The notes under the pieces: generated by a model
Database searches by the model: none
The model's input: only the letters and a program-made list of their open reading frames with translations
Told to the model about the DNA's origin: nothing
NCBI GenBank assembly: GCA_938030745.1
Contig: CALHIP010000026.1
Location: forward strand, 16,404-80,403
Reading direction: 5' to 3'
Length of the DNA stretch: 64,000 nucleotides
Source: an uncultured Patescibacteria group bacterium
GTDB taxonomy: Bacteria > Patescibacteriota > Patescibacteriia > UBA2591 > CALHIP01
Position numbers and translations under genes: made by a program
Shown here: piece after piece, positions 1 through 64,000 of the stretch
How positions within the stretch are numbered: position 1 is the stretch's first letter
How the letters are laid out: each line of letters begins with the position of its first letter

Positions 1-1
1 T

Positions 2-727
2 AAAAAGACAAAAGAAAAAAAAGCAAAAATTTTTGTCATCTGTGGTGGTGGACAATTACATGAATTGGTAAAAAAATATAACTTCCCTTTCTATCAATTT
101 CAAGGTAAAGGTCCTTCAAGAGCAAATTTTGGTTATTTATTCTCCGCTCTTTTAATTTTATTATTAAAATTGAAATTAACAAAAATTAAAGAAAAAGATT
201 TTATTTCATTGATCAAATTGTTGGAGGAATTTAACAAATTGATTGAGCCGGAAACAACTCTTGAGAAAAATGTAGCAAAATATCTTGCTTATCAAATTTT
301 TGACCACATCCCTTTTATTATTGGAGCGGAGCATCTAAAGGCAGTTGCTTTTCGTTGGAAAAAAGAAATAAATGAAAATGCTAAAACTTTTGCCTTTGCA
401 GAAGAAATGCCAGAATTTTTCCATAACAGTATTGTTGGTTTAGATTTTCCATGGCGAATAAGAGATGATATTTTCTTTTTATTTTTAGAAAGTGAACTTT
501 ATGATAAAAAAATTAAAAAATCATTAGAAATTTTTAAAAATATTTTAAAAAAAGAAAATTTATATTTTGAGACTATCCCAGCTCTTGGCAAAGATAGATT
601 AGATCAAACATTAACTACTCTTCTTTTAGGTGATTGGTTAAGTTTTTATTTAGCGATTTTAAATAAAGTTGATCCAACACCAGTTGAAAATATTGAAATA
701 ATTAAAAGAAAACTAAGAGAAAAATGA
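2..727 (+). CDS. 5'-truncated SIS-domain protein, probably bifunctional phosphoglucose/phosphomannose isomerase (PGI/PMI) C-terminal part
   Basis: Frame 2 is open from the window edge (…IFVICGGGQLHELV…) into the listed ORF 65..727. The motif RWKKEINENAKTFAFAEEMPEFFHNSIVG resembles the conserved RWK-x-QLNENAK…PE-x-NHNEIVG block I recall from archaeal-type PGI/PMI. This is memory-based, not a database hit. Confidence 0.5.
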   Translation, partial: KKTKEKKAKIFVICGGGQLHELVKKYNFPFYQFQGKGPSRANFGYLFSALLILLLKLKLTKIKEKDFISLIKLLEEFNKLIEPETTLEKNVAKYLAYQIFDHIPFIIGAEHLKAVAFRWKKEINENAKTFAFAEEMPEFFHNSIVGLDFPWRIRDDIFFLFLESELYDKKIKKSLEIFKNILKKENLYFETIPALGKDRLDQTLTTLLLGDWLSFYLAILNKVDPTPVENIEIIKRKLREK

Positions 728-2367
728 ACTATATTTTTAAAAGTGGTCTTTTTGGATATTTTTCTATTTTTCTGATTTCTTTTCTCTTTTTCTCTTCTCT
801 TCAATTAGCTAATAAAACATTCCTCTGTCCTGATTCTTTTTACCATGCAAAAATTGCTTCATTTTTATCTAATGGCAAATTAATCAGAAATTTTCCTTGG
901 TTACCTTATACAATTTTAGCTGAAAACTATTCTGATCATCATTTTTTATACCACATTTTACTTATCCCATTTGTCAAACTTTTTGGTGATCAAACTGGCA
1001 TAAAAGTTGCAACTTTATTTTTTGCTACTTTTTCAATTTTTATTTTTTATTGGCTTTTAAGAAAATTTAAAATAAAAGCTGCTTTTGTCTGGACATTTCT
1101 CCTTTTAACTAGTTCAGTTTTTTTAACTAGACTAAATTTAGCTAAGGTTCCGCCAGCTGCCTTATCAGTCCTTTTTTTAGGACTTTATGCTTTATTTAAA
1201 AGAAAATATCTTTTGCTTGGAATAATTTCTTTTGTTTATGTTTGGCTTTACAATACCTGGCCAATTTTATTTGTTGCAACAATTCTTTATTGTTTCGCTA
1301 ACGCTTTTAAAAAAATAATTGATAAGTGGCAGATAATATTTCAAAATTTAAAAAGTTTTAAATTTAGGATTTTAATTTTAGGATTTAAAATTTTCTTTAA
1401 AAATTTTTTTGCTAAAGAAAATTTAGGATTAATCATTTCTTGTTTATTTGGTATTGTTTGTGGTTTAGTCATTAATCCTTATTTTCCTTCAAATCTTTAT
1501 TTTAATTGGGTTCATATTGTCAAAATTGGTTTAAAAAATTATCAAAATATTTTGTCAGTTGGTGCTGAATGGTATCCTTTTGAACCAACCAATCTTATTT
1601 TAAATAATCTCTTTATTTTTGCTGTTTGGTTTATTGCTATTGGCTGGTTTTTTGTCAGTTTTAAAAAATCTTCTTTGTTATTTTCTGGCCAGAAAGCAAA
1701 AACACTTTCTCTTTTTATTTTCTCTTCACTTTTTTTAATTTTTACTATTAAATCAAGAAGAAATGTTGAATATTTTGTTCCCTTAGCCATCCTTTTTTCT
1801 TCTTTTTCACTTAATCGTCTTTTTTCAAATTTTCCTTGGAAAGAGTACTTTTCTCAGTTTAAAGTCAAAGAATTTCCTTATAATTTAATGAGCTTCATTC
1901 TTGGTTTTTTTCTTTTAGTGATTTTTGTTTTCTGTAGCTTTTCTTTTTTTGAAAAAGTTTGGGCAGAAAAAATAAAAGAATTTGCTTCTGGAGCAAGTTT
2001 TGACCAGTTTAAAAAAGTTTCAGAATTCTTAAAAGAAAATACCCAAAAAGGTGAGATAATTTTCCATTCTTCTTGGGACGAATTTCCTCCTCTTTTTTAT
2101 CACAATGATAAAAACTATTATATTGCCGGTCTTGATCCAACTTTTATGTATGAAAAAAATAAGGCTCTTTATTGGATCTGGTTTAATATTGTCAGTGGTA
2201 AACAAAAAAATAATTTAAGTAAAACAATTAAAGAAAATTTTAATGCTCGATATGTTTTTGTTCAGGCAAATCGTCAAAAAATGAAAGAAAATCTTGATCA
2301 GGATAAAGATTTTGAGAAAGTTTACGAAGATAAAGAAGGCTATGTTTACAAAATTAAAAATTTTTAA
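724..2367 (+). CDS. Polytopic membrane glycosyltransferase, GT-C fold (PMT/ArnT/AglB-like)
   Basis: 547 aa with more than 10 predicted TM helices. An early loop contains a CPDSFYHAKIA (D-x-x-YH) motif. A soluble C-terminal domain is present. The start overlaps the upstream stop by 4 nt (ATGA). Confidence 0.55.
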   Translation: MNYIFKSGLFGYFSIFLISFLFFSSLQLANKTFLCPDSFYHAKIASFLSNGKLIRNFPWLPYTILAENYSDHHFLYHILLIPFVKLFGDQTGIKVATLFFATFSIFIFYWLLRKFKIKAAFVWTFLLLTSSVFLTRLNLAKVPPAALSVLFLGLYALFKRKYLLLGIISFVYVWLYNTWPILFVATILYCFANAFKKIIDKWQIIFQNLKSFKFRILILGFKIFFKNFFAKENLGLIISCLFGIVCGLVINPYFPSNLYFNWVHIVKIGLKNYQNILSVGAEWYPFEPTNLILNNLFIFAVWFIAIGWFFVSFKKSSLLFSGQKAKTLSLFIFSSLFLIFTIKSRRNVEYFVPLAILFSSFSLNRLFSNFPWKEYFSQFKVKEFPYNLMSFILGFFLLVIFVFCSFSFFEKVWAEKIKEFASGASFDQFKKVSEFLKENTQKGEIIFHSSWDEFPPLFYHNDKNYYIAGLDPTFMYEKNKALYWIWFNIVSGKQKNNLSKTIKENFNARYVFVQANRQKMKENLDQDKDFEKVYEDKEGYVYKIKNF

Positions 2368-4012
2368 TTTTAAAAAAATCAATCTTTTTGTCATTTTGTT
2401 TTTTACTCTCTTGACTATTTTTATTAGTTGGCCATTAGTCCTTAATCTTGATTCAGCTATTTTTGATTTTTTTATTTTTGATTCATTAAATATTATCTGG
2501 ACTATTAATTGGAATATCCATCAAATTTTTAAAGATCCATTTAATCTTTTCCAGGCAAACAATTTTTATCCAGAAAAAAATGCTCTTGCCTATTCTGAAA
2601 ATCTATTAGGGATTAGTTTTTTAGTTTTACCAATCGTTAAAATTTTTAATAATCCTGTTTTGGCTTATAATTTTTCTCTTTTTTTATCCTTTATTCTTTC
2701 TGGTTATGGAATGTTTTTATTAGTTTATCATTTAACAAAAAATTATTCTGCTTCAATTTTGGCAAGTTTAACTTATACTTTTGCTCCTTTTAAAATCTTA
2801 AGAATGCTTATTCATTTAAATATTGTTTCTGGCCAATGGCTACCATTTGTTTTCTTATATCTTGAAAAATTTTTTGAGGAAAAAAACTTAAAAAATATAA
2901 TTTTATTTTCTTTATTTTTTATTCTTCAGAGTTTAACCTCCCTTCATTATTTTGTTTTTTTATTAGTTAGTGTTTTTGTTTTTTTTATAATCAAGATTTT
3001 TTTAAATCGTCAAATTTTAGATAAAGATTTTTTCAAAAAAATATTTATTTCATTTTTTTTAATTTTTATTTTCCTTCTGCCAATTTTTTTGCCATATTTT
3101 CAAATAAAAGAAGGATCGATAGGTAAGGCATGGGAAATTGCTTTTTATACCCCTTCTTTGAAAGATTATTTAAGAGTATGGTATCTTTTAGAAAAAAAAG
3201 AATTAATTAATAATTTAGAAAAATTTGTTTTTATTGGCTTTGTTCCTTTAATTTTATTAATTTTGTCTATTTTTATTTTTAAAAAAATTAAGAAAGAAAA
3301 TCTTATTATTTATGGAGTCATTGGATTAATTGGTTTTTTATTATCTTTAGGACCTTTAATTAAAATAAAGGAAGGTTATATTTTTGGTTTTTATTTACCT
3401 TTTCTATTTATTCCTGGTTTTAACCAGATCAGAGCGGTTAGCCGATTTTCAATTTTATTATTTTTTGGTTTAAGCATTATCTTTGGTTTAGCATTAGCTC
3501 ATCTTTTTAAAAAGGAAATTTTAAAAAAATTTTTATTTTTTTTCTTATCTATTTTATTTCTTTTTGAGATATTTTTTATCTCTTTAAATTTAGTAAAATT
3601 AATTAGGATTCCGGTTGGTAAAGAAATTCCTGAGGTTTATCAGTGGTTGAAAAAAGAAAAGGAAGATTTTGCCATTCTTGAATTACCAATTGCTTTTAAA
3701 GAACAACTTCCATATCTTTACGCTTTAGATATTAACTCTTTTTATCAATATTTTTCCATTTATCATTGGAAAAAATTGGTCAATGGCGATAGTAGTTATT
3801 ATCCTAATTCTTATTTAGAAAGAGTAAAAATCTTTTTAAATTTTCCCGATGAAAAGTCAATCAAATTGATAAAAGAATTAAAAATTAAATATATCATTCT
3901 TCATTATGATTTAATACCTGAAAAAGAAATGATGGAAAATAAAATCCATCAGTGGCCAGAATTATCTTTAAAAAATGTTTTTGGAAATGATTTTCTCTAT
4001 GAAGTTAAATGA
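2342..4012 (+). CDS. Polytopic membrane protein, putative GT-C glycosyltransferase (start uncertain, 2294 or 2342)
   Basis: About 12 hydrophobic helices followed by a roughly 130-aa hydrophilic C-terminus. It overlaps the 3' end of the previous gene. Confidence 0.45.
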   Translation: MFTKLKIFNFKKINLFVILFFTLLTIFISWPLVLNLDSAIFDFFIFDSLNIIWTINWNIHQIFKDPFNLFQANNFYPEKNALAYSENLLGISFLVLPIVKIFNNPVLAYNFSLFLSFILSGYGMFLLVYHLTKNYSASILASLTYTFAPFKILRMLIHLNIVSGQWLPFVFLYLEKFFEEKNLKNIILFSLFFILQSLTSLHYFVFLLVSVFVFFIIKIFLNRQILDKDFFKKIFISFFLIFIFLLPIFLPYFQIKEGSIGKAWEIAFYTPSLKDYLRVWYLLEKKELINNLEKFVFIGFVPLILLILSIFIFKKIKKENLIIYGVIGLIGFLLSLGPLIKIKEGYIFGFYLPFLFIPGFNQIRAVSRFSILLFFGLSIIFGLALAHLFKKEILKKFLFFFLSILFLFEIFFISLNLVKLIRIPVGKEIPEVYQWLKKEKEDFAILELPIAFKEQLPYLYALDINSFYQYFSIYHWKKLVNGDSSYYPNSYLERVKIFLNFPDEKSIKLIKELKIKYIILHYDLIPEKEMMENKIHQWPELSLKNVFGNDFLYEVK

Positions 4013-5636
4013 AATTGAAAAAATTATTCTAATTTTAATTATTATTTTGGCAGGTTTTTTAAGATTAGTTAGTTTAACTAAAGTTCCTTCTTCTTTTCAT
4101 CATGATGAACTTTTAAGTATTTATGAAGCCTATTCAATTTTTAAAACTGGTTCTGATCAATGGGGAAATTTTTTACCTTTAAGATTTAAAGCTTTTGGTG
4201 ACTGGCCACCGCCTTTATATTTTTATTTTAATGTTCCTTTTGTCTTAATTTTTGGTTTAGAAGAAATTACTGTTAGGTTACCATCTGCTTTTTTAGGAAT
4301 TTTAACAGTTTTTTTAACCTACCTTTTAGCTAAAGAAATCTTTAAAAATAAAACTATTGCCATTTTAGCGAGTTTTTTTCTTTCTATCTCTCCTTGGCAT
4401 CTTCAATATTCAAGGCTAGCTTGGCCAGCAATTATGGTTCCATTTTTAATTAGTTTAGGACTTTGGTTATTTTTTTCTGGTCTGAATAATCAAAAGAATT
4501 CCCGCATTTATTTTGCCATCTTTTTTATTTCTCTTTCTGCTTGGGTCTATACACCAGCTCAAGTCTTTGTTCCTCTGTTTCTTTTTGGTCTATTCATTTT
4601 TTATCATAAGAAGGTAGAAAAAAAAGTTATTTTTTATAGTTTTATCATTTCTTTAATTGTTCTTTTTCCTTTATATTTTTTGAGTTTAATTATTCATCCA
4701 GAATGGCAAACAAGATACAATCAGATCTCAATTTTTTCTTTAAATCAAACAGGATCAGTTAAGTTAGCTCTTTTTCTTTATAATTATCTTTCCCATATTA
4801 GCCCTTATTTTCTCTTTATTTATGGTGATAGTAATCTTAGACATAATCCTTTAGGAATTGGCCAGCTTCATTTTTTTGAAATGTTTCTTTTATTTTTTCT
4901 AATTATTTATATAATCACTCCTCAGATTTTTAGAAAACAAAAGTTTTCTCATTTGCCATTTCTTTTTTATTGGTTTTTTATTTTTCCTTTACCTTCTTCT
5001 TTAACAATTGAAAATATTCCTCATGCTACTCGAACAATTGTCGCTTTACCATTGGTCCATCTTTTTTCTTCTTTAGGTCTTTATCTAATTGTTTCCAATT
5101 TAAAAAATTTTAAATTTCTTTACCCTTTTACCTTGATGATTATTGTTATTATTATAGGCTTATCCTTTTCTTTATATTTATTAAATTATTATAAATTCTA
5201 TCCAATCTATTCTGCTTCTTGGTTTGGCTATGGAAATAAGGAGGTAGTAGAATATATTAAAGAAAATCTAAATAATTACGAAAGATTTGTCTTTTCTGGA
5301 ACAAGATACCATCCCTATCTTTATTTTGTTTTCTATTTTAAAATTGATCCGAAAGTTTTCCAAAAGACAGTTAAAACAGATAAAGATTTTGAAGAAAAAT
5401 ATAAAGTGGTGATTGTAAAAAGTTTTAATAATTTTGAATTTAAAGAATCTCTAAAAGAGGAAAAATTTTTACCAAAAACTCTTTATATAGAAAAAAGATA
5501 TCTTGAAACAGAAATAGAAACTGAAAAACAGAATTTGGGGGAAACTTTATTAGAAGAAATTCCTTTAGAAATAAAAAGAATTATTTATTTACCTAATGGG
5601 TTAGAAGCATATCGAATTTATGAATTTAAAAAATGA
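3975..5636 (+). CDS. GT39/GT83-family (ArnT/dolichyl-phosphate-mannose protein mannosyltransferase-like) membrane glycosyltransferase
   Basis: The N-terminal block ILAGFLRLVSLTKVPSSFHHDELLSIYEAYSIFKTGSDQWGNF…GDWPPPLYFY is typical of the PMT_2/ArnT family. It has a polytopic TM region plus a soluble C-terminal domain. Confidence 0.7.
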   Translation: MFLEMIFSMKLNEIEKIILILIIILAGFLRLVSLTKVPSSFHHDELLSIYEAYSIFKTGSDQWGNFLPLRFKAFGDWPPPLYFYFNVPFVLIFGLEEITVRLPSAFLGILTVFLTYLLAKEIFKNKTIAILASFFLSISPWHLQYSRLAWPAIMVPFLISLGLWLFFSGLNNQKNSRIYFAIFFISLSAWVYTPAQVFVPLFLFGLFIFYHKKVEKKVIFYSFIISLIVLFPLYFLSLIIHPEWQTRYNQISIFSLNQTGSVKLALFLYNYLSHISPYFLFIYGDSNLRHNPLGIGQLHFFEMFLLFFLIIYIITPQIFRKQKFSHLPFLFYWFFIFPLPSSLTIENIPHATRTIVALPLVHLFSSLGLYLIVSNLKNFKFLYPFTLMIIVIIIGLSFSLYLLNYYKFYPIYSASWFGYGNKEVVEYIKENLNNYERFVFSGTRYHPYLYFVFYFKIDPKVFQKTVKTDKDFEEKYKVVIVKSFNNFEFKESLKEEKFLPKTLYIEKRYLETEIETEKQNLGETLLEEIPLEIKRIIYLPNGLEAYRIYEFKK

Positions 5637-6316
5637 TCTCCCTTATCATTCCAACTTATAAAGAAAAAGAAAATATTGGTAAATTACTTTTTTTGATTTG
5701 TAAACTTAATCTTAAGGATTTTGAAGTAATTGTTGTTGATGATAATTCACCTGATAACACAGCTGAAGAAGTAGAAAAAAATGCTAAAAAATTGCCTTTG
5801 AAAATAAAATTGATTAAAAGAAAAGGTAAAAGGGATTTATCTCTTTCTGTTTTGGAAGGATTTAAAAAAGCAAAAGGAGAAATTTTAGGAGTAATGGACG
5901 CTGATTTTTCTCATCCACCAGAATTGATTCCAAAAATGATTAAAGAATTGGAAAATGTTGATTTAGTTATTGCCAGTCGAAAAATCTCTGGTGGAGAAAT
6001 CAAAAAATGGCCATTAAAAAGGAAAATTTTTTCAGGATTAGCAACTTTTCTGGCTAAAACCTTAGTTCCAAAAATCTCTGATCCTTTATCTGGTTTTTTC
6101 TTCTTTAAAAGAAAAATTATTAAAGAATTAAAACTTTCACCAATTGGTTATAAAATAGGCTTAGAAATTTTTGTTAAAGGAAAATATAAAAATTTTAAAG
6201 AGATACCATTTGTTTTTAAAGATAGAGAAATTGGAAAAAGTAAGTTAAATTTTAAAGTAATTTTAAAATTTCTTTTCCATATTTTAAAACTCTGGTTTTG
6301 GAAAATAAAAAAATGA
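5633..6316 (+). CDS. GT2 glycosyltransferase, polyprenol-phosphate mannose/glucose synthase (DPM1/GtrB-like)
   Basis: LIIPTYKEKENI…VIVVDDNSPDNT…LGVMDADFSHPPE are GT-A motifs including DxD. A C-terminal amphipathic/TM tail is present. Size 227 aa. Confidence 0.8.
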   Translation: MISLIIPTYKEKENIGKLLFLICKLNLKDFEVIVVDDNSPDNTAEEVEKNAKKLPLKIKLIKRKGKRDLSLSVLEGFKKAKGEILGVMDADFSHPPELIPKMIKELENVDLVIASRKISGGEIKKWPLKRKIFSGLATFLAKTLVPKISDPLSGFFFFKRKIIKELKLSPIGYKIGLEIFVKGKYKNFKEIPFVFKDREIGKSKLNFKVILKFLFHILKLWFWKIKK

Positions 6317-7512
6317 AAGAAATAAAAAAAATTTATTTTTTTCTTTTTCTAGTTATTGTTTTAATCAAATTTTTATTTTTACCTTTTTTTGGTGATTTTT
6401 ATGATTTATTTCTTCATAGTCAATGGGCAAATTTTTTAATTAAAAATCCAATCAATGAGATTTATTCAAAAACAAATTGTAATCTTCCGCCATTTTGGGT
6501 TTATATTTTATGGTTATTTTCTAAAATTCATTTTTTAATCACCAATAAAATAGTTTTTGTTTATTCAGAGGTCTTAAAAATTCCAGCTATTCTTTTTGAT
6601 ATTTTTACTGGCCTTTTGATTTTTTATTTTTTAATTAAAGAAAAAATTGAAGAAAAAAAAGTATTTTTAGCTAGCTTATTTTTCCTTTTAAATCCTTTTG
6701 TTTTTTATCTTTCTTCTTTTTGGGGCCAGCTAGATTCAATCTATGTTTTTTTTATTCTTCTTTCTTTTATTTTTCTTTATTATAAAAAAACAATTTTTGC
6801 CTCAATTTTTCTAGCCCTTTCTTTTTTAACTAAACTCCAAGGGATTATTTTTTTCCCTTTGTTTTTCTTTATTCTTTTTAAAAATTATCCTTTTAAAAAG
6901 ACAATTTTTTCTCTTTTAACTATTCTTCTTGTTATTTTTATTATTCTTTTACCTTTTCTTATTAAAGGATATTCACCAGTTTTTATTTTCCAAAAAACTT
7001 GGATAGCCTCTTGGCGGTTTGCAAATTTTCTTTCTTTAAATGCTTTTAATCTCTGGTGGATTCCTCAGATAATTTTTTCTTTTTTGGAACCTCCTTATAT
7101 TTATGACTACCTTCCTTTGTTTGGCTCAATAAATTTTAAAATGATTTCTTTGATTCTTTTTTCTCTTTTTTATTTGTTAATTATTTTAAATATTAGAAAA
7201 AACATTTTCTTTTTAGCTAGTTTAGTCTCTTTTTTGTTTTTTATGATACCAACAGCTATGCATGAAAGGTATATCTTTCCATTTTTTGCTTTCTTTTCAA
7301 TTTTTTGGCCAATAAAAAGAGGTTATTTAAAATATTATTTTTATCTTTCTTTAACTTCATTTTTAAATCTTTTAGCTGTTTTACCACCAACCTTTCTTTT
7401 CGAAGAAACTCAAAAAATTTTTTCTCTTTTTATTGGTCAATTAAGTATTCCCTTAACACTTATTAATATCTTTATTTTCTTTTATTTTTTCTTTATTCTT
7501 TTTAAAATATGA
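6298..7512 (+). CDS. Polytopic membrane protein, putative GT-C mannosyltransferase (DUF2029/GT87-like)
   Basis: 404 aa, almost entirely TM helices, within the GT cluster. Confidence 0.4.
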   Translation: MENKKMKEIKKIYFFLFLVIVLIKFLFLPFFGDFYDLFLHSQWANFLIKNPINEIYSKTNCNLPPFWVYILWLFSKIHFLITNKIVFVYSEVLKIPAILFDIFTGLLIFYFLIKEKIEEKKVFLASLFFLLNPFVFYLSSFWGQLDSIYVFFILLSFIFLYYKKTIFASIFLALSFLTKLQGIIFFPLFFFILFKNYPFKKTIFSLLTILLVIFIILLPFLIKGYSPVFIFQKTWIASWRFANFLSLNAFNLWWIPQIIFSFLEPPYIYDYLPLFGSINFKMISLILFSLFYLLIILNIRKNIFFLASLVSFLFFMIPTAMHERYIFPFFAFFSIFWPIKRGYLKYYFYLSLTSFLNLLAVLPPTFLFEETQKIFSLFIGQLSIPLTLINIFIFFYFFFILFKI

Positions 7513-7787
7513 GAAAAAATTTTTTAATTACTGGTGGAGCAATCAATAATTTAATCATTTCAATTCTTTTTGGTTTATCTTTAGTTAAAATTTTAGAAAT
7601 TATTAAAGAAATTTCTTTCCGCCCAAATTTATTAGAAATTTTACTTCTTCTTTTTTGTTCTTCTCAATTTTATAGCTATCTTCCTCGATTAGTTCAGAAA
7701 AAAATATATTCATGCATAACTCTTTTATTTATATTTCTAAATAGAAATTATGATAAAAATTCTTATTGTTTTACCAACTTACAATGA
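7509..7787 (+). CDS. Small membrane protein, possibly a truncated GtrA-family flippase-like protein
   Basis: MRKNFLITGGAINNLIISILFGL resembles the GtrA N-terminus. It sits immediately upstream of, and overlapping, a GtrB-like GT2 gene. It is short (92 aa), so it could be spurious. Confidence 0.3.
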   Translation: MRKNFLITGGAINNLIISILFGLSLVKILEIIKEISFRPNLLEILLLLFCSSQFYSYLPRLVQKKIYSCITLLFIFLNRNYDKNSYCFTNLQ

Positions 7788-8472
7788 AGAGAAGGTAGTT
7801 GAAGAAAATACATTAAAAGTTTTTGAATTTTGCCAGAAAAATCTAAAAGATTTTGATTGGCAGATTTTAATAGCTGATAATGGATCAATTGATAAAACAT
7901 TTAAAATTGCTGAAAGACTTTCAAAAAAATATCAAAAAATTTCATTTTTCCATATCCCTGAGAAAGGAAGGGGTTATGCTTTAAAAAAGGCATGGTCAGA
8001 ATATCAGGCTGATATTTATTCTTATATGGATATTGATCTTTCTTCTGATTTAAATTCTTTTCCTTTATTGATTAAGGCAATTACTGAAAATAATTATGAT
8101 TTAGCAATTGGCTCGCGTTTGAAAAAGGGAGCAAAAAAAAGGCGTTCTTTCTTAAGAGAAATTATGAGTCGAGTTTATAATCTTCTTTTAAAAATTTTAT
8201 TTAATCCATCATTTGAAGATGCCCAATGTGGTTTTAAGGCTATCTCAAAAAGAGTCGCCAAAGAAATTCTACCGAAAGTAAAAAATAATCATTGGTTTTT
8301 TGATACTGAACTTTTAATTTTAGCTGAAAAAGCAGGTTTTAAGATTAAAGAAATTCCAATTGAATGGATAGAAAAAAGAACAGTTAAAAGGAAAAGTACA
8401 GTTAAAATTTTTTCAACAATTTGGGAAGATATTAAAGGAATAATAGAATTAAAATTTCGGTTAAAGAAATAA
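7750..8472 (+). CDS. GT2 glycosyltransferase, dolichol/polyprenol-phosphate sugar synthase (GtrB/DPM1-like)
   Basis: ILIVLPTYNEE…LIADNGSIDKT…YMDIDLSSD (DxD)…QCGFKA are GT2 hallmarks. Confidence 0.8.
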   Translation: MIKILIVLPTYNEEKVVEENTLKVFEFCQKNLKDFDWQILIADNGSIDKTFKIAERLSKKYQKISFFHIPEKGRGYALKKAWSEYQADIYSYMDIDLSSDLNSFPLLIKAITENNYDLAIGSRLKKGAKKRRSFLREIMSRVYNLLLKILFNPSFEDAQCGFKAISKRVAKEILPKVKNNHWFFDTELLILAEKAGFKIKEIPIEWIEKRTVKRKSTVKIFSTIWEDIKGIIELKFRLKK

Positions 8473-8476
8473 TTAC

Positions 8477-8505
8477 TTGACAAAAATTTAAAAATTTGCT
8501 AAGAT
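8477..8505 (+). promoter_or_regulatory. Sigma70-type promoter: TTGACA (8477-8482), 17-nt spacer, TAAGAT (8500-8505). GGAGG RBS at 8525-8529.
   Basis: Read directly. The -35 is a perfect consensus at the right spacing. A Shine-Dalgarno lies 5 nt before the ATG at 8535. Confidence 0.6.
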
Positions 8506-8534
8506 AATTACTGAAATTCAAAAAGGAGGAAAAC

Positions 8535-9257
8535 ATGGCAAAAAAACAGAGAAATAACCAAAAAAATAAGGACAACCAAAAAAATAAAAAATTTCCTTGG
8601 TATGGAAGCTTAGCAATTGTTATTACTGCACTTATCGTTTTCCTTATTCTTGGACTAACAATTCTTAGTAAGATCTCAGTTACAAGAAAAGCAAAAGTCA
8701 CTGGTAATGAAGATGAGGTTACAGTAGAGATCCGGAATTTTTCTAATCATGATGAAGTGATGGAATTTCTTTTCAAAAAATTAGACAAGTATAAAGAAAA
8801 CGGGAAAATAAATAAACTTTTTGAAGAAATAAAAAATCTCTCTTATCAGATAGCACAGATAAGAGAACTTCTTAAGGAGAAAAAAGATGAGAATCAGAAA
8901 CTTCAAGCCCAACTGAAAAATCTTGAAAGACAACTTAGTTATAAAACAGATAAATTAATCCAGGAATTAAAAGATAAAAAAGAGCAAAAAGTTAAAGAAG
9001 AAGTTAAAAAAGAAGAACCTCTTAAAGTAATAATTTACAATAAAACTTCAAGAAACGCAGAAATCTCTGGACTTTTCAGATATCCTCGATTGAAAATAAA
9101 CGCCCACGAAAAGATAGTAGTCTATTTATCTCCTGGAGATTACATAATAGAAGTAACGATCGGAAGAAGAAAGGTGCAGACTAAACTTACTGTATCTAAA
9201 AACGAAATTTTTTATCTTGGAGAAGCTTGCTATGGGTATATTGAAATCGACGATTAA
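8535..9257 (+). CDS. Single-pass membrane protein with central coiled coil and C-terminal PEGA-like beta domain
   Basis: Basic N-terminus, one TM helix (LAIVITALIVFLILGLTIL), a heptad-rich segment (QLKNLERQLSYK…) and a C-terminus (SPGDYIIEVTIGRRKVQTKLTV) resembling PEGA domains. Confidence 0.5.
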   Translation: MAKKQRNNQKNKDNQKNKKFPWYGSLAIVITALIVFLILGLTILSKISVTRKAKVTGNEDEVTVEIRNFSNHDEVMEFLFKKLDKYKENGKINKLFEEIKNLSYQIAQIRELLKEKKDENQKLQAQLKNLERQLSYKTDKLIQELKDKKEQKVKEEVKKEEPLKVIIYNKTSRNAEISGLFRYPRLKINAHEKIVVYLSPGDYIIEVTIGRRKVQTKLTVSKNEIFYLGEACYGYIEIDD

Positions 9258-9279
9258 GTTTCATTGATTTTCAAAAAGG

Positions 9280-9315
9280 AAAGAGAGGGGTAAGATACCC
9301 CTCTCTTTAACTTTT
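9280..9315. terminator. Bidirectional rho-independent terminator: 13-bp perfect stem AAAGAGAGGGGTA/TACCCCTCTCTTT with 3-nt loop, T-runs on both strands
   Basis: Stem 9280-9292 / 9296-9308, followed by AACTTTTTATTTTTAT on the plus strand and preceded by CAAAAAGG on the plus strand (a T-run when read on the minus strand). It lies between convergent genes. Confidence 0.8.
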
Positions 9316-9323
9316 TATTTTTA

Positions 9324-9761
9324 TCAACTTGTCTTGACTCTGAAAGGCTTTTCTACTCCTAATCTTTCTAAAATAAATAAATAGATCACTCGGGCTAAAA
9401 TAATGATAACTAAACCAAGAATTGCTTCTTTAATTAAATTTTTTGCTTTTTTAATCTGTTCTTCATTTGCTGAACCAGTTATCCATAAAAAGCCACCATA
9501 AATAATAATAATAATAAAAATAACACCAATAAAAGTTAAAAGATAGTTAATAATTTTAACAATTGTCATTATTGGATCTGTCTCTGTTGGAAGCTCTGGC
9601 ATTTCTTTAGTTACCTCTCCCCAGACTTTTTTTAAAAGATTTAAAGTTCGTTCTTCTACTGGTGTTTGAGCAAAACTTTGGGATAAAGATGAAAAAACAA
9701 AAAGAAGAAAAATCAGCCAAAAAAGAATTATTTTAAATTTTTTAAAGGCAGTAATTTTCAT
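9324..9761 (-). CDS. Pilin-like secreted protein with two-TM core (TrbC/VirB2-like T4SS-pilin family), paralog A
   Basis: Signal peptide MKITAFKKFKIILFWLIFLLFVFSSLSQSFA. Core IINYLLTFIGVIFIIIIIYGGFLWITGSANEEQIKKAKN plus a second TM helix. Confidence 0.55.
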   Translation of the reverse strand: MKITAFKKFKIILFWLIFLLFVFSSLSQSFAQTPVEERTLNLLKKVWGEVTKEMPELPTETDPIMTIVKIINYLLTFIGVIFIIIIIYGGFLWITGSANEEQIKKAKNLIKEAILGLVIIILARVIYLFILERLGVEKPFRVKTS

Positions 9762-9766
9762 ATTTT

Positions 9767-10183
9767 TTATTTAGGCTGGAAAGAAGCAAGGCCGTGTAGT
9801 CGGCTAATTACAAAAGCAGTAATTGTATAGGCAAAAAGAATAACAAGTAAACCAACAAGAGCATAAGTCAAAGTTTTTTTTGCTTTTCCAACTTTTTCTT
9901 CATTACCACCAGCGGTCATCCAAAGGTAACCACTGTAAATAATCATACAAACTGCTATCACTCCTAAAAAAGATAAAAGATATTGAATAATATTAAAAAC
10001 AATTTCAAGAATATCTCCTTTTTCAAGAATTGGTGTTCCTTCAATTAATTCAGATTCATAATCTGATGGTGAGGGAGGTTCTTCTTGAGCTAATAAAATT
10101 TGATTCGGCAAGAAAAAAAATAATAAGAAAATAATAAAACTTTTAAGGAAGATTGATTTCCTCTTATTATTTTTTTTAATCAT
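9767..10183 (-). CDS. Pilin-like protein, paralog B
   Basis: Signal peptide. Core IIQYLLSFLGVIAVCMIIYSGYLWMTAGGNEEKVGKAKK plus a second TM helix. Confidence 0.55.
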   Translation of the reverse strand: MIKKNNKRKSIFLKSFIIFLLFFFLPNQILLAQEEPPSPSDYESELIEGTPILEKGDILEIVFNIIQYLLSFLGVIAVCMIIYSGYLWMTAGGNEEKVGKAKKTLTYALVGLLVILFAYTITAFVISRLHGLASFQPK

Positions 10184-10269
10184 TTTTATATAGAGAAAGA
10201 GTCAGAATTTTCTTTAAAGAAAATCTAAAACTTTTTCCTTGCTTCTTTCTTCAATTTTAAAATCAGAAA

Positions 10270-10632
10270 TTAGGCAAAAGCTCTCAATTGACTGATGACG
10301 AATGAAGCAAGAGCAAAGGCAAGTAAAACAACAATTAAACCAATTAAACCTTGAATTAGGACTTTTTTTGCTTTTCCAACTTTTTCTTCATTACCACCAG
10401 CAGTCATCCACATAAATCCACCAATAATAATCACTACTAAAGCAACTACACCTAAAAAGGCAAGAACATACTGGATAGCAGTAAAGATAATTTTAATTAG
10501 ATCGGCGTTTTTTAAGACTGGCGTCGGTGCAACAAGATTGTTCATCCATTCTTCCCAATTATTAACTTGAGCAAAAACTATAGCTGGTAGAACTAAAAGA
10601 GTTAAGCTTAAAGGTAAAATTAATTTTTTCAT
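10270..10632 (-). CDS. Pilin-like protein, paralog C
   Basis: Signal peptide MKKLILPLSLTLLVLPAIVFA. Core AIQYVLAFLGVVALVVIIIGGFMWMTAGGNEEKVGKAKK. GGAGGG RBS upstream. Confidence 0.55.
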   Translation of the reverse strand: MKKLILPLSLTLLVLPAIVFAQVNNWEEWMNNLVAPTPVLKNADLIKIIFTAIQYVLAFLGVVALVVIIIGGFMWMTAGGNEEKVGKAKKVLIQGLIGLIVVLLAFALASFVISQLRAFA

Positions 10633-10750
10633 ATTTTTTCTTTTTTACTTAACCCTCCAACACACTTAAATATTCATTTACTCGACCTTTTATTATTTTT
10701 ATTATTCATCTTTAAAAATAAAAAGTCAAGAAAGGTTATCCACAAGTTAA

Positions 10751-11104
10751 TTATTTCGGCTGTTCGATAAATTTTTTAATAATGAAAGTCACTAATGAAT
10801 AGGAGAAAAAGACAATGGCTAAACCAAGAGTTGCCCAAACTAATGTATTTTTTCCTTTTTTGACTTGTTCAACGTTGCCACCAGAAGTCATCCAGAGAAT
10901 ACCACCATAAATAAACATAATTAAAGCTAAAACACCAACAATGCCTAAAACAAGTTTAATCGCATTGGCAATGATTTGATACATCTCAAGATTGCCAAGG
11001 GGAGAAGGAAGTTCTTCTTGGGCAAAAATAGGTCTAATAAAATTAAAAAGTAAAAAGTAAAAAGTAAAAATGGTAAGAATAATTATTTTTTTAGAAAGAG
11101 ACAT
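10751..11104 (-). CDS. Pilin-like protein, paralog D (start trimmed to the Met of signal peptide MSLSKKIIILTIFTFYFLLFNFIRPIFA)
   Basis: The listed ORF 10751..11212 overlaps the upstream paralog by about 100 nt. The internal ATG at 11102-11104 gives a canonical signal peptide and a 10-nt intergenic gap. Core YGGILWMTSGGNVEQVKKGKN. Confidence 0.5.
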   Translation of the reverse strand: MSLSKKIIILTIFTFYFLLFNFIRPIFAQEELPSPLGNLEMYQIIANAIKLVLGIVGVLALIMFIYGGILWMTSGGNVEQVKKGKNTLVWATLGLAIVFFSYSLVTFIIKKFIEQPK

Positions 11105-11114
11105 AAATTTAAAA

Positions 11115-11567
11115 CTATTCTGATTTTTTTTCTTCGGTAGTAGGAAAAACATACCATTTTTTAGAGCCGAAAATCTCACAGGACTGAAGAATCTGACCTT
11201 TTGAAAGACCACAAATAATTATATTGACAATATACCAGGAAAGAAAAACAATCATCAAGCCAAATAAAGTACCAATTAAAATTTGTTTTCCTCTTTTCAC
11301 TCTTAAAGGGTTTCCGCCTGAAGTTATCCAGATTATACCACCAACAATGAAAAAGATCAAAGCAAGAACTCCAATTATTCCTAAAAGAAAAAGAGAAACA
11401 CCTCTAGCTAATCTTAAAAAATCAATTAATTGACAATTGCCTTCTTCCCGACACTCCAAACTTACTTCCTTAAGGATATACCATTCAGCAGCGGAAACAG
11501 ATCTAAGAAATAAAAGAGGAAAAATAATCAATAATAAACCAGCGATTAATAAATTCTTTTTTTTCAT
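11115..11567 (-). CDS. Pilin-like protein, paralog E (Cys-containing N-terminal ectodomain)
   Basis: Signal peptide MKKKNLLIAGLLLIIFPLLFLRSVSA. Core LGIIGVLALIFFIVGGIIWITSGGNPLRVKRGKQ plus a second TM helix. Confidence 0.5.
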   Translation of the reverse strand: MKKKNLLIAGLLLIIFPLLFLRSVSAAEWYILKEVSLECREEGNCQLIDFLRLARGVSLFLLGIIGVLALIFFIVGGIIWITSGGNPLRVKRGKQILIGTLFGLMIVFLSWYIVNIIICGLSKGQILQSCEIFGSKKWYVFPTTEEKKSE

Positions 11568-11572
11568 AAAAT

Positions 11573-12958
11573 TTATTTTATTGTTTGATTTATTTTTAAA
11601 ACAGCAAAATTAATTGCCTCTTTATAGGTTTTTTTACCATCAATGACATCATTAATCATTTCCTTCATCGCTTCTTCCATTAAAAGAGCATTTTTACCTT
11701 TATACCAAGAAAAAGCAGTTAAAGATTGACTGGCGAAAACTTCTAAATCAGGATCTTTCATTTGTTCAACAATTAAGCTTCTTAAAGCTGTTGGTTTTTT
11801 AGTTTTAAGAAGATAACCAACAGGATTTAAGGCAGAAAATTTTAAAAATGCCCAAGCTAAATCTTTATTTTCACTTTTTTTTGAAACAACCTGAACTTGA
11901 TAATGAGCGAAATTTATTTCTTTAATTGTTCCTTCTGGTTGAGGCATTTTAGCAATTCCTAAAGGAATGTTTGGTCCTTGGCTTCTAATTAAAGGAAGGT
12001 GATAGGCATAACCGAAGAAAAAAGCTAATTTTCCTTGAGTAAAAAGTTCTAAAGCTCTTGGCATTTCTTTATTCCAAGTATAGATTTCTTTATTTTTATC
12101 TTGAAAATCAGTATAAAATCTTAATGCCTCTTCTGCTGGAAAATAATTTGGATCACCAGCTAATGGCTGGTTAAAAGTAGCAAAACCATCTGGATTACTC
12201 ATTGAAGTTCCAACCTGCATCATTAACAATGATAAAATATCAGTTGGTCTTTCAATATTATTAGTAGTCCCTAAAGCAGCTCCTGCTTGATAAATATTTC
12301 CTTCTTTATCAATTAAAGTTAATTTTTTTACTTGTTGAATAAATTCTTCCCAAGTTTTTGGTGGTAAAGGAATTTTTGCTACATCTAGAAGATCCCGATT
12401 ATAATATAAAACTAAAGTATCAAAACTTAAAGGAAGACCATAAATTTTATTATTAATCACAACATCTTTTTCAACCTGAGCAACAAACAACTTTGATAAA
12501 TCTTCAACTCTTAAAAGTTTTTCTTCTTTTGTTAAAATCTTTCTTTTTTTAAAACAGCCTGGGCCTGTTTCAATTTCTTTTTTTAAAAAAACACTATTTG
12601 GCATTGGTTCAAGCCATTCTTTGGCATATTCTCTTATCCAAGTATTAGGTAAAGAAAAAATATCAGGGCCAACTCCTTTTGCCCAAGCCTCAATTAAAGC
12701 ATCTTTGTATTCTTCATACCGAAGTTTTCTCACGTTAATATTAACATGAGGATAAACAGCTTGAAATTGACTAATCAAAGGAGAAAAATCAGATGGTTCT
12801 TCCCAAATTACCCACCAATTTAAAGTAACTGGCGGTAAAATTGGCTTTTTAGCTGGTGCTCCTGGCATTGGCAACTGAGGAATCTGGCTTTCTACTTTCG
12901 CTCCAAAGATAAGAAAGAAAAAAATTAAAGATAAGAGGAAAATTTTAACTAACCGCAT
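11573..12958 (-). CDS. ABC-transporter family-1 extracellular solute-binding protein (sugar/oligosaccharide type); no cognate permease or ATPase nearby
   Basis: 461 aa with an N-terminal signal/anchor sequence. The overall pattern NWWVIWEEP…GPDIF…W matches the SBP_bac_1 family. Confidence 0.6.
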   Translation of the reverse strand: MRLVKIFLLSLIFFFLIFGAKVESQIPQLPMPGAPAKKPILPPVTLNWWVIWEEPSDFSPLISQFQAVYPHVNINVRKLRYEEYKDALIEAWAKGVGPDIFSLPNTWIREYAKEWLEPMPNSVFLKKEIETGPGCFKKRKILTKEEKLLRVEDLSKLFVAQVEKDVVINNKIYGLPLSFDTLVLYYNRDLLDVAKIPLPPKTWEEFIQQVKKLTLIDKEGNIYQAGAALGTTNNIERPTDILSLLMMQVGTSMSNPDGFATFNQPLAGDPNYFPAEEALRFYTDFQDKNKEIYTWNKEMPRALELFTQGKLAFFFGYAYHLPLIRSQGPNIPLGIAKMPQPEGTIKEINFAHYQVQVVSKKSENKDLAWAFLKFSALNPVGYLLKTKKPTALRSLIVEQMKDPDLEVFASQSLTAFSWYKGKNALLMEEAMKEMINDVIDGKKTYKEAINFAVLKINQTIK

Positions 12959-12967
12959 AAATTTGAT

Positions 12968-13828
12968 TTATAATTTTAAAATTTTTTTAAGATCTTTTTG
13001 AATTTCTGGATGTTTTAATCCTATTTCAATATTTGCTTTTAGCCAACCAATTTTATTTCCGCAGGAAAGCCATTCCCCTTGATATTGATAAGCATAAATT
13101 TCAATTCCTTTTTCTAATAAAATTTTTAAAGCGTCAGTTAAATAAATTTCTTGGCCTGGTTTTATTTTTTTTGATCTTAAATTTTCTAAAGGCTGAAAAA
13201 TTTCCGGAGTTAAAATATAGCGACCGGTAATCGCTAAATTTGATGGTGCTTGGGAAATTTTCGGTTTTTCAATTACATCTAAAACTTTAAAAATTCTTTT
13301 TTCTATTCTTTTTCCTTTTATTATACCATAAGAAGATACTTCTTTTTTTAAAACAGGATGAACAGCTAAAACAATTTTTTTATATTTTTGATAAACCTCT
13401 ATTAATTGTCTAAGACAAGGAATCTTACTTTCGATAACATCATCAGCAAAGAATAAAGCAAATGGTTCATTCTTAACTTTATTTTTTACACATAAGATAG
13501 CATCACCAATTCCTAAAGGTTTTTTTTGATAAAGATAGGTAATCTTTGAGATGTTTGTTTTTTCTATTTCTTTTAAAAGATCGAATTTTTTCCTTTTAAC
13601 TAAAATATATTCTAATTTTTTATTTTTTTTAAAATAATCTTTAATATTTTCTTTTTCTTTTGAAATAACCAAGATAATATTCTTGATTCCTGAATTAAAT
13701 ATCTCTTCAATTAAATATTGAAGAACTGGTTTATCAACTAAAGGAAGCATCTCTTTAGGAAACGCCTTAGTGATAGGTAAAAACCTTGTTCCTAAACCGG
13801 CTGCTAAAATAACAGCTTTTTTGATCAT
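12968..13828 (-). CDS. galU: UTP--glucose-1-phosphate uridylyltransferase
   Basis: KAVILAAGLGTRFLPITKAFPKEMLPLVDKPVLQY is the canonical GalU N-terminus. Confidence 0.85.
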   Translation of the reverse strand: MIKKAVILAAGLGTRFLPITKAFPKEMLPLVDKPVLQYLIEEIFNSGIKNIILVISKEKENIKDYFKKNKKLEYILVKRKKFDLLKEIEKTNISKITYLYQKKPLGIGDAILCVKNKVKNEPFALFFADDVIESKIPCLRQLIEVYQKYKKIVLAVHPVLKKEVSSYGIIKGKRIEKRIFKVLDVIEKPKISQAPSNLAITGRYILTPEIFQPLENLRSKKIKPGQEIYLTDALKILLEKGIEIYAYQYQGEWLSCGNKIGWLKANIEIGLKHPEIQKDLKKILKL

Positions 13829-16485
13829 AATCTTTTTTCAACTCTTATTTTACCTCCTTTTTCTAAAATAACAAGATCCCGCCGAGAGATTTTGCCAGTT
13901 AAAAGATAGTTAGCAATCGCATCATTAACTTTTTCCTGAATAACCCTTTTTAATTCTCTAGCGCCAAAAACAGGATCAAACCCTTCTTGAGCTAGTTCAT
14001 CAATTGCCTCTTCAGTAACTAAAAGATTAATTCCTTTTGTTTCAAGTGTCTTTGCTAATTTACTAAGAAGAAGTCTGGTAATCTCTTTTAACTCGTTTAT
14101 TCCTAAAGATTTAAAAATAATTATTCCATCAAAACGATTTAAAAATTCAGGTTTAAAATATGGTAAGAGTTTTTCCTTAATAAAAACTTCTTTAATTTCA
14201 TCAATTGTTTTGCCTTGGCGAAGTTGTTCTTGAAGCCAATCAGAGGCAGCATTTGAAGTCCCAATTAAAATTAAATTGGTAAAATCAACTGTTCTACCTT
14301 GCCAATCAGTTAGTCGACCATCATCCATCACTTGTAAGAAAAGATTTAAAACATCTGGATGAGCTTTTTCAATTTCATCTAAAAGTAAAAGAGTAAAAGG
14401 GGTTTTTCTGACTGCCTCAGTTAGAACTCCTCTTGGCTCAGTTGAACAACCAATTAGTCGACCAATTGATTCTTTTGTCTGAAATTCACTCATATCCAAT
14501 CTAATCATTTTTTTCTCAGAACCAAAATAAATATCAGCAACTGTTTTTGCTAGTTCTGTTTTACCAACACCGGTAGGACCTAAAAATAAAAGATTGACAA
14601 TTGGTCTTTTTAATTCTCTTAATTCTGTCCTTGCTCTTCTGATAGCTGTTGCTACTGCTTTAACTGCTTCTTCTTGATCAATAATTCGTTGATGAATTTT
14701 TGCTTCTAATTCTAAAAGTATCTCTCTTTCTTCTCGACTAATTTTCTCGGGTGGAATGCCTGTCTTTTTTGCCACCAATTCAGCAACATCATCTTTTAAA
14801 ACAAATGAGTTTTTCCCTTTTTTATTTTTAACATAAATAGCTACTTCTTCAAGTAAAGAAATTGCTTTATCTGGTAAAAACTTCTCAGCTAAATATCTTA
14901 AAGAAAGTTCAACGGCATTAACTAAACTTTGATAAGAAAAGAAAACTTTGTTTTTTGCTTCTAAAAGGGCGACTTTTGCCATACAGATTAAAACTGCTGT
15001 ATTTTTATCCGGCTCGTTAACTGAAACTTTAGCTAATTTTTGACCTAAAGCTGAATCTTCTAAATATCTTTCATAAGAACCAGAAATTGAGCTAGCTAGG
15101 ACCAAACAATATCCTTTCTCAATAGCTTCAGCTAAAATTTCAGAAGCATCTAATTCACCTTCAGTTGTTTTTATTCCAACTAAATTATGAACATCTTTGA
15201 TAAACAAAACAATATTGCCAGCCTTAATAATTTCAAAAATAATTCTTTGAATCCTTTCTTCAATTTCACCTGGCCTTTCCGCACCAGCAACTAAACGACT
15301 GATGCTTAAACTAACTAATCTTTTATCAGATAAAATTGATGGTACCTCTTCAGCAACCATTTTTCTAGCTAAACCTTCAATAATAGTTGTTTTCCCAACG
15401 CCTGGTGGGCCAACTAAAACTATTCCTCTTTTTCCACCTTCTAACAATCTAAAAATTTCTTCAAATTCTTTTTCTCGATCAAGACAAACACCTAGATACC
15501 CTCTTTTTGCTAACTCAGTTAAATCAGAAGAAAAACTATCTAAAAATGGCGTTTGAACAGCAGTCATAGCAATGTTCATTGGTCCTTTTCTTTTTATCGC
15601 TGCTCCAGATAAAACCATTTGCCAATCTTTTCTTATTTCTTCATAAACTTCTTTCCAGACAATAACATTTTTTAAATCTTCAGGTTTTACTTCAAAATCA
15701 TCAAAAATGATTTTTGTTGGTTCATAATCAGAAGAAAGAAAAGGAAAAACTTCAAGAGGAGAGATAAGATCCTTTTTCTTTTTATATGCCTCTATTCCTG
15801 CTTTGATCAATATTTTTTTAGTCTCCAAAGAAAAACTCACTTTTCTTTTTTCTTTATAAAAATTAATTTTTGCTAAGAATTGTGAGATTTTTTCTTTCAT
15901 TTTAAACCAGGGAATTCCTAAACGAGTTAAAATAATCATTCCTTCTTCTTGTTGAAGAAGACCGACAAAAAGATGGATTGGTTCTATTTTGAAATGGTTT
16001 AGTTTTTTCGCTAAAAGAAAACTTTGGGAAATTGCTCGATCTAAAGATTTTGTTAAAAAATCATTAAGATTAATTTTTTCTTTTTTTAAAAAATATTGGC
16101 TAAGCAATTTCTTTTCTTTTTCTTGATCTTTAAGATAAATAAGGAAAAGCCAGGCTAATAAAGAAAGCCAAAAGATAAAGATTAATGAATCTTGATTAAT
16201 ATTTATAAAAATTGAGAAATTAATTTTAGCTTTTGGGATCAAAACTTGAGAAAGACAAATCAATCCGAAAAGGCCAAAAAGAATAAGAAAAATTTTAAAG
16301 AGAATTTTAAAGATTTTTTTTATTTTCTCAATTATAAACAAAAAAGTTGAAATTTCTCGGTCGAAAAAAATGGTTTTATCTAAAAAAGAAAACCAAACAC
16401 CTGTTCCTAAACAAACTGGACAAATTTTTCCTTCTTTTTCTCCTTCGCCCAAACAGACTGAGCAAAGATTTAATTCTTCGTTCAT
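13825..16485 (-). CDS. ClpC/ClpB-family double AAA+ ATPase with N-terminal DnaJ-type zinc ribbon and two TM helices
   Basis: CSVCLGEGEKEGKICPVCLGTG is two CxxCxGxG repeats. Two TM helices and one Clp_N-like repeat follow. Walker A sites are GPPGVGKT and GPTGVGKT, with the sensor region DEIEKAHPDVLNLFLQVMDDGRLTD. Confidence 0.8.
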   Translation of the reverse strand: MNEELNLCSVCLGEGEKEGKICPVCLGTGVWFSFLDKTIFFDREISTFLFIIEKIKKIFKILFKIFLILFGLFGLICLSQVLIPKAKINFSIFININQDSLIFIFWLSLLAWLFLIYLKDQEKEKKLLSQYFLKKEKINLNDFLTKSLDRAISQSFLLAKKLNHFKIEPIHLFVGLLQQEEGMIILTRLGIPWFKMKEKISQFLAKINFYKEKRKVSFSLETKKILIKAGIEAYKKKKDLISPLEVFPFLSSDYEPTKIIFDDFEVKPEDLKNVIVWKEVYEEIRKDWQMVLSGAAIKRKGPMNIAMTAVQTPFLDSFSSDLTELAKRGYLGVCLDREKEFEEIFRLLEGGKRGIVLVGPPGVGKTTIIEGLARKMVAEEVPSILSDKRLVSLSISRLVAGAERPGEIEERIQRIIFEIIKAGNIVLFIKDVHNLVGIKTTEGELDASEILAEAIEKGYCLVLASSISGSYERYLEDSALGQKLAKVSVNEPDKNTAVLICMAKVALLEAKNKVFFSYQSLVNAVELSLRYLAEKFLPDKAISLLEEVAIYVKNKKGKNSFVLKDDVAELVAKKTGIPPEKISREEREILLELEAKIHQRIIDQEEAVKAVATAIRRARTELRELKRPIVNLLFLGPTGVGKTELAKTVADIYFGSEKKMIRLDMSEFQTKESIGRLIGCSTEPRGVLTEAVRKTPFTLLLLDEIEKAHPDVLNLFLQVMDDGRLTDWQGRTVDFTNLILIGTSNAASDWLQEQLRQGKTIDEIKEVFIKEKLLPYFKPEFLNRFDGIIIFKSLGINELKEITRLLLSKLAKTLETKGINLLVTEEAIDELAQEGFDPVFGARELKRVIQEKVNDAIANYLLTGKISRRDLVILEKGGKIRVEKRL

Positions 16486-16868
16486 ATGATTGGATAAATT
16501 AAGAAATAATGGCAGAAATTAAATAAATAGCAAATAATTTTATAAAAAATCAATGGTAAGAGAATAAGATAGAAAATAAAAATAATCAGGCAGATAAAAG
16601 AAGCAAGAATAATTTTGAAAATATAAAAAGAAAGGTGGATGACTCTCATAAAAAAACTAATGATCCGACCTTCTCTTGAATAATCGCCATACATTGGTTT
16701 GAAAAGATTGGCAATTAAAATTTTTAAAACAATTGGATTTGAAATTTCAAGGATTGTTCTTCTCAAGAAATTGAAAAATTTGACTAATCCTTTAGAATAC
16801 CACCATAATGGAAAATAAAGAATGAGGACTAAAGGTTCTAAAATAAAAGTTTTAAAAATAATATCCAT
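16482..16868 (-). CDS. Small polytopic membrane protein, unknown function
   Basis: 128 aa with 3-4 hydrophobic helices. Translationally coupled between yidC and the clp-like gene (ATGA overlap). Confidence 0.4.
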   Translation of the reverse strand: MDIIFKTFILEPLVLILYFPLWWYSKGLVKFFNFLRRTILEISNPIVLKILIANLFKPMYGDYSREGRIISFFMRVIHLSFYIFKIILASFICLIIFIFYLILLPLIFYKIICYLFNFCHYFLIYPII

Positions 16869-16870
16869 AT

Positions 16871-17584
16871 TTACTGTCTTTTAAAGAGAAAAGTTTGTTG
16901 AAAGATGGTTAAAATTAAATTGACTAACCAATAAAGAACTAAACCACTTGGTAAACCTAAGCTAATAACAAATGTAAAAATAGGCATCATTACCTTCATT
17001 TGTTTATTAAGAACTCCCATCACTGACTCATTTTCCTTTCTTTTTTCTTTTGGCATCTTGACTAATGATCTTTTTGTTTCAAACATTTTTATTTGAAAAT
17101 ATTGAAAAAGGCCAGTTAATAAAGCTAAAGAAAAATTTTTTTCAGCTAAATTAAACAATCCAAAAGCAACTAAATTAAGTTGTCCTGGGTTTTTTATAAA
17201 TGGATAAAGAGGTAAAGTTTGACTAAAAAGACCAGTTCTGAAAACTTGATAGACAGCAATAAGAATTGGTAATTGGATGATTAAAAAGAAGAAGGGAGAG
17301 AATGGATTAATTTTATAAGTTTTATAAAGCTGAATTGTTTCCTGAGCAAGTTTTACTTTATCATAAGAAAATTTTTTCTTGATTTCTTCTAATTTCGGTT
17401 GAAGTTCGGCTAAAGATTTTTGAACTCTAATTTGTGAAAGAGATAAAGGATATAAAATTAGTTTAACAAAGATTGTTAAGAAAATAATTGATAAACCTAA
17501 ATCATAAAAACCAATAGTTTGATAGAAAAAGATTAAAAGATTTAAAAGAGGTTGATAAAAAATGAGGTTAAAAATTTTAATCAT
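16871..17584 (-). CDS. yidC: Membrane protein insertase YidC (short, Gram-positive-type)
   Basis: YQTIGFYDLGLSIIFLTIFVKLILYPLS, an amphipathic helix, and C-terminal LPSGLVLYWLVNLILTIFQQ. Confidence 0.8.
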   Translation of the reverse strand: MIKIFNLIFYQPLLNLLIFFYQTIGFYDLGLSIIFLTIFVKLILYPLSLSQIRVQKSLAELQPKLEEIKKKFSYDKVKLAQETIQLYKTYKINPFSPFFFLIIQLPILIAVYQVFRTGLFSQTLPLYPFIKNPGQLNLVAFGLFNLAEKNFSLALLTGLFQYFQIKMFETKRSLVKMPKEKRKENESVMGVLNKQMKVMMPIFTFVISLGLPSGLVLYWLVNLILTIFQQTFLFKRQ

Positions 17585-20496
17585 AATAAAATTACTGAAG
17601 CAACTTTGTCTTTTTTATCTTTAAGTTTAATTAATTTAACGCCCTGAGAAACACGACCTAAAATTGGAATGCTTTTTAAAGAAATTCTTAAAATTTGTCC
17701 TAAAAGAGAAGCAATAATTAAATCACCTTTTAAAAATTCGGAAAAATTTTTTTCATCAACAAAGAATAATTTAACCAATTTTCCTGTTTTTTCTGTCAAA
17801 CGATGGATTTTAATACCAGAGCCACCCCTTTTTTGAGAACGGTAAAAAGAAAGAGGAGAAAGTTTGCCATAACCAAATTCAGTAATTGAAAAAATTTTTG
17901 CCTCAACGGATTTTTTCTTAGGTAAAACTTCTAAAGCTATTAATTCATCATCTTGGCTTAATTTTATTCCCCTTAAACCTTTTGCTTCTCTTGAAAGTTT
18001 TCTAATTTCTTTTTCTGAAAATCTAATACCTTGACCATTTCGACTAACAAGGATTATTTCATCTTCGCCGGTTGAAGGTTTAACTGAAATAAGAGAATCA
18101 TCTTTTTCCAAACCAATAACTACTAAACCACTTTTTCTTATTTTCTTCAAGTTTTCTATCTCTATTCTTTTAACCATTCCCTTTTTTGTTGCAATGATTA
18201 AAAATTTTTGTGATAATTCTGAAGAGAAATAATTTTTTGACGAAACAGCTAAAACCGATGTAATCTTTTCATCTGAATTAAGAGAGAAGAAATTGGCTAT
18301 CGCCTCACCTTTTGAGGTTTTACTTTTCTCAGGAATTTCATAAGTTTTTAATTTAAAAACTTTGCCAGAATTAGTAAAAAATAAAATTTCAGAAAGGGTT
18401 GAGGTAAAAATAAGATGAGATAAAAGATGGTTTTCTTTTGTCTTTAAAATAATTGTTCCTTTTCCTCCTCTTTCTTGAACGCGGAACTGTTCTGGCGAAA
18501 CTCTTTTGAGATAGCTGTCTTGAGTTATAACAACTATTGTTGGTTTATCAGAAATAAAATCTTCTTCTTTAAATTCTTCAACTACTGTTTTAACAATTTT
18601 TGTCCTTCTTTCATCACCATATTTCTTTTTTAACTCTATAAGATCTTCTTTAATTAAATCAAGAATTTTCTTTGGCTGAGCTAAAATCAGACTTAAATTT
18701 TCTTTTTTCTTTTTTAATTCTTCAAGTTCATCCTTAATCTTTTGCCTTTCTAATTTAGAAAGTTGCCAAAGTCTTAATTCTAAAATCGCATTGGTTTGAC
18801 TTTCAGTTAAATTTAGTTTTTCAATTAAACTAATTTTTGCTTTTTCTTTATCTTTTGATTCTTTAATAATCTTTATTACTAAAGAAAGATTAGCTAAAGC
18901 TTTTTTAAAACCTTCTAAAACATGAATTCTTTTAATAACCTTATCAAGTTCCCATTCGGTTCTTCTTTTAATAACATTCTGCCGATGGTTTATATATTCT
19001 TTTAAAATATCTTTAAGGGAAAGTGTCTTTACTTCTAAACCTTCAACGAGAGCTAAAAAATTAAAATAAAAAGATGTCTCAAGTGGAGTAAAATTAAAAA
19101 GATAGTTAAGAACCTTCTCTGGATGAGCCTCTTTTTTTAAATCAATAACAATCCTTATTCCTTCTTTATCAGAAAGATCGCGAATATTTTTAATTTCTAA
19201 GATTTTTTTCTCTTCAATTAGTTGGGCAATTTTTTCAAGAATAGTTCTTTTTTCTACTAAATAAGGAATTTCTTTAATAATAATTTGATTTATTGAATCT
19301 TTTTTGAAAATTTCAGTCTTTGCTCTAATTACTATTTTGCCTCGACCAGAACTATATAAATCTTTAAGAATTTGGCCTCCAAAAACTATTCCACCAGTTG
19401 GGAAATCTGGACCTAAAATGAAATTCATTAATTCCGAAATTTCTGCTTCTGGATGATCAATTAAATAAATCAAAGCATCACAGATCTCAGAAAGATTATG
19501 AGGAGGAATATTTGTTGCTACTCCAACAGCAATACCTGAAACACCATTTAATAAAAGAAGAGGAATTCTTGCTGGTAAAACAACTGGCTCTTTTCTTGTT
19601 CCATCATAATTAGGAATAAAATCAATTGTATTTTTCTCAATATCTTTCAACATTTCTTCACCAATTTCTGAAAGTCTAGCTTCTGTATAACGATAGGCAG
19701 CCGGTTTATCTCCATCAATTGAATTATGAACAAAAACTCCAGCTGATAAAGCAAAATTGTGCCATGGTTCAGTAGTTAAATCATAAACATCTTCTTTTTT
19801 AAAAAGAACTTTTGTTTTCGTTACTTTTTTTGTTGAAAAACCCATTAAAGAATCGCCAGGCTTTAAATCTTTAGCCTGTTTATAACTACCATCTTCAAGC
19901 ATAAAAAGATGATCTAATGTAGATTTAATCTTTTCTTTATTATCTAAAATAATTTCTATTATTCTTTCATTTTTTCGCGTCAATCTTGGATTTTTGATTT
20001 CAGAAATTTCAATTTTTTTAGTTTTATGATTAAAAGTGAATGTCTGATATTTTTTCCCTTTTTTATATTCTTCAATCAATTCTTTAAAACTTAAATCTCT
20101 TCCATCAGAAATTTTTACTTTTGTATCTTTTGTAAAACAACCGAAATTTCCTTGACCTTCAATTAATGGATATCTTAAAGAAAAATCTTGGGCCATTCTA
20201 GCTAAAGCATCATAAACTGCCATATCACCATGTGGATGATAACGAGCTAAAACAGAACCAATAATGGAAGCTGATTTTCTAAATTTAGCATTATGATGAA
20301 GCCCATCTTCAAAAGCAGCATATAAAATCCGACGCTGAACTGGTTTTAAACCATCTCTGACATCAGGCAAAGCTCTTGAAACAATAACACTCATTGCATA
20401 ATCTAAATATGAATCTTGCATCTCTTCACCAATAGCTCTTTCTTCTATTTTTTCTTTAATTCGCGATTTTGTTTCATTATTTTTTTTATTCTTCAT
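17581..20496 (-). CDS. gyrA: DNA gyrase subunit A, interrupted in frame by a mini-intein
   Basis: RALPDVRDGLKPVQRRILY…HPHGD…GQGNFG / intein / SIDGDKPAAYRYTEARL, followed by the standard GyrA body and a beta-pinwheel C-terminal domain. Confidence 0.9.
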   Translation of the reverse strand: MKNKKNNETKSRIKEKIEERAIGEEMQDSYLDYAMSVIVSRALPDVRDGLKPVQRRILYAAFEDGLHHNAKFRKSASIIGSVLARYHPHGDMAVYDALARMAQDFSLRYPLIEGQGNFGCFTKDTKVKISDGRDLSFKELIEEYKKGKKYQTFTFNHKTKKIEISEIKNPRLTRKNERIIEIILDNKEKIKSTLDHLFMLEDGSYKQAKDLKPGDSLMGFSTKKVTKTKVLFKKEDVYDLTTEPWHNFALSAGVFVHNSIDGDKPAAYRYTEARLSEIGEEMLKDIEKNTIDFIPNYDGTRKEPVVLPARIPLLLLNGVSGIAVGVATNIPPHNLSEICDALIYLIDHPEAEISELMNFILGPDFPTGGIVFGGQILKDLYSSGRGKIVIRAKTEIFKKDSINQIIIKEIPYLVEKRTILEKIAQLIEEKKILEIKNIRDLSDKEGIRIVIDLKKEAHPEKVLNYLFNFTPLETSFYFNFLALVEGLEVKTLSLKDILKEYINHRQNVIKRRTEWELDKVIKRIHVLEGFKKALANLSLVIKIIKESKDKEKAKISLIEKLNLTESQTNAILELRLWQLSKLERQKIKDELEELKKKKENLSLILAQPKKILDLIKEDLIELKKKYGDERRTKIVKTVVEEFKEEDFISDKPTIVVITQDSYLKRVSPEQFRVQERGGKGTIILKTKENHLLSHLIFTSTLSEILFFTNSGKVFKLKTYEIPEKSKTSKGEAIANFFSLNSDEKITSVLAVSSKNYFSSELSQKFLIIATKKGMVKRIEIENLKKIRKSGLVVIGLEKDDSLISVKPSTGEDEIILVSRNGQGIRFSEKEIRKLSREAKGLRGIKLSQDDELIALEVLPKKKSVEAKIFSITEFGYGKLSPLSFYRSQKRGGSGIKIHRLTEKTGKLVKLFFVDEKNFSEFLKGDLIIASLLGQILRISLKSIPILGRVSQGVKLIKLKDKKDKVASVILL
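19723..20139 (-). mobile_element. Mini-intein (139 aa, Hint domain only, no homing-endonuclease domain) within gyrA
   Basis: Starts with Cys (CFTKDTKV, block A), has TLDH (block B TxxH), and ends VFVHN immediately followed by Ser+1. Removing it restores the contiguous GyrA sequence GNFG-SIDGD. Confidence 0.8.
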
Positions 20497-20815
20497 AAGA
20501 TTTATTTTCCTGATTAAGATATTCTAAAACTTTTTCTTTTAGTTTTTTAATCTCAGGGGGTACTTTCTCTTCTTTATTTTCAATTAAATTTAAATTAGAA
20601 ATTTTAAAACTTTTTATTTCTTGGAAGATGTTTTTAAACTCTTCTAAAAAACTTGAAGTTTCTTCTTCTAATTTTTTAGGCAGGACTTCTTGATATTTTT
20701 TTGTTTTAAATGTTAAGAATTTCAAATAAACTCGCCAAAGAATAAATAAAATTATAAAGGTAGTAATAACTAAGACCCAGAGGAAAGTTTTTTTTCTAAA
20801 CTCTTTTTCTTTCAT
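20486..20815 (-). CDS. Small N-terminally anchored membrane protein, unknown
   Basis: One TM helix (FLWVLVITTFIILFILW) plus a charged tail. Confidence 0.35.
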   Translation of the reverse strand: MKEKEFRKKTFLWVLVITTFIILFILWRVYLKFLTFKTKKYQEVLPKKLEEETSSFLEEFKNIFQEIKSFKISNLNLIENKEEKVPPEIKKLKEKVLEYLNQENKSYEE

Positions 20816-21412
20816 TTAAAGGTTTGGTTTTAAAATAACTAATTTCTTTTTTTCTTTTAAAATTTCATTCTTTTTAATTTTTAATTTCTCCAATTTTTCA
20901 ATTTTTTTTAAACTAAATTTTTTAAGAAATGGCAGAAGTTCGTTTTCTTCTTTTTTATAAACAGGGATAATAATTGATGGCTGAATTTTGTTAATCATTT
21001 TGATTGTTTGGTCAATTAAATTTTTATCGAAAAGAGGTAGGATAACAATATCAACTTCATAAAGTTTTTCTATTTCTTTATCAGTCAGATTTTTAAAAAC
21101 TTCTCCAAAAAAGCAAATTTTTATATTTTCTAAATTTAAAAGATAAATTGTTTTTAAATTCTTTCCCTCAAAATGGGGAATCCCATAAATAAAAATATTT
21201 TTTATCTCATATTCGCCAGGATTAGACAAAACAAGATGACCGGAAAAATCTTTTTTCTCTTTTATCTCTTCTTCAGAGGAGAAAATAACAATTTCTGAAG
21301 TAATTCTTGGATTTTTAAAACCTAAATCTTTTGGTGAAAACGGATTAGTAATAATTGTCACTCCAGAAGAAATTATTTTAAAACAAGTGTTAGCGTACCA
21401 AATAATCTGCAT
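20816..21412 (-). CDS. MBL-fold-like protein lacking the canonical metal-binding His motif
   Basis: MQIIWYANTCFKIISSGVTIITNPF parallels the MKITWLGHSCF…IDPF pattern of UPF0173-type MBL hydrolases. I see no HxHxDH. Confidence 0.35.
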   Translation of the reverse strand: MQIIWYANTCFKIISSGVTIITNPFSPKDLGFKNPRITSEIVIFSSEEEIKEKKDFSGHLVLSNPGEYEIKNIFIYGIPHFEGKNLKTIYLLNLENIKICFFGEVFKNLTDKEIEKLYEVDIVILPLFDKNLIDQTIKMINKIQPSIIIPVYKKEENELLPFLKKFSLKKIEKLEKLKIKKNEILKEKKKLVILKPNL

Positions 21413-21430
21413 AGCTTATCTTATCAGTTC

Positions 21431-21459
21431 TTTACTGTTTTGTCAAATTTTGATATAAT
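21431..21459 (+). promoter_or_regulatory. Extended -10 promoter (TTTACT, 17 nt, TGaTATAAT) 8 nt upstream of the S1-gene ATG
   Basis: TATAAT at 21454-21459 with TG at 21451-21452. No SD before the ATG at 21468, implying a leaderless or near-leaderless mRNA. Confidence 0.45.
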
Positions 21460-21467
21460 GAATAAAT

Positions 21468-22493
21468 ATGAAAAAAATAATAAAATCTGTGATGAATCAA
21501 TTCAAAGTTGGTAATATCGTCGAAGGAAGGGTTATAAAAATAAAAAAGAATGAAATTTGGGTTGATCTAGATGGAAAGGCAGTTGGAGTTATCAGAGGAC
21601 CTCAGATTGGAAATGAAAAAAAATTAGCTGTTGGAGATAAGATAATGGCAACAATTATTGAAGAAGAAAATGAACTTGGAGTATTAGAACTTTCGACAAA
21701 AGAAATTTCTGGTCTAAAAGTCTGGGAGGAACTCAAGAAAATTAAAGAAAACAAAGAGACAATTAAAGTAAAAGTTATTGAAGCAAATAAAGGAGGGTTA
21801 ATTGTTGAATATAAAAAACTTCAAGGGTTTATTCCTTCCTCTCAACTTGCTTCAGATCATTATCCACAAGTAGAAGATAAAAATAAAGATAAAATCTTAG
21901 ATCTTTTAAAAAGATTAATTGGTAAGGTTTTAGAGGTGAAGGTTCTTAGTCTTAATAAAAAAGATAAAAAAATAATCTTTTCAGAAAAAGAGACAGAACT
22001 TGAGAAAAGAAAAATATCGTTTAAGAAATATAAAGTTGGTGATATTGTTGAAGGAAGGGTTGTTGCTTTTTCTCCGTTTGGTGTCTTTTTTGAATTTAAT
22101 GACGGTCTTAAAGGATTAGTTCATATCTCAGAACTTTCTTGGCAAAAAGTTGAAAAAATAGAAGATGTTGTCAAAATAGGAGAAAAAAGAAAGGCGAAAA
22201 TACTTTCTTTTGATAATTCGAAGATTTCTCTTTCTTTTAAAAGATTAACGCCAGATCCTTGGCAAGAGATAGAGAAAAAATACAAGGTTGGAGAAACAGT
22301 TTTAGGAAAAATTTCAAAAATCACACCTTATGGAGTTTTTGTTGAACTAGATAAAAACATTCAAGGACTAGCTCATATTTCTGAAATACCCGAAGATCAG
22401 AAAAATGAAATAAAAGTTGGTAATTTTTTAAAATTTAAAATAATTTCTTTAGAACCTGAAGATCATCGTTTAGGTCTTTCATTAAAATTATGA
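21468..22493 (+). CDS. S1 RNA-binding domain protein (ribosomal protein S1-like, four S1 repeats)
   Basis: Repeated GxxVxGxV…G(L/V)xHISE motifs occur four times. Confidence 0.75.
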   Translation: MKKIIKSVMNQFKVGNIVEGRVIKIKKNEIWVDLDGKAVGVIRGPQIGNEKKLAVGDKIMATIIEEENELGVLELSTKEISGLKVWEELKKIKENKETIKVKVIEANKGGLIVEYKKLQGFIPSSQLASDHYPQVEDKNKDKILDLLKRLIGKVLEVKVLSLNKKDKKIIFSEKETELEKRKISFKKYKVGDIVEGRVVAFSPFGVFFEFNDGLKGLVHISELSWQKVEKIEDVVKIGEKRKAKILSFDNSKISLSFKRLTPDPWQEIEKKYKVGETVLGKISKITPYGVFVELDKNIQGLAHISEIPEDQKNEIKVGNFLKFKIISLEPEDHRLGLSLKL

Positions 22494-24301
22494 AAAACAT
22501 TATTATAAATTTTTTAGTTCTTCTAATTCTCTTTTTGATCATGGCTGGTTTTTTCAGTCTTTTTAATCTTCCGACAGAAAAAGCAAAGGAAATAGGAATC
22601 ACTGAATTTATTTCTTATTTAAAAAATAAAGAAATAAAAGAAATTTTTGTAGAAGAAAACAAGATAAACCTGATCACTAAAGAAGGAAAAAAGTTCTTCT
22701 TTTTTAAAGAAGAAAAAGAAACTCTCCAAAATCTTTTAAACTATTACAATGTCCCTCCAGAAATTACTGAGGAAGTTTCTATTTTTGTTAAACCGGTAGC
22801 AAAACAAAACATTTTCCTTCAAGTTATTGTCCCAGTTATTCTTCCCCTACTTTTAATAATTGGCTTTATTTATCTTTTTACCAGACAACTTAGGGGTGGA
22901 GCTCAAGAAGCATTTAGATTTGGTGAATCAAAAGCTCGAGAAATTAGGCCAGGAGAAAAACCAAGAGTTACTTTTAAAGATGTTGCTGGAGTTAAAGAAG
23001 CAAAAGAAGAATTAAAAGAAATTGTTGAATTTTTAAAAAATCCAAAAAAATTTACTGCCTTAGGAGCAAAAATTCCAAAAGGAGTCTTACTTTTAGGAAT
23101 GCCAGGAACAGGAAAAACACTTTTAGCTCGAGCAGTAGCTGGTGAAGCAAATGTTCCTTTTTTCCATATTTCAGGTTCAGAGTTTGTTGAAATGTTTGTT
23201 GGTGTTGGCGCAAGTCGTGTTCGTGACCTTTTTCAGAGAGCAAAAAAAAATTTACCATGTATTGTTTTTATTGATGAACTTGATGCAGTCGGTAGAATGC
23301 GGGGAGCTGGTTTGGGTGGTGGCCATGATGAAAGAGAACAGACTTTAAACCAGATTTTAGTTGAAATGGATGGGTTTGAACCAAATATTGGATTAGTAGT
23401 CATGGCTGCTTCGAATCGACCAGATATTTTAGATCCAGCTTTACTTCGACCTGGCCGTTTTGATCGAAGAATTATTTTAGATATGCCTGATGTAAAAGAT
23501 AGAGAAGAGATTTTAAAAATTCATAGCCGGGGAAAACCATTAGCAAAAAATGTTTCTTTGAGAAAAATTGCTGAAAGAACGCCTGGTTTTTCTGGAGCTG
23601 ATTTAGCTAATTTAATGAATGAAGCAGCGATTCTCGCTGCCAGACGAGGAAAAAGCAAAATCTATGAAAAAGAGATTTTAGAATCAATTGAGAAAGTTCT
23701 TTTAGGTCCAGAAAGAAAATCTCATATTCTTTCAGAAAAAGAAAGAAAGGTTATTGCTTATCACGAAGCTGGTCATGCTTTAGTTGCCCATTTCTTACCT
23801 CATTGTGATCCTGTTCAAAAAGTATCTATTATTCCAAGAGGGCTAGCAGCTGGCTATACAATTAAGATGCCGGAAAAAGAAAGATATTTAAAATTTAAGT
23901 CTGAATTTTTAGATAATTTAACTTCAACTTTGGGTGGCTATGCAGCTGAGGAAGAAATCTTTGGTGAAATCACAACTGGTGCAGCTAATGACTTAAAATT
24001 AGCAACAGAGATGGCAAAAAAACTTGTCACTGAATTTGGAATGAGTGAAGTTTTAGGACCAAGAACATTTGGTGAAAGACATGAGTTAATATTTTTAGGT
24101 AGGGAGATTGCTGAACAAAGAGATTATTCAGAAAAGACTGCAGAGTTTATTGACCAGGAGATTTCAAAATTTATTAATTCTTGCTATCAAAAAGCAAAAG
24201 AAATTATTAAAAGCAAAAGAGAATATTTAGAGAAAATTGCTCAAAAACTTTTGGAAAAAGAGACATTAGAAAGAGATGAATTTTTAAAAATTTTCAATTA
24301 A
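22490..24301 (+). CDS. ftsH: ATP-dependent zinc metalloprotease FtsH
   Basis: An N-terminal TM pair, the AAA motif [23 protein letters not shown], the SRH region, and the zinc site HEAGHAL. Confidence 0.95.
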
Positions 24302-24303
24302 TT

Positions 24304-25152
24304 ATGACTAGTAATATTCTTAAGAAATCTTTCCAAATCATTTGGCATCATCCAATTCTTTGGTTTTTTGGTTTCCTTTCAACATTTTTTTTCTTTTCTT
24401 TAAATGAAATCTTTATAATTTTCTCTTCCTCATATTTTTTCTCAGAGTTAGAAAAAACAAAGGTCTTCTTTCTTCCGGAGGGTCAATTTAAAAATCTTGG
24501 CTCTTTTTTATTAATAATTATTTTTTTAGGTATTTTCTTATCTATTTTTTTAGCTATTTTTTCAGAAATTTTTCTAATTTTATCTGTTAAAAAGATAAAA
24601 GAAGAGAAAGATGAAAGTTTAGCTAAAAAATCTTTTAATTTTTTGCCCAAGGTTTTATTTTTAAAGATCATTTTAGTTTTATTTTTCCTTCTTTTTTGGA
24701 TAGGTTTTAATTTCTTTAAATATCTTCCTGATGTTTTTTTGTTTCTTTTTGTTTTTATTTTTTCTTTATTTGGCTTAATTTTGTTTTTTATTATTCGCTA
24801 TTCAATTTTTTATTTATTAATAGAAAAAAATAATTTGTTAAAATCTATAAAAAATGGTTTTCTCTTTTTAGGAAAGAATTTAATGTTGACTTTTAAATTA
24901 TCAATTCTTCTTTTTTTAATCTCTTCTATTTATAGTTTTGTAATGTTATCTTTTTTAGGGGGTGGTGTATTTTCTTATCCTCTTCGAATTTTTAATTTTA
25001 TTTTTAGCAATCTTCTTGGCAAATATGGTTTTTGGTTGGTTGCTCTTTTAACAGTTTTCTTTGTTTTAATTTTACAGATTGTTATTATTGGTTTAATTAA
25101 TTCTTATCAAATTGTTTGTTGGACTTATTTATTTTTGAAAAAACGTGAATAA
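24304..25152 (+). CDS. Polytopic membrane protein, unknown
   Basis: 282 aa with 6-7 hydrophobic helices. Confidence 0.4.
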   Translation: MTSNILKKSFQIIWHHPILWFFGFLSTFFFFSLNEIFIIFSSSYFFSELEKTKVFFLPEGQFKNLGSFLLIIIFLGIFLSIFLAIFSEIFLILSVKKIKEEKDESLAKKSFNFLPKVLFLKIILVLFFLLFWIGFNFFKYLPDVFLFLFVFIFSLFGLILFFIIRYSIFYLLIEKNNLLKSIKNGFLFLGKNLMLTFKLSILLFLISSIYSFVMLSFLGGGVFSYPLRIFNFIFSNLLGKYGFWLVALLTVFFVLILQIVIIGLINSYQIVCWTYLFLKKRE

Positions 25153-25288
25153 CTTATTTTTTTAAAGAACTTTTCCACATCTTTTTCCACTGTTTTTAAA
25201 TTAAAAAAATTGATAAAATAAATAAAGAAAAAGTTTTCAACAAAATTAAAGGAGTTATTATTACTACTTATTTTAAAAGTTATTATCT

Positions 25289-26392
25289 ATGAAAGGAGTT
25301 TTTCTTCAAAAAAATTTACTTGAAGGGTTAGGAAAAGTTTCTCGTTTAGCCAGTAGCGGAAAAACAACATTACCGATTTTAGGGAATATTTTATTAAGAA
25401 TGGAAAAGGGACTTCTTTACCTTACTTCAACAAATTTAGAAATCGCAATCGAAACTTATATTAGAGGAAAAATTGAAAAAACTGGCTCTTTTACCTTACC
25501 TGCTTCTTTATTTTTTAACCATTTAAATTTTCTTCCTAATGAATCTTTAGAATTAGAATTAAAAGGTGATGAACTTTATTTAAAATACAAAAACGGAGAA
25601 ACAAAGATAAAAGGTCTTCCCGCCGAAGATTTTCCTATCATTCCTCGCTTTGAGAAAAAAGAAGGAGTAAAAGTTTCTGGTAAAGATTTTAAAAAATCTC
25701 TTCAATCAGTAATGATAGCAACTTCTTTTTCAGAAGTAAGGCCAGAAATAAGTGGTGTCTTTTTTAATAAAAAAGAAAAAAAACTTTTTCTTGTTGGAAC
25801 AGATAGTTATCGTTTAGCAGAGAAAGTTATTGATCTTAAAGAAGAAAATGAATTAACAAAAAAAGCAATTGTTCCGATTAAGGCTTGTCAAGAACTTTTT
25901 AGAATTCTTAATAGTGAAGAAGAGGTAGAGATTTTTTTCTCTGAAACTCAAATTCTTTTTTCTCAAGGTCCAACAAATTTAATTTCAAGAACTATTCAAG
26001 CAGAATTTCCAAGTTATCAAGAGATTATTCCTTCAAATTTTAAGACAAAAGCTATTCTTAACCGAGAAAATTTTATTAAAATTATTAAGGGAATTGCTCC
26101 TTTCTCTCGAACCGGAATTAATGATATTTCCTTAGTTTTCCATCCAGAAAAAGAAAAATTAATTATTTCCTCCTTAAATCCTCAAATTGGTGAGGCAAAA
26201 GTAGAGATAGAAGCAGAAATCTCCGGCGAAAAAAACTCCCTTTCTTTTAATTATCAATATCTTTTAGATGGACTTTCTAATATTTTAAGTGATGAAATTA
26301 GTTTAGAAGTAATTGATGATTCTTCACCAGCTCTTATTAAACCACAACCCGAGGAAAATTTTCTTTATCTTTTAATGCCAATTAAAAGTTAA
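25289..26392 (+). CDS. dnaN: DNA polymerase III beta sliding clamp
   Basis: 367 aa with three-domain repeat architecture and the LL(R/N)…GL/LYLTSTNLE pattern. Confidence 0.8.
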   Translation: MKGVFLQKNLLEGLGKVSRLASSGKTTLPILGNILLRMEKGLLYLTSTNLEIAIETYIRGKIEKTGSFTLPASLFFNHLNFLPNESLELELKGDELYLKYKNGETKIKGLPAEDFPIIPRFEKKEGVKVSGKDFKKSLQSVMIATSFSEVRPEISGVFFNKKEKKLFLVGTDSYRLAEKVIDLKEENELTKKAIVPIKACQELFRILNSEEEVEIFFSETQILFSQGPTNLISRTIQAEFPSYQEIIPSNFKTKAILNRENFIKIIKGIAPFSRTGINDISLVFHPEKEKLIISSLNPQIGEAKVEIEAEISGEKNSLSFNYQYLLDGLSNILSDEISLEVIDDSSPALIKPQPEENFLYLLMPIKS

Positions 26393-26411
26393 TTTGATAT
26401 AATAAAATAAT

Positions 26412-26987
26412 ATGTATCTTGTCCCAACAGTTATTGAAAAATCTCCTTTTGGTGAAAGGGCTTATGATATTTATTCTCGGCTTTTAAAAGAAAGAATCAT
26501 CTTTTTAGGCGATGTTATTACTGATGCAGTAGCTAATACAGTTATCGCCCAACTTTTATTTTTAGAATCTGAAGATAAAACAAAAGATATTAAACTTTAT
26601 ATTAATACACCGGGAGGTTCAGTAACAGCTGGATTAGCAATCTATGATACAATGCAATATGTTAAACCCGATGTAGTGACAATTTGTGTTGGTTTGGCAG
26701 CAAGTATGGGTGCTGTGTTGTTAGCTGGCGGAGCAAAAGGAAAAAGATTTGCCTTACCAAATTCTGAAATAATGCTTCATCAAGTTATGGGTGGTGCTGA
26801 AGGACCAGCTATTGATATAAAAATTAGAGCTACACATATCTTAAGAGTTAGAGATAGGATCAATAAAATTCTTTCCTACCATACAAATCAACCATTAAAA
26901 AAGATTGAACAGGATACAGATCGTGAATTTTTTATGACTGCTGAAGAAGCAAAAAATTATGGAATTATTGACGAGATCATAAAATAA
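26412..26987 (+). CDS. clpP: ATP-dependent Clp protease proteolytic subunit
   Basis: [19 protein letters not shown]…[14 protein letters not shown] (catalytic Ser)…MLHQ. Confidence 0.95.
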
Positions 26988-27004
26988 AGATATTAAATAT
27001 TTAA

Positions 27005-27048
27005 AAGCCGAGAAACCTTTCCTGAAAGGAAAAACTCGGCTTTATTTA
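27005..27048 (+). terminator. Rho-independent terminator after clpP
   Basis: AAGCCGAG…CTCGGCTT is an 8-bp GC-rich outer stem with an inner CCTTTC/GAAAGG helix, followed by TTATTT. Confidence 0.7.
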
Positions 27049-27056
27049 ATAAATTT

Positions 27057-28589
27057 ATGAAAGAAATTAGCTCTTTTGTTCCAATTGTTGTTTTTATTGG
27101 CATTATTGTTGGTTCTCTTGTTGGTTATTACTTCAGAAAATTCTTAGCAACCCGTTTCTTGGAAAGAACAGAAATGAAGATAAAAGAGATGGAAAATAAA
27201 GCCCATCAAGAAGCAAAAAGAATTATTCTTAAAGCTAAAGAAGATGCCTTTAAAATTATTGAAAAAGCAAGGAATGAGTTAAGAATTAAAAATGAAGAAT
27301 TAAAAGCTAAAGAAGAAAAATTAGAAGAAAGAAGGGCTCTTTTTGATCAGAAACTTCTTGAATTTGAAGAAGCTAAGACTAAGTTGATTGCTAAAGTAAA
27401 AAAAATTGAAGAATTAAAAGAGGAAGTAAATAGACTTCAAAAAGAGGCAAGAGAAAAATTAGAAAAGATTGCTGGATTGTCACCTGAAGAAGCAAAAAAT
27501 CTTTTATTAGAAAAAATTGAAAAAGAAAATAAAGAAGAGATTTTAGCTAGAATAAGAAAATTAGAAAAAGAAGCATCTGAGGAAATAGAAAAAAGAGCAA
27601 AAGAACTTCTTGTTTTAGTAATGGAAAGGTATGCTGGCAAAGTTGCTTCAGAGAAGACAACATCAACAATTGGTTTGCCTACTGATGAAATGAAAGGAAG
27701 AATTATCGGTCGAGAAGGAAGGAATATCAGAACTATAGAACAACTTACAGGTGTAGAAATTATTATTGATGATACACCAGGCGTTATTACCATTTCAAGT
27801 TTTTCTCCTTTAAGAAGAGAACTAGCTAAAAGGTTATTAGAAAAATTAATTGCTGATGGAAGAATCCAGCCAGCAAGGATTGAAAGGTTTTTTGAAGAAG
27901 CAAAAAAAGAATTAGCTACAGAAATAAAAAAAAGAGGTGAAGAAACAGTTTATAATTTAGGAATCGTTGGCTTACCTTCAGAAATTGTCCATCTTTTAGG
28001 CAGGCTTTTTTACCGAACAAGTTATGGTCAAAATGTTTTACAACATTCAATCGAAGTAGCAAATCTTTCTGCTCTTTTAGCTGCTGAATTAAAAGCAGAT
28101 GTTTCAGTAGCAAAAAAAGCTGGACTTCTTCATGATATAGGTAAAGCAGTTGATCAAGAAATGATAGGCACTCATCCAGAAATTGGCAAAGAATTAGCTG
28201 AGAAATATAATTTACCTAAAGAAATAATTATTCCGATTGCTACTCATCATGATGATAAACCACCAACTCTTGAGGCAATTATTGTTAAAGTTGCTGATGC
28301 TATCTCTGGAGCGAGGGAAGGAGCAAGAAATGAGACTTATGAGGAATATATTAAAAGACTTGAAGAATTAGAAAAAATTGCTTTAGGTTTTTCTGGAGTT
28401 GAAAAGGCTTATGCTATTGAGGCGGGTCGAGAGATAAGAGTTTTTGTTAAAGCAGAAGAAATAGATGATTTAGAGGCAGAAAAACTTGCTCGAGAAATTG
28501 CTAAAAAAATTGAAAGTACGCTTCAATATCCAGGAGAAATCAAAGTTAATGTTATTCGTGAGAAAAGAGTTATTGAGTATGCAAGATAA
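27057..28589 (+). CDS. rny: Ribonuclease Y
   Basis: N-terminal TM helix, long coiled coil, KH domain (IGREGRNIRTIEQLTGV), and HD domain (LLHDIGK…HH). Confidence 0.95.
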   Translation: MKEISSFVPIVVFIGIIVGSLVGYYFRKFLATRFLERTEMKIKEMENKAHQEAKRIILKAKEDAFKIIEKARNELRIKNEELKAKEEKLEERRALFDQKLLEFEEAKTKLIAKVKKIEELKEEVNRLQKEAREKLEKIAGLSPEEAKNLLLEKIEKENKEEILARIRKLEKEASEEIEKRAKELLVLVMERYAGKVASEKTTSTIGLPTDEMKGRIIGREGRNIRTIEQLTGVEIIIDDTPGVITISSFSPLRRELAKRLLEKLIADGRIQPARIERFFEEAKKELATEIKKRGEETVYNLGIVGLPSEIVHLLGRLFYRTSYGQNVLQHSIEVANLSALLAAELKADVSVAKKAGLLHDIGKAVDQEMIGTHPEIGKELAEKYNLPKEIIIPIATHHDDKPPTLEAIIVKVADAISGAREGARNETYEEYIKRLEELEKIALGFSGVEKAYAIEAGREIRVFVKAEEIDDLEAEKLAREIAKKIESTLQYPGEIKVNVIREKRVIEYAR

Positions 28590-28598
28590 AATATCAAT

Positions 28599-29405
28599 AT
28601 GAGATTAAAAATATTATTTTTTGGCGATATTGTTGGTAAAATTGGTCGGACTGGTTTAATTAAAGTTTTGCCTCAGTTAAAAAAGAAATTAAAACCTGAT
28701 TTAGTTTTAGCCAATGTTGAAAATTTAGCTCATGGAACTGGAGTAACAAAAAAAACTTTAAAAGAAATAAAAATAGCCGGAGTTGATTTTTTTACTTCTG
28801 GCAATCACATTTGGTCAAAAAAAGAAATTTTTGAGATCTTTAATGATCAAGAATTAAAACAGATTCTTCTTCGACCAGCTAATTATCCTTCTGGTCTTCC
28901 AGGTCAAGGAGAAAAAATTATTAGGGTTGGCAAAAATTCCATTTTAGTGATAAACTTGTTAGGAAGGGTCTTTTTAGATGTAGAAACCGATTGTCCCTTT
29001 CATAAAGTTGATGAGATTCTAAAAAGATCATCTTTCCAAAAGATAAATGCTATAATTGTTGATTTTCATGCTGAAGCAACCTCTGAAAAAAATGCCTTAG
29101 GTTATTATCTTGATGGAAAAGTTAGTGCTGTTTTGGGAACCCATACTCATATCGGAACGATTGATGCTAAAATCCTTCCTTGTGGAACTGGTTATGTTAC
29201 AGATATTGGAATGGTTGGAGCAAAAGATTCAATTATTGGTGTTGATAAAGAAAATGTTATTAAAACATTTTTAACCCAAATCCCTTATAATTTTAAAATT
29301 CCAGAAAAAGGAGAAGTAATTATCAACAGTGTTTATTTAGAAATTGATCCAAAAACAAAAAAAACAATAAAAATAAAAAGGATTGATTTAGAAACAAAAA
29401 TTTGA
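28599..29405 (+). CDS. ymdB: YmdB-family metallophosphoesterase (2',3'-cyclic-nucleotide phosphodiesterase)
   Basis: MRLKILFFGDIVGKIGR…ANVENLAHGTG…GNH. The rny-ymdB linkage is conserved in Firmicutes. Confidence 0.8.
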   Translation: MRLKILFFGDIVGKIGRTGLIKVLPQLKKKLKPDLVLANVENLAHGTGVTKKTLKEIKIAGVDFFTSGNHIWSKKEIFEIFNDQELKQILLRPANYPSGLPGQGEKIIRVGKNSILVINLLGRVFLDVETDCPFHKVDEILKRSSFQKINAIIVDFHAEATSEKNALGYYLDGKVSAVLGTHTHIGTIDAKILPCGTGYVTDIGMVGAKDSIIGVDKENVIKTFLTQIPYNFKIPEKGEVIINSVYLEIDPKTKKTIKIKRIDLETKI

Positions 29406-29417
29406 TAATAAAAAGTT

Positions 29418-30425
29418 ATGCCTAAAGAAGAAAAAGAAGAAAAAATTAAAGCTGCTGAAGAAGCAATTAGACAAATCAGGGAAAGATTTGGTGAAGGTTC
29501 GATCATGAGATTGGGAGAGGCAAAAAGAATGGAAGTTGAAGTTATCTCAACCGGTTGTCTTTCTTTAGATTTAGCTCTTGGAGTGTTAGGTTTACCTCGA
29601 GGAAGAGTAATCGAAATTTTTGGTGAGGAAGCAAGTGGGAAGACAACCGTTTCTTTACATGTTTTAGCTGAAGTTCAAAAACAAAAAGGAGTAGCTGCTT
29701 TTGTTGATGCTGAACATGCTTTAGATCCAGAATATGCTAAAAAGATTGGTGTAAAAGTAGAAGATTTATTGATTTCTCAACCTGATACAGGTGAACAAGC
29801 ATTAGAGATTGTTGAAACATTAACTCGTTCTAATGCAGTTGATGCAATTGTTGTCGATTCAGTAGCAGCTTTAACACCAAAAGCAGAAATCGAAGGTGAA
29901 ATGGGTGACCAATTTGTTGGTCTTCAAGCAAGATTGATGAGTCAGGCATTAAGAAAATTGGCCGCTATTGTTGCAAAAACTAAAACAATTGTTATTTTCC
30001 TTAATCAAACTCGACAGAAAATAGGTGCTGTTTGGGGTTCACCAACAACTACTCCCGGTGGCACTGCTTTAAAATTTTATTCTTCAGTTAGAATTGAATT
30101 AAAAAAAATTGGCCAAATTAAAAAAGGTGAAGAGGTTATTGGCAGTCGAATTAAGGCAAAAATTGTTAAAAACAAAGTTGCTCCACCTTTTAAAGTTTGT
30201 GAGTTTGATATTATTTATAATGAAGGAATTTCAACCGCTAGTGAATTGATTGATTTAGGAATGAACTATGGTCTAATTAAAAAAAGTGGCAACACTTTTT
30301 CTTTCAATGAGACGAAATTAGGCGTTGGTCGGGAATCAGCTAAAGAATTCTTAAAGAAAAATCCAAAAGTTGCCTCTCAGATTCGTCAGGAGATTTTAAA
30401 GAAAGCTAAAGAAGCAATTACTTAA
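29418..30425 (+). CDS. recA: Recombinase RecA
   Basis: [16 protein letters not shown]…[11 protein letters not shown]…VVDSVAAL. Confidence 0.95.
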
Positions 30426-30427
30426 TT

Positions 30428-30778
30428 ATGAAATTAAAAATGGAATTTTTTATTATTCCAATAATTTTCTTTTTAATTATTTTAGGAATTATTTTTTTCG
30501 AAATAATAAAAAATATTAAAGAGCCAAAAATAAAAATAGATTTTAAAAATTTAACTAATCAAGAAAAAGAGGATTTAAAAGAGGCTTATCAGGTTTTATT
30601 CCAGATAAAATTAATGAAAAAAGAATTAAAAAATAAAGAAGTTCCTTTTTTAAAAGAAAAAATAAATCAATTTGAGAAAAAATTGTTAGAAGAAAAAGAT
30701 CTTTCTCAAATAAAAAAAATTTCTCAAGATTTTTGGGATTCGAGTATCTGGCAAGAGATTTATCAATTAGAAAAATAA
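30428..30778 (+). CDS. Small N-anchored protein, unknown
   Basis: One TM helix plus a charged coiled tail. Translationally coupled to recA. Confidence 0.35.
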   Translation: MKLKMEFFIIPIIFFLIILGIIFFEIIKNIKEPKIKIDFKNLTNQEKEDLKEAYQVLFQIKLMKKELKNKEVPFLKEKINQFEKKLLEEKDLSQIKKISQDFWDSSIWQEIYQLEK

Positions 30779-30779
30779 A

Positions 30780-30851
30780 TGCCCCCAGCGTGAGTCGAAC
30801 ACGCATCTTCACCTTAGAAGGGTGCTGCTCTATCCATTGAGCTATGGGGGC
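30780..30851 (-). tRNA. tRNA-Arg (anticodon TCT); CCA not encoded
   Basis: Reverse complement GCCCCCA-TA-GCTC-AATGGATA-GAGC-A-GCACC-CTTCTAA-GGTGA-AGAT-GCGTG-TTCGACT-CACGC-TGGGGGC-A folds as a cloverleaf with T33-TCT-A37. Confidence 0.85.
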
Positions 30852-30889
30852 AATTTTGTTTTAATATTTTAGCAAAAATCAGAAATTTT

Positions 30890-32044
30890 TCAAACCTTTT
30901 CTGAATTTATAAATTTTTGGTATATCTCTAATAACTTTTTTGCCTGACTTTCAGCTGAAAAATTTAAAGCTATTTCTTTACCATTTTTTGAGAACTCCTG
31001 GTAAAGCTTTTCATTATTTAAAATTTCTAAAACTTTTTCAGCAAAAAGACTTGAATTGTAAGGATAAACCGAAAAACCATTTTTACCATCGATTAACATT
31101 CCTGAATAACAATCGTCTTTTAAAGCAACAATTGGTAAGCCAAAATAACTTGCTTCAAGAATGATTAACCCTTGGGTGTCAGTTAAAGAAGCAAAAAGAA
31201 AGATCGAAGAACTTCGATAGATTTTTATAACTTCTTGCCAAGGAATTCGACCAGTAAAAATTATTTTTTTCTCAAGACCAATTTTTTTTGCTTTCTCTTT
31301 TAGTTCATTCATTAGATTACCTTCACCAACTAAGACAAAGGAAAGATCACCCCTTTTTTTCCTTATTTGATAAAAAACATCAAAAAGAAACCTAACATTT
31401 TTCTCTTCTGTTAATCGGCCAACATAAAGCAAAATTTTGTCAGTTAAAGGAATATTAAATTTTCTTCTTATTTCAGAATCTTTTTCTTGTGTCTTTTCTA
31501 ATCTCTCTAAATCTAAACCAGTTGGTAAAATAAAAATTGGTTTTCTCACTCCATATTCTTCGAGCAATTTTTTCATTTTTAAAGAAGGAGCAATTAAAGC
31601 TGAACAATTATTGCCATAAATTTTTAAATAAAATTTCATTAATTTAGGAAGGATTTTGTTATTTTTGATTAACCAATATTTTGCATATTCAGGATAAAGA
31701 GTATGGGAGGTATAAAAAAGAGGAATTTTCAATTTTTGGCTAACAATTTTCGCCAGCCAGCCAGCTGAAAATGGAGTGTGGCTATGGGCAATATCTAATT
31801 TTAAATCAAAAATTTTTTTGATATCTTTATAGGTGAAAAACATTAATCTATTTTCTGGACTTTTAATCAAACAGACTGATGGAAAACGAAAGACATTTTT
31901 TTCTTCTTTCTTTTCGTTATAATTTGGACAAAAAACAAATACCTCATGACCAAGTTTTTCCAAATAAATTTTAAATGTCTGCATTGAAATTTCGGTTCCA
32001 AAAGTAACAGGAAGGTAAGTATCAGAGAAAAAGCCAATTTTCAT
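30890..32044 (-). CDS. GT4-family glycosyltransferase
   Basis: MKIGFFSDTYLPVTFGTEI…, and in the C-terminal half the EX7E-like region GEGNLMNELKEKAKK…FLFASLTDTQGLIILEA. Confidence 0.75.
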   Translation of the reverse strand: MKIGFFSDTYLPVTFGTEISMQTFKIYLEKLGHEVFVFCPNYNEKKEEKNVFRFPSVCLIKSPENRLMFFTYKDIKKIFDLKLDIAHSHTPFSAGWLAKIVSQKLKIPLFYTSHTLYPEYAKYWLIKNNKILPKLMKFYLKIYGNNCSALIAPSLKMKKLLEEYGVRKPIFILPTGLDLERLEKTQEKDSEIRRKFNIPLTDKILLYVGRLTEEKNVRFLFDVFYQIRKKRGDLSFVLVGEGNLMNELKEKAKKIGLEKKIIFTGRIPWQEVIKIYRSSSIFLFASLTDTQGLIILEASYFGLPIVALKDDCYSGMLIDGKNGFSVYPYNSSLFAEKVLEILNNEKLYQEFSKNGKEIALNFSAESQAKKLLEIYQKFINSEKV

Positions 32045-32120
32045 ATCTTTTATTTTAACATATTTTCTTAAATTGGTTAAACTTTACTTATTTTTTTAAT
32101 CTGTTATAATTTTAACTTCT

Positions 32121-32390
32121 ATGGCTTTAAAAAAAGAAATAAAAGAAAAAATAAAAAAAGAATACGGACTCCATGAGAAAGATACTGGTTCAATTGAAAT
32201 TCAGATTGGTCTTTTAACTAAAGAAATTGAAGAATTAGCTAAACATTTAGCAACCCACCGTCATGATTTTTCTTCAAAAAGAGGATTATTAAGAAAAGTA
32301 GCTAAAAGAAGAGCTCTTCTCCGTTATTTAGAAAAGACAGATAAGAAAAGTTATGAAAAAATTATTAAAAAAATAAAAAAGAAAGAATAA
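32121..32390 (+). CDS. rpsO: 30S ribosomal protein S15
   Basis: GSIEIQIGLLTKEIEELAKHLATHRHDFSSKRGLLRKVAKRRALLRYL. Confidence 0.95.
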   Translation: MALKKEIKEKIKKEYGLHEKDTGSIEIQIGLLTKEIEELAKHLATHRHDFSSKRGLLRKVAKRRALLRYLEKTDKKSYEKIIKKIKKKE

Positions 32391-32393
32391 GAT

Positions 32394-32903
32394 ATGTTAA
32401 TTTATAAATCACAACGGGTTGGTGTTTTTATTGATACTCAAAACATTTATCATTCGGCAAAAAATTTATATCAAGCAAGAGTAAATTTTGGTCGACTTCT
32501 AGAAGAAGCAGTGAAAGGTCGTCAATTAATTAGAGCAATTGCTTATGTTATTCGTTCAAAATCATCAGAAGAAGAGACATTTTTTGAGGCTTTAGAGAGA
32601 CAAGGTTTTGAAGTTAAATCGAAAGATTTACAAATATTTTTTGATGGAATGAAAAAAGCTGATTGGGATGTTGGTATCGCGATTGATGCAGTAAAAATGG
32701 CGGATAAATTAGATGTTGTTGTTTTAGTCACCGGCGACGGTGATTTTTTACCTTTAGTTAATTATCTAAAAGAGAATAAAGGTTGTCGAGTTGAAATTAT
32801 AGCTTTTAAAGAGACTGCTTCTTCAAAACTTATTGAATCAGCTGATCAATTTACTGACTTATCTTCTCAAAAAAGGAAATTTTTAATTAGAAAATATGAA
32901 TAA
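32394..32903 (+). CDS. NYN-domain (LabA/limkain-b1-like) protein
   Basis: VGVFIDTQNIY…DVGIAIDAV…VVLVTGDGDFLPLV are the acidic residues of the NYN/PIN-like nuclease fold. Confidence 0.7.
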   Translation: MLIYKSQRVGVFIDTQNIYHSAKNLYQARVNFGRLLEEAVKGRQLIRAIAYVIRSKSSEEETFFEALERQGFEVKSKDLQIFFDGMKKADWDVGIAIDAVKMADKLDVVVLVTGDGDFLPLVNYLKENKGCRVEIIAFKETASSKLIESADQFTDLSSQKRKFLIRKYE

Positions 32904-35040
32904 AATTTTTGAAACAGAAATTGGCGGTCGGAAATTAATTATTAAAACAGGTGAATTAGCTGGTCAGGCTAATGGTTCAGCTGTTGCTCAATATGGCGAG
33001 ACAACAGTTTTAGCAACAGCGGTAATGGGTGAAGAAAAAACTGAACTTGACTATTTTCCTTTAATAGTTGATTATGAAGAGCGATTTTATGCAGCTGGTA
33101 AAATTAAAAGCTCAAGATTTATTAAAAGAGAAACAAGGCCACCAGATGAGGCAATTTTAGCTGGCCGTTTAATTGATCGCGCTTTCAGACCTTTATTTCC
33201 CGAAGAGTTAAAAAGAGAAGTTCAAATTATTACCACTGTTTTATCAGTTGATCAAGAAAATGATCCTGATTTAGTAGCTCTTTATGCTGCTTCAGTTGCT
33301 TTAGCTATTTCTGACATCCCTTGGCATGGACCAATAGGAGGATTAAGGATTGGTTTAGTTGATGAAGAATTAATTTTGAATCCAATCAATTCAATAAGAG
33401 CAAAAAGTAATTTAGATTTAGTTCTCGCCGGAAAAGACTTAAGAGTTGTAATGATTGAAGCATCTGCTAAAGAGGTTTCTGAAGAAACGATTTTAAAAGC
33501 AATTGATTTTGGGACAAAACAATTGCCTTTTATTGTTGATTTTTTTCAAAAAATTCAAAATGAAGTTGGCAAAGAGAAGATCAAATTGCAAAAAAATTCT
33601 GATCAAGATTCAGCAAAGATAAATAAAATTATTCAAGAATTTTTCAAAGATGAAGCAAAAAAATATTTATTTGAAAAACCACTTTTAACTAAAGAGGAAC
33701 GAATCGGCGCAGCTGAGAAAATTCGGAATAAACTTGATGAGATTTTAATAAAAGAAAATATTGGCAAAGAAAGAAGAGAAAAAGTAATTAAAGAAATTAA
33801 TAAATTAATTTATAAAGAGGTATCAAAAGCAATTTTAGAAAAAGAAAAAAGAATTGATGGCAGAAAACTTGATGAGATAAGAAAAATCTCAGCAGCTGTT
33901 GGAGTCTTGCCTCGCGTTCATGGTTCAGCTTTATTTGAAAGAGGAGAAACTCAGGTCCTCTCAACTGTAACTTTAGGAGCGCCAGGAATGGAACTTTATT
34001 TTGAAACAATGGAAGAGGTTGGTCGGAAAAGATTTATGCATCATTATAATTTCCCTCCCTTTTCAGCTGGTGAAGTTTCGCCTTTGAAACCAACGGGTCG
34101 AAGAGAAACTGGTCACTCAATGTTAGTTGAGAAAGGTCTTTTACCTGTTCTTCCTAATTCTGAAAACTTTCCTTATACAATTCGTGTTGTTTCTGAAGTT
34201 TTATCTTCGAATGGTTCAACCTCAATGGCTTCTGCCTGCGCCTCATCCTTGGCTTTAATGGATGCTGGTGTACCAATTAAAAAACCAGTAGCAGGAATTG
34301 CTATTGGGCTTGCTTCAGAAGAAGATGAAAAAGGAATTAAAAGATTTAAAACATTTGTTGATTTACAAGATTTAGAAGATGGCCCAGGTGGAATGGATTT
34401 TAAAATCATTGGTACAAGGGATGGGATTACTGCCATTCAGATGGATACAAAAACTCATGGCCTCTCTTTTGAAATTATTGAAGATACTCTTGAAAAAGGA
34501 AAGAAGGCAAGAATGGAAATTTTAGATTTTATGGACAAAATTTTATCTAAACCAAGAGAAAAGATCTCTCCTTATGCACCAAAGATTGTTTCCTTTAAAA
34601 TTGATCCAAAAAAGATTAGAAATGTTATTGGACCTGGTGGTCAAGTAATTAATGAAATTATTGCTCAAACAGGAGTAACAATTGATATTGAAAAAGATGG
34701 TTTGGTAGTTGTTACTTCTACCTCCGAGAAAGCACTTTCGCAAGCAGTTAATTGGATTAAAGATTTAGTTAAAGAAATAAAAGTTGGTGAAGTCTTCCAA
34801 GGGAAAGTTAAAAAAATTGTTAATTTCGGCGCTTTTATTGAATTGTTCTCTGGTGAATCTGGTCTCCTTCATATTTCTGAAATTGCTCCATTTCGAGTTG
34901 ATGATATCTCTAAAATTTTAGAAGTTGGTGAAATTATTCCAGTAAAAATTATTAAGATTGACGAATTAGGAAGAATTAGTTTTTCTTTAAAAAGGGTTGT
35001 CTCTAAAGATTTTTATCAAAAGAAACTTAATCGAAAATAA
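32896..35040 (+). CDS. pnp: Polynucleotide phosphorylase
   Basis: Two RNase PH domains, KH ([15 protein letters not shown]) and a C-terminal S1 domain. 714 aa. Confidence 0.95.
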
Positions 35041-35041
35041 T

Positions 35042-35179
35042 ATGCCAAAACGAACTTATCAACCAAAAGTAAAAAGAAGAAAAAGAGTCCATGGTTTTTT
35101 AAAAAGAATGAGAACGAAATCTGGAAGAAATGTTCTTTCAAGAAGAAGGAGAAAAAAAAGAAAAAGACTAACAGTCTAA
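35042..35179 (+). CDS. rpmH: 50S ribosomal protein L34
   Basis: [37 protein letters not shown] trimmed the listed ORF to the Met at 35042. Confidence 0.9.
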
Positions 35180-35181
35180 AT

Positions 35182-35520
35182 ATGTTACCAAAAAAATACC
35201 GATTAACTAAAGAAAATGATTTTAAAATTATAGTTAAGCAAGGCAAATCTTTTTTTATTAAGGAATTAGGAATAAAATATTTTAAAAATAATCTGGATTA
35301 TTCTCGATTTGGTTTTATTGTCTCAACAAAAATTGATAAAAGAGCAACAGTTAGGAATAAAATAAAAAGAAGATTAAGAGAAATTGTCTATCAAAATTTA
35401 AGTAAAATAAAACCAGGTTTTGATATTTTAATTTTAACTAAACCAGAAATAAAAAACCTCGACTTCCTTCAATTAAAAGAGAAATTAGAAAAAATTTTTA
35501 AAAAAATTGGATTTTTATAA
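35182..35520 (+). CDS. rnpA: Ribonuclease P protein component
   Basis: KKYRLTKENDF…RFGFIVSTKIDKRATVRNKIKRRLRE. Confidence 0.85.
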   Translation: MLPKKYRLTKENDFKIIVKQGKSFFIKELGIKYFKNNLDYSRFGFIVSTKIDKRATVRNKIKRRLREIVYQNLSKIKPGFDILILTKPEIKNLDFLQLKEKLEKIFKKIGFL

Positions 35521-35539
35521 GACCTGTGGATAACTTTCC

Positions 35540-35568
35540 TTGACCCATTCCTTTTGAGATACTATACT
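35540..35568 (+). promoter_or_regulatory. Sigma70-type promoter: TTGACC (35540-35545), 17 nt, TATACT (35563-35568)
   Basis: Read directly. It precedes the dksA-like/lspA/comM gene train. Confidence 0.5.
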
Positions 35569-35645
35569 TTTTCCTGGAAAAAATAGCCATTGCCTTTTTT
35601 ATTTTTTTAAATATTTTTGGCATGGTTTTTTTATGTTTTCTTTTT

Positions 35646-36002
35646 ATGGATAAATTCTTAAAAGAAATTGAAGAAAAACTAAAAAAGCAAAAAAAAGATC
35701 TTGAGATTCAGTTAGAAAAATTAGGTGAGAAAAGTAAGCGTTTTCGTAATGGTTACCAAGTAAATTTTCCTCATTTTGGCGAAAAAGAAGATGAAAATGC
35801 TGACGAAGTTTCTGCTTTTTCTGATCGACTTTCTATAGGTCTTAACTTAGAGAAAAGTCTTGAAGAAGTAAATTCTGCCTTAGAGAAAATAAAACAGGGA
35901 AAATATGGAATTTGTGAGAAGTGTGGCAAAAAAATTGATAAAGAAAGACTCCTTGCTTTTCCGACAGCTAAATTTTGTTTAGATTGTAAGAATAAAAAAT
36001 GA
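35646..36002 (+). CDS. DksA/TraR-family C4 zinc-finger protein (alternative start 35622)
   Basis: Coiled N-terminus plus CEKCGKKIDKERLLAFPTAKFCLDCKNKK. Confidence 0.65.
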   Translation: MDKFLKEIEEKLKKQKKDLEIQLEKLGEKSKRFRNGYQVNFPHFGEKEDENADEVSAFSDRLSIGLNLEKSLEEVNSALEKIKQGKYGICEKCGKKIDKERLLAFPTAKFCLDCKNKK

Positions 36003-36442
36003 GGGGAAGATTTTTTTCTCTCTTCCTTATTTTTTTTATTTTTGATCGGTTAATAAAAAATATCCTTCTTATCAAAGGAGATTTTTTATTCTTTAAATTT
36101 ATCCCTAATTCATATTTTCTTTTCTTTTTTAAAAGAAATATTTTTTATCTATTAATTTTAATTGTCTTTTTTCTTCTTGTCTTTTTTCTTATTAAAAGTT
36201 TTAAAAATAGAGAATTTTTTATTTTTAATTTTTTATTTTTAATTTTTTTAGGTGGTTTTAGCAATTTTTTAGATCGCTTCCTTTATGGTTTTGTAATTGA
36301 TTATTTTAATTTTTTCTCTCTTTTTAGTTTTAATTTTTCTGATATAATGATTTTTATTGGTACCATATTTTTAATCTTTAAATTATTGTTTGGACAAAAA
36401 CATGTTGGCGAAAGTGATTTCCGGAGCAACAATTGGTCTTGA
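35999..36442 (+). CDS. lspA: Lipoprotein signal peptidase II
   Basis: Four TM helices and the GGFSNFLDRFLYGFVIDYF motif (GGxxSNxxDR). Confidence 0.7.
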   Translation: MRGRFFSLFLIFFIFDRLIKNILLIKGDFLFFKFIPNSYFLFFFKRNIFYLLILIVFFLLVFFLIKSFKNREFFIFNFLFLIFLGGFSNFLDRFLYGFVIDYFNFFSLFSFNFSDIMIFIGTIFLIFKLLFGQKHVGESDFRSNNWS

Positions 36443-37934
36443 TTCTAAAATTGTTGAAGTTGAGGTTGATCTTTCTTTCGGTTTTCCAACTTTTGAAATT
36501 ATTGGTTTACCAGATAAGGCGATTAAAGAATCAAAAGAAAGAATCAAATTAGCTATCAAAAATTCTGGTTTTAAATTTCCAAGTGATAAAAAATTGGTTA
36601 TTAATTTGGCACCAGCTGATTTAAAAAAGGAGGGACCAATCTATGATCTGCCAATTGCCTTAGGTATTCTTTTAGCTTCTCAACAGATTCCTCTTAATTT
36701 ATTTCCAAAAAATTTCCTTTTTTTAGGTGAATTATCTTTAAATGGAGAATTAAAACATTCAAAAGGTGTTTTGCCTTTAGCAATTTTAGCTAAAGAAAAA
36801 TTAGAAGGAATTTTTTTACCTCAAGCAAATCTAAAAGAGGCAAGTTTAGTTGAAGGATTAAAAATTTTTCCTCTTTTTTCTTTAAAAGATTTTTTCAGTT
36901 ATCTTTCTGGAAGAATTCCCTTTCAGCCGATTATTGGTCAAGGAGTAAAAATTGAAGAAGAAAATTTTGAGGTTGATATGGCTTATATTAAAGGTCAGGA
37001 ACAAGTTAAACGAGCCTTAGAAATTGCTGCTGCTGGTAATCATAATGTTTTAATGAGTGGTCCACCAGGAGCTGGGAAAACAATTTTAGCCAAAACTCTG
37101 CCTTCAATCTTACCAAAATTAACAAAAGAGGAGGTTTTAGAAGTAAGTAAAATTTATTCAGTCGCTGGACTTCTTTCTGAAGAAAAACCTTTTATCACAA
37201 CAAGACCATTTAGATCTCCTCACCATACAATTTCTGATATTGCCTTAATTGGCGGTGGACAATCACCAAAACCAGGTGAGATAAGTCTCGCTCATTGTGG
37301 TGTTTTATTTTTGGATGAATTACCAGAATTTTCTCGACATGTTTTAGAAACACTTCGTCAACCATTAGAGGACGGAGTAATTACTATTTCAAGGGCTAAA
37401 GGTTCTTTAACTTTTCCTAGTAAATTTATTTTTATTGCCTCAAAAAATCCTTGTCCTTGTGGCTATTACAATGATCCAAAAAGACCTTGTACTTGTACAG
37501 CTAGTCAGATTATTAAATATAATAAAAAGATTTCCGGTCCATTACTTGATAGAATTGATTTACATTTAGAAGTTCCCCGTTTAGATCCTCAAGAATTGTT
37601 TAAAGAAAAAATTGCTGAGAGTTCAAAAGAAATTAGAAAAAGAGTAGAAAAAGCAAGGGAAATTCAGAGGAAAAGATTTAAAAATTTAAAAATTTCAACA
37701 AATTCGGAAATGAGACCGAAAGAAATAAAGAAATTTTGTCAAATTTCTGAAGAAGGAGAAAATTTACTTAAAGAAGCTATTGATAAATTTTCTTTATCTG
37801 TCAGAGCTTATCATCGAATTTTAAAAGTTGCTAGAACTATTGCTGATTTAGCAGGTGAAGAAAAAATTGCCCCTTCTCATTTAGCTGAGGCAATTCAATA
37901 TCGAGTAAAAATTAATGAATGGGAAGGACTATAA
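36402..37934 (+). CDS. comM: YifB/ComM-family Mg-chelatase-like AAA+ ATPase
   Basis: N-terminal Lon-like domain, Walker A (NVLMSGPPGAGKT), Walker B (GVLFLDELPEF), and the C-terminal Mg_chelatase_C region. Start trimmed to MLAKVISGA. Confidence 0.85.
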   Translation: MLAKVISGATIGLDSKIVEVEVDLSFGFPTFEIIGLPDKAIKESKERIKLAIKNSGFKFPSDKKLVINLAPADLKKEGPIYDLPIALGILLASQQIPLNLFPKNFLFLGELSLNGELKHSKGVLPLAILAKEKLEGIFLPQANLKEASLVEGLKIFPLFSLKDFFSYLSGRIPFQPIIGQGVKIEEENFEVDMAYIKGQEQVKRALEIAAAGNHNVLMSGPPGAGKTILAKTLPSILPKLTKEEVLEVSKIYSVAGLLSEEKPFITTRPFRSPHHTISDIALIGGGQSPKPGEISLAHCGVLFLDELPEFSRHVLETLRQPLEDGVITISRAKGSLTFPSKFIFIASKNPCPCGYYNDPKRPCTCTASQIIKYNKKISGPLLDRIDLHLEVPRLDPQELFKEKIAESSKEIRKRVEKAREIQRKRFKNLKISTNSEMRPKEIKKFCQISEEGENLLKEAIDKFSLSVRAYHRILKVARTIADLAGEEKIAPSHLAEAIQYRVKINEWEGL

Positions 37935-37939
37935 ATATT

Positions 37940-39106
37940 TTAGCGCATATAGATATAACCAATAATTCGCCAGTCATTGATATTTATTTCTCTTCGATTA
38001 ACTTTCCAAGGACCTAAGTAATTCATTTCTGAAATAACAATAGTATTATCTTTTACTTCTTCAACTAAAGCAACATGACCATACCAGGTATTTACACCTC
38101 TCAAAGAGACAATTGCACCAACCTTAGGTTCTTTACCAATTGAATAACCATATTTCTGAGCATTAGCTAACCATGATTTAGCATGACCAGCCCAAGGGAT
38201 ACAATATTTTTGAGCAATATACCAAGTACATTGACCAGGATAAAAATTTCGACAATTTTCACCCTTCCTTTCTGTTTGGCCAAGTTCAGAGAGCCAGATT
38301 TTTTCTTTTTTAACAAAAACTCTTGGAGTTGGCGGTGGTGGTGGAATTTTTCCTTCAGGAATGATAATAATATCTCCAACTTTTAATGGTTCTTCATCTA
38401 AATTATTAAAATTGATAATATCTTCTTTATTAGCCTGATAAAGTTTAGCGATTTTTTCTACTGTATCACCTGGTTTTACCTTATGGGAGACACCTGAAAT
38501 TGGTAAAATTCTTAAGACTTGACCAGGTCTAATAACCGAATAAGGACTTAAATTATTCTCCCATAAAATAGTATTGACAGAAACACCAAACTCTTCAGCA
38601 ATTGAGGAAATTGTATCGCCTTTTTCAACAATATATTTTTCAATCTCTGTCCTCGTTGGAATAAATTTTTGATCTAAAGTAACAAAGGGTTTTAAAACTG
38701 CTTCTTCAGATTTTACTTCTTCAGAAGCAATTTCAAAATTAGAAGAGCCATTTTCTTTTAAAATTGTTTGGCTAAAGAAATCTGTTTGAGCTGAGACTTT
38801 TGTTTCAAAAAAAACAAGGATAAAAATTAAAAAGAAACAAATTAAAATTAGAATCCTTTGATTAAAGAAAGAAAAAATTTTGGTTCGGTAATAAAAGTTT
38901 GATAAATTTTCTTCTAAAATTTTTTTTACTTTTCGATAAAATGGTAGGATAAGTAAAATAATAAATTTGATAAACAAAAAAAGAAATATTTCCAAAAACT
39001 TGCCAATTTTTTTGAAAATCAAAAAAGCAAGAACTTGTGCTTTTTTAAATAAATTGATTAAAATAAGGGTTGCCTTAATTTTAAATTTTAACAACCGATC
39101 TTTCAT
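37940..39106 (-). CDS. Membrane-anchored peptidoglycan hydrolase: two LysM domains plus C-terminal CHAP amidase/peptidase
   Basis: YIVEKGDTISSIAEEFGV and HKVKPGDTVEKIAKLY are LysM repeats. C…GQCTWYIAQ…WYGHVALVEEV is the CHAP Cys/His pair. Confidence 0.75.
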   Translation of the reverse strand: MKDRLLKFKIKATLILINLFKKAQVLAFLIFKKIGKFLEIFLFLFIKFIILLILPFYRKVKKILEENLSNFYYRTKIFSFFNQRILILICFFLIFILVFFETKVSAQTDFFSQTILKENGSSNFEIASEEVKSEEAVLKPFVTLDQKFIPTRTEIEKYIVEKGDTISSIAEEFGVSVNTILWENNLSPYSVIRPGQVLRILPISGVSHKVKPGDTVEKIAKLYQANKEDIINFNNLDEEPLKVGDIIIIPEGKIPPPPPTPRVFVKKEKIWLSELGQTERKGENCRNFYPGQCTWYIAQKYCIPWAGHAKSWLANAQKYGYSIGKEPKVGAIVSLRGVNTWYGHVALVEEVKDNTIVISEMNYLGPWKVNRREININDWRIIGYIYMR

Positions 39107-39177
39107 TTTATTTTAGCGAAAATATTATCTTTTTCTATTTTAGAAGAAATTTCTAAATAAGTCAAGGGTAATTCAAC

Positions 39178-39206
39178 TTGAAAGAATGGAAAAAAATAAT
39201 TAAAAT
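39178..39206 (+). promoter_or_regulatory. Sigma70-type promoter: TTGAAA (39178-39183), 17 nt, TAAAAT (39201-39206), upstream of glgA
   Basis: Read directly. ATG at 39219. Confidence 0.45.
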
Positions 39207-39218
39207 TAATTAACAATT

Positions 39219-40700
39219 ATGGCAAATAAATTAAAGGTAGTTTCTCTCTCAGCAGAATTAGAACCATTTGCTAAAACGGGTGGTTTAGGTGATGTTGCTC
39301 TTTATTTGCCGAAAGAATTAATTCGAAAAAAACAGGAGGTGATTTGTCTTTCTCCTTATTATGGTTTTATTAAAGATAATTTTTCAAAAGTTTTCGAATC
39401 AGAAATAAGAATTGATGACCAGGTATTTAAAACATCTCTTTTTAAAACAGAAATTATTAAAAGATTGCCGAAGCCTTTAAATATTTATTTGATTTGGCAA
39501 GAAAATTTTTTTTCAAAAAGAGAAAAAATTTATGATTATCCCGATGATGGTCCTGCCTTTTATTTTTTTTGCTATAGTTCTTTATATTTCTTAGAAGAAT
39601 ACTTTATTAAAAAATTAAATTTTTTACCCGACATCTTACATTGTCATGATTGGCATACAGGTCTTATTCCATTTTTGATTAAAAATAAATTATTTTTAAA
39701 AGATCAAAAAGTTGCCACTCTCTTTACGATCCATAATATGGCCTATCAAGGTCCCCATGGATTAAGAGCAAAATTTGTTCCTCCAGAAAAAAGAGATAAT
39801 GGTAAAAATCCTTTGCCAAAAATTTATGAAAAAGAGAAATGGAATCTTGTTAATTTTTTAAAAAGAGGAATTCTTTTTGCTGATTCAATCAATACTGTAA
39901 GTGAAAGATATCGAGAGGAAATTTTAACCCCTGAATTTGGTGAGGGTTTAGAAAAATATCTTAAAATCAGAGAAAAAGATCTTTATGGAATTATCAATGG
40001 TATTGATTATTCTGTCCATAATCCAAGTGTTGATAAAAATATCTATTTTAATTATGATTGGCATTCTTTAGATAAAAAAATAAAAAATAAAATTGCCTTT
40101 CAAAAAGAATTCGGTTTAGAAGAAAATCAAAATCTTCCTTTAATTGGTTTAACCCATCGCCTAACTGAACAAAAGGGATTTGATTTAATTATTAAAATTT
40201 TACCAACTCTTTTAAAGATGGATCTTCAAATAGTAATGATTGGCTCTGGTAAGAAAGAATATGAAAAATATTTTGAAAAGATGTCTTTTCGCTATCCAAA
40301 AAAAATTGCTTATTTAAAACCATTTTCAGAAGTTTTAGAGTCAAAAATTTACGCTGCTTCTGATCTTTTTTTATTACCTTCTCGTTTTGAGCCATGTGGG
40401 ATTTCTCAATTAAAGAGTTTAAGATATGGTTCAATTCCAATTGTCAGAAAAGTCGGAGGATTGTCTCAAACAGTCTTTGATTGGAATCCAATTAAAGAAG
40501 AAGGAAATGGTTTCGTTTTCCTAAATTGGGATGAGCATGAATTATTAGTTGCTATAGCCAGAGCAATTGAATCTTTTAAATATAAAGAAAAATGGAACAA
40601 ACTAGTCAAAAAAGCAATGAGACAGGTTTTTTCCTGGGATTTACCAGCCTCAAAATATCTTGAATTATACAAAAAAACTATAAATAAATTAAAAATTTAA
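39219..40700 (+). CDS. glgA: Glycogen/starch synthase (GT5)
   Basis: KVVSLSAELEPFAKTGGLGDVALYLPKEL is the canonical K-x-GGL N-terminus. 493 aa. Confidence 0.85.
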   Translation: MANKLKVVSLSAELEPFAKTGGLGDVALYLPKELIRKKQEVICLSPYYGFIKDNFSKVFESEIRIDDQVFKTSLFKTEIIKRLPKPLNIYLIWQENFFSKREKIYDYPDDGPAFYFFCYSSLYFLEEYFIKKLNFLPDILHCHDWHTGLIPFLIKNKLFLKDQKVATLFTIHNMAYQGPHGLRAKFVPPEKRDNGKNPLPKIYEKEKWNLVNFLKRGILFADSINTVSERYREEILTPEFGEGLEKYLKIREKDLYGIINGIDYSVHNPSVDKNIYFNYDWHSLDKKIKNKIAFQKEFGLEENQNLPLIGLTHRLTEQKGFDLIIKILPTLLKMDLQIVMIGSGKKEYEKYFEKMSFRYPKKIAYLKPFSEVLESKIYAASDLFLLPSRFEPCGISQLKSLRYGSIPIVRKVGGLSQTVFDWNPIKEEGNGFVFLNWDEHELLVAIARAIESFKYKEKWNKLVKKAMRQVFSWDLPASKYLELYKKTINKLKI

Positions 40701-40704
40701 ATTT

Positions 40705-41925
40705 ATGGTTTGGTCTCCATTTTTACATCTTTATCAACCACCCTGGCAAAAAAAAGAAATTTTTGAAAAAATTGTTAAAGAATCTTATCTGCCAATTTTA
40801 GATATTTTAGAAAGAAATAAAAAGGCAAAAATTACTTTAAATATTTGTGGTAGCCTAACCGAACTTTTGGTTAAATATAATTTTGAAAAAATTTTAGAAA
40901 GAATAAAAAAATTGGCAGAAAGCAAAAGAATTGAATTAGTTGGTTCAGCAAAATATCATCCAATTTTACCTCTTTTACCAAAGTCAGAAGTTGTTCGTCA
41001 AATTAAATTAAATGAAGATTTAAATCGAAAATATTTTAAAAAAATTTGGTCTTTAAGACCAAAAGGATTTTTCTTACCGGAGATGGCTTATGATAAAAAA
41101 ACGGCTAAAATTATTGAATCGATTGGTTATCAATACTTAGTTTTAGATGAAATTGCTTATTCAGGAAGAATTGGTAAAGTTAGTTTTGAAAAAAGATATA
41201 AAATTAAGGATTTAAAATTAAAAGTTATTTTTCGGAACCGAGGACTTTCTGATATTTTCTATACTGGTTGGCTCGATTCAGAAGAAAAATTTTGGCAAGC
41301 CTTAAAACATGATAACAGATCTAATAATTTTTTAATTACTGCTTTTGATGGTGAAAACTTAGGTCATCATAAACCAGGTAGCGAAAAAATATTTGAAATT
41401 TTATTAAAAAAAATAAAAACTTTAACTTTCTCTGAATTATTAAAAACTTATCAAAAAGAAGAAATTGTTGAACCTGTTTCATCTTCTTGGGCTTCAAGGA
41501 AAGAAGAAATAAAAGAAAAAATTTTTTTCCCTCTTTGGTTTCATCCGAAAAATAAGATTCATCAACTTCAGTGGCAACTTACCTATTTAGTAATTAAAAA
41601 AATCGAAAAATCAAAAAAAGACAAAAATTATAAAAAAGCAAGAGAAGAACTTGATAAGGCCCTTAACTCTTGTCAATATTGGTGGGCATCAGCTACCCCT
41701 TGGTGGTCAACTGAAATTGTTTCAGCAGGAGCAGAAAAATTAATTTTGGTTTTAAAAAATTTAAAAAAAATAGATAAAAAGATTTTAAAGAAAGGAGAAA
41801 ATTTAAAAAACAAAATAATTTCAACTGCTTTAGAATGGCAAAATTCTGGTCTAGCTGAAAAATTAAAAAATAATTATCTGAAAGGTCAATCAATAAGATA
41901 TTTTGGCGGAAAAATTTTAAAATAA
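40705..41925 (+). CDS. GH57-family alpha-glucan-active enzyme (branching enzyme/4-alpha-glucanotransferase-like), paralog 1
   Basis: The N-terminal FLHLYQPPWQ (HQP motif) and the catalytic region AFDGENLGHHKPG. Confidence 0.6.
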   Translation: MVWSPFLHLYQPPWQKKEIFEKIVKESYLPILDILERNKKAKITLNICGSLTELLVKYNFEKILERIKKLAESKRIELVGSAKYHPILPLLPKSEVVRQIKLNEDLNRKYFKKIWSLRPKGFFLPEMAYDKKTAKIIESIGYQYLVLDEIAYSGRIGKVSFEKRYKIKDLKLKVIFRNRGLSDIFYTGWLDSEEKFWQALKHDNRSNNFLITAFDGENLGHHKPGSEKIFEILLKKIKTLTFSELLKTYQKEEIVEPVSSSWASRKEEIKEKIFFPLWFHPKNKIHQLQWQLTYLVIKKIEKSKKDKNYKKAREELDKALNSCQYWWASATPWWSTEIVSAGAEKLILVLKNLKKIDKKILKKGENLKNKIISTALEWQNSGLAEKLKNNYLKGQSIRYFGGKILK

Positions 41926-41935
41926 TTTTGAAAGT

Positions 41936-43864
41936 ATGCTTTTCTCAATTCTTTTACATTTTTATCAACCACATTTTCAGCAAAAGGATATTTTAGAAAG
42001 GGTAGTTAATGAAAGTTATCGGAAAATTATAAAAATTTTAAAAGAAACTAAAGGGAAAATCACAATTAATATTAATGCTGGTTTACTAGAAATTTTAGAA
42101 AAGAATGGATATTCCGATATTATAAATGATCTTAAATTATTAGCTAAAAATAATCAAATTGAGTTCACCTCAACAGCTGCCTATCATGCTTTCTTGCCAC
42201 TTTTACCAGAACCAGAGATCAAAAGACAAATTTTAATTAATAATCGAATTTTAAAAAAATATTTCGGCAAATTTTATCAACCAAAAGGTTTTTTCTCGCC
42301 TGAATTGGCTTATGATTTTAAAGTAGCAAAAATTGCTAAAAAAATGGGTTTTAAATATATTTTAGCCGAGGAATTAGCTTCACCGATCAAACAAAATTTT
42401 GAAAAAATTTATCAAATTAAAAATCTAAAAGACTTCTATATCATTTTTCGAAATAAAAGAATTTCTGTTTTAATTTTATCAGCTATTTTAAGAAATATTT
42501 ATTCATTAAAAGAAGAATTAAAAGATGATTTAAAAAGAGATTGTTATCTATTAGCAATTATGGATGCTGAGACATTTGGCCATCATCGACCAGGTCTAGA
42601 GAATTTTTTAAGAGAAATTTTAAAAGATAGAACGATTAAGAAGGTTAAAACTTCACAAATTTTAGAAAAATTTAAGAGTAAAGAAAAAATTGAACCAAGG
42701 GCCTGTACTTGGGCTTCTTCAGAACAAGATTTTTGGTTGGCAAAAGAAAAAAAATTTGTTAAGACCAACCCATTTATTTTATGGCAACATCCTAAAAATC
42801 CAATTCATCAATATCAATGGCAATTTACTTATTTTATTATTGACCAGGTAAATAAATACAAGAAATCAAGGAAAGAGCTTGATCGAGCTCTTTGTTCTGA
42901 TCAATATTGGTGGGCTTCGGCTATGCCTTGGTGGTCTTTAGAGATGATTGAACAAGGAATATATAATTTTAAAAAAATCGCTTTCTCTTTACCTGATAAA
43001 AGGGTTCATCAGAAGGCAGAAAAATATTATCAAGAGATTTTAAAGATTGCTTTTAAATGGCAAAGAGAAGGGAAAATTAGAGATATTTATCGAGAATTTC
43101 ATAAAACTGTTAAGAAAATACCTTTTAAAAAAAGAACTTCAAAAGAATGGTATAATTTAATTATTTTAGAATTTGAAGATGAAATGAGAAAAGCAATTGA
43201 AAATTTAGAATTTGAAAAAGCAATTAAATGGCGAGATGCAATTTATAAATTAAAAGAGGAAACCGATATTTACGATGTTTTACATGTTGTTGATGATTTA
43301 AGAATAACAAGACAATTACCATCTTTAAAATCATTTTTCGAGCACTCAATAGATGAATTTTCTAATTTAGCAAGAAGATCATTTAAAGAATTTTCTGTTA
43401 AAAAATTTAAAAAAGAACAGCCAGCTAGACTAAAAGAATCAATTAAAAAAGCATTTTTTGAAAAAAAATTAGGACCATTAGGTTTTTCTTCCGATGAAAA
43501 AGGTAATTTTTATCTTTGTGAGTTTCCTTCAAGAGAAATAAAATTTTATTTAAATGATGGCTGGAATAGTTTTTCTGGTGCCTGTTTTTATAAAGAAGGA
43601 ATTTACGGAAGTAAAGACCAATGTCAATATAAAGTCAAAGATAAAAAAATAAGAATCGAATTAAAAAAAGATAGTTTTCTAAATTGGTTTTTAAATTTTC
43701 TAAAAGGAATTGATAAAGATAAAGGAAAAAATTTAAAATTAGCAATTTTAAGAGAACAAAACAATTGGCGTCCTGAATTTTTTAAAAAAAATAAATTTAT
43801 TGAAATTCCATATTCTCAATATTTTGCTTTTAAATTTAAAATTAACGGCTTTAAATTATGCTGA
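41936..43864 (+). CDS. GH57-family paralog 2 with C-terminal extension containing a UvrB/UvrC-like UVR motif
   Basis: LLHFYQPHFQ…AIMDAETFGHHRPG is the GH57 core. IILEFEDEMRKAIENLEFEKAIKWRDAIYKLKEE matches the UVR helical hairpin (…NLEFEEAARLRDEI…). Confidence 0.6.
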   Translation: MLFSILLHFYQPHFQQKDILERVVNESYRKIIKILKETKGKITININAGLLEILEKNGYSDIINDLKLLAKNNQIEFTSTAAYHAFLPLLPEPEIKRQILINNRILKKYFGKFYQPKGFFSPELAYDFKVAKIAKKMGFKYILAEELASPIKQNFEKIYQIKNLKDFYIIFRNKRISVLILSAILRNIYSLKEELKDDLKRDCYLLAIMDAETFGHHRPGLENFLREILKDRTIKKVKTSQILEKFKSKEKIEPRACTWASSEQDFWLAKEKKFVKTNPFILWQHPKNPIHQYQWQFTYFIIDQVNKYKKSRKELDRALCSDQYWWASAMPWWSLEMIEQGIYNFKKIAFSLPDKRVHQKAEKYYQEILKIAFKWQREGKIRDIYREFHKTVKKIPFKKRTSKEWYNLIILEFEDEMRKAIENLEFEKAIKWRDAIYKLKEETDIYDVLHVVDDLRITRQLPSLKSFFEHSIDEFSNLARRSFKEFSVKKFKKEQPARLKESIKKAFFEKKLGPLGFSSDEKGNFYLCEFPSREIKFYLNDGWNSFSGACFYKEGIYGSKDQCQYKVKDKKIRIELKKDSFLNWFLNFLKGIDKDKGKNLKLAILREQNNWRPEFFKKNKFIEIPYSQYFAFKFKINGFKLC

Positions 43865-44886
43865 TTAATCTTAAAAAGAAAATAAAAAAAATAAAAAAAT
43901 TAATTGATCCAAATTTTGTAAAAAATATTTTTTCTAAAAGAATTAAAAATTATTATCCTGAAGCTAAAAAAATTGAAAAAGTTGAGGTTGAAATTTTAAG
44001 AAATTTTTTAGGTAAATTTAAAAACTTAACCTTAAGATATAAATTATTTTTAGATTCGAAAAAAAGAAAAATTATTTTAGGTAAAGCAAATAAATTGCAT
44101 GATAATCCAAAAAGGTGGTTTAAATCAGCAAAGATATTAGAAAAAAATAATTTTAAAGAAATACCAAAGGTTTTAGATTATCTTCCTTCTTTTAATTTAG
44201 TTTTATATGAAGAAGAAAAAGGAGAAAGTCTTCAGGATTTATTAATTAAAAAAAGAACCAAAGAAATTTTAGAATCTTTACCACAAATTGCTTCTTTTTT
44301 AAAGAAACTTCACTCTTTAAAGATAAAAAAAATTTTACCAATTAAAAATAAAAAAGAGGAAAATAAGGAACATCGCCACTGGCTTTTCTTAATTAAAAAA
44401 TGTAGCCCAAGATTTCTAAAAAGATTTAAAAAAATTTATTATAATTTTAAAAGAATTAAAGAAAAAAATAAAAAGATTTTTCTTAAAGAAAAAGAATATT
44501 CGATTGTTCATGGAGATTTTCATTTTGGTAACATTATTTTTTCTAATAAAAAAATAAAAATTATTGATTTCGGTGATGTTCATTTTTATGATCCTTTAGA
44601 TGACATAGCTAGATTTTTAGTTCAGGCAGAATCAATGCTTGATTATTATCGACCAAAAAATTTCTTAAAGATTAAAAAAAAGATTGAAAACTTATTTTTG
44701 GGAAAATATTTTCAAAAAGAATTAAAGAAAGAAGAAGAAATAAAAATAAGAATTTTTAAAATCAGAAATCTTTTACAAATGGCAGCAATTTTGTCATTTG
44801 TTATTTGGCCAAAAAAAGATAAATTTTTAGCTGTAAAAAAATCTCTTGATTTAGCTGAAAAAGAAATGAATTATTTTCGTAATTAG
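43858..44886 (+). CDS. APH/choline-kinase-family phosphotransferase (candidate sugar/maltose kinase)
   Basis: Brenner motif IVHGDFHFGNIIF and IIDFGDVHFYDPLDD. Confidence 0.6.
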   Translation: MLINLKKKIKKIKKLIDPNFVKNIFSKRIKNYYPEAKKIEKVEVEILRNFLGKFKNLTLRYKLFLDSKKRKIILGKANKLHDNPKRWFKSAKILEKNNFKEIPKVLDYLPSFNLVLYEEEKGESLQDLLIKKRTKEILESLPQIASFLKKLHSLKIKKILPIKNKKEENKEHRHWLFLIKKCSPRFLKRFKKIYYNFKRIKEKNKKIFLKEKEYSIVHGDFHFGNIIFSNKKIKIIDFGDVHFYDPLDDIARFLVQAESMLDYYRPKNFLKIKKKIENLFLGKYFQKELKKEEEIKIRIFKIRNLLQMAAILSFVIWPKKDKFLAVKKSLDLAEKEMNYFRN

Positions 44887-44900
44887 TGTATAATAGTTTT

Positions 44901-45815
44901 ATGAAAAATGAAATTAGAAAACATTATTTTTTAGATAAATATGTAATCATTACTCCTGGCCGAGCTAAAAGACCAAAAGGAACAATTGCTAAAGCGGTAA
45001 TTATTCCTGAAAGAACTTGTCCATTTTGTCCAGATAAAATTGAAAAAGATTTGATAATTAAGGGTTATCCAAGTTTAAAAAATTGGCGCTATTTAGCTTT
45101 ATTAAATAAATATCCAGTTGTAACCCTAGATAACCAGAAAGCCTATGGTCAGCATGAAGTAATTGTTGAGACTCCGAGTCATTTAAAAGAACTTGCCCAA
45201 TTTAAAGTTGAAGAACTAGTTGGTCTTTTAGAGGTTTATAAAGATCGAACAAAAGAATTAGCAAAAATAAAAGATATTGAATATATTCTGATTTTTAAAA
45301 ATGAAGGTGGAAAAGCAGGAGCGACTTTAATTCATGCTCATTCCCAAGTTTTTGCTTCAAAGATTTTACCACCCGATGTTGTTGAAGAACAAACAGCGAT
45401 AAGAAAATATAAAGCAGAAAAAGGTATTTGTCCTTATTGTCATATTTTAAAAAAAGAAGAAAAAGGTCCAAGAAGAATTTTTTCTAATAAAGAAGTAGTT
45501 GCCTTTTGTCCTTATGCTTCTCAGTACCATTATGAAGCCTGGATTTTACCAAGAAGACATGTTGATAATATTGTTGATTTAACAAAAAAAGAGACAATTT
45601 CTTTTGCTCTTGCTCTTAAAAAAATTCTTGTTAAAATTTTTACTTTAAATTTAGAATACAATTTCTTTCTCCACCAAATTGTTCATGATCCCGATCAGCA
45701 TTTTTTTTTAAAAATCCAACCTCGCGAAGCAACTTGGGGTGGTATTGAACTTGGTTCAGGTATTGTTGTTAATTCTTTATCACCTGAGAAAGCAGCTCAA
45801 TTTTATCGAAAATAA
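44901..45815 (+). CDS. GalT-like HIT-family nucleotidyl(hexose-1-phosphate) transferase
   Basis: Zinc knuckle CPFCPDK…, the HxHxQ motif LIHAHSQVF, and a duplicated half-HIT architecture. An alternative GTG start at 44886 exists. Confidence 0.7.
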   Translation: MKNEIRKHYFLDKYVIITPGRAKRPKGTIAKAVIIPERTCPFCPDKIEKDLIIKGYPSLKNWRYLALLNKYPVVTLDNQKAYGQHEVIVETPSHLKELAQFKVEELVGLLEVYKDRTKELAKIKDIEYILIFKNEGGKAGATLIHAHSQVFASKILPPDVVEEQTAIRKYKAEKGICPYCHILKKEEKGPRRIFSNKEVVAFCPYASQYHYEAWILPRRHVDNIVDLTKKETISFALALKKILVKIFTLNLEYNFFLHQIVHDPDQHFFLKIQPREATWGGIELGSGIVVNSLSPEKAAQFYRK

Positions 45816-45820
45816 ACCTT

Positions 45821-47833
45821 TTATATCTCTCCTTTTAATATTTCATATACCTCTAATATATCACCAATCTTTATCTCTTCAGTTCCTTCATATTTAATTC
45901 CGCATTCTTGGCCTTCATTTGCTTCTTTAGCTTCGATTCTATTAATTTGTAATTCAGATAATTTTCCCTCGGCAATAATTTCATTATTTCGCCAAAGATA
46001 GACCTTCGTTTGTGGTTTAATTTTTCCTTCTAAAACCTTACCTCCAATAATAGAATAATTTTTTTCTTTTCTAAAAACCGCAATAATCTTTACTTTACCA
46101 ATTAAAATTTCTTTTATCTTTGATCCAACAATTTTTTTTATTTCTTTTTTTACCTCATCAATTAAGTCATAAATTATTGGCGAAGTAATAATTCTTACAT
46201 TCCTTTCCTGGGCTAATTTTTCTGCTTCAGTTAAAACATCAACATTAAAGCCAAGAATTATTGCTTCACTTTTTTCTGCCTCTAAAACATCAATTTCATT
46301 TATTGATCTTAAACCCGACCTAATAAATTTAATTTTTATTTCTTCCGTCTCTAATTTTTTTATTGCTTCAGTTAACGCTTCTAATCCACCGATAACATCA
46401 GCTTTAATAACTAAATTGATTGACTTTATTTCTTCGTCTTTTGTATGTTTGGTAAAAGATTGTTCTTTAATTAAAACTTCTTCTGGTTTAAAATAAACCT
46501 TTTTTGCTTTCCTTCTTATTTCTTTAATTTCTTTTTCCGTTTTTACTTCTAAAATATCGCCAACAATTGGTAGACTTTTAAAACCAATAATTTGAACTGG
46601 TGTTCCAGGTAAAACTTCTTTAACCTTTTCACCTAACCAATTTTTAAGTAATCTTACTTTTCCATAAGTTTCGCCAACAATAAAAGAATCACCTATTTTT
46701 AATCGACCAGCATGAATAATTACAGTTGCTACTGGTCCTTCACCTTTATCTAAATGAGCTTCAATAATTGTTCCGATTGCTGGTCGATCTTGATTGGCCA
46801 TTAATTTTTCTTTTTCCATTTCTGCAACTAATAAAATTAAATCTAAAAGTTCATTGATTCCTTGACCAGTTTTTGCTGAGACTTCACAACAAATTGTTTT
46901 GCCACCCCACTCCTCAGGTGTTAAATTCAATTCGGTTAATTGTTTCTTTATTCTTTCTGGATCTGCTTCTGGCTTATCGATTTTGTTAATAGCAACAATA
47001 AAGGGAATTTTTTCTTTTTGAATAATTTTTAAAGATTCAATTGTTTGCTCTTTGATTCCATCATCAGCAGCAACAACCAAAATGGCAATATCAGCAACCT
47101 GTCCTCCTCTTGCTCTCATCATTTTAAAAGCTTCATGGCCAGGCGTATCAATAAAAGTAATCTTTTTTTTCTCTATATCTTTTTCTTTTTTATTCCATTC
47201 AACTTGATAGGCACCAATTTTTTGGGTAATTGCTCCTGGTTCTTGGGCTGCAACTTTTGTTTTGCGAATAAAATCAAGTAAAGAAGTTTTACCATGATCA
47301 ACATGGCCCATTACAACAATAATTGGTGGTCTTGGTTTTAATAATTTTTTATCTTCCTCTTTTAATAATTCTTCTAATTTTTCCTTAATTTTAATTATTC
47401 TTTCTTCTTCAATTTTCTCTTCAGTTTCTTTTTCGACATTAAAACCTAATTGTTCAGAAATAATTGCTGCAATTTCAAAATCTAAATTATCATTAATTGT
47501 TGCTAAAACTCCATTTTTAATTAATTGTTGAATTACCTTTGTGACTGGTAAATTCAATTTTTCAGCTAATTGATGGACAGTTACTATTTTCGGCAGAGTA
47601 ATTTTCCTTTCTTTTTTGATTTCTTTTTTAGTTATTCTTTCCTTTAATTTTTCTAAATATTTTCTTCTTTCTTCTTCTCTTTTTCTTGCCCACCATGCCT
47701 CAATGACTTTTTTTGCTTGATCGTCAGGAATCTGAATAGCTTTTGGTCCAATATCAAAGCCGAGCTCTGGCAATTTTTCTTTGAGCTCTTTTGTGGTAAC
47801 TTTTAATTTGCGAGCGAGTTCTGTTATATTCAT
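45821..47833 (-). CDS. infB: Translation initiation factor IF-2
   Basis: [15 protein letters not shown]…DTPGHEAF…NKIDK. Confidence 0.95.
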
Positions 47834-47884
47834 AACTAAAAAAAATCATATTCTTATTTAATGATTTTGTCAAATAAAAAATTT

Positions 47885-49633
47885 TTATCTGGTAATTTCC
47901 TGCCCTTTTCCGATCAACCAAACTTCCGGCCATGGACGATAATGGGATTTCCAAACCTCCTCTTTTTTTTCACCATTAGGATAAATAATAATTCGGCTAA
48001 ATTCTGTATCTGCTCCAGCTACTGGTTTTTCAACTAATTTTTTCTCACCAGGTTTTAATTCCTCTGTCTCAATATACCTTACTGGTCCAGGAGGAACTAA
48101 ATTAAAAATTTTTGGCTGAGAAATTTCTACTTTCCGACCATCTGATGTGCCATATAATTCGAAAATTAATTTTGTTCCTTCAATTTTAGTTTGAAGTAAA
48201 AGCCAACTTGGATAATCATTGATGAATCGAAAATCTGGTGAAGGGTTATAAATTGTTGCATCAACTCCAGCTGGTTCATAATAAATAACCCGAAAAGCAT
48301 GAGGTACTCGTTGAGTAATTGGCAAACCAGCATTAAGGGCGACTCTAAAAGCTGTTGTTCCAATTTGACAAAGTCCTCCACCCAATTCCGGAATAGTTCG
48401 ATCTCCTTTAATAACTAATTCTGGTAGATAACCTTTTGCTTCACTAATTTCGCCAAGTGCTTTAAGCAAAGAAAATTCCTCATTTGGTTTAATTAAAAGA
48501 CCATTTAAAGTTTGTGCTCCAATTTTTATATTATGAATTCTATTTTTTGGACTGCCTTTAAAATCTGATTCTCCTCGACCAACCAGTTCTTTGATTCCTA
48601 ATTGATTAATATCTTCAATAAAAAGAGAAGGTTTTTCTATATTTACTTCCAACCCTATTTCTTTCAAATTTGAAAAAATAAAATTTTTAATTTTTTCTGC
48701 ATTTTTTTCTATCTCTAATTTCCTTCCTTCTTTTGCTAATTGAAATTCAACAACCCGATTATTTTCTATTTTAAATTTTGCTTCTTGAACAGGTTGATCT
48801 ATTTCTTTAGCAACTTCTTTTAAAAAAATAATTATTTTTTCTTTATCTAAATCAAAGCTTATTTTTTTACCTTCTTTTTTAAAGCTTAACCATTCTTTCA
48901 ATTGTTTTTTGGTAATCACCCATTTTTTTTGACCATAAAATAAAGAAATTGGTGCTAAATCAATTATTTTTTCTGCTTCTGATAGAGAAATTTCAATATC
49001 TCTTTGATAAATTTCTGGATACACAGTAACCTTTTCTATTTTTATTGGCTCTAAATTAAGATCAGAAAGATTCTTTTTTAAATCATCTATTGTTTTTTGA
49101 TAATTAAAACTAAATCCCTCTTCTTCTTTAATTATTTTCCATTTTTCCGCTTCATATTTTAAAGAAGCATCTTTTGCTTTTTTCTCTAATTCTTTAAAAT
49201 TTGATTCAAGAATTTTATAGATTTCATTTTCATTTAATTCAAGAATTAATGAGATCTTTTTAACTTCTTTTAAACCGAAAGGAAATTTTTCAGAGAATAA
49301 AAGAAAAATTTTTTCAATTGTTTCTTCTGGTTTAAAATAAATAATTCTTCTAGTTAAATCAGGGTCAGTTAAAGCAATAATAACTGGATAAATAGTAATT
49401 TCTTTTTCGTCAGAAAAAATTTTAATTCCTTCTTTTTCAATTTGATTAATTTTCTCTTCTAAAAAAACTTTTAAATCTTTTTTAGAAAAACCTTTAAGGT
49501 TGTAATTTCCTAAATAAAGATTGCCTAAAATTTTATCAGCACATTTCTTTTGATAATAGATAAGAAAATAAAAAAGTAAGATAATCAAAAATAAAATAAA
49601 AAAAAGATAAATTTTTATCTTGCCATTCTTCAT
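47885..49633 (-). CDS. VanW-family membrane-anchored protein
   Basis: N-terminal TM helix. The C-terminal block LGGGLCQIGTTAFRVALNAGLPITQRVPHAF…YYEPAGVDATIY is VanW-like. Confidence 0.65.
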   Translation of the reverse strand: MKNGKIKIYLFFILFLIILLFYFLIYYQKKCADKILGNLYLGNYNLKGFSKKDLKVFLEEKINQIEKEGIKIFSDEKEITIYPVIIALTDPDLTRRIIYFKPEETIEKIFLLFSEKFPFGLKEVKKISLILELNENEIYKILESNFKELEKKAKDASLKYEAEKWKIIKEEEGFSFNYQKTIDDLKKNLSDLNLEPIKIEKVTVYPEIYQRDIEISLSEAEKIIDLAPISLFYGQKKWVITKKQLKEWLSFKKEGKKISFDLDKEKIIIFLKEVAKEIDQPVQEAKFKIENNRVVEFQLAKEGRKLEIEKNAEKIKNFIFSNLKEIGLEVNIEKPSLFIEDINQLGIKELVGRGESDFKGSPKNRIHNIKIGAQTLNGLLIKPNEEFSLLKALGEISEAKGYLPELVIKGDRTIPELGGGLCQIGTTAFRVALNAGLPITQRVPHAFRVIYYEPAGVDATIYNPSPDFRFINDYPSWLLLQTKIEGTKLIFELYGTSDGRKVEISQPKIFNLVPPGPVRYIETEELKPGEKKLVEKPVAGADTEFSRIIIYPNGEKKEEVWKSHYRPWPEVWLIGKGQEITR

Positions 49634-50094
49634 TTTTTTATTTCTACCTTTCTTGATGTTGTTTTTTCTTCTTTCTTTGGCAAAATAATAGTTAAGATTC
49701 CATTTTTTAAACTTGCTTTAGCTTCTTCAATTTTTATTTCGCTTGGTAAAATAACTGTTCTTGAAAATCGTCCCCAAAAACATTCCTGATAAAAATAATC
49801 TTTTTCTTCTATTTCCTCTTCTTTTCTCCTTATTCCTTTAATTGTTAAAATATCTTTATCAATAATTATTTCTAAATCTTGAGGAGAGACGCCAGCTAAT
49901 GCTGATTTGACAATAATATTATTTTTTTTGTCTTGATAAATATCCAAAGAAAGCTTTCCTTCGGAAGTTTCTGGAAACCAAAATTCTTTTTTCTTTTCTA
50001 TCGGCGTCTCTTCTTTCTTTATTTCTTTACCTGTTTTTTTTAAATCTGCCTCAGATAATCTTGTAATTTTGCTCCAAAAAGATTGTTTTGCCAT
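49630..50094 (-). CDS. Hsp20/alpha-crystallin small heat-shock protein
   Basis: ACD pattern SLDIYQDKKNNIIVKSALAGVSPQDLEI…FWGRFSRTVILP…NGILTIILPK. Confidence 0.8.
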   Translation of the reverse strand: MAKQSFWSKITRLSEADLKKTGKEIKKEETPIEKKKEFWFPETSEGKLSLDIYQDKKNNIIVKSALAGVSPQDLEIIIDKDILTIKGIRRKEEEIEEKDYFYQECFWGRFSRTVILPSEIKIEEAKASLKNGILTIILPKKEEKTTSRKVEIKK

Positions 50095-50100
50095 AATTTT

Positions 50101-50565
50101 CTAAGATTTTGGCGGAGATTTTAATATCTTTTTAAGAGAAGTAATAAAATTTAATAAGTTAGCTAAAAAAATAATAATTAATGATGCTAAAGCAAGAAAA
50201 AGAGCTAAAAGGTAAAATCCAAAACCAATAATTAAGCCAACTAAACAGATAAGTAAAATGATAAAAAGAGAATTAAGCGCCTCTTTTATTTCTTCTTTTT
50301 TGATTATAGTTTGGCCAATAAAAAAAATTCCTAAAATTAAAGTAGCTGGTAAAATAGTCAGATCAATTTTCGAGTAAAGACTAGAAAAGATTTTTAATAA
50401 AAATAAACTAACACCAGTACTAAATAAAGAGACCAAGAAATAGACCTCTGGTTTTAAAATTTTTTCTTTATTTTTTCTAAACCAATAAATAAATAAAGCA
50501 AAAATTAAAGATAAAGTTAAACGAAAAATAATTTGAATGAGTTTAGGCATATTTTTATTTTTCAA
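50101..50565 (-). CDS. Polytopic membrane protein, unknown
   Basis: 154 aa with 4 TM helices. Confidence 0.35.
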   Translation of the reverse strand: MKNKNMPKLIQIIFRLTLSLIFALFIYWFRKNKEKILKPEVYFLVSLFSTGVSLFLLKIFSSLYSKIDLTILPATLILGIFFIGQTIIKKEEIKEALNSLFIILLICLVGLIIGFGFYLLALFLALASLIIIFLANLLNFITSLKKILKSPPKS

Positions 50566-51304
50566 TAATAAGCCCCCTTTTTTCTCCTTCTAAAATATCC
50601 TTTCCTTTACCTGGCCAGTCATGAATAGCTTGATAAATTATTTCTGAAGGATAAGAAAATTTTTCACCCCTTTTTGTTCCTGGATCATTAGTAATAATTT
50701 TATCTTTGCTATAACCACGAATAACTAGCATATGATAATAAGGGCCTGGTCGACGATAATAGGGATTATTAAGTAATCGGCCAGCTACTGGCACAATTAT
50801 CGGATTACCATTTGAAAGTTCTTTTTTGATTTTCTCAATTGTTATTTTATCTAAAATTCTAATTTTTTGCCAATGGTAATATTTTTCTGCTAATTCTTTT
50901 AATTCTTCTAAAGTTAAATCTTTATGTTTACCCCAATTTTTTATTTGCCAAGCAACCAGATCTTGAATTTCTTTTTCAGCAATTTGTTTATTTAATTTTT
51001 TTCCATTTAGAAAATAATTAACCATAATTAAAGCTGCTTCTTCACAAGCATTGTTGTGTAAACTGTCCCAAATTGCATAAGGAGCTTGTGGGGTGAAAGG
51101 AACTGGTAAATCAATTTTTTCTGGTAAATTTTGATTTTCCGATTTTTCAACTTCAGTTTTTGTAATAGCACTCTTTTCTTCTTTTCTAACCGAAAGATTT
51201 AAGAAAAAAAGAGAACTAAAAAGTTGATAACCTACCATTACTAAAAGGGTAAAAATAGTTAATAAAGTAAAAAATTTTTTTATTTTCTCTTCCTTTAATT
51301 TCAT
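50555..51304 (-). CDS. Membrane-anchored C39-like (papain-fold) peptidase-domain protein
   Basis: N-terminal TM helix. The candidate catalytic Cys is in SLHNNACEEAALIMV and the His in YYHMLVIRGY. This resembles the Peptidase_C39_2/BtrH-like family. Confidence 0.45.
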   Translation of the reverse strand: MKLKEEKIKKFFTLLTIFTLLVMVGYQLFSSLFFLNLSVRKEEKSAITKTEVEKSENQNLPEKIDLPVPFTPQAPYAIWDSLHNNACEEAALIMVNYFLNGKKLNKQIAEKEIQDLVAWQIKNWGKHKDLTLEELKELAEKYYHWQKIRILDKITIEKIKKELSNGNPIIVPVAGRLLNNPYYRRPGPYYHMLVIRGYSKDKIITNDPGTKRGEKFSYPSEIIYQAIHDWPGKGKDILEGEKRGLIIEK

Positions 51305-52938
51305 CTTTTAATTGCTATTTTAATAAATTCTTTAAACAAAGGATGAGGAGAAAGTGGTCTTGATTTAAATTCTGGATGAAACTGAGTTGCTAAAAAGAAA
51401 GGATGATTTTTTAATTCAATAATCTCAATTAAGTTTGATTCTGGATTAATTCCAGAAAAAACTAGACCCTTTTTCTCTAAAATTTCTTTAAATTGATTAT
51501 TAACTTCATAACGATGGCGATGTCTTTCAAAGACAATTGGTTCTTTTACTTTTTTATTATTAAAGTAGGCTCGATAAGCCAAAGTTTTTTCTTTTATCAA
51601 ACATGGATAAGCACCCAATCTCATACTTCCACCATAATGAGCCTTTTGAATCTTTTTTAACTGTTCTGGCATTAAATCAACAACTGGATATTTAGTTTTA
51701 GGATTAATTTCTGTAGAGTGAGCACCTTTAAGATTAGCAACATTTCTAGCAAATTCGACTACTGCTAATTGAAGACCAAAACAAAGACCTAAAAATGGAA
51801 TTTTATTTCTTCGTGCATAAGAAATTGCTCTAATTTTTCCTTCTGTTCCTCGCGAACCAAAACCACCTGGAACAATTAAGCCATTAAAATTTTTTAATTC
51901 TTTTAAAGATTTGGGATCTTTTTCATATTTTTCTGATTCGATCCAAGAAATTATTGGTTTTCTTTCGAAAAACCAGGAAGCATGTTTTATCGCTTCAATC
52001 ACCGAAAGATAAGAATCAGTTAAAGTAAATTCACCAGTCATAAAATATTTACCAACAATACCAATTTTTACCTCCTTTTTTACCGTTTTAATTGTTTTGA
52101 CTAATCTTCCCCAATCTTTCAAATTTTTCTTTTTTATTCGTAGGTTAAATTTTTTAAGAATTTTTTTACCAAGGCCCTCCTTTTCAAAATTTAAAGGAAT
52201 CTCATAAATCGAATCAACATCTGGTGCTGAAATTACATCTTCTTCTTTAACATTACAAAAAACAGAAATTTTTCTTTTCCGAATTTGATCTAAAGGAGTT
52301 TTAGCTCGACATAAAATAAAATCTGGTTGAATTCCTACTTCATTTAAAAGCCGAGAGGCTTGTTGGGTTGGTTTAGTTTTCATTTCACCCAATTTTTCAG
52401 GAATTGGTAAATAAGAAACTAAAATAAAAAGGACATTTTTAGGATTTTCCAAGTGCATCATCCTCGCTGCTTCTAAATATAAAACATTTTGATATTCTCC
52501 AACTGTTCCACCAATTTCAACTAAGATAAAATCAGCTTTTGTTTTTTGACTTACCCTTTTTATTCTTCTTATCACTTCTTCAGAAATATGGGGAATTGCT
52601 TCAACACATTTTCCCTTATATTCTAATCTCCTTTCCCTATTAATCACTGCTTGATAAACCCGGCCAGTAGTCATATAGTTATCAGAATAGATATTTTCAT
52701 CAAGAAATCTCTCATAAATACCAATGTCTTGATCAGTTTCATCACCATCTTCGGTAACAAAAACTTCACCATGTTCAGTAGGATTCATTGTCCCAGCATC
52801 GACATTGATATAAGGATCAATCTTAATAGCTGTTGTTTTATAACCATAAGATTTCAAGATTCTGCCGATTGAAGCAGTAGCTGTTCCTTTACCAACGCCA
52901 GATAAAACACCACCGATGATAAAAATATAACGAGTCAT
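51301..52938 (-). CDS. pyrG: CTP synthase
   Basis: YIFIIGGVLSGVGKG… at the N-terminus and a GATase C-terminus (GLCFGLQL…H.E). Confidence 0.95.
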   Translation of the reverse strand: MTRYIFIIGGVLSGVGKGTATASIGRILKSYGYKTTAIKIDPYINVDAGTMNPTEHGEVFVTEDGDETDQDIGIYERFLDENIYSDNYMTTGRVYQAVINRERRLEYKGKCVEAIPHISEEVIRRIKRVSQKTKADFILVEIGGTVGEYQNVLYLEAARMMHLENPKNVLFILVSYLPIPEKLGEMKTKPTQQASRLLNEVGIQPDFILCRAKTPLDQIRKRKISVFCNVKEEDVISAPDVDSIYEIPLNFEKEGLGKKILKKFNLRIKKKNLKDWGRLVKTIKTVKKEVKIGIVGKYFMTGEFTLTDSYLSVIEAIKHASWFFERKPIISWIESEKYEKDPKSLKELKNFNGLIVPGGFGSRGTEGKIRAISYARRNKIPFLGLCFGLQLAVVEFARNVANLKGAHSTEINPKTKYPVVDLMPEQLKKIQKAHYGGSMRLGAYPCLIKEKTLAYRAYFNNKKVKEPIVFERHRHRYEVNNQFKEILEKKGLVFSGINPESNLIEIIELKNHPFFLATQFHPEFKSRPLSPHPLFKEFIKIAIKR

Positions 52939-52943
52939 AAAAT

Positions 52944-53531
52944 TTATTTTTTAGAGACAAAAAGATTTCCTTTAATATAAAATCTCCATTTTTTATTTGC
53001 CCAATATTTACCAGCATAATCAATTCCAATTCTTGGTCGAGCAACAATTTCTGATTTTTTTATTTTTATTCCCCTATCTTCTATCCAAATTCTTTTACTT
53101 TTTGTCAAATCTTCTCCATAAAAAGATTTATCAAGTTTTAAATAACGACATAATTTACCTGGTCCGGAAGTTAATTTTTTATTTTTTGATTTTTGATTTT
53201 CTTCTATTATAACTGGCTCAAGAGCTCGAATCAAGACACAGCGCGGCAACCCCCTTTTTTCTGTTGAGATATTTAATTGCCAATACATCCCATAGACCAA
53301 ATAAATATAAACATGGCCACCAATTAAATATTCAGCCCTATTTCTTTTTGTTCTTTTCATTTTATAACCATGCGAGGCTTTATCTTGTGGTCCAATATAA
53401 GCTTCAGTTTCAACAATTTTACCTGCTAAAATTTTATTTTTATATTTCCTAACCAAAAATTTTCCTAATAAATCTTTGGCTACTTCCAATGTCGGTCTAA
53501 CAAAAAATTTCCTTGTTAATCTTTTTATCAT
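52944..53531 (-). CDS. mpg: DNA-3-methyladenine glycosylase (AAG/Mpg family)
   Basis: FFVRPTLEVAKDLLGKFLVRK…ETEAYIGPQDKASHGYKMKRTKRNRAEYLIGGHVYIYLVYGMYW. Confidence 0.9.
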   Translation of the reverse strand: MIKRLTRKFFVRPTLEVAKDLLGKFLVRKYKNKILAGKIVETEAYIGPQDKASHGYKMKRTKRNRAEYLIGGHVYIYLVYGMYWQLNISTEKRGLPRCVLIRALEPVIIEENQKSKNKKLTSGPGKLCRYLKLDKSFYGEDLTKSKRIWIEDRGIKIKKSEIVARPRIGIDYAGKYWANKKWRFYIKGNLFVSKK

Positions 53532-53575
53532 TTTTAAGATTTTAGATCAATCTTTATTTTTTGGCAAATAAAAAA

Positions 53576-53649
53576 TGGGCTCGGCCCGACTCGAACGGGC
53601 GACCTTTACGATGTCAACGTAACGCTCTAACCAACTGAGCTACGAGCCC
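53576..53649 (-). tRNA. tRNA-Val (anticodon GAC); CCA not encoded
   Basis: Reverse complement GGGCTCG-TA-GCTC-AGTTGGTTA-GAGC-G-TTACG-TTGACAT-CGTAA-AGGTC-GCCCG-TTCGAGT-CGGGC-CGAGCCC-A. Confidence 0.85.
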
Positions 53650-53684
53650 ACTATTTATTATAATTATAACAAATTATTTCAAAT

Positions 53685-53713
53685 TTGACAATCCTTCCTA
53701 AAAAGGTTAAATT
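53685..53713 (+). promoter_or_regulatory. Sigma70-type promoter: TTGACA (53685-53690), 17 nt, TAAATT (53708-53713), upstream of guaB
   Basis: Read directly. ATG at 53737. Confidence 0.4.
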
Positions 53714-53736
53714 ATTCATTAGGTAGATCTTAAAAA

Positions 53737-55230
53737 ATGGCGAAATTACATTCTGATTTAAAAAATAAAGAATTTTGGTATAAAGATATTACTTTAATTC
53801 CTAACCGTTTGCCTGATTTTGAAAGAGATGAAGTTGATTTAACTACCAATTTTACAAAAAAAATTGTTTTGAAAACTCCTCTCGTTTCTTCACCAATGGA
53901 TACAGTGACTGAAGCTGAAATGGCAATTTTAATGGCCTTACATGGCGGAATTGGAGTAATTCATTATAATTTTCCAACAATTGATCAACAGATTAAGGAA
54001 GTTGAAAAAGTTAAAAGATTTCAGGCTGGCTTTGTTTTCAATCCAGTTGTTTTATCTCCAGAAAATAAAATTAAAGATGTTTACGATATTAACGAGAAAT
54101 ATGGTTTCTTTAGTGTTCCAATTACTGAAGATGGAACTTTAAATACAAAATTAATTGGAATTGTTACTCACCGCGATGTTAGATATAGAAAAGATATAGA
54201 GACAAAATTAAGAGAAGTTATGACACCAAAGGAAAGATTAATTGTTGCTAAAAAGTCAGAGACGATTGACAAAAAAGATATTTTAGCAGCAGAAAAAATT
54301 CTAAGAAAACATAATTTAGATACCCTACCAATAATTGATGAAGAGGAAAAAATTATTGCTTTAGTTACTGATTCTGATATTAGAAAAATTGAAAAATATC
54401 CTTTGTCAACAAGAAACGAGAATCATCAATTAAGAGTTTTTATTGCTGTTGAGTCAAGATTAGTTTTGGCTAAAGAAAGGATTAAAAAGGCGATTGAGTT
54501 TGATGTTGATGGAATTGTTATTGATGCTAGTGTTGTCTTTAAAGAACAATTGGAAATTGCTAAATGGGCAAAGAAAAATTTTCCAAAATTGGAAGTAGTA
54601 GTGGGAAATGTTGATTCAGCTCAAATGGTTGAAAAAATTTTAAAAGAAGCAGCAAATTTTGTTGATGCTTTAAGAGTTGGAATTGGGCCTGGCAGTGCTT
54701 GCATTACTCAGCAAAGATTAGGAACTGGTCGAGCTCAAGCTTCAGCAGTTTGGGAATGTGCTCAGACAGTTAAAAAATTGGAATCAAAATATGGTTTTAT
54801 CCCAATTATTGCTGATGGCGGAATAAAAGTTCCTGATTCTGAAGAAATAAATGAGCCAGGAGATATCACTAAAGCTTTAGCTTTAGGAGCTCAGACAGTA
54901 ATGATGGGGTTTCTTTTGGCTGGTTTAGATGAATCTCCTGGTGAAAAGGAATTTGACTATCAAGAAAATAAAATGGTTAAAAAATATCGAGGTATGGGCT
55001 CATTAGAAGCGATGGAACAGAGATCAGCAGTAAGATACGCTGTTGATAAAACAAAAATTAAAATTGCTGAAGGAATAGTTATTAAAGTTCCTTATCGTGG
55101 CTCAGGCTATGATTTTTTGCCAAAATTAATTGCTGGAATAAAACAAAGTTTTCAAAAACAAGGATTTAAAAATATTAAAGAGCTTCAAGAAGAAGCTGAT
55201 ATTAGACCTTTATTTTATGAAAAAAAATAA
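53737..55230 (+). CDS. guaB: IMP dehydrogenase (with CBS pair)
   Basis: VSSPMDTVTE…, CBS region, active-site loop GIGPGSACITQ. Confidence 0.85.
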   Translation: MAKLHSDLKNKEFWYKDITLIPNRLPDFERDEVDLTTNFTKKIVLKTPLVSSPMDTVTEAEMAILMALHGGIGVIHYNFPTIDQQIKEVEKVKRFQAGFVFNPVVLSPENKIKDVYDINEKYGFFSVPITEDGTLNTKLIGIVTHRDVRYRKDIETKLREVMTPKERLIVAKKSETIDKKDILAAEKILRKHNLDTLPIIDEEEKIIALVTDSDIRKIEKYPLSTRNENHQLRVFIAVESRLVLAKERIKKAIEFDVDGIVIDASVVFKEQLEIAKWAKKNFPKLEVVVGNVDSAQMVEKILKEAANFVDALRVGIGPGSACITQQRLGTGRAQASAVWECAQTVKKLESKYGFIPIIADGGIKVPDSEEINEPGDITKALALGAQTVMMGFLLAGLDESPGEKEFDYQENKMVKKYRGMGSLEAMEQRSAVRYAVDKTKIKIAEGIVIKVPYRGSGYDFLPKLIAGIKQSFQKQGFKNIKELQEEADIRPLFYEKK

Positions 55231-56404
55231 AAGAAAAATTTATTTTGATTATGCTGCTACTACTCCTGTTGATCCAAGAGTGGTGAAAGTAATGCTTCCT
55301 TATTTTTCAAAAAAATTTGGTAATACAATGTCTTTACATTCTTTTGGTCAGGAAGTAAAGGAGATTTTAGAAGAAAGTAGAGAAAAAGTGGCAAGTTTGA
55401 TAGGAGCAAAGCCAAACGAAATTATCTTTACTTCTTCAGCAACTGAGAGTAATAATCTGGCTTTAAAGGGAATTGCTTTTGCCAATAAAAATCGAGGGAA
55501 TCACATTATCATTTCTTCGATTGAACATCCTTGCGTTATGGAAAGTGCAAAATGGTTAGAAAGTCAAGGGTTTGAAATCACAAGATTAAAAGTTGATAAA
55601 TATGGTTTAGTTAATCCAGAAGATGTTAAAAAAGCAATCAAAAAAGAGACAATTTTAGTTTCGATAATGCATGCTAATAATGAAATTGGAACAATAGAAC
55701 CTATTGAAGAAATTGGAAAGATAATAAAATCAGAAATCAGAAATCAAAATTCAAAAATTTATTTTCACACTGATGCTGCCCAAACTCTAGGGAAAATTCC
55801 AGTAGATGTAAATAAATTAGGGGTTGATTTACTCACTGGTTCTTCTCATAAAATATATGGTCCAAAAGGAGCAGCTTGTCTTTATATTAGAGAAGGCACG
55901 AAAATTACTCCTTTACTTCATGGCGGAGGCCATGAAATGGGTTTAAGGTCTTCTACTGTTAATGTTCCAGCTATTGTTGGTTTTGCCGAAGCTTTAGAAA
56001 TTGCTAAAAAAGAAATGAAAAAAGAAAATGAAAGACTTTCCAAACTAAGGGAAAAATTAGAAAAAGGGATTTTAAAAAAGATTAAAAATGCTCATTTGGT
56101 TGGTCATCCTCAAAAAAGACTTCCGAATATTGCCAATTTTTGGTTTGAAGGAGTAGAAGGAGAATCAGTTGTGATTGAATTGGATCTTTTAGGAATTGCT
56201 GTTTCAACCGGCTCTGCCTGCTCTTCTGAAAAATTAGAGGCAAGCCATGTCTTATTAGCAACTGGCCTTAAACCTCATCAAGCCCATAGTTCTTTAAGAC
56301 TGAGTTTAGGAAGATGGACAAAAGAAAAAGATATAGATTATGTTTTAAAGGTTTTACCAAAAGTAATTAAAAGATTAAGATTAATTTCACCAACTTTTAA
56401 ATAA
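55217..56404 (+). CDS. iscS: Cysteine desulfurase (class V aminotransferase, IscS/NifS)
   Basis: IYFDYAATTPVDPRV…SSHKIYGPKGAACLYIR…SACSS. Confidence 0.9.
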   Translation: MKKNKRKIYFDYAATTPVDPRVVKVMLPYFSKKFGNTMSLHSFGQEVKEILEESREKVASLIGAKPNEIIFTSSATESNNLALKGIAFANKNRGNHIIISSIEHPCVMESAKWLESQGFEITRLKVDKYGLVNPEDVKKAIKKETILVSIMHANNEIGTIEPIEEIGKIIKSEIRNQNSKIYFHTDAAQTLGKIPVDVNKLGVDLLTGSSHKIYGPKGAACLYIREGTKITPLLHGGGHEMGLRSSTVNVPAIVGFAEALEIAKKEMKKENERLSKLREKLEKGILKKIKNAHLVGHPQKRLPNIANFWFEGVEGESVVIELDLLGIAVSTGSACSSEKLEASHVLLATGLKPHQAHSSLRLSLGRWTKEKDIDYVLKVLPKVIKRLRLISPTFK

Positions 56405-56405
56405 A

Positions 56406-56909
56406 ATGCCAATTTATTCAAAAAAAATTATTCAACATTTTAAAAGGCCGAAAAATGTTGGAAAGATTAAAAATCCGAACGGGACAGGAGAAGCTGGAAA
56501 TTTACTTTGTGGTGATTTAATGAAACTTTATTTAAAAATTGGAAAGAATAAAAAGAATGAAGAATTCATTAAAGATATAAAATTTGAAACTTTGGGTTGT
56601 GCTGTAGCTGTGGCAAATACAAGTTTACTAACGACCTTAGTCAAAGGAAAGACAATAAAAGAAGCGCTAGAAATAAAAAAAGAAGATCTAATAGAAAAAT
56701 TAGGCAAACCCCTCCCTCCTTTTAAAATTCACTGTTCCATTTTAGCTGTCGATGCTTTAAAAGAGGCAATTTATGATTATTATAAAAGAAGTGGTAAAAA
56801 AATCCCTCCTGAATTAGAAATAGAGCATCAAAGGATAACTAGAATAAAAAATCAGGCAGAAGGAAGGTATAAAGAATTTAGAAAACTAGAAGAAGAAGTT
56901 TTAAAATAG
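56406..56909 (+). CDS. iscU: Fe-S cluster scaffold protein (IscU/NifU N-domain)
   Basis: NPNGTGEAGNLLCGDLMKLYL…ETLGCAVAVA…HCS. Confidence 0.85.
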   Translation: MPIYSKKIIQHFKRPKNVGKIKNPNGTGEAGNLLCGDLMKLYLKIGKNKKNEEFIKDIKFETLGCAVAVANTSLLTTLVKGKTIKEALEIKKEDLIEKLGKPLPPFKIHCSILAVDALKEAIYDYYKRSGKKIPPELEIEHQRITRIKNQAEGRYKEFRKLEEEVLK

Positions 56910-56910
56910 T

Positions 56911-57990
56911 ATGGCTAAAAAAGTAATTTGCGCCCTCTCAGGCGGATTGGATTCTTCGGTAGCTGCCAGTCTTTTAAAAAAGGCTGGTTTTGATGTTATT
57001 GGAGTTTTTATGAAGTTTTGGTCAGAGCCTGAGAAAAATGGGTTGGTCGGAGCTTCAAACAGATGTTGTTCTTTAGAGGCAGAAATTAGAGCAAGAAAAA
57101 TAGCAAAAATTTTAAAAATTCCTTTTTATGTTTTCGATTTTTCTAAAGAATTTAAAAAGAAAATCGTTGATTATTTTTTGAAAAACTACCAGAAAGGAAT
57201 TACTCCAAATCCTTGTGTTGTTTGTAACAAAGAAATAAAATTTGGATTGTTATTAAAAAAGGCCTTAGCTTTAGGCGCTGATTTTGTCGCTACCGGTCAT
57301 TATGCTAAGATAAAAATCAAAAATCAAAGATCAAAAATTAAAACTTACCATTTAATAAGGGCAAAGGATAAGAATAAAGATCAATCGTATTTTTTATGGA
57401 TGCTGAATCAAGAAAAGTTAAAAAGAATTTTGTTTCCTATTGGAGATTTTACTCGAAATGAGGTTGAAAATTTAGCGAAAAAATTTAAGTTGCCAGTTTT
57501 AAAATTAAAAAAATCAGTTGAAATCTGTTTTATCCAAACGACAATAAATGATTTTTTAAAAAAATATTTAAAAGAAAAAATAGGAAAGATTGTTAATTCA
57601 GAAGGAGAAATTTTAGGAGAACATCGAGGGCTTTGGTTTTATACTCTTGGTCAAAGAAAAGGAATTCCTCTTTCTGGCGGACCGTATTATGTTTTAGATA
57701 AAAATCTAAAGAGAAATCTTTTGATTGTCACTAAAAAAGAAAAAGATTTATACAAAAAAGAATTAATTGCCAAAAATGTTAATTGGATTTCTGGAAGTCA
57801 ACCAAAATTGCCAATAAAAATAAAAGCGAAAATTCGTTATCGACAAAATTTAGCTTCAGCAACGATTTTCAAATTAAATTTTAAAAGTTATAAATTAAAG
57901 TTTGATAAACCTCAAAGAGCTATTACTCCTGGTCAATCAGTGGTTTTTTATAAAGGTGAAGAAGTTTTAGGAGGAGGAATAATCTCATAA
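56911..57990 (+). CDS. mnmA: tRNA-specific 2-thiouridylase
   Basis: KVICALSGGLDSSVAA (PP-loop), …CN.EIKF…ATGHYA. Confidence 0.9.
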   Translation: MAKKVICALSGGLDSSVAASLLKKAGFDVIGVFMKFWSEPEKNGLVGASNRCCSLEAEIRARKIAKILKIPFYVFDFSKEFKKKIVDYFLKNYQKGITPNPCVVCNKEIKFGLLLKKALALGADFVATGHYAKIKIKNQRSKIKTYHLIRAKDKNKDQSYFLWMLNQEKLKRILFPIGDFTRNEVENLAKKFKLPVLKLKKSVEICFIQTTINDFLKKYLKEKIGKIVNSEGEILGEHRGLWFYTLGQRKGIPLSGGPYYVLDKNLKRNLLIVTKKEKDLYKKELIAKNVNWISGSQPKLPIKIKAKIRYRQNLASATIFKLNFKSYKLKFDKPQRAITPGQSVVFYKGEEVLGGGIIS

Positions 57991-57993
57991 ATT

Positions 57994-58923
57994 TTAAATT
58001 ACAACTTCAATCTCCGGCTCTAGTTCGATTTTAAATTTTTCTTTAACTTTTTTCTTTATTAGATCGATCAGAGCTAAAACGTCTTTTGCTTTTGCTTTTT
58101 TGAAATTAATAATAAAATTAGCATGTTTTTCAGAAATCTTTGCTCCTCCAATTTTTTTTCCTTTTAGATTTACTGCTTCGATCAAAACAGCTGCCGGTAA
58201 AAATCCATTTTTTATTCTTTCTTTGAATTTTTCCTGAACTTTCCTTGGAATTTTTTTTAAAGGTACATTTTTAAAAATAGAACCTGCATTAGGAAATTCT
58301 AAAGGTTGTTTCTCTTTTCTTTCTTTTAAAATTTTTTTTGCCTCTTCTTCTAACTTCTTTTTATCCCCCTTTTTTAACTTCAAAGTAGCTTCCAAAATAA
58401 TCCAATTCTTCTTTCTTTTAAAGATACTATCTCTGTATTTAAATTTACATTTTTTTTTATTTATATTTACAATCTCTAATTTTTTATCCTTAATTTTTAA
58501 TACCTTGACTTTTTCTAAAACATCTTTTATTTCTTTTCCAAAAGCACCAGCATTTCCTCTTATTGCTCCACCTAAAGTTCCTGGAATGCCAATTGCCCAT
58601 TCTAATCCTTTTAATCCTTTTTTAATTGATTCTATAGCTAATTTATTCAATAAACAGCCACTCTCGGCAAAAATTTTTTTATTTTTTATTTTAAATTTAG
58701 AATTTTGAATTTTAATTACCAATCCTTTGAATCCTTCGTCAGAAAACAAAACATTACTTCCATTACCTAAAATAAAGAAAGGAATTTTTTTCTCTTTTGC
58801 TAAAGATATTGCTTCAAAAAGTTCTCTTTTCTTTCTTACCAATAAAAAATAATCTGCCCGTCCACCAATCTTAAAAGTAGAATAATTTTTTAACAAGATA
58901 TTCCTTTTAAGAGTCGATTTCAT
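57994..58923 (-). CDS. murB: UDP-N-acetylenolpyruvoylglucosamine reductase
   Basis: LKNYSTFKIGGRADYF…ILGNGSNVLF…GIPGTLGGAIRGNAGAFG. Confidence 0.9.
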   Translation of the reverse strand: MKSTLKRNILLKNYSTFKIGGRADYFLLVRKKRELFEAISLAKEKKIPFFILGNGSNVLFSDEGFKGLVIKIQNSKFKIKNKKIFAESGCLLNKLAIESIKKGLKGLEWAIGIPGTLGGAIRGNAGAFGKEIKDVLEKVKVLKIKDKKLEIVNINKKKCKFKYRDSIFKRKKNWIILEATLKLKKGDKKKLEEEAKKILKERKEKQPLEFPNAGSIFKNVPLKKIPRKVQEKFKERIKNGFLPAAVLIEAVNLKGKKIGGAKISEKHANFIINFKKAKAKDVLALIDLIKKKVKEKFKIELEPEIEVVI

Positions 58924-58984
58924 AAAACTATTTTAACATAATTTTCAATTCTTGATAAATTTTATAAAATAGAAATAGAAAACA

Positions 58985-59776
58985 ATGCTTAAAGAAGAAG
59001 ACTTAGTTTGTCTTTTAGATAGTAAAAAGAAAAAATATTTAATTTCTCTTAAGAAAGGGAAAGTTTTTGAATTTCATAAAGGAAAAGTTTTTCATGATGA
59101 GATTTTAAAAAGAAATTGGGGAGAAAAAATAATTTCTTCAAAAGGAGAGGAGCTTTTAATTTTAAAACCTACTTTGGCTGAATTTGTTTTGAAAAAATTA
59201 AAGAGAATTTCTCAAATCATTTATCCGAAAGATATAGGTCAAATTTTAGTTTTAGGAGATATTTTCCCGGGAGCAAAAGTTTTAGAATGCGGAACCGGCT
59301 CTGGTGCCCTTACTTGTTATTTAATTAGAGCAGTTGGAGAAAAAGGAAAAATAATTTCAATTGACGAAAGAGAAGAAATGATAGAAACAGCTAGAAAAAA
59401 CATTGAAAATTTTTATCAAAAAAAAATTGGAAAGATTAAAAACCTAAGTTTAATAAAGAAAAATTTAAAAAAAATAGATGAAAAGAACTTCGACAGAATA
59501 ATTTTAGATTTACCCAACCCTTGGGATTATCTTTTTATCTTAAAAAAAATTTTAAAACCAGGAGGAATCTTGGTCTGTTGGTTGCCGACTGTCTTGCAAG
59601 TTTTCAATTTAATCGAGGAAATAGAAAAAAAATTTAGAGAAGATTTTGAATTGGATGGAATTTTTGAAACCTTACAAAGAGAATGGCAAAAAAGAGAAAA
59701 AAGTTTAAAACCAAAAGATCGAATGGTTGCTCATACTGGTTTTTTAATTTTATTTCGTAAAAAATTTTGTGTTTAA
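58985..59776 (+). CDS. trmI: tRNA (adenine-N1)-methyltransferase TrmI/Gcd14 family
   Basis: GAKVLECGTGSGALTCYLIRAVGEKGKIISIDEREE…ILDLPNPWD. Confidence 0.8.
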   Translation: MLKEEDLVCLLDSKKKKYLISLKKGKVFEFHKGKVFHDEILKRNWGEKIISSKGEELLILKPTLAEFVLKKLKRISQIIYPKDIGQILVLGDIFPGAKVLECGTGSGALTCYLIRAVGEKGKIISIDEREEMIETARKNIENFYQKKIGKIKNLSLIKKNLKKIDEKNFDRIILDLPNPWDYLFILKKILKPGGILVCWLPTVLQVFNLIEEIEKKFREDFELDGIFETLQREWQKREKSLKPKDRMVAHTGFLILFRKKFCV

Positions 59777-59779
59777 AAT

Positions 59780-60931
59780 ATGAAAAAAGGGATTTTAATT
59801 GCTTTTGGTGAATTGTTTTTAAAATCGCCTAATGTCCAAAAAATTTTAAAAAGAAAATTAATTTCTAATCTTTCTTCTTATTTTAAAAGAAAAAAACTTG
59901 ATTTTAAAATTTATCTTCAGAGAGAAAGAATCTTTGTTGAAACCTCAAAAATAAAAAAAGCATTAAAAATTGTTAAAAATATCTTTGGCATTTCTTTTTT
60001 TGCTGAAAGTTTATTTTTTGAAAAATTATCTTTAAAAGAAATTTCAGATTTTGTAGCTAAAAATTATAAAAATTGGATAAAAGAAAATGAGACATTTGCT
60101 ATTAGATTAAAAAAGGGAGGCGGAATAAAAGAATCAAGTCAAGAAATTATTGAAGAAATTGCTAGAGGAATAAAAAGAAAGGTTGATTTAAAAAGGCCAA
60201 AAAGAAAAATTTTTATTGAGGCAAGGAAGGAGGGTTGGTTTCTCTATTTTAAAAAGAAAAAAGCTCTTGGTGGATTACCAATAAGTTCTTCAGGAAAAGT
60301 TTTAACTTTAATTTCAGGAGGAATTGATTCTCCTGTTGCTTCTTTTTTAATGGCAAAAAGGGGAAGCGAAAATGTTTGGCTTCATTTTCATTCTTTTCCT
60401 TTAGTTTCAAATAAATCAATTGAGAAAATTAAAGAATTGGCAAAAATTTTTTTAAATTATCAACCCAATCTAAAAATTTATTTATTTCCTTTTTCAAAAA
60501 TTCAAATGGAAATTAAAACAAAAGTTTTACCAAAATACAGAATTTTACTTTATCGAAGAATAATGTTTAAAATTGCTCAAAAAATTGCTAAAAAAGAAAA
60601 TTGTTATGCTTTAGTAACTGGAGAAAGTCTAGGACAAGTAAGTTCTCAAACCCTGCCAAATATTGAAATTATTGAAAAAGTAGTTTCAATTCCAGTATTA
60701 AGACCTTTAATTGGTTTAGACAAAGAAGAAATAATAAAATTAGCAAAAAAAATTAAAACATTTGAAATCTCTATTAAACCACAGGAAGATTGTTGTACCC
60801 TTTTTACTCCAAAACATGCTTCCGCCAAAGGAAATCTAAGAAAAATAGAGGAAATAGAGAAAAAATTGAATTTAAAAAGATTAATTAATGATTCAATGAA
60901 AGAAATCGAGGTTTTACACTTTTTTAATTAA
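59780..60931 (+). CDS. thiI: tRNA 4-thiouridine synthase (THUMP + PP-loop)
   Basis: VLTLISGGIDSPVASFLMAKRG and the upstream THUMP region. Confidence 0.85.
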   Translation: MKKGILIAFGELFLKSPNVQKILKRKLISNLSSYFKRKKLDFKIYLQRERIFVETSKIKKALKIVKNIFGISFFAESLFFEKLSLKEISDFVAKNYKNWIKENETFAIRLKKGGGIKESSQEIIEEIARGIKRKVDLKRPKRKIFIEARKEGWFLYFKKKKALGGLPISSSGKVLTLISGGIDSPVASFLMAKRGSENVWLHFHSFPLVSNKSIEKIKELAKIFLNYQPNLKIYLFPFSKIQMEIKTKVLPKYRILLYRRIMFKIAQKIAKKENCYALVTGESLGQVSSQTLPNIEIIEKVVSIPVLRPLIGLDKEEIIKLAKKIKTFEISIKPQEDCCTLFTPKHASAKGNLRKIEEIEKKLNLKRLINDSMKEIEVLHFFN

Positions 60932-60971
60932 CCTTTTAAAAGTTTTCCACAGTCTAACTATTGATCTTTAT

Positions 60972-61013
60972 CTTATTGATATTAAAATCTAAATAAGAAT
61001 GATTATCAATAAG
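60972..61013 (+). promoter_or_regulatory. 10-bp perfect inverted repeat CTTATTGATA (22 nt) TATCAATAAG spanning the fur-like start codon; candidate Fur/PerR autoregulatory box
   Basis: Read directly. The right arm lies in codons 2-5 of the regulator gene. The AT-rich AATGATTATCAAT core resembles Fur/PerR boxes. Confidence 0.4.
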
Positions 61014-61376
61014 AAAGAGAGAATTACAAATCAAAAAAAGATTATTTTAGATTATTTAAAATCTACTAAGAATCATCCTTCAGCTGAAAAGGTTTATAAA
61101 GAAGTTAAGAAAAAATTGCCAAGAATAAGCCTAGGTACTGTCTATCGAATTTTAAAGAATTTAAAAGAAAAAGGAGAAATTTTAGAAATTTCAATTGAAG
61201 TCTCTCATTTTGATGGAGATATTTCTCCTCATGGTCATTTTATTTGTCAAAAGTGTAAAAAAATTTATGATGTTGAAGAAAAATATCCAGTTTTAAAACA
61301 AAAAAAATTAAAGGTCGGAGAAATTAAAAATTATCAAATTTATTTTTATGGCATCTGTAAAAAATGTAAAAAATAA
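60999..61376 (+). CDS. Fur-family metalloregulator (PerR-like given the peroxide-stress neighbourhood)
   Basis: Winged-helix N-terminus (RISLGTVYRILKNL), the HGHFIC and CQKC…CKKC zinc sites. Confidence 0.8.
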   Translation: MIINKKERITNQKKIILDYLKSTKNHPSAEKVYKEVKKKLPRISLGTVYRILKNLKEKGEILEISIEVSHFDGDISPHGHFICQKCKKIYDVEEKYPVLKQKKLKVGEIKNYQIYFYGICKKCKK

Positions 61377-61650
61377 AAAAAATTTTTGCTGGGATTGTAA
61401 AAAAGAAATTAAAATTAACAATGGAAAAATTGAAAATGGAAAAATGTTGATTTATGAAGAAGGAAATAAAAAAATTATTGTTTTTAAATGCCTAAATTGT
61501 TTTGCTAAAAGTCAAGAATTAAGAAATTATCAACCTTGTGAAGTTTATTCAAGAGTTGTTGGTTATTTAAGACCGGTTGGGCAATGGAATAAAGGAAAAC
61601 AACAAGAATTTAAAGAAAAAAAAGAATTTAAAATAAAGGTCGAAAATTAA
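61348..61650 (+). CDS. Small zinc-ribbon protein with NrdD C-terminal-like glycyl-radical motif (stand-alone)
   Basis: CWDC…CLNC followed by SRVVGYLRPVGQWNKGKQQEFKEKK. The anaerobic ribonucleotide reductase C-terminus has a Zn ribbon followed by the RV(C/V)GY glycine-radical loop, then RP…WN.GK..E. Confidence 0.5.
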   Translation: MASVKNVKNKKNFCWDCKKEIKINNGKIENGKMLIYEEGNKKIIVFKCLNCFAKSQELRNYQPCEVYSRVVGYLRPVGQWNKGKQQEFKEKKEFKIKVEN

Positions 61651-61671
61651 TAAAAAATTAAATTAAAACTT

Positions 61672-62235
61672 ATGAAGGATCCATTAACTGTTTCTGATCC
61701 AAAACCAGTTAAAAAAGGCTCAAAAACTTATGAAAATTTATGGAAAGCTTTTGCTGGAGAAGCTCAGGCAAGGAACAAATACACCTATTTTGCTAAAATT
61801 GCTAAAGAACAGGGATTGCATCATATTGCTGCTATTTTTGAAGAGACGGCTAATCATGAATTAGAACATGCAAAAATGATCTGGAAATTATTAGGCGAAT
61901 GGTCAGAGACTAAAGAGAATTTAAAAAAGGCAATTGAAGGAGAAAATTATGAACACACAAAAATGTATCCTGAATTTAAGAAAACAGCAAAAGAAGAGGG
62001 ATTTGACGATGCAGTAAAATTTTTTACAGAAGTAGCAGAGGTAGAAGAACAACATGAAAAAAGGTATAAAAGATTATTGGAGGAATTAGAAAAAGGGGAG
62101 GTTTTCAGAAAAAAGAAGAATGTAATGTGGGTCTGCCGAAATTGTGGTTATGTCCATTTTGGCAAAAAAGCACCAAAGGAATGTCCAAATTGCCGGCATC
62201 CTCAGAGTTATTTCGAGGTAAGGCTCCAGTACTAA
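61672..62235 (+). CDS. rbr: Rubrerythrin
   Basis: Ferritin-like di-iron ligands E…E..H in duplicate, plus a C-terminal rubredoxin CRNCGY…CPNC. Confidence 0.9.
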
Positions 62236-62236
62236 T

Positions 62237-62617
62237 ATGACTCAACAAAGACAAATCTATAAATGTAATATTTGTGGAAATATTGTTGAGGTCTTACATT
62301 CTGGAGTAGGCCAACTTATCTGTTGCGGTAAGCCGATGGAGCTTTTGGTTGGAAAGAATAAAGATATTGGCCAGGAAAAACATTTGCCAGTAATTGAAAA
62401 GACAGAAAAAGGAATAAAGATTAAAGTAGGTTCAATTCCTCATCCAATGGAAGAAAATCACTATATTGAATGGATTGAGGCAATAGTTGATGAAAAAACT
62501 TATCGTCATTTTTTAAAGCCAGGTGATCTACCAGAAGCTGAGTTTGAGATTAAAGGTGAGAAAATTTTCGCCAGAGAATACTGCAATCTTCACGGTTTGT
62601 GGGAAAATAAGGAATAA
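62237..62617 (+). CDS. dfx: Desulfoferrodoxin (2Fe superoxide reductase)
   Basis: Desulforedoxin-like CNICGN…CCGKPM, then an SOR domain with His/Cys ligands (…[13 protein letters not shown]…C.LHGLWE). Confidence 0.9.
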
Positions 62618-62687
62618 TTTTTGATTCACTCAAAAGATATCCACAGCCTCCTCTTGACCAGGTCTGTGGTTTTGCTAAATTTAAATA

Positions 62688-62704
62688 ACCCCCCTATAGG
62701 GGGT
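62688..62704 (+). promoter_or_regulatory. GC-rich palindrome ACCCCCC-TATA-GGGGGT immediately upstream of the csoR-like gene; candidate CsoR operator
   Basis: Read directly. It is the only G/C homopolymer palindrome in an AT-rich intergenic region. CsoR/RcnR operators are C/G-tract pseudo-palindromes. Confidence 0.5.
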
Positions 62705-62716
62705 AATAAATACAAT

Positions 62717-62986
62717 ATGAAAGAAAACTACAAAAAAGAGATTTTAAATCGAATGAATTACATTTCTGGACATTTGGAAGGAGTTAAAAGGATGATAAAG
62801 AAAGATAAATATTGTATCGATATTATTTTACAAAATGAGGCTATAATTTCAGCTTTAAAAAAGGTTAATGAGATGATTTTGGCAAACCATTTAAATACTT
62901 GCGTGACAACAGCTATCAAAAGCAAAAGCGAAAAGGAAAGAAAAAAGAAAATTAAAGAACTTTTGGAATTATTTAAAAACAAATGA
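62717..62986 (+). CDS. csoR: CsoR/RcnR-family metal-sensing transcriptional repressor
   Basis: ILNRMNYISGHLEGVKRMIKKDKYCIDIILQNEAIISALKKV is the DUF156 signature, with Cys and His at sensor positions. Start trimmed to MKENYKK. Confidence 0.75.
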   Translation: MKENYKKEILNRMNYISGHLEGVKRMIKKDKYCIDIILQNEAIISALKKVNEMILANHLNTCVTTAIKSKSEKERKKKIKELLELFKNK

Positions 62987-63855
62987 AAAAAAATTGTTGT
63001 TTTAAAAACGAAAAAAGTAAAGAAAAAGGATTTTTCATTGGACTTTTTTCTGGTATTTTACCTCATACTTTTTGTATTCTTTTTATTATTCTTTCGATCA
63101 TTGGAGCAACAACAGCAACAACTTTATTAAAACCTTTTCTTTTTAATCGTTATTTTTTCTATATTTTAATAGCAATATCTTTTCTCTTTGCCACCTTTTC
63201 AGCTATCTTTTATCTTAAAAGAAATAAAATTCTCTCATTTTCTGGAATTAAAAGAAAATGGAAATATCTTTCAATTCTTTATGGAACAACAATTTTTGTT
63301 AATTTATTGTTTTTTATGGTGATCTTTCCTTACTTGGCAAACTTAGATCGGACCCGACCTACAAAACTTTTTGAAGATAGTACTTTGTCCTCTCTCACTC
63401 TAAAAGTTCAAATTCCCTGTCCAGGTCACGCTCCATTGATTATCCAGGAACTCAAAAAAATCAATGGGATAGAAGGTGTAGAATTCAAATTTCCAAATTT
63501 ATTTCAAATAAAATTTAATCCCAAAAGAATAGACAAATTAGAGATACTTTCTTTGAAAATTTTTCAAACTTTTAAGGTAGAGATGATCAAAGAGAACGAC
63601 TCTTTAGAAAGAGAGAAAATTTTATTCCAGCTTTATTCAGCAATTGAGAAAGCTAAGAAAGAAGGAAAATATAAATGCTGTATAGAGCCTCCTTGCACAA
63701 TGTGTTATTTAGGTAATTGGATATTTGAAGACGGAGTTTGTGATTGCGAGGAAATGATTAAAAAAGGTGACTTAAGTAAAGTTTGTCCTCAATGCCTTAA
63801 AGGTATAAAAGAAGGAAAATGTAAATCAGGATTGGGCGTTTGCCCGGCTTTATAA
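62983..63855 (+). CDS. Membrane protein with HMA-like domain and Cys-rich C-terminus (putative copper-handling protein)
   Basis: N-terminal CC, 3-4 TM helices, an HMA-like fold segment (LTLKVQIPCPGHAPLIIQELKKINGIEGVEF), and a C-terminal cluster of about 12 Cys (KCCIEPPCTMC…CDCEE…CPQC…CKSGLGVCP). Confidence 0.45.
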   Translation: MKKNCCFKNEKSKEKGFFIGLFSGILPHTFCILFIILSIIGATTATTLLKPFLFNRYFFYILIAISFLFATFSAIFYLKRNKILSFSGIKRKWKYLSILYGTTIFVNLLFFMVIFPYLANLDRTRPTKLFEDSTLSSLTLKVQIPCPGHAPLIIQELKKINGIEGVEFKFPNLFQIKFNPKRIDKLEILSLKIFQTFKVEMIKENDSLEREKILFQLYSAIEKAKKEGKYKCCIEPPCTMCYLGNWIFEDGVCDCEEMIKKGDLSKVCPQCLKGIKEGKCKSGLGVCPAL

Positions 63856-63862
63856 AATAAAT

Positions 63863-64000
63863 ATGACAAAAATAGAACTGAAAATTAAAGGAATGCACTG
63901 TGAAAGTTGTGCTAAAACTATTGAAAAGACCCTTTTGAAAGAAAAAGGAATTTTTTTTACTCAGGTAAGTTTTGCTTTAGAAAAAGCAATTGTTGAATAT
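63863..64000 (+). CDS. copA: Copper-translocating P-type ATPase, N-terminal HMA domain (3'-truncated by window end)
   Basis: MTKIELKIKGMHCESCAKTIEKTL… is the GMxCxxC heavy-metal-associated motif. Confidence 0.75.
   Translation, partial: MTKIELKIKGMHCESCAKTIEKTLLKEKGIFFTQVSFALEKAIVEY

Follow-up and report, generated by a model that had tools for sequence, protein, structure and literature searches.

A Patescibacterial operon of putative lipid-carrier glycosylation enzymes with an oligosaccharyltransferase-shaped core transferase

Eight tandem genes, four of which encode polytopic membrane proteins, raise the question of which pathway they serve and what that pathway glycosylates. We analyzed them within a 64-kb window, by which we mean the whole stretch of DNA under study. 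The operon probably directs the loading of sugars onto a lipid carrier and their passage to four GT-C glycosyltransferases at the outer face of the membrane, an assessment that does not extend to the acceptor.

Gene arrangement

The eight ORFs lie in tandem on the plus strand across positions 2-8472, and neighbors overlap by 4-38 nt. The features considered here are:

ORF1, 2-727, plus strand: bifunctional PGI/PMI gene, of which the cut at the window start leaves the 3' two-thirds
ORF2, 724-2367, plus strand: 547 aa, GT-C glycosyltransferase with an STT3/AglB-like fold
ORF3, 2342-4012, plus strand: 556 aa, GT-C of the DUF6311/YfhO-related group
ORF4, 3975-5636, plus strand: 553 aa, PMT_2-type GT-C (GT39/GT83-like)
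ORF5, 5633-6316, plus strand: 227 aa, soluble DPM1-type GT2
ORF6, 6313-7512, plus strand: 399 aa, GT-C of the ALG6/PIG-M/GT87 type
ORF7, 7509-7787, plus strand: 92 aa, hydrophobic orphan
ORF8, 7750-8472, plus strand: 240 aa, second soluble GT2, DPM1/ArnC-type
galU-like gene, 12968-13828, minus strand: UTP-glucose-1-phosphate uridylyltransferase
GT4 gene, 30890-32044, minus strand: 22 kb from the operon and outside the cluster

Four junctions (ORF1/ORF2, ORF4/ORF5, ORF5/ORF6 and ORF6/ORF7) are 4-nt ATGA overlaps, and longer overlaps occur at ORF2/ORF3 (26 nt), ORF3/ORF4 (38 nt) and ORF7/ORF8 (38 nt). The range of 4-40 nt given for the eight coupled ORFs in a preliminary description is correct when ATG starts are used. 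Alternative starts exist for ORF3 (TTG at 2294, giving 572 aa), ORF4 (ATG at 3987 and 3999) and ORF6 (TTG at 6298, giving 404 aa); for ORF4 the gene caller took 3987 on L001, an independent, near-identical sister contig. Gene calling on L001 yields the identical order of operon genes, and the operon core is found again in dozens of further genomes. The arrangement is therefore not due to chance, and the eight genes are a genuine operon of an ultra-small bacterium of the Patescibacteria (CPR).

Candidate enzymes of sugar supply and lipid loading

ORF1 matches Pfam bact-PGI_C (3.8e-42), and its best NCBIfam matches are bifunctional PGI/PMI models (4e-56 to 5e-43), which bears out its earlier naming as a PGI/PMI. 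The NCBIfam scores fall under the full-length cutoffs because the window start cuts the gene; the full gene on the sister contig encodes 353 aa with SIS and bact-PGI_C domains. An enzyme of this family interconverts Glc-6-P, Fru-6-P and Man-6-P and could act as a mannose feeder. PGI/PMI doubles as a glycolytic enzyme, and its place next to glycosyltransferase genes may be a matter of co-expressing a housekeeping function and not of supplying sugar. The route to mannose has gaps, as neither a phosphomannomutase nor a GDP-mannose pyrophosphorylase is found within the 64-kb window.

The GalU-like protein (TIGR01099 galU, 2.2e-90, 302.8 bits against a cutoff of 326.8; Pfam NTP_transferase, 8.7e-36) is a possible source of UDP-Glc for one of the GT2s, its tie to the operon being positional only. 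Both galU and a GT4 gene had been described as nearby. The former is on the other strand at a distance of 4.5 kb and is not an operon member, and the latter is too distant for the term.

ORF5 and ORF8 match Pfam Glycos_transf_2 (1.4e-33 and 1.9e-23, respectively) and share only 29% identity. In phmmer searches of the PDB, the top match of ORF5 is the Dol-P-Man synthase of Pyrococcus furiosus, PfDPMS (5mlz; E 3.4e-56, residues 2-224), in an alignment that includes the MDAD..HPPE motif, with ArnC and GtrB at about 1e-12. PfDPMS is also the best match of ORF8 (7.4e-19), followed by ArnC (9e-9). These nearest solved structures agree with the initial assignment of both proteins to the DPM1/GtrB type, and no cellulose synthase-like types are among the matches. 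The best NCBIfam GT2 matches are PgfS, ArnC, AglJ, PpgS and a Dol-P-hexose transferase, every one falling far under its equivalog cutoff. Dol-P-Man synthase, ArnC and GtrB all produce polyprenyl-phosphate sugars. From sequence, ORF5 is a candidate polyprenyl-phosphate-mannose synthase and ORF8 a candidate synthase of a second polyprenyl-phosphate sugar. Neither has a TM domain, ORF5 lacking any hydrophobic segment, and the membrane domain of PfDPMS, GtrB and ArnC is missing from both, so that access to the lipid would depend on interface helices or a partner.

Four GT-C glycosyltransferases

Three of the four GT-Cs (ORF2, ORF3 and ORF6) have no match in Pfam or NCBIfam scans, and evidence from folds (AF2 models) and profiles was therefore needed. 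A conserved acidic loop-1 residue is present in each of the four families and transporter folds match none of them, in keeping with the original reading of these proteins as GT-Cs. The loop-1 Asp (ORF2 D37, ORF3 D47, the D of DE in ORF4, ORF6 D31) would be the catalytic base in each. Profile-profile comparison links ORF2 to ORF3 (95.9%) and ORF3 to ORF6 (94.0%), and hhalign links ORF4 to the ORF3 family (93.5%).

The fold of ORF2 is like that of STT3/AglB, with ~13 TM helices and a C-terminal alpha/beta globular domain. By two methods its closest structures come from protein oligosaccharyltransferases and not from ArnT or Emb/Aft-type lipid/polysaccharide transferases. Conserved positions include D37 within the family motif D-P-D-S-F-Y-H, a D71-H72-H73 triad in loop 1, 34 residues past D37, R136/K141, V-G-A-E282 in the predicted TM9-TM10 loop, R346/E349, W451-D452 and D471. 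With oligosaccharyltransferase motifs defined as in PMC3703281 and PMC8342417, the invariant W-D right after the last TM helix occupies the place of the peptide-binding WWD, the counterpart of WWDYG being shortened to x-W-D-x-F, and the predicted EL5 loop has ~16 residues. The second DXD is not in loop 2, where R136/K141 stand instead, and the DK/MI motif is not recognized. ORF2 has no Pfam STT3 match and resembles no oligosaccharyltransferase at the sequence level, its family profile giving 0 matches against the PDB at E<=10.

The ORF2 family comprises at least 3,500 clusters at 50% identity, and at least 587 species genomes encode a member, almost all of them from Patescibacteria. ORF2 is a GT-C glycosyltransferase of a large family without annotation that is almost restricted to this group. 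The preliminary description had overlooked both the oligosaccharyltransferase shape and the huge Patescibacteria-specific family.

The conserved residues of ORF3 are D47, R364 and R368, and its C-terminal domain is like the oligosaccharyltransferase core unit. The ORF3 family and ORF2 have this domain fold in common, but the W-D is missing in the ORF3 family. We place ORF3 in the DUF6311/YfhO-related group, with ORF2 as its remote homologue. ORF4 matches Pfam PMT_2 (3.9e-12) and PMT (1.2e-8) and is the one PMT/ArnT-like GT-C expected in the cluster; its loop-1 Asp-Glu motif (HHDELLSIYEAYS) retains the DE in five of five relatives from related loci.

ORF6 has invariant D31, K89, K174, N246 and H317-E318(-R-Y). 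Its homologues carry PF09594 (GT87), PF03155 (Alg6_Alg8), PF06728 and PF05208, with the JGI label 'Gpi18-like mannosyltransferase'. The family profile matches yeast ALG6 (E 2.1e-15) and PIG-M/Gpi14 (1.2e-14) in the PDB. D31 aligns with the Asp of ALG6 GDFEAQRHW, and HERY aligns with HEK. The matching ALG6 residue, D69, is the catalytic base of that enzyme (PMC12653191).

An unconserved ORF in the operon

ORF7 had been taken for a possible GtrA-like flippase component, a reading that finds no support here. It is an unconserved orphan with no Pfam or NCBIfam match at E<=10, and tblastn locates it in the window and sister contig L001 only. It sits in a lineage-specific spacer of 237 nt; in the closest relative (L086) and in three further related loci (L002, L004 and L005) ORF6 overlaps the GT2 gene directly and ORF7 is missing, as it is from all related loci. 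Over 460 nt, L001 differs from the window by a 1-nt indel and three substitutions, all clustered at the ORF7 3' end. As a result the L001 version has 78 aa and no overlap, and neither the 3' end, which varies within the population, nor the 38-nt overlap is stable. ORF7 is probably not a functional component and cannot be shown to be GtrA-like.

A core module and its accessories

We surveyed synteny in 80 species genomes, the informative number (72, 75 or 53) varying with the comparison. PGI/PMI immediately precedes the ORF2 homologue in 47/72, and a DPM1-like GT2 is directly downstream in 26/75 and within 8 kb in 34/53. The ORF8 type is the commonest GT2 adjoining ORF2 homologues. An additional GT-C lies within 8 kb in 21/53, and a minimal ORF2-ORF6-GT2 arrangement is seen at a locus with an ORF2 of just 41% identity. 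The conserved core module across Patescibacteria is PGI/PMI, ORF2 and one GT2; ORF3, ORF4 and ORF6 are lineage-variable accessories. This division had not been picked up from the single locus.

Proposed pathway and acceptor

At the cytoplasmic face, the two GT2s would charge polyprenyl phosphate with monosaccharides. The product of ORF5 is most likely polyprenyl-P-mannose and that of ORF8 a second polyprenyl-P-hexose, possibly glucose via the GalU product. No flippase is found in the operon, and since ORF7 is not a credible one, the lipid-linked sugars are presumably flipped by a protein encoded elsewhere. On the outer face the four GT-Cs, as their fold and conservation suggest, would move the sugars to an envelope acceptor, with ORF2 as the conserved core enzyme and ORF3, ORF4 and ORF6 extending or diversifying the glycan. 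Such a scheme of GT-A, flippase and GT-C is established in Gram-positive envelopes (PMC8035078).

As acceptor of ORF2 we tentatively prefer a protein, secreted or at the surface, to a lipid or cell-wall polymer, because the oligosaccharyltransferase architecture of ORF2 includes the C-terminal domain. In oligosaccharyltransferases this domain binds the acceptor peptide.

Like chemistry on a non-protein acceptor (a teichoic-acid-like polymer, other secondary cell-wall polysaccharide, peptidoglycan or glycolipid) is somewhat less likely. Firmicutes YfhO/GtlB/CsdB-type systems decorate non-protein envelope components, and ORF3, the remote homologue of ORF2, belongs to a YfhO-related group. Gram-positive PMT_2-type GT-Cs mostly modify LTA, WTA or rhamnan (PMC8035078), Patescibacteria are monoderms (PMC12857230), the window holds an MGlcDAG-synthase-like GT4, an enzyme type of glycolipid or LTA-anchor synthesis, and ORF2 has basic R136 and K141 at the place of the second DXD. 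However, its top structural matches are protein oligosaccharyltransferases, its W-D falls at the peptide-binding place, and teichoic-acid or polysaccharide backbone genes are not found beside the operon.

It is unlikely that ORF2 is a true, highly diverged N-oligosaccharyltransferase (AglB/PglB/STT3) that moves a lipid-linked glycan in one piece onto the Asn of N-X-S/T sequons, the remaining GT-Cs completing it at the outer face in the manner of Haloferax AglS. The N-to-C order of motifs is the same (D-P-D in loop 1, V-G-A-E282 at the TIXE position, x-W451-D452 at the WWDYG position), and the partners have an archaeal flavor: an archaeal-type PGI/PMI, a Pyrococcus DPMS-like GT2 and weak AglJ/Agl23 matches. 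Against this stand the null profile and STT3 searches, a loop 2 with R136/K141 and no second DXD, the position of D71-H-H in loop 1, the shortening of WWDYG to W-D and the lack of a recognizable DK/MI. Furthermore, the conserved pairing of ORF2 is with a DPM1-type GT2, which loads monosaccharides, instead of with a phosphoglycosyltransferase and cytoplasmic elongating GTs. The C-terminal domain is not diagnostic of N-glycosylation, as the ORF3 family has it without the W-D, and the neighboring VirB2-like pilins contain no sequons.

That the genes are mere neighbors, the membrane proteins not being glycosyltransferases of one pathway, is very improbable: Patescibacterial genomes are gene-dense with overlapping frames common, and three of the four proteins lack a curated family match, but fold, profile and catalytic-residue evidence puts all four in GT-C and the GT2-GT-C pairing is found again in many distant genomes.

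Comparison with known systems

Three-component transmembrane glycosylation systems include CsbB/GtlA (GT2) with a GtrA/GtcA flippase and a YfhO/GtlB/PMT_2 GT-C, as well as GtrA/B/V and ArnC/ArnT. The operon resembles them in that a lipid-loading GT-A gene adjoins genes for polytopic loop-1-Asp GT-Cs, and ORF3 and ORF4 represent their two most used GT-C types (PMC8035078). In contrast, it has four GT-Cs and two GT2s, the latter without a membrane domain, and no GtrA or Wzx flippase; translational coupling joins its PGI/PMI gene to the first GT-C, and its core GT-C, ORF2, is outside every described family.

ORF4 shares the PMT_2/PMT match and the loop-1 Asp-Glu with PMT (GT39) and ArnT (GT83), but it has no MIR domain and its C-terminal region differs. 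Pfam PMT_2 also covers many enzymes without protein substrates, and the match therefore does not point to one substrate class. Compared with ALG6/ALG8 (GT57), PIG-M/Gpi14 (GT50) and PimE/GT87, the ORF6 profile spans ~350 residues of yeast ALG6 and keeps the catalytic Asp and H-E motif. The window ORF6 is itself under every Pfam threshold and its relatives are divided among several Pfam families, so it cannot be assigned to a single CAZy family. As a bacterial protein it cannot have a Dol-PP-glycan or GPI as substrate.

ORF2 differs from STT3/AglB/PglB (GT66) in having no detectable sequence similarity, in its Arg/Lys, x-W-D-x-F and short predicted EL5 features, in the lack of a recognizable DK/MI motif, and in its conserved genomic partner, which would yield a lipid-monophosphate monosaccharide and not a lipid-linked oligosaccharide. 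The Haloferax Agl pathway uses the Dol-P-hexose synthases AglJ/AglD, AglB, and the Dol-P-Man mannosyltransferase AglS. Both GT2s weakly match AglJ and ORF4 weakly matches Agl23 in NCBIfam, all far under the family cutoffs. The operon has no cytoplasmic elongating GTs and its host is a bacterium, but it is like the Agl pathway in combining DPM1-like GT2s, an oligosaccharyltransferase-shaped GT-C and putative outer-face GT-Cs of the Dol-P-sugar kind.

Gene order and setting of the operon

The locus first described as an envelope glycosylation island consists of eight consecutive plus-strand ORFs at the start of the window, within 8.5 kb, and both the gene set and its coordinates were recovered. 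The same genes are called on L001, a near-identical sister contig that was assembled independently.

Genes of the operon

2-727 (+), ORF1, PGI/PMI, cut by the edge of the window
724-2367 (+), ORF2, large GT-C membrane protein
2342-4012 (+), ORF3, large GT-C membrane protein
3975-5636 (+), ORF4, large GT-C membrane protein, PMT-like
5633-6316 (+), ORF5, DPM1-type GT2
6313-7512 (+), ORF6, large GT-C membrane protein
7509-7787 (+), ORF7, small ORF
7750-8472 (+), ORF8, DPM1-type GT2

When ATG starts are used, the coding regions overlap by four nucleotides (ATGA) at each of the ORF1/2, ORF4/5, ORF5/6 and ORF6/7 junctions, by 26 nt at ORF2/3, and by 38 nt at both ORF3/4 and ORF7/8. The first gene is complete on L001, where it encodes 353 aa. 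The G+C content across the window is 23-32%, and close relatives of the window proteins all come from "Patescibacteria group" metagenome-assembled genomes (MAGs), which places the source organism in the CPR/Patescibacteria. The preliminary description also placed galU and a GT4 gene nearby. For galU the assignment is plausible (TIGR01099, 2.2e-90, slightly below the cutoff), but the gene lies 4.5 kb away on the opposite strand, and the GT4 gene, which resembles monoglucosyl-diacylglycerol synthase, is 22 kb from the operon on the minus strand.

The remainder of the window also contains YidC and ClpB genes and the following features.

Other features of the window

8535-9257 (+), ORF9, between operon and pilin array: 240 aa, N-terminal membrane anchor, long Lys/Glu-rich coiled coil, small C-terminal beta domain
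9324-11567 (-), five tandem, sequence-divergent VirB2-like T4SS_pilin genes
17581-20496 (-), GyrA containing an intein (Intein_splicing and PT-HINT matches at about residues 135-259, within the DNA_topoisoIV domain)
about 20800-21500, suggested replication origin region
25289-26392, dnaN
37940-39106 (-), LysM and CHAP hydrolase, cell-wall related
39219-45815 (+), glycogen/starch-type cluster
47885-49633 (-), VanW/PG_binding_4 protein, cell-wall related
50555-51304 (-), Peptidase_C39_2 protein, cell-wall related

The suggested origin coincides with a minimum of the cumulative GC skew near 20 kb and with a change in gene orientation at about 21.4 kb, from minus (9324-21412) to plus (21468-30778); dnaN, gyrA and yidC are close by, but no dnaA was identified within the window. 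The products of the starch-type cluster are a GT5 starch synthase, two GH57 proteins, of which one also has a polysaccharide deacetylase domain, a GalT-like uridylyltransferase and an APH-family kinase. In L004, a related locus from another genome, a comparable set (1-7425) is found a few kilobases upstream of the glycosylation operon. ORF9 was considered as a conserved partner of the operon and rejected, as no sequence homologue was identified at E<1e-5 in 85 loci. Its position alone is conserved: other loci have either a Band_7 protein or some membrane or coiled-coil protein there.

Soluble enzymes and ORF7

ORF1, the C-terminal part of a bifunctional phosphoglucose/phosphomannose isomerase, matches bact-PGI_C over the full profile (3.8e-42), and PGI/PMI models are the top six NCBIfam matches, in agreement with the identity originally proposed. 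Truncation at the window edge keeps the scores under the equivalog cutoffs; the full-length protein on L001 contains SIS and bact-PGI_C domains.

ORF5 (227 aa) and ORF8 (240 aa) match PF00535 at 1.4e-33 and 1.9e-23, and among all PDB sequences each comes closest to dolichyl-phosphate mannose synthase of Pyrococcus furiosus (PfDPMS), as expected for the DPM1/GtrB-type GT2 enzymes they had been taken to be. ORF5 aligns with PfDPMS over residues 2-224 (E 3.4e-56), with ArnC and GtrB (sll0501) at about 1e-12. The ORF8 match is weaker (E 7.4e-19), with ArnC next at 9e-9. Polysaccharide-type GT2s (chondroitin synthase and others) match weakly and over the N-terminal half only, and it is polyprenyl-phosphate-glycosylating enzymes, not cellulose synthase-like GT2s, that rank best in the PDB. 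With a mutual identity of only 29%, ORF5 and ORF8 probably make different lipid-linked sugars. Both fall below every NCBIfam equivalog cutoff (the PgfS, ArnC, AglJ, PpgS and Dol-P-hexose transferase models are all far under), and the sugars are therefore not fixed by the models. The C-terminal transmembrane (TM) helices of PfDPMS, GtrB and ArnC are absent, as neither ORF5 nor ORF8 contains a hydrophobic segment; both proteins stop at the end of the PfDPMS catalytic and interface-helix region. Human DPM1 likewise is without a TM domain and relies on partner subunits.

ORF7 was originally described as GtrA-like, but a role as a GtrA-type flippase is not credible. The protein has no Pfam or NCBIfam match at E≤10, contains one clear hydrophobic segment where three to four TM helices are expected, and is not conserved. 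With the 92-aa sequence as query, tblastn matches are confined to the window and L001. It sits in a 237-nt spacer that is missing from all related loci, and in the closest of these the ORF6 homologue (69% identical) directly overlaps the GT2 gene. Over 460 nt the window and L001 differ solely by a 1-nt indel and three substitutions, all at the 3' end of ORF7, and these take the ORF from 92 to 78 aa. We also considered ORF7 as a GacJ-like small membrane partner of a TM-less GT2 (an idea taken from PMC8035078), which was rejected for the same lack of family match and conservation, and the spacer as a repeat or mobile element, for which blastn gives chance-level matches only. No flippase was identified in the locus.

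GT-C membrane proteins

The proposal that ORF2, ORF3, ORF4 and ORF6 are GT-C enzymes is borne out by fold (ORF2 and ORF3) or sequence (ORF4 and ORF6), and in all four families an acidic residue is found in loop 1, right after TM1.

Acidic loop-1 residues of the four GT-C families

ORF2: D37, 98% conserved
ORF3: D47, column 100% acidic
ORF4: Asp-Glu in HHDELLSIYEAYS, 5/5 relatives
ORF6: D31, 100% conserved

No transporter fold occurs among the significant structure matches for the ORF2 or ORF3 model. ORF4 is the sole membrane protein with a direct Pfam match (PMT_2, 3.9e-12, and PMT, 1.2e-8) and is thus the PMT-like enzyme predicted for the operon. Pfam and NCBIfam scans of ORF2, ORF3 and ORF6 give no match even at an E-value of 10, and family alignments were therefore built. 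Profile-profile comparison with hhalign gives probabilities of 95.9% for ORF2-ORF3 (over the full length, including the C-terminal domain), 94.0% for ORF3-ORF6 and 93.5% for ORF4-ORF3. The direct comparison of the ORF2 and ORF6 families is not significant (3%), so the two are connected solely via ORF3.

The precomputed database annotation of ORF3 is PF19830 (DUF6311), and its relatives are also assigned to PF10131 or PF09586 (YfhO). Our hmmscan against the Pfam copy finds no family at E≤10 although PF19830 is precomputed for the exact protein, a discrepancy that may reflect the Pfam version or a filter. Relatives of ORF6 are assigned to PF09594 (GT87), PF03155 (Alg6_Alg8), and PF06728 and PF05208 (PIG-U and ALG3 domains), and carry the JGI name "Gpi18-like mannosyltransferase". 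The ORF6 family profile matches yeast ALG6 over about 350 residues at E 2.1e-15, and GPI mannosyltransferase I (PIG-M) at E 1.2e-14. In the alignment, invariant D31 falls on the Asp of ALG6 GDFEAQRHW, which is D69, the catalytic base (PMC12653191), and invariant H317-E318 falls on ALG6 H-E-K. In the related locus L088, a polytopic protein encoded after the ORF6 homologue (1436-2281) has a loop-1 motif, ALDDPYIHMAMAKNF, that resembles DPDSFYHAKMA of the ORF2 family and may point to another related GT-C family.

Structural similarity of ORF2 to oligosaccharyltransferases

The AF2 model of ORF2 is of very high confidence, with a pLDDT of 94.3 and a pTM of 0.92, and the nine top-ranked matches in a Foldseek search are all STT3 chains (E 5e-10 to 4e-8). 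The family profile matches nothing among all PDB sequences at E≤10, and the link to the oligosaccharyltransferases is therefore purely structural.

STT3, AglB and PglB have 13 TM helices and, at the C-terminus, a globular domain with a CC unit. They share DXD motifs in EL1 and EL2 (Asp161-His-His163 in AfAglB), a TIXE/SVSE motif with a catalytic Glu in EL5, and, within the C-terminal domain, WWDYG and DK/MI motifs that form a Ser/Thr pocket (PMC3703281, PMC8342417). Like these enzymes, ORF2 has a predicted 13-TM region followed by a C-terminal globular domain with the CC core unit, and the family has the EL1 consensus D35-P-D37 (D-P-D-S-F-Y-H) straight after TM1. Position 35 is acidic in 83% of the family; the window protein reads C35-P-D37 and has the second Asp only. 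Unlike these enzymes, ORF2 is missing the EL2 DXD: the predicted TM3-TM4 loop (138-142) has invariant R136/K141 and no acidic residue. A conserved D71-H72-H73 triad is present but lies in EL1, 34 residues past D37 with no TM helix between. The invariant V279-G280-A-E282, a possible counterpart of the EL5 motif, is in a predicted loop between helices 256-271 and 288-311, counted as TM9 and TM10. Of WWDYG, only W451 (100%) and D452 (94%) would be retained in the C-terminal domain; they stand in the context S/D-W-D-x-F-P, behind a beta-strand and some 30 residues from the end of the last TM helix. Neither form of the DK/MI motif, DXXKXXX(M/I) or MXXIXXX(I/V/W), is recognisable, and a kinked helix (472-478/480-490) follows the W-D.

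Distribution and genomic context of the ORF2 family

By exhaustive HMM search, the family numbers 3,531 representative clusters (50% identity) at E≤1e-3, and 1,562 at E≤1e-30. At least 587 genomes in the GTDB species set encode a relative. Nearly all genome titles among the matches listed name Patescibacteria (Falkow-, Buchanan-, Kerfeld- and Kuenenbacteria, Parcubacteria and one Microgenomatus). For L014, L019, L023 and about 20 other GTDB loci with the module, the MAG record bears the title 'uncultured Gammaproteobacteria bacterium' (TPA/binchicken assemblies). These records include a complete 886-kb chromosome, and given this size and the gene content the titles look like placeholder or wrong labels. 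Two further loci, titled Binatia and Vicinamibacterales, may be mis-binned.

Gene neighbourhood of the ORF2 homologue in the best 80 loci (denominators are informative loci)

PGI/PMI directly upstream: 47/72
DPM1-like GT2 directly downstream: 26/75
DPM1-like GT2 within 8 kb: 34/53
ORF6-like GT-C within 8 kb: 16/53
Any further GT-C within 8 kb: 21/53
VirB2-like pilin gene array within 8 kb: 26/53

The minimal order ORF2-ORF6-GT2, followed by pilin genes, occurs in a locus with an ORF2 of only 41% identity, and among closer relatives ORF3 is missing, or a second PMT_2 protein and a methyltransferase are added. The counts and these variant loci together identify PGI/PMI, ORF2 and GT2 as a stable core and the other GT-Cs as variable accessories, which fits diversification of the glycan between lineages.

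The pilin array lies just downstream of the operon on the opposite strand, and similar arrays accompany L002, L004, L005 and roughly every second ORF2-family locus. Pilin arrays of this type have been described from Patescibacteria in a paper that makes no mention of a glycosylation locus beside them (PMC12102498). The five pilins were rejected as N-glycosylation substrates, as 0/5 contain an N-X-S/T sequon; they are not Ser/Thr-rich either. O-linked modification of their short N-terminal parts is conceivable.

Proposed function

The analysis establishes folds, families and the conservation of catalytic residues; the functional statements made for the operon are computational, and we infer the sugars, the order of action and the acceptor. 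The DPM1-type GT2 enzymes would build polyprenyl-phosphate sugars in the cytoplasm, some protein outside the identified set would flip them, and the GT-C enzymes would pass the sugars on at the outer face. The ORF5 sugar is likely mannose, and that of ORF8 a second hexose, perhaps glucose supplied via GalU.

We lean towards a protein as the acceptor of ORF2 because of the predicted oligosaccharyltransferase-like architecture and the W-D motif. A wall polymer or a lipid would be nearly as likely an acceptor. It is unlikely that ORF2 is a bona fide en-bloc N-oligosaccharyltransferase, because the EL2 DXD motif is missing and the partner GT2 loads monosaccharides; the lack of sequons in the neighbouring pilins also argues against it. 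The basic residues that replace the metal-binding DXD would, in our own reading, suit a monophosphate-linked donor.

The most novel proposal, to which we assign a low probability, is that the ORF2 family comprises hitherto unrecognised Patescibacteria protein glycosyltransferases derived from AglB/STT3, in which the second DXD (metal/pyrophosphate-binding) was replaced by Arg/Lys and the donor became a polyprenyl-monophosphate hexose from the adjacent GT2. Such an enzyme would initiate glycosylation of surface proteins (S-layer proteins, adhesins, VirB2-like pilins), with the accessory GT-Cs diversifying the glycan between lineages. If so, the candidate acceptors are the structures by which episymbionts contact their hosts.

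A large part of bacterial diversity belongs to the Patescibacteria, whose life is spent attached to other microbes and whose surface chemistry is almost unknown. The conserved combination of PGI/PMI, an ORF2-type GT-C and a Dol-P-Man-synthase-like GT2 suggests that lipid-carrier-based outer-face glycosylation is a conserved trait in a large part of the group. For the thousands of ORF2-family sequences now named "hypothetical protein", a fold is predicted, catalytic residues are proposed and a function can be put to the test. With a protein acceptor, the family would be a new bacterial branch of the oligosaccharyltransferase lineage and a handle on host recognition by episymbionts; with a wall polymer acceptor, it would be a new GT-C group for multi-component glycosylation systems.

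Comparison with known systems

The searchable literature yielded no link between Patescibacteria/CPR and oligosaccharyltransferases, STT3 or GT-C enzymes; CPR genome papers note only multiple "dolichol-phosphate mannosyltransferase" and GT87 annotations. The general scheme, in which a GT2 product is flipped and used by a GT-C enzyme, is already known. That literature appears not to describe the ORF2 family, the resemblance of its fold to oligosaccharyltransferases, how tightly it is coupled with PGI/PMI and a DPM1-like GT2, or its frequent adjacency to VirB2-like pilin arrays.

Follow-up and report, generated by a model that had tools for sequence, protein, structure and literature searches.

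Patescibacteria account for a large share of uncultivated bacterial diversity and apparently live attached to host cells; the T4SS, with its unusual pilin arrays, is the only secretion machine demonstrated to be required for this lifestyle. A total of 441 arrays of VirB2-like genes, each comprising 2-11 genes, have been described in Patescibacteria (Quinonero-Coronel et al., 2025; PMC12102498). An array was defined in that study as at least two PF18895/PF04956 genes in tandem, or with one non-pilin gene between them. The mean identity within these arrays is 25%, with a maximum of 54%, and such pilins are located near virB4 in 1135 of 1948 assemblies; antigenic variation was raised as a possible function by analogy with the VirB2 paralogs of Bartonella and Anaplasma (PMC12102498). 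In Ca. Southlakia epibionticum, an array of six PF18895 pilins (SEML1_0014-0019) is located inside a T4SS cluster, and each of the six was scored essential (Wang et al., 2023; PMC10633639). Since pilin arrays have already been described as common in ultra-small Patescibacteria, the locus reported here is a typical example of such an array and not a discovery.

Within the 64-kb stretch of DNA that was analyzed (hereafter the window), positions 9324-11567 comprise five intact, co-oriented minus-strand ORFs, designated A to E in order of transcription (Table 1); being five adjacent genes, they constitute an array under the published definition. A profile built from A-E matched exactly five copies in a six-frame translation of the window, with the next match at E = 0.17. 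For B, translation from the ATG at 11104 is preferred, as a longer GTG form that starts at 11212 would overlap A and is unlikely. The spacing is 5 nt between the upstream solute-binding protein (SBP) gene and A, 10 nt between A and B, 118 nt between B and C, and 5 nt between D and E; in the relatives L001 and L004, too, B is separated from C, and C from D, by a gap. The promoter-like site in the B-C gap could possibly function as an internal promoter; across the region, the consensus scan returned no more sites than expected by chance. A single terminator lies 3' of E. This GC-rich hairpin, which coincides with inverted repeat I7 of the repeat scan, likely acts as a bidirectional terminator for the pilin operon and for a convergent gene at 8535-9257. 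A search of Rfam with the region from 8 to 22 kb returned no match.

Table 1. Coordinates of the pilin genes and of nearby features in the window.
Feature	Position	Strand	Description
Pilin A	11115-11567	minus	150 aa; first gene 3' of the SBP gene; PF18895, 33.5 bits
Pilin B	10751-11104	minus	117 aa; PF18895, 45.0 bits
Pilin C	10270-10632	minus	120 aa; PF18895, 35.7 bits
Pilin D	9767-10183	minus	138 aa; PF18895, 40.3 bits
Pilin E	9324-9761	minus	145 aa; last gene; PF18895, 33.6 bits
Promoter-like site, TTGACT-17-AATAAT	10701-10729	minus	Consensus scan only
GC-rich hairpin with T-runs on both strands	9280-9308		Terminator scan; 13-bp stem, 6 GC pairs
SBP_bac_1-family solute-binding protein	11573-12958	minus	461 aa; PF01547, 101 bits
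GalU-like nucleotidyl transferase	12968-13828	minus	PF00483
GT2 glycosyltransferase	7750-8472	plus	PF00535; first member of convergent glycosyltransferase cluster 724-8472

All five proteins score above the PF18895 (T4SS_pilin) gathering score of 26.6 bits (33.5-45 bits). Against PF04956 (TrbC/VirB2; cut-off 27.9), B passes with 29.3, D (23.6), C (18.4), and E (17.4) remain below the cut-off, and A is unmatched. When aligned with four Agrobacterium-type VirB2 proteins by hhalign, the family was in register, with a probability of 37% and E = 3.6e-4. The NCBIfam model NF045849 (Mbov_0395; cut-off 40 bits) is passed by C with 43.1 bits, whereas D (34.4), E (33.7), B (26.4), and A (10.6; E = 0.35) fall below. 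A PDB sequence search with the family profile found no pilin; the only matches were spurious summed ones to designed "Pizza" beta-propellers, through a short GxxWxTxxGN-like repeat.

Hydropathy profiles of each protein reveal a signal-peptide-like N-terminus, a variable segment of 9-28 aa, a first transmembrane helix (TM1), a short polar and basic loop, and a second transmembrane helix (TM2). The signal-like segments end in (F/L/S)A↓Q or SA↓A, where cleavage would be expected to occur. In AF2 models of A and D, the two helices form a hairpin whose core has a pLDDT above 90: helices 46-82 and 87-121 in A (overall pLDDT 80.8), and 57-90 and 95-133 in D (overall pLDDT 78.8). In fold searches, the hairpin of A-E was indistinguishable from any other helical hairpin. 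Pilins of type IV pili were considered and rejected in light of the long signal peptides, the Ala at position -1, and the two hydrophobic helices of A-E; a class III prepilin leader was likewise rejected, as none of the sequences carries a G↓FxxxE motif. These results confirm the structure that a first-pass annotation, made from the sequence alone, had described for the array: five co-oriented, back-to-back genes with a TrbC/VirB2-type pilin core, each encoding a signal peptide, a variable ectodomain, and a conserved C-terminal unit. Similarity to a pilin family is evident in five of the five proteins, and a helical hairpin is indicated by hydropathy for all five and by AF2 for A and D. The core motif given there is a fair consensus, from which A and E depart.

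The variable segments and the regions appended to the core distinguish five types. Pilin A combines a Cys-containing ectodomain with a 30-aa C-terminal tail and is the copy with the four Cys residues noted at first pass. The orthologs of A carry 8-12 Cys each; in the close relatives P0321-P0323, the ectodomain is likewise shortened and the tail likewise bears Cys, and two of them keep all four Cys positions. Pilin B is the most conserved type, with orthologs that are 71-77% identical, and its ectodomain, QEELPSPLG, is the shortest of the five. The ectodomain of C is marked by a Trp-rich motif, NW(E/Q)xW(M/L)xN (orthologs 65-75% identical), Ser, Thr, Pro, and acidic residues are abundant in that of D (48-53%), and E has the longest ectodomain (48-62%), with alignments revealing 10-13 additional residues inserted into the inter-helix loop of its relatives. 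At least five lineages, L001, L004, L007, and L091 among them, retain these five types in an unchanged order. Positional orthologs are 48-77% identical, whereas paralogs within a genome are 23-55% identical (25-45% in the window). By region, the window paralogs share 20% identity across the ectodomain and 35% across the core. The mature N-terminal regions had been described as almost unrelated between copies, in agreement with ectodomain identities of 13-20% between paralogs versus 30-65% between orthologs, and each type has its own ectodomain motif that is conserved among its orthologs. Judged from these comparisons, A-E are ancient and distinct subunit types. The nearest relatives of the window are all Patescibacteria MAGs, and the source is a small-genome organism of the Patescibacteria type, in agreement with the small-genome bacterium suspected at first pass.

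The array is preceded by a co-directional train of genes encoding the SBP, GalU-like, and ClpB-like proteins, a 128-aa protein of unknown function, YidC, and GyrA. Except for the 128-aa ORF, this train had been recognized in the first-pass annotation, as had the short spacing between SBP gene and array (about 6 nt, measured here as 5 nt). Its description there as a train of housekeeping genes with the array at the 3' end is misleading with respect to the SBP, which is a conserved partner of pilin arrays: in 53 of the 72 species-level GTDB loci that could be assessed, and in seven of seven annotated related contexts, a pilin gene is directly preceded by an SBP homolog. The arrays of Ca. S. epibionticum and Nanosynbacter TM7x, in contrast, have no SBP. 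In 52 SBP-linked loci, the first pilin is of best-type A in 40, the second is of best-type B in 35, and the median Cys count of the pilin that follows the SBP is 8. The order of such arrays, as read from these assignments, is usually an SBP, a first pilin rich in Cys, a second pilin that is short, and then generic copies. Published accounts of pilin arrays (PMC12102498, PMC10633639) mention no linkage to an SBP, no ordered Cys-rich/short/generic layout, and no one-to-one orthology across lineages; the SBP is a candidate accessory protein that is absent from those accounts.

The SBP has a hydrophobic N-terminal leader without a lipobox Cys, and among solved structures it is closest to trehalose/maltose and oligosaccharide binding proteins. 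Nearly all window ORFs of at least 110 aa were screened, and neither a permease nor an ATPase of the ABC type was among them; an SBP-dependent transporter with small membrane subunits was considered and rejected. Genes for sugar metabolism and transfer recur near the arrays. Over 80 GTDB loci, a GalU homolog is present within 3 kb of the pilins in 26, often just upstream of the SBP, and a GT2 homolog is present in 28, in 15 of which it is within 3 kb of a pilin ORF; in 7 loci, a glycosyltransferase gene lies between pilin genes. Annotated examples of glycosyltransferase neighbors are L091, L097, and L098. In the window, the convergent cluster at 724-8472 also includes a second GT2 gene, a PMT_2 gene, and three large ORFs without a Pfam match. 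Possible signs of a nearby replication origin are DnaN, encoded at 25289-26392, and a simultaneous switch of gene strand and GC skew near 21.4 kb; however, GC skew follows gene strand elsewhere in the window too, and the 20 DnaA boxes found (14.4 expected) are neither enriched nor clustered.

Secretion genes were sought at several scales. In agreement with the first-pass annotation, which had reported no VirB4/VirB6/VirD4-type gene in the window, a screen of nearly all window ORFs of at least 110 aa detected no VirB4, VirD4, VirB6, or PrgI, and the 10 kb around the array contained none in any of seven contexts annotated with Pfam. A jackhmmer search with PrgJ, PcfC, PrgI, and PrgH of pCF10, run without a positive control, gave no match in the window or in 1.5 Mb of related loci, and no T4SS gene was found near any of about 88 related arrays. 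The window likewise encodes no integrase, relaxase, or recombinase.

The operon probably encodes an orphan sugar-type SBP together with five non-redundant VirB2-like pilins that contribute to a heteromeric, T4SS-built surface structure involved in host contact. Each pilin would be exported via Sec and cleaved after its (F/L/S)A motif, and the mature protein would form a helical hairpin in the membrane, with both ends outside the cell and the short basic loop inside. Side-by-side assembly of the five types into a single heteromeric surface structure is the most likely arrangement. This structure would be a pilus or pilus-like stalk that is built by a Patescibacteria-type T4SS, assumed from the literature to be encoded elsewhere in the genome, and that would function in host-cell contact, with the co-transcribed SBP as an associated extracellular component. 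Single-chain poly-pilin fusions found elsewhere, in which 2-17 hairpin units follow one signal peptide, have a predicted topology that is compatible with side-by-side subunits, and their existence implies concurrent use of the copies. Ordered types, a partner gene, and poly-pilin fusions speak for a heteromeric structure rather than for variants that can replace one another. A literature search found no PF18895 protein with demonstrated filament formation. The five ordered and retained types, the sugar-binding partner gene, and the natural poly-pilin fusions provide testable leads on how such arrays work.

A more specific reading of the same gene neighborhood, which we regard as unlikely, is that the array belongs to a distinct surface module of ABY1-type Patescibacteria that is encoded away from T4SS genes and that consists of an SBP, a Cys-rich first and a minimal second pilin, generic pilins in variable number, and often GalU and glycosyltransferases. 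The hairpins would then build a heteromeric and possibly O-glycosylated filament or stalk, with glycosyltransferases of the polyprenol-phosphate-sugar GT2 and GT-C types alongside the array, and the filament would carry or cooperate with the SBP to recognize or capture host glycans. If true, this would be an undescribed use of T4SS pilins.

Comparably unlikely is that no pilus is formed, and that the hairpins remain in the cytoplasmic membrane as a T4SS-independent anchor or display platform. Such a platform would hold the Cys-rich knob of A, the SBP and, elsewhere, giant adhesins, and it may act with the neighboring glycosyltransferases. Giant ORFs of 2300 to more than 3400 aa with an N-terminal PF18895 unit and Ig-like, TIG, lectin-like, or fn3 domains point in this direction, as do the poly-hairpin fusions, which are multi-pass membrane proteins, and a C-terminal extension with a weak PG_binding_1 match in the type A protein of L091. 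For the long poly-pilin fusions and the giant adhesin fusions, a membrane anchor is no worse an explanation than an extruded pilus. Moreover, an SBP that has neither a lipobox nor a permease partner would need some other anchor, and T4SS genes are absent near the related arrays and in the annotated contexts outlined above. Against this, A-E are homologous to TrbC/VirB2 pilins, pilins of this type are near virB4 in over half of the assemblies surveyed (PMC12102498), and the Saccharimonadia PF18895 pilins are located inside a T4SS cluster and were scored essential along with it (PMC10633639). A T4SS-built structure remains the preferred reading.

The first-pass annotation put forward a stock of variable subunits as a plausible device for host attachment or antigenic variation; taken as a stock of interchangeable pilin variants that would serve antigenic or host-range variation via differential expression or recombination, this is improbable. 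In its favor are the near absence of similarity between ectodomains, the Bartonella and Anaplasma analogy (PMC12102498), and rates of change: between close strains, dN is 3-10 times as high in the pilins as in neighboring genes, and the dN/dS of D, from small counts, reaches 0.72. However, all dN/dS values from two close strains (0.17-0.72) are below 1. The fixed order and one-to-one orthology across five lineages, with orthologs more similar than the paralogs of the window, and the conservation of ectodomain types among their own orthologs also argue against interchangeable variants. At the DNA level, the cores of the copies are only 65-70% identical, with a longest shared segment of 124 nt, and a repeat scan of the array revealed no silent cassettes, near-identical tracts, or invertible repeats, the inverted repeats present being short AT-rich ones and the terminator; recombinase genes, as noted, are also lacking. 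Further, all six paralogs of S. epibionticum were individually scored essential (PMC10633639), and the fused poly-pilins point to simultaneous use of copies. Finally, although the nearest NCBIfam model is a mycoplasma family of integrated conjugative elements (ICEs), with C above its cut-off and three others matching below it, it is highly improbable that the array is the remnant of such an element from which only pilins are left, given five intact ORFs, purifying selection on A, B, and C, a location amid housekeeping genes in a synteny shared by five lineages, an array GC content equal to that of its surroundings (0.285-0.294), and a window without integrase, relaxase, or T4SS genes.

The array can be placed among known systems as follows. 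The 80-residue hairpin core is similar to that of Mbov_0395 from mycoplasma ICEs, and C exceeds the cut-off of that model, whereas the other four proteins do not and the ICE context is absent. As in the VirB2 families of Bartonella and Anaplasma, divergent VirB2-like genes are arranged in tandem in a host-dependent bacterium; unlike in those families, the window paralogs are ancient and in fixed order and show no sign of recombination. With TrbC/VirB2 proteins (PF04956; Agrobacterium VirB2), A-E share small size, a long Sec signal peptide predicted to be cleaved at Ala↓Gln, a pair of hydrophobic helices with a short connecting loop, and a G-x-x-W-M motif region; B also passes the model cut-off. 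They differ in that four of the five fall below that cut-off and in their longer, type-specific ectodomains. Canonical systems, moreover, have one major pilin, whereas five paralogs are encoded here without adjacent virB1 or virB3-virB11, and the bacterium is presumably a monoderm, unlike the setting in which VirB2 pilus assembly is understood. The described Patescibacteria arrays (PMC12102498) resemble the window array in being tandem sets of small PF18895/PF04956 proteins (mean identity about 33% and maximum 45% in the window) that are chromosomally encoded in a Patescibacteria-type genome, with no relaxase nearby. What sets the present array apart from them is its position, outside a T4SS cluster and directly after an SBP_bac_1 gene in a gyrA-yidC-clpB-galU train.

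The locus is an operon of an orphan sugar-type binding protein (SBP; SBP_bac_1 family) and five non-redundant VirB2-like pilins, termed A to E in transcription order. The five pilin genes are intact minus-strand ORFs, in keeping with the first-pass annotation of five co-oriented genes at 9324-11567, and a profile of the five found exactly five copies in the six-frame translated window (next match, E = 0.17); the five-gene array is real and far beyond chance. For B, the ATG at 11104 is the best start; a mechanical GTG start at 11212 would overlap A. Intergenic gaps are 5 nt (SBP to A), 10 nt (A to B), 118 nt (B to C), 86 nt (C to D), and 5 nt (D to E), the operon ends at a GC-rich hairpin with T-runs on both strands, and the GC content of the array region is that of its surroundings. 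No Rfam elements were detected between 8 and 22 kb of the window. An exact DnaA-box nonamer (TTATCCACA) lies inside the B-C gap, DnaA boxes being neither enriched nor clustered in the window; gene orientation and the sign of GC skew both flip near 21.4 kb, and dnaN is found at 25.3 kb.

Features of the window discussed in the text, with the identity of each pilin to its positional orthologs
Feature	Coordinates	Strand	Description	Ortholog identity
Pilin A	11115-11567	-	intact ORF, 150 aa	53-60%
Pilin B	10751-11104	-	intact ORF, 117 aa	71-77%
Pilin C	10270-10632	-	intact ORF, 120 aa	65-75%
Pilin D	9767-10183	-	intact ORF, 138 aa	48-53%
Pilin E	9324-9761	-	intact ORF, 145 aa	48-62%
SBP	11573-12958	-	461 aa	
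Terminal hairpin	9280-9308			
DnaA-box nonamer	10736-10744			
Glycosyltransferase cluster	724-8472	+		
GalU-like	12968-13828	-		
GyrA	17581-20496	-	971 aa	
GyrA intein	roughly 19720-20094			
Orientation and GC-skew flip	20500-21470			
dnaN	25289-26392			
Glycogen/alpha-glucan cluster	39219-45815	+		

All five proteins scored above the gathering threshold of Pfam T4SS_pilin (PF18895; 33.5-45 bits versus 26.6), and B also exceeded that of TrbC/VirB2 (PF04956; 29.3 bits versus 27.9), for which C, D, and E were sub-threshold; the earlier assignment to T4SS/TrbC-type pilins is thereby upheld. The nearest NCBIfam model, NF045849, is a mycoplasma ICE pilin-like family and was above cut-off in C only. 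By hydropathy, every protein begins with a signal-peptide-like stretch that ends in (F/L/S)A before Q (SA before A in pilin A), followed by a variable segment of 9-28 aa (the ectodomain) and two hydrophobic helices with a short basic loop between them, of consensus (T/S)xGGN(E/V/P)xxV(K/G)(K/R)(A/G)K. AlphaFold2 predicts a long helical hairpin for both D (pLDDT 78.8) and A (pLDDT 80.8), with core pLDDT above 90. Hydropathy recovers the previously proposed signal peptide and two-helix hairpin for A to E, and modeling recovers the hairpin for D and A. When a profile of 20 pilins of the clade was compared with four bona fide VirB2 proteins encoded on plasmids of Agrobacterium, Sinorhizobium, and Acetobacter, 55 columns aligned in register; they begin at the ectodomain end and take in TM1, the W-M motif, the loop, and TM2. 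The pairwise E-value was 3.6e-4 and the probability only 37%. Fold searches matched generic hairpins alone, with no discrimination between families, and a PDB sequence search returned artefactual repeat matches alone. A type IV pilin identity was rejected, with a type IV prepilin leader present in 0 of 5 proteins. The family is very large: a profile search at E <= 1e-3 retrieved 93,917 cluster representatives (clusters at 50% identity).

Upstream of and co-directional with the pilins are genes for the SBP, a GalU-like nucleotidyl transferase, a ClpB-like ATPase, a 128-aa unknown, YidC, and an intein-containing GyrA, neighbouring genes overlapping or being at most 9 nt apart. Downstream and convergent, a gene for a 240-aa coiled-coil protein is accompanied by a glycosyltransferase cluster with two GT2 genes, a PMT_2 gene, and three large ORFs without a Pfam match (547, 572, and 404 aa). 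Sugar-related genes stand on both sides of the operon: this cluster and a PGI-like SIS protein on one, GalU and the sugar-type SBP on the other. The ectodomains of D and E are rich in Ser, Thr, and Pro, and, judging from sequence, O-glycosylation of the pilins is a possibility. Farther away, a glycogen/alpha-glucan cluster encodes a starch-synthase-type Glyco_transf_5, two GH57 proteins, an APH-family kinase, and a GalT-like uridylyltransferase. A Pfam scan of nearly every window ORF of at least 110 aa found no VirB4, VirD4, VirB6, PrgI, relaxase, integrase, or ABC permease/ATPase, in agreement with the earlier reading that VirB4/VirB6/VirD4-type genes are absent from the window.

A GTDB scan with one genome per species yielded 343 confirmed relatives, of which the best 80 loci (L009-L088) were examined. 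All 80 derive from MAGs of Patescibacteria type that bear the names Magasanik-, Uhr-, Falkow-, Buchanan-, or Komeilibacteria; the source genome of the window is not one of them. Many MAGs with such loci (L010-L013, L018, L021, and others), which are binchicken and SRP co-assembly bins, carry the record title 'uncultured Gammaproteobacteria bacterium', probably a placeholder or an error given their gene content. At least two pilin ORFs occur in 78 of the 80 loci (maximum 15 per locus; median main-array size 6). When large neighbouring ORFs of the 80 loci were clustered, the commonest neighbour was an SBP_bac_1 protein, located immediately 5' of the main array in 43 loci and of a lone first pilin in 10 more, and hence directly upstream of a pilin in 53 of the 72 loci having the upstream side present. 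The arrangement was repeated in seven Pfam-annotated contexts, in none of which (0/7) was an ABC permease beside the SBP. This SBP family is well conserved (44-78% identical over hundreds of Patescibacteria proteins), and the closest relatives with solved structures bind trehalose/maltose and oligosaccharides. Among SBP-linked loci (n = 52), the first pilin was best matched by type A in 40 and the second by type B in 35, with a median of 8 Cys in the first pilin versus 0 in the remaining pilins. Among the best 80 of 343, 26 loci have a GalU homolog just 5' of the SBP, 28 contain GT2 homologs, 17 encode GT-C-like membrane proteins, and 7 have a glycosyltransferase gene between pilin genes. Some arrays are split (L089 11381-19748; L098 11377-19843; L040, L052, L054, L059, L064, L075, L079): the SBP and one pilin are followed by an insert of ~4.5 kb and six more pilins, the insert encoding an HTH/Glucodextran_B protein, a methyltransferase, a GT2, an MptA_B/GT87-type glycosyltransferase, a 543-550 aa unknown and, in L089, an rve transposase.

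Natural single-chain poly-pilins also exist, in which one signal peptide is followed by 2-17 hairpin units with short linkers; many database proteins are of this kind (P0173-P0183 and similar, e.g., P0174, P0177, P0180), with consistent unit-to-unit topology. About 10 related MAGs encode giant Cys-rich adhesin-like ORFs (2,300 to >3,400 aa) with an N-terminal PF18895 unit and Big_5, TIG, Laminin_G_3, or fn3 domains, preceded 5' by an ORF of 550-1,050 aa that likewise starts with a pilin unit (L025 7850-9949 and 9953-20335; L010 9974-16945; L026, L031, L038, L044, L058, L074, L087); these loci are without the SBP. The main rival explanation is that the hairpins are a T4SS-independent membrane anchor or display platform, as suggested by these adhesin-like proteins and by the lack of T4SS genes nearby. 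T4SS components make up none of the ten largest neighbour clusters of the 80 loci, and jackhmmer searches with pCF10 PrgJ, PcfC, PrgI, and PrgH, run with no positive control, gave no match in 1.5 Mb of loci. Pointing to pilins used simultaneously, side by side, are their fixed-order orthology, the single-chain fusions, and the individual essentiality of each paralog in Ca. Southlakia epibionticum, where essential predicted pilin subunits lie within an essential T4SS cluster (Wang et al., 2023, PMC10633639) and six PF18895 genes, SEML1_0014-0019, each scored essential (supplementary tables, PMC10633639).

The gyrA-yidC-x-clpB-galU-SBP-five pilins layout is common to four related lineages, three from JGI metagenomes (L001, L004, L007) and one from NCBI assembly GCA_026417895.1 (L091). 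Positional orthologs are much closer to each other than are paralogs of the same genome, which share 23-55% identity (25-45% in the window, with core DNA only 65-70% identical); this holds for ectodomains (30-65% versus 13-20%) and cores (46-73% versus 28-38%). Each type keeps its own ectodomain motif among its orthologs: xxLxEVSxECxxxGxC in A, together with a C-terminal tail with two Cys, EELP(S/N)P(L/I)G in B, NWxxW(M/L)xN in C, and Y(E/I)xEL in D. For L001 and L007, the closest pair of strains, dN was 0.003-0.007 and dN/dS 0.04-0.25 for neighbouring genes, and, from small substitution counts, dN was 0.015-0.049 and dN/dS 0.17 (A), 0.22 (B), 0.17 (C), 0.72 (D), and 0.37 (E) for the pilins. 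Long near-identical tracts or invertible-element-like repeats were not found among the five window copies. Collectively, these data point to five subunit types that are old and have each been retained, and do not match a stock of variants that was amplified in recent times or is recombining. Fast ectodomain divergence and the dN/dS of D, itself from small counts, lend weak support to the first-pass suggestion of a stock of variants for antigenic variation; however, that suggestion is doubtful, being contradicted by most of the comparative data, including the excess of ortholog over paralog identity and the lack of such tracts and repeats. The conserved housekeeping synteny contradicts an ICE remnant. 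Individual lineages differ in detail: type E orthologs (L001 10373-10852, L004 10428-10877, L091 13554-14000) carry 10-13 extra residues in the loop between the helices (e.g., GFNPEKFTFGDED, GGVTDFLWIAGPSHEE), which window E lacks; the type A protein of L091 (11368-12234; 288 aa) has a Cys-rich C-terminal extension of ~130 aa with a weak PG_binding_1 match, suggesting a putative peptidoglycan-binding head on an extracellular tail; and GyrA in L001, L007, and L091 is 814-815 aa with no intein match, the window intein being recognized by PF14890 Intein_splicing and PT-HINT matches at about residues 135-259.

The preferred reading is that the pilins are Sec-exported and insert as hairpins whose two termini lie outside the cell, and that the five most likely assemble together into a single heteromeric surface structure, putatively a filament, which would be built by a T4SS encoded elsewhere and serve host contact. 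Pilin A and the SBP may be specialised parts of it, possibly distal or accessory.

The window array is a published kind of system, correctly identified, and would not surprise a specialist. Among 3,035 Patescibacteria genomes searched with PF18895 and PF04956, VirB2-like pilins were reported in 1,948 VirB4-containing assemblies, near virB4 in 1,135 of the 1,948, with 441 arrays of 2-11 pilin genes each (identity mean 25%, maximum 54%); the authors suggested variation resembling immune evasion, or else adaptation to different hosts (Quinonero-Coronel et al., 2025, PMC12102498). A 2025 review regards such pilins as a feature unique to monoderm T4SSs (PMC12857230). Neither PMC12102498 nor a full-text literature search mentions a solute-binding partner of pilin arrays. 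To this published picture, the present analysis makes modest additions that could guide experiments into array function, namely the linkage to the SBP, the array order (Cys-rich, then minimal, then generic pilins), the one-to-one orthology of its paralogs, the repeated presence of sugar-metabolism and glycosyltransferase genes nearby, and the poly-pilin fusions.

What the first reader, a model, noticed from the sequence alone, without database searches (positions are those of the whole stretch)
11573..12958. Orphan ABC-type solute-binding protein fused into the pilin operon
The window has a 461-aa family-1 (sugar-type) SBP with a signal/anchor but no permease or ATPase genes anywhere in it. 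Its stop is 5 nt from the first pilin start, and its own start is 9 nt downstream of galU. An SBP co-transcribed with surface-filament subunits may act as a tip or adhesin lectin or a receptor, rather than as a transporter component.
Basis: inference. Interest (0 to 1): 0.5.

Follow-up and report, generated by a model that had tools for sequence, protein, structure and literature searches.

The report
Orphan sugar-binding protein paired with T4SS pilin
In an ultra-small (Patescibacteria/CPR) bacterium, a sugar-binding protein of the kind that normally feeds an ABC importer has no importer genes nearby. Instead, across hundreds of species, it sits directly upstream of one specialised VirB2-like secretion-system "pilin", which points to an undescribed surface module, probably for glycan recognition.

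Summary
Window 11573-12958(-) encodes a 461-aa family-1 (MalE-like) solute-binding protein (SBP). It starts 9 nt after galU and ends 5 nt before the first of five tandem pilin genes. The window contains no ABC permease or ATPase. The "pilins" are VirB2/TrbC-like T4SS pilins (PF18895), not type IV pilins, and the host is a Patescibacteria (CPR) bacterium.

The new result is comparative. In 68 of 77 species-level genomes carrying an SBP orthologue, the next gene on the same strand is a T4SS pilin (72/77 within three genes). The flanking genes fall into 15 upstream and 24 downstream families. That adjacent pilin ("P1") is its own orthogroup. It has a long extracellular C-terminal tail that carries a peptidoglycan-binding domain in some species. 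In the reverse direction, 47 of 50 metagenome loci found through P1 have the SBP immediately upstream. No MalF/G/K homologue occurs in 1.17 Mb around these genes. A published transporter inventory of closed ABY1 genomes lists a sugar SBP but no matching permease or ATPase.

Best reading: a membrane-tethered oligosaccharide receptor that works with a dedicated VirB2-like pilin rather than an ABC transporter. The actual mechanism (adhesion, sensing, uptake or assembly) is inferred only. I found no published description of this pairing.

The parts
11573..12958 (-). Orphan family-1 (MalE-like, oligosaccharide-type) solute-binding protein, 461 aa. It has an N-terminal hydrophobic segment, a Pro-rich linker (no lipobox Cys in this clade) and a family-specific beta-hairpin insertion at about residues 121-148.
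   Evidence: Pfam SBP_bac_1 and SBP_bac_8. AlphaFold2 model with pLDDT 92.9. Best Foldseek PDB matches are oligosaccharide SBPs of ABC importers. More than 1600 homologues, the named ones all Patescibacteria. The hairpin has no counterpart in alignments to 1eu8 or E. coli MalE.
11115..11567 (-). P1, the SBP-partner VirB2-like pilin (150 aa): signal peptide, two TM helices around a basic loop, and a roughly 33-aa extracellular C-terminal tail.
   Evidence: PF18895, 33.5 bits. P1 is a distinct orthogroup: the best cross-genome hit of 61/67 P1s is another P1, against 4/247 for other pilins. The C-terminal tail has a median of 30 aa against 6.5 aa, p=1.7e-19. P1 is immediately downstream of the SBP in 68/77 genomes.
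10751..11104 (-). Pilin P2 (117 aa), VirB2/TrbC-like.
   Evidence: PF18895 at 45 bits and PF04956 TrbC at 29.3 bits. The start at 11104 comes from the independent gene call in L001 and from reading the sequence.
10270..10632 (-). Pilin P3 (120 aa), VirB2-like.
   Evidence: PF18895 at 35.7 bits. NCBIfam NF045849, Mbov_0395 pilin-like conjugal transfer protein, 43.1 bits against a cut-off of 40.
9767..10183 (-). Pilin P4 (138 aa), VirB2-like.
   Evidence: PF18895 at 40.3 bits.
9324..9761 (-). Pilin P5 (145 aa), VirB2-like, last gene of the string.
   Evidence: PF18895 at 33.6 bits.
9280..9308 (.). Bidirectional intrinsic-terminator-like hairpin (13-bp stem, 6 GC pairs, T-runs on both strands) closing the pilin string and the convergent gene.
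12968..13828 (-). GalU-like UTP-glucose-1-phosphate uridylyltransferase (286 aa), immediately upstream. It is a frequent but not obligatory neighbour.
   Evidence: PF00483, E 8.7e-36. A homologue is at position -1 in 32 of 78 orthologous loci.
724..8472 (+). Convergent glycosylation cluster. It holds three large multi-TM GT-C-like proteins (the third matches PMT_2), a GT2, an unknown 10-TM protein and a second GT2. PGI lies at 65-727. Context only: it recurs beyond the pilin array in a subset of genomes.
   Evidence: Pfam, TM counts. GT2b homologues lie at +4 to +8 in 22 loci, and GT-C and PGI homologues in 8-11 loci. The same order is seen in L004.

Best explanation
The SBP and the pilin gene directly after it (P1) form a conserved two-gene surface module of Patescibacteria (class ABY1-type lineages: Uhr-, Falkow-, Kuenen- and Buchananbacteria and relatives).

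The SBP is exported and held at the outer face of the membrane. Most species use a lipid anchor; this clade uses an N-terminal hydrophobic segment plus a Pro-rich linker. It keeps the two-lobe MalE-like fold of oligosaccharide-binding proteins.

Instead of docking on an ABC permease, it works with P1. P1 is a specialised VirB2-like two-TM protein whose extended C-terminal tail also faces outward, and in some species that tail carries a peptidoglycan-binding domain.

The most likely function is glycan recognition at the cell surface in the service of the T4SS-like pilus apparatus. That could mean binding a host or cell-wall oligosaccharide to mediate or gate attachment, or to position or trigger the pilin system.

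What is shown: the fold, the export signal, the absence of ABC partners nearby, the near-obligate SBP-P1 gene pairing, and P1 being a distinct paralogue with an extracellular tail.

What is inferred: physical SBP-P1 contact, a glycan ligand, and a role in host interaction.
For: 1. Pairing. A T4SS pilin gene is the next same-strand gene in 68/77 species genomes (72/77 within 3 genes) and is never upstream. The median gap is about 9 nt.
2. The pairing survives rearrangement. There are 15 different upstream gene families and 24 different first non-pilin downstream families. The upstream genes are unrelated housekeeping genes: GalU, ComM, SMC, GyrA, amidase, DnaJ and others.
3. P1 is a dedicated paralogue (61/67 against 4/247 reciprocal best-hit test). 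It has a long extracellular tail, which carries PG_binding_1 in L022, L026 and L047 (E 4e-14 to 2e-9).
4. Reverse test. Of 50 metagenome loci found through P1 with enough upstream DNA, 47 have the SBP immediately upstream, and 19 truncated loci show a partial SBP at the contig edge.
5. No ABC partner. There is no MalF or MalG hit (E>5), and only weak MalK hits to UvrA/SMC-like proteins, in 1.17 Mb. Multi-TM neighbours are EamA, Wzx, Wzy or GT-C, never BPD_transp_1. Closed ABY1 genomes list K02027 without K02025/K02026 (PMC11809585 Table S10).
6. SBP fold. pLDDT is 92.9, and the closest structures are maltodextrin, cellodextrin, beta-glucan and trehalose binders. Invariant columns are rich in Trp, Tyr and Asp. 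D180 aligns with MalE E111.
7. Biological context. VirB2-like pilin arrays are described in Patescibacteria, and in Southlakia epibionticum they are essential for epibiotic growth (PMC12102498, PMC10633639).
Against: - No direct evidence exists for an SBP-P1 interaction, a ligand, or localisation.
- Membrane-tethered SBPs are also the norm for ordinary ABC importers of monoderm bacteria, and orphan SBPs that use distal permeases are known.
- I could not scan the whole genome of this organism, or of any locus-bearing genome, for permeases.
- The orthology of the K02027 gene in the published ABY1 inventory to this family is presumed, not checked.
- Many of the sampled genomes are related, so the counts are not independent events. 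The metagenome sample is dominated by one synteny type.
- No VirB4 or other T4SS core gene lies in the window, so the link to a T4SS machine is by homology of the pilins only.
- It is not established that these VirB2-like proteins form pili in Patescibacteria.
Confidence: 0.45

Rival explanations
1. Ordinary ABC-importer SBP. The protein delivers an oligosaccharide (for example maltodextrin or trehalose) to a CUT1 permease/ATPase encoded elsewhere in the genome. On this reading, adjacency to the pilins reflects co-regulation of envelope genes or inherited synteny.
For: The fold and closest structures are all ABC-importer SBPs. The protein is membrane-tethered as in monoderm importers. The window encodes an alpha-glucan/maltose-type cluster (GlgA-like, two GH57, APH-family kinase, GalT-like) and galU next door, so sugar acquisition would make metabolic sense. 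I could not scan whole genomes.
Against: No permease or ATPase lies within about +/-10 kb in 78 genomes or in the 64-kb window. The published inventory of two closed and eight draft ABY1 genomes has the sugar SBP but no sugar permease or ATPase. Inherited synteny does not explain why only the SBP-P1 junction is preserved while both flanks vary, nor why P1 is a dedicated paralogue.
Confidence: 0.15
2. Envelope-glycan or pilin-glycosylation factor. GalU makes UDP-glucose, the GT2 enzymes make polyprenyl-phosphate sugars, and the GT-C (PMT_2-like) enzymes transfer them outside the membrane. The SBP binds the glycan, or the glycosylated P1 tail or cell-wall polymer, as an extracytoplasmic assembly, chaperone or quality-control component rather than a host receptor.
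For: GalU is at -1 in 32/78 loci. GT2 lies at +4 to +8 in 22 loci, and GT-C and PGI lie beyond the array in 8-11 loci. The window and L004 share the order PGI/GT-C/GT2, then pilins, SBP. Wzx and Wzy genes lie upstream in several loci. P1 tails are often Ser/Thr/Pro-rich or carry PG_binding_1.
Against: These neighbours are present in only a minority to about 40% of loci, whereas SBP-P1 is present in about 90%. No glycosylation of these pilins is known. The clade with SMC/ComM upstream lacks GalU and the GTs nearby.
Confidence: 0.2
3. Pilin-handling factor. The SBP fold binds the C-terminal tail peptide of P1, not a sugar. It then acts as an extracytoplasmic chaperone, retention factor or assembly gate for the VirB2-like pilins.
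For: The one-to-one genetic pairing with a pilin that differs from the others mainly in its tail. The family-specific beta-hairpin insertion in the SBP could be a protein-interaction element. In this clade the SBP has lost its lipid anchor, so retention might depend on a protein partner.
Against: SBP_bac_1/MalE-like proteins overwhelmingly bind carbohydrates. The SBP is much more conserved (44-50% identity across the family) than P1 (23-36%), and P1 tails vary greatly in length and content. That is hard to reconcile with one conserved peptide ligand.
Confidence: 0.12

Closest known systems
Oligosaccharide-binding SBPs of CUT1 ABC importers (E. coli MalE, Thermococcus litoralis TMBP 1eu8, Thermotoga MalE1/2, C. 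thermocellum CbpB)
   Same: Same Pfam family and the same two-lobe fold (TM-score to targets 0.72-0.79). Secreted and membrane-tethered. Conserved aromatic and acidic residues typical of sugar clefts.
   Different: Only 16-22% identity. No NCBIfam equivalog is reached. There is an extra beta-hairpin of about 25 aa. No permease or ATPase genes are linked in any of 78 or more genomes. The conserved neighbour is a VirB2-like pilin instead.
VirB2-like pilin arrays of the Patescibacteria T4SS (Quinonero-Coronel et al. 2025, PMC12102498; essential pilin array of Southlakia epibionticum, Wang et al. 2023, PMC10633639)
   Same: PF18895/PF04956 proteins in tandem arrays of 2-11 divergent paralogues. 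Here there are 5 in the window and 1-11 in orthologous loci.
   Different: Those papers do not mention any solute-binding protein (0 occurrences of the terms). They also do not distinguish an SBP-linked pilin paralogue with an extended tail. This array is not next to virB4.
Archaeal bindosome (Sulfolobus Bas system; Zolghadr et al. 2011, PMC3047682)
   Same: Conceptually the closest precedent: sugar-binding proteins functionally tied to pilin-like proteins at the cell surface.
   Different: Bindosome SBPs carry class III (type IV prepilin) signal peptides, depend on a type IV pilus-like ATPase/platform (BasEF), and still feed ABC transporters. Here the signal is Sec/lipoprotein-type, the pilins are T4SS VirB2-like, and no ABC transporter is evident.
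SBPs used as co-receptors or recruited by T4SS systems: ChvE-VirA (Agrobacterium), LuxP-LuxQ, MBP-Tar, and PrgZ/TraC of enterococcal MPF-FATA conjugative plasmids (from my own knowledge)
   Same: These are SBPs working outside, or borrowed from, their transporter. ChvE and PrgZ specifically control T4SS-related functions.
   Different: ChvE belongs to a different SBP family and signals to a histidine kinase. PrgZ is an OppA-type peptide binder that uses the host Opp permease. No kinase, chemoreceptor or Opp-like partner is linked here, and the partner is a pilin.

Membership tests
CUT1-type ABC importer substrate-binding protein (Pfam SBP_bac_1) | SBP_bac_1 sequence signature and two-lobe periplasmic-binding-protein fold | tested here: met
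   Pfam 101 bits against a cut-off of 26. AF2 pLDDT 92.9. Foldseek E 1e-25 to MalE-like SBPs.
CUT1-type ABC importer substrate-binding protein (Pfam SBP_bac_1) | Export signal with lipid or membrane tether (monoderm type) | tested here: met
   N-terminal hydrophobic segment. 100/116 orthologues have a Cys at the end of the h-region; the window clade lacks it.
CUT1-type ABC importer substrate-binding protein (Pfam SBP_bac_1) | Genetic linkage to two BPD_transp_1 permeases and an ABC ATPase | tested here: not met
   No MalF, MalG or MalK homologue in the window or in 78 loci, 1.17 Mb in total. Pfam of multi-TM neighbours shows none. Whole genomes were not scanned. The published ABY1 inventory lacks them.
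CUT1-type ABC importer substrate-binding protein (Pfam SBP_bac_1) | Binds a solute and delivers it to a permease | not testable with these tools
   Needs biochemistry. Only residue conservation consistent with a sugar cleft was seen.
Patescibacteria VirB2-like T4SS pilin array | PF18895/PF04956 small proteins with a signal peptide and two TM helices | tested here: met
   All five genes exceed the PF18895 gathering score. Each shows 3-4 hydrophobic segments (signal peptide plus the TM helices) in the hydropathy scan. NF045849 exceeds its cut-off for P3.
Patescibacteria VirB2-like T4SS pilin array | Tandem array of divergent paralogues | tested here: met
   5 in the window. Runs of 1-11 in orthologous loci.
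Patescibacteria VirB2-like T4SS pilin array | Association with virB4 and other T4SS core genes | tested here: not met
   No VirB4-like ATPase in the 64-kb window; all Walker-A ORFs are ClpB-like, FtsH, RecA, ComM or IF-2. The literature says only about 58% of assemblies have the pilin near virB4. Presence elsewhere in this genome is untested.
Patescibacteria VirB2-like T4SS pilin array | Assembly into an extracellular pilus | not testable with these tools
   No structural or imaging data.
Archaeal bindosome-type SBP | Class III (prepilin) signal peptide on the SBP and a Bas type-IV-pilus-like assembly system | tested here: not met
   The N-terminus is Sec/lipoprotein-type. No T4P ATPase or platform gene is adjacent.
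SBP co-receptor of a signalling protein (ChvE/LuxP/MBP-Tar type) | Linked or identifiable sensor kinase or chemoreceptor partner | tested here: not met
   No kinase or MCP among the conserved neighbours. A distal partner cannot be excluded.

The most novel reading that the evidence does not exclude
The SBP-P1 pair is the receptor end of an ABC-independent acquisition route. A membrane-tethered oligosaccharide binder captures host or cell-wall glycans and hands them to, or gates, the VirB2-like pilus/T4SS conduit on which these epibiotic, biosynthetically poor bacteria depend. This would be an SBP-dependent function of a type IV secretion-like machine, and it could determine host specificity.
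Probability: 0.12. Interest if true: 0.9.

Novelty: new variant of a known kind. Interest (0 to 1): 0.62.

Why it matters
Patescibacteria are a very large and mostly uncultured part of bacterial diversity. Their T4SS-like system and pilin arrays are essential for epibiotic growth in the one species tested genetically, yet nobody knows what these systems recognise or move.

A near-obligate pairing of an oligosaccharide-binding protein with one dedicated pilin paralogue, found in at least several hundred species, gives a concrete and testable handle. It supplies a candidate ligand-recognition component, a candidate adaptor pilin with a cell-wall-binding tail, and a case of an SBP fold recruited away from ABC transport.

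It also corrects routine annotation. These genes are currently labelled [quoted passage not shown] and are counted as evidence of sugar import in metabolic reconstructions.

Tried and rejected
- Motif search for ABC ATPases (Walker A + LSGGQ) flagged only SMC/UvrA-like proteins of 850-1100 aa in the loci. I replaced it with tblastn using E. coli MalFGK.
- A strict lipobox regex undercounted lipoproteins, because position -1 is often I, R or Q. I replaced it with a column count in the alignment.
I repeated it with 12 closer P1s, which biases the sample to one synteny type.
- A word-based homologue search with the window's own P1 found only 4 proteins, because P1 evolves fast. It was of no use for finding domain fusions.
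- I suspected a LAS-type (M15-like) peptidase domain in the long P1 tails of L078 and L059 from H..D/HxH motifs. Pfam did not confirm it, so I make no claim.
- Sigma-70 promoter-like sites do not exceed the shuffled expectation (37 against 33.2), so I make no promoter claims.
- Rfam found no regulatory RNA near the locus.
- The AFDB fold library was unavailable.
- A complex (SBP+P1) structure prediction was not attempted.
- The unknown 8-TM, 282-aa protein at 24304-25152 was checked as a possible divergent permease. It has no Pfam hit at E<=1 and no EAA motif.
Full report
**1. What is at the coordinates**

The ORF at 11573-12958 on the minus strand encodes a 461-aa protein. It matches Pfam SBP_bac_1 (E 1.6e-28) and SBP_bac_8 (E 2.9e-24) and has a single N-terminal hydrophobic segment.

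- The upstream gene (12968-13828) is a GalU-like nucleotidyltransferase (PF00483, E 8.7e-36). Its TAA is followed by 9 nt and then the SBP ATG.
- The SBP TAA is followed by 5 nt and then the ATG of the next gene.
- Five tandem genes follow on the same strand: 11115-11567, 10751-11104, 10270-10632, 9767-10183 and 9324-9761. All exceed the gathering score of Pfam PF18895 (T4SS_pilin), and several also hit TrbC/VirB2. P3 exceeds the cut-off of NCBIfam NF045849, a pilin-like conjugal transfer protein of mycoplasma ICEs.
- So the "pilins" are VirB2-like type IV secretion pilins, not type IV pilins.
- The string ends at a strong bidirectional terminator-like hairpin at 9280-9308.
- The second pilin probably starts at 11104 (117 aa), as in an independent gene call and as read from the sequence.

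The window has about 28% G+C, a GyrA with an inserted Hint-like segment, and only housekeeping genes otherwise. All named close homologues of the SBP are from Patescibacteria/CPR MAGs.

**2. Absence of ABC partners**

- tblastn with E. coli MalF, MalG and MalK (sequences fetched) was run against the window plus 78 non-redundant orthologous loci, 1.17 Mb in total. MalF and MalG gave nothing better than E = 5.
- MalK gave only weak hits (E >= 0.002) inside large UvrA/SMC-like ORFs. MalE found the SBP in 76 loci.
- Pfam scans of nearly all window ORFs of 150 aa or more found no BPD_transp_1 or importer-type ABC_tran.
- Multi-TM proteins near the orthologues are EamA, Wzx-type flippases, Wzy_C or GT-C-like proteins.
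[quoted passage not shown] It lists no K02025/K02026 permease and no sugar ATPase (PMC11809585, Table S10).
- That genus is classified as Falkowbacteria in NCBI taxonomy, a lineage represented among my loci. I did not verify that its K02027 gene belongs to this exact family.

**3. The adjacency is conserved**

The SBP has more than 1600 detectable homologues. The best 120 are 44-78% identical and about 440-480 aa long.

I called ORFs in the 80 best loci and built a pilin HMM seeded from the five window pilins. It found 333 hits with a median of 129 bits.

- In 68 of 77 loci with downstream DNA, the gene immediately downstream on the same strand is a T4SS pilin. In 72 of 77 there is one within three genes. 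None has a pilin upstream. The median intergenic gap is about 9 nt.
- Independent gene calls with precomputed Pfam hits show the same pattern in two distant genomes (44% and 48% identity) whose upstream genes differ: TyrRS in one, SMC in the other.
- Among loci with the pairing, the nearest upstream gene belongs to 15 unrelated families (GalU in 26, ComM-like in 11, SMC in 8, then GyrA, a PBP, an amidase, DnaJ, a reverse transcriptase and others). The first non-pilin gene downstream belongs to 24 families.
- The one junction that survives all these rearrangements is SBP to pilin.

**4. The partner is one particular pilin**

- In an all-against-all comparison of 315 pilins, the best hit in another genome of 61 of 67 SBP-adjacent pilins (P1) is another P1. 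The same is true of only 4 of 247 other pilins.
- P1 differs from the others chiefly in a long C-terminal segment after the second TM helix: median 30 aa against 6.5 aa, Mann-Whitney p = 1.7e-19.
- By VirB2 topology (established knowledge) that segment is extracytoplasmic, on the same side as the SBP.
- The window's P1 has a tail of about 33 aa, against 5-14 aa in P2-P5.
- In L022, L026 and L047 the tail contains a PG_binding_1 peptidoglycan-binding domain (E 4.4e-14, 2.1e-9 and 2.6e-12), with weaker matches in L020 and L031. In other species it is a long Cys-rich region.
- P1 evolves faster than the SBP. P1s are 23-36% identical to the window P1 where the SBPs are 43-50% identical. In the window's close relatives the figures are 49% for P1 and 75% for the SBP, inferred to be from one contig because the two proteins report the same longest-contig length.

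Reverse test: a metagenome scan seeded with P1 sequences gave 80 loci. Of 50 with at least 1450 nt upstream, 47 have the SBP orthologue immediately upstream. A further 19 truncated loci show a partial SBP ORF at the contig edge. This sample is dominated by one synteny type (SMC-ComM-SBP-P1-RodZ-like-methyltransferase), so it is less independent than the genome sample.

**5. The protein itself**

- An AlphaFold2 model built on 116 orthologues has a mean pLDDT of 92.9. Only the linker at residues 19-32 is disordered.
- The best Foldseek PDB matches are oligosaccharide-binding SBPs of ABC importers: Thermotoga maltotriose and maltotetraose binders, Listeria cycloalternan binder, Clostridium cellodextrin binder CbpB, Thermococcus trehalose/maltose binder and a beta-1,2-glucan binder. 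Identity is 16-22%, and the TM-score normalised to the target is 0.72-0.79.
- No NCBIfam equivalog threshold is approached.
- A beta-hairpin at about residues 121-148 has no counterpart in the alignments to 1eu8 or to E. coli MalE, yet it is conserved in the family.
- Invariant columns are rich in Trp, Tyr, Phe and Asp (W49, D99, Y111, W203, Y282, W295, Y353, W369, W418, Y419). D180 (invariant in A1; 90% or more in A2) aligns with the maltose-contacting E111 of MalE (the role of MalE E111 is from my own knowledge). This fits a carbohydrate cleft but does not prove one.
- 100 of 116 orthologues have a Cys at the end of the signal h-region, the lipoprotein type. The window's clade of 15, plus one other sequence, has Val or Ala there, followed by a Pro-rich linker. 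The window nevertheless encodes signal peptidase II (35999-36442).

**6. Other recurrent neighbours**

- GalU is at position -1 in 32 of 78 loci. A GT2 like 7750-8472 lies at +4 to +8 in 22 loci. GT-C-like membrane proteins and PGI lie beyond the array in 8-11 loci.
- The window and L004 share the order PGI / GT-C / GT2, then (convergent) pilins, SBP.
- This suggests a link to extracytoplasmic glycosylation in part of the lineage. It is much less constant than the SBP-P1 link.

**7. Interpretation**

The shown facts are these:
- a well-folded, exported, oligosaccharide-type SBP;
- no ABC partner in the neighbourhood in any genome examined;
- a near-obligate gene pairing, robust to rearrangement, with one specialised VirB2-like paralogue;
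- an extended outward-facing tail on that paralogue, with a peptidoglycan-binding domain in some species.

The best-supported explanation is that the SBP has been recruited from transport to work with P1 as a membrane-proximal glycan-recognition module of the Patescibacteria pilin/T4SS-like system (confidence about 0.45). Physical contact, the ligand and the downstream effect (adhesion, gating, sensing or uptake) are all inferred.

Rivals:
- a conventional importer SBP with distal permeases (about 0.15);
- an envelope- or pilin-glycosylation factor tied to GalU/GT2/GT-C (about 0.2);
- a pilin-tail-binding chaperone or retention factor (about 0.12).

The orphan status and the functional link hold up well. 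The membrane tether in most orthologues argues against a distal tip location, and the filaments are T4SS-type.

**8. Comparison with what is known**

- VirB2-like pilin arrays in Patescibacteria are described (PMC12102498), and the array is essential in Southlakia epibionticum (PMC10633639). Neither paper mentions a solute-binding protein.
- My full-text searches for the combination found nothing relevant.
- The nearest conceptual precedent is the Sulfolobus bindosome, in which sugar-binding proteins depend on pilin-like proteins (PMC3047682). That system uses type IV prepilin signals and still feeds ABC transporters.
- ChvE-VirA and PrgZ (my own knowledge) are SBPs tied to T4SS regulation, but they belong to other SBP families and have other partners.

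I therefore file this as a new variant of known kinds: a MalE-like SBP and VirB2-like pilins in an undescribed, widely conserved pairing.

Noticed in passing
L022:11524-12300, L026:3893-4720, L047:6514-7326 (also L020:9684-10496, L031:11272-12000): VirB2-like pilins fused at their extracellular C-terminus to a PG_binding_1 peptidoglycan-binding domain. The searched papers on Patescibacteria T4SS do not mention a pilin-PG-binding fusion.
   Followed up: partly
L005:2154-3185, L023:11355-12284, L078:11328-12716, L059:2579-3670: P1 pilins with C-terminal extensions of 150-330 aa rich in Cys (repeated C-x-x-G-x-x-C modules). L078 and L059 end in H..D / HxH motifs reminiscent of LAS metallopeptidases, but Pfam gives no hit.
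   Followed up: partly
window 17581-20496 (-): GyrA (971 aa) carries an inserted segment of about 150 aa beginning CFTKDT... and ending ...VHNS, which looks like a mini-intein.
   Followed up: no
window 39219-45815 (+): Alpha-glucan/maltose-type cluster: GlgA-like starch synthase, two GH57 proteins (one like a maltose-forming amylase), an APH-family kinase (possibly a maltokinase) and a GalT/HIT-like transferase. It is relevant to the question of which sugar the SBP might bind.
   Followed up: partly
window 13825-16485 (-): ClpB-like double-AAA protein (886 aa) with an unusual N-terminus: a CxxC...CxxC zinc-ribbon-like motif followed by two hydrophobic segments. This suggests a membrane-anchored disaggregase.
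   Followed up: no
window 724-7512 (+): Three tandem multi-TM proteins of about 550 aa (8-10 TM; only the third hits PMT_2) and a 404-aa 10-TM protein with no Pfam family. Homologues recur next to the pilin arrays of other genomes.
   Followed up: partly
window 18000-26400: The cumulative GC skew reaches its minimum near 18-20 kb, and dnaN lies at 25289-26392. The replication origin may therefore be close to the SBP-pilin string, in line with the published remark that Patescibacteria T4SS genes tend to lie near the origin.
   Followed up: no
window 24304-25152 (+): A 282-aa protein with 8 predicted TM segments, directly after ftsH. It has no Pfam hit even at E<=1 and no ABC-permease EAA motif.
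   Followed up: partly
L013, L016-L023 and many other loci (record titles): Many MAG records titled 'uncultured Gammaproteobacteria bacterium' carry typical Patescibacteria gene content (this SBP, pilin arrays, about 0.5-0.9 Mb chromosomes). The organism labels look wrong.
   Followed up: no
PMC11809585 Table S10 (literature): The same closed ABY1 genomes also list an orphan peptide/nickel SBP (K02035) without Opp/Dpp permeases. Orphan SBPs may be a general feature of this class.
   Followed up: no
window 37940-39106 (-), 47885-49633 (-), 50555-51304 (-): Several secreted cell-wall-active proteins: LysM-CHAP hydrolase, VanW/PG_binding_4 protein and a Peptidase_C39_2 protein. These fit a lifestyle that involves another cell's wall.
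   Followed up: no
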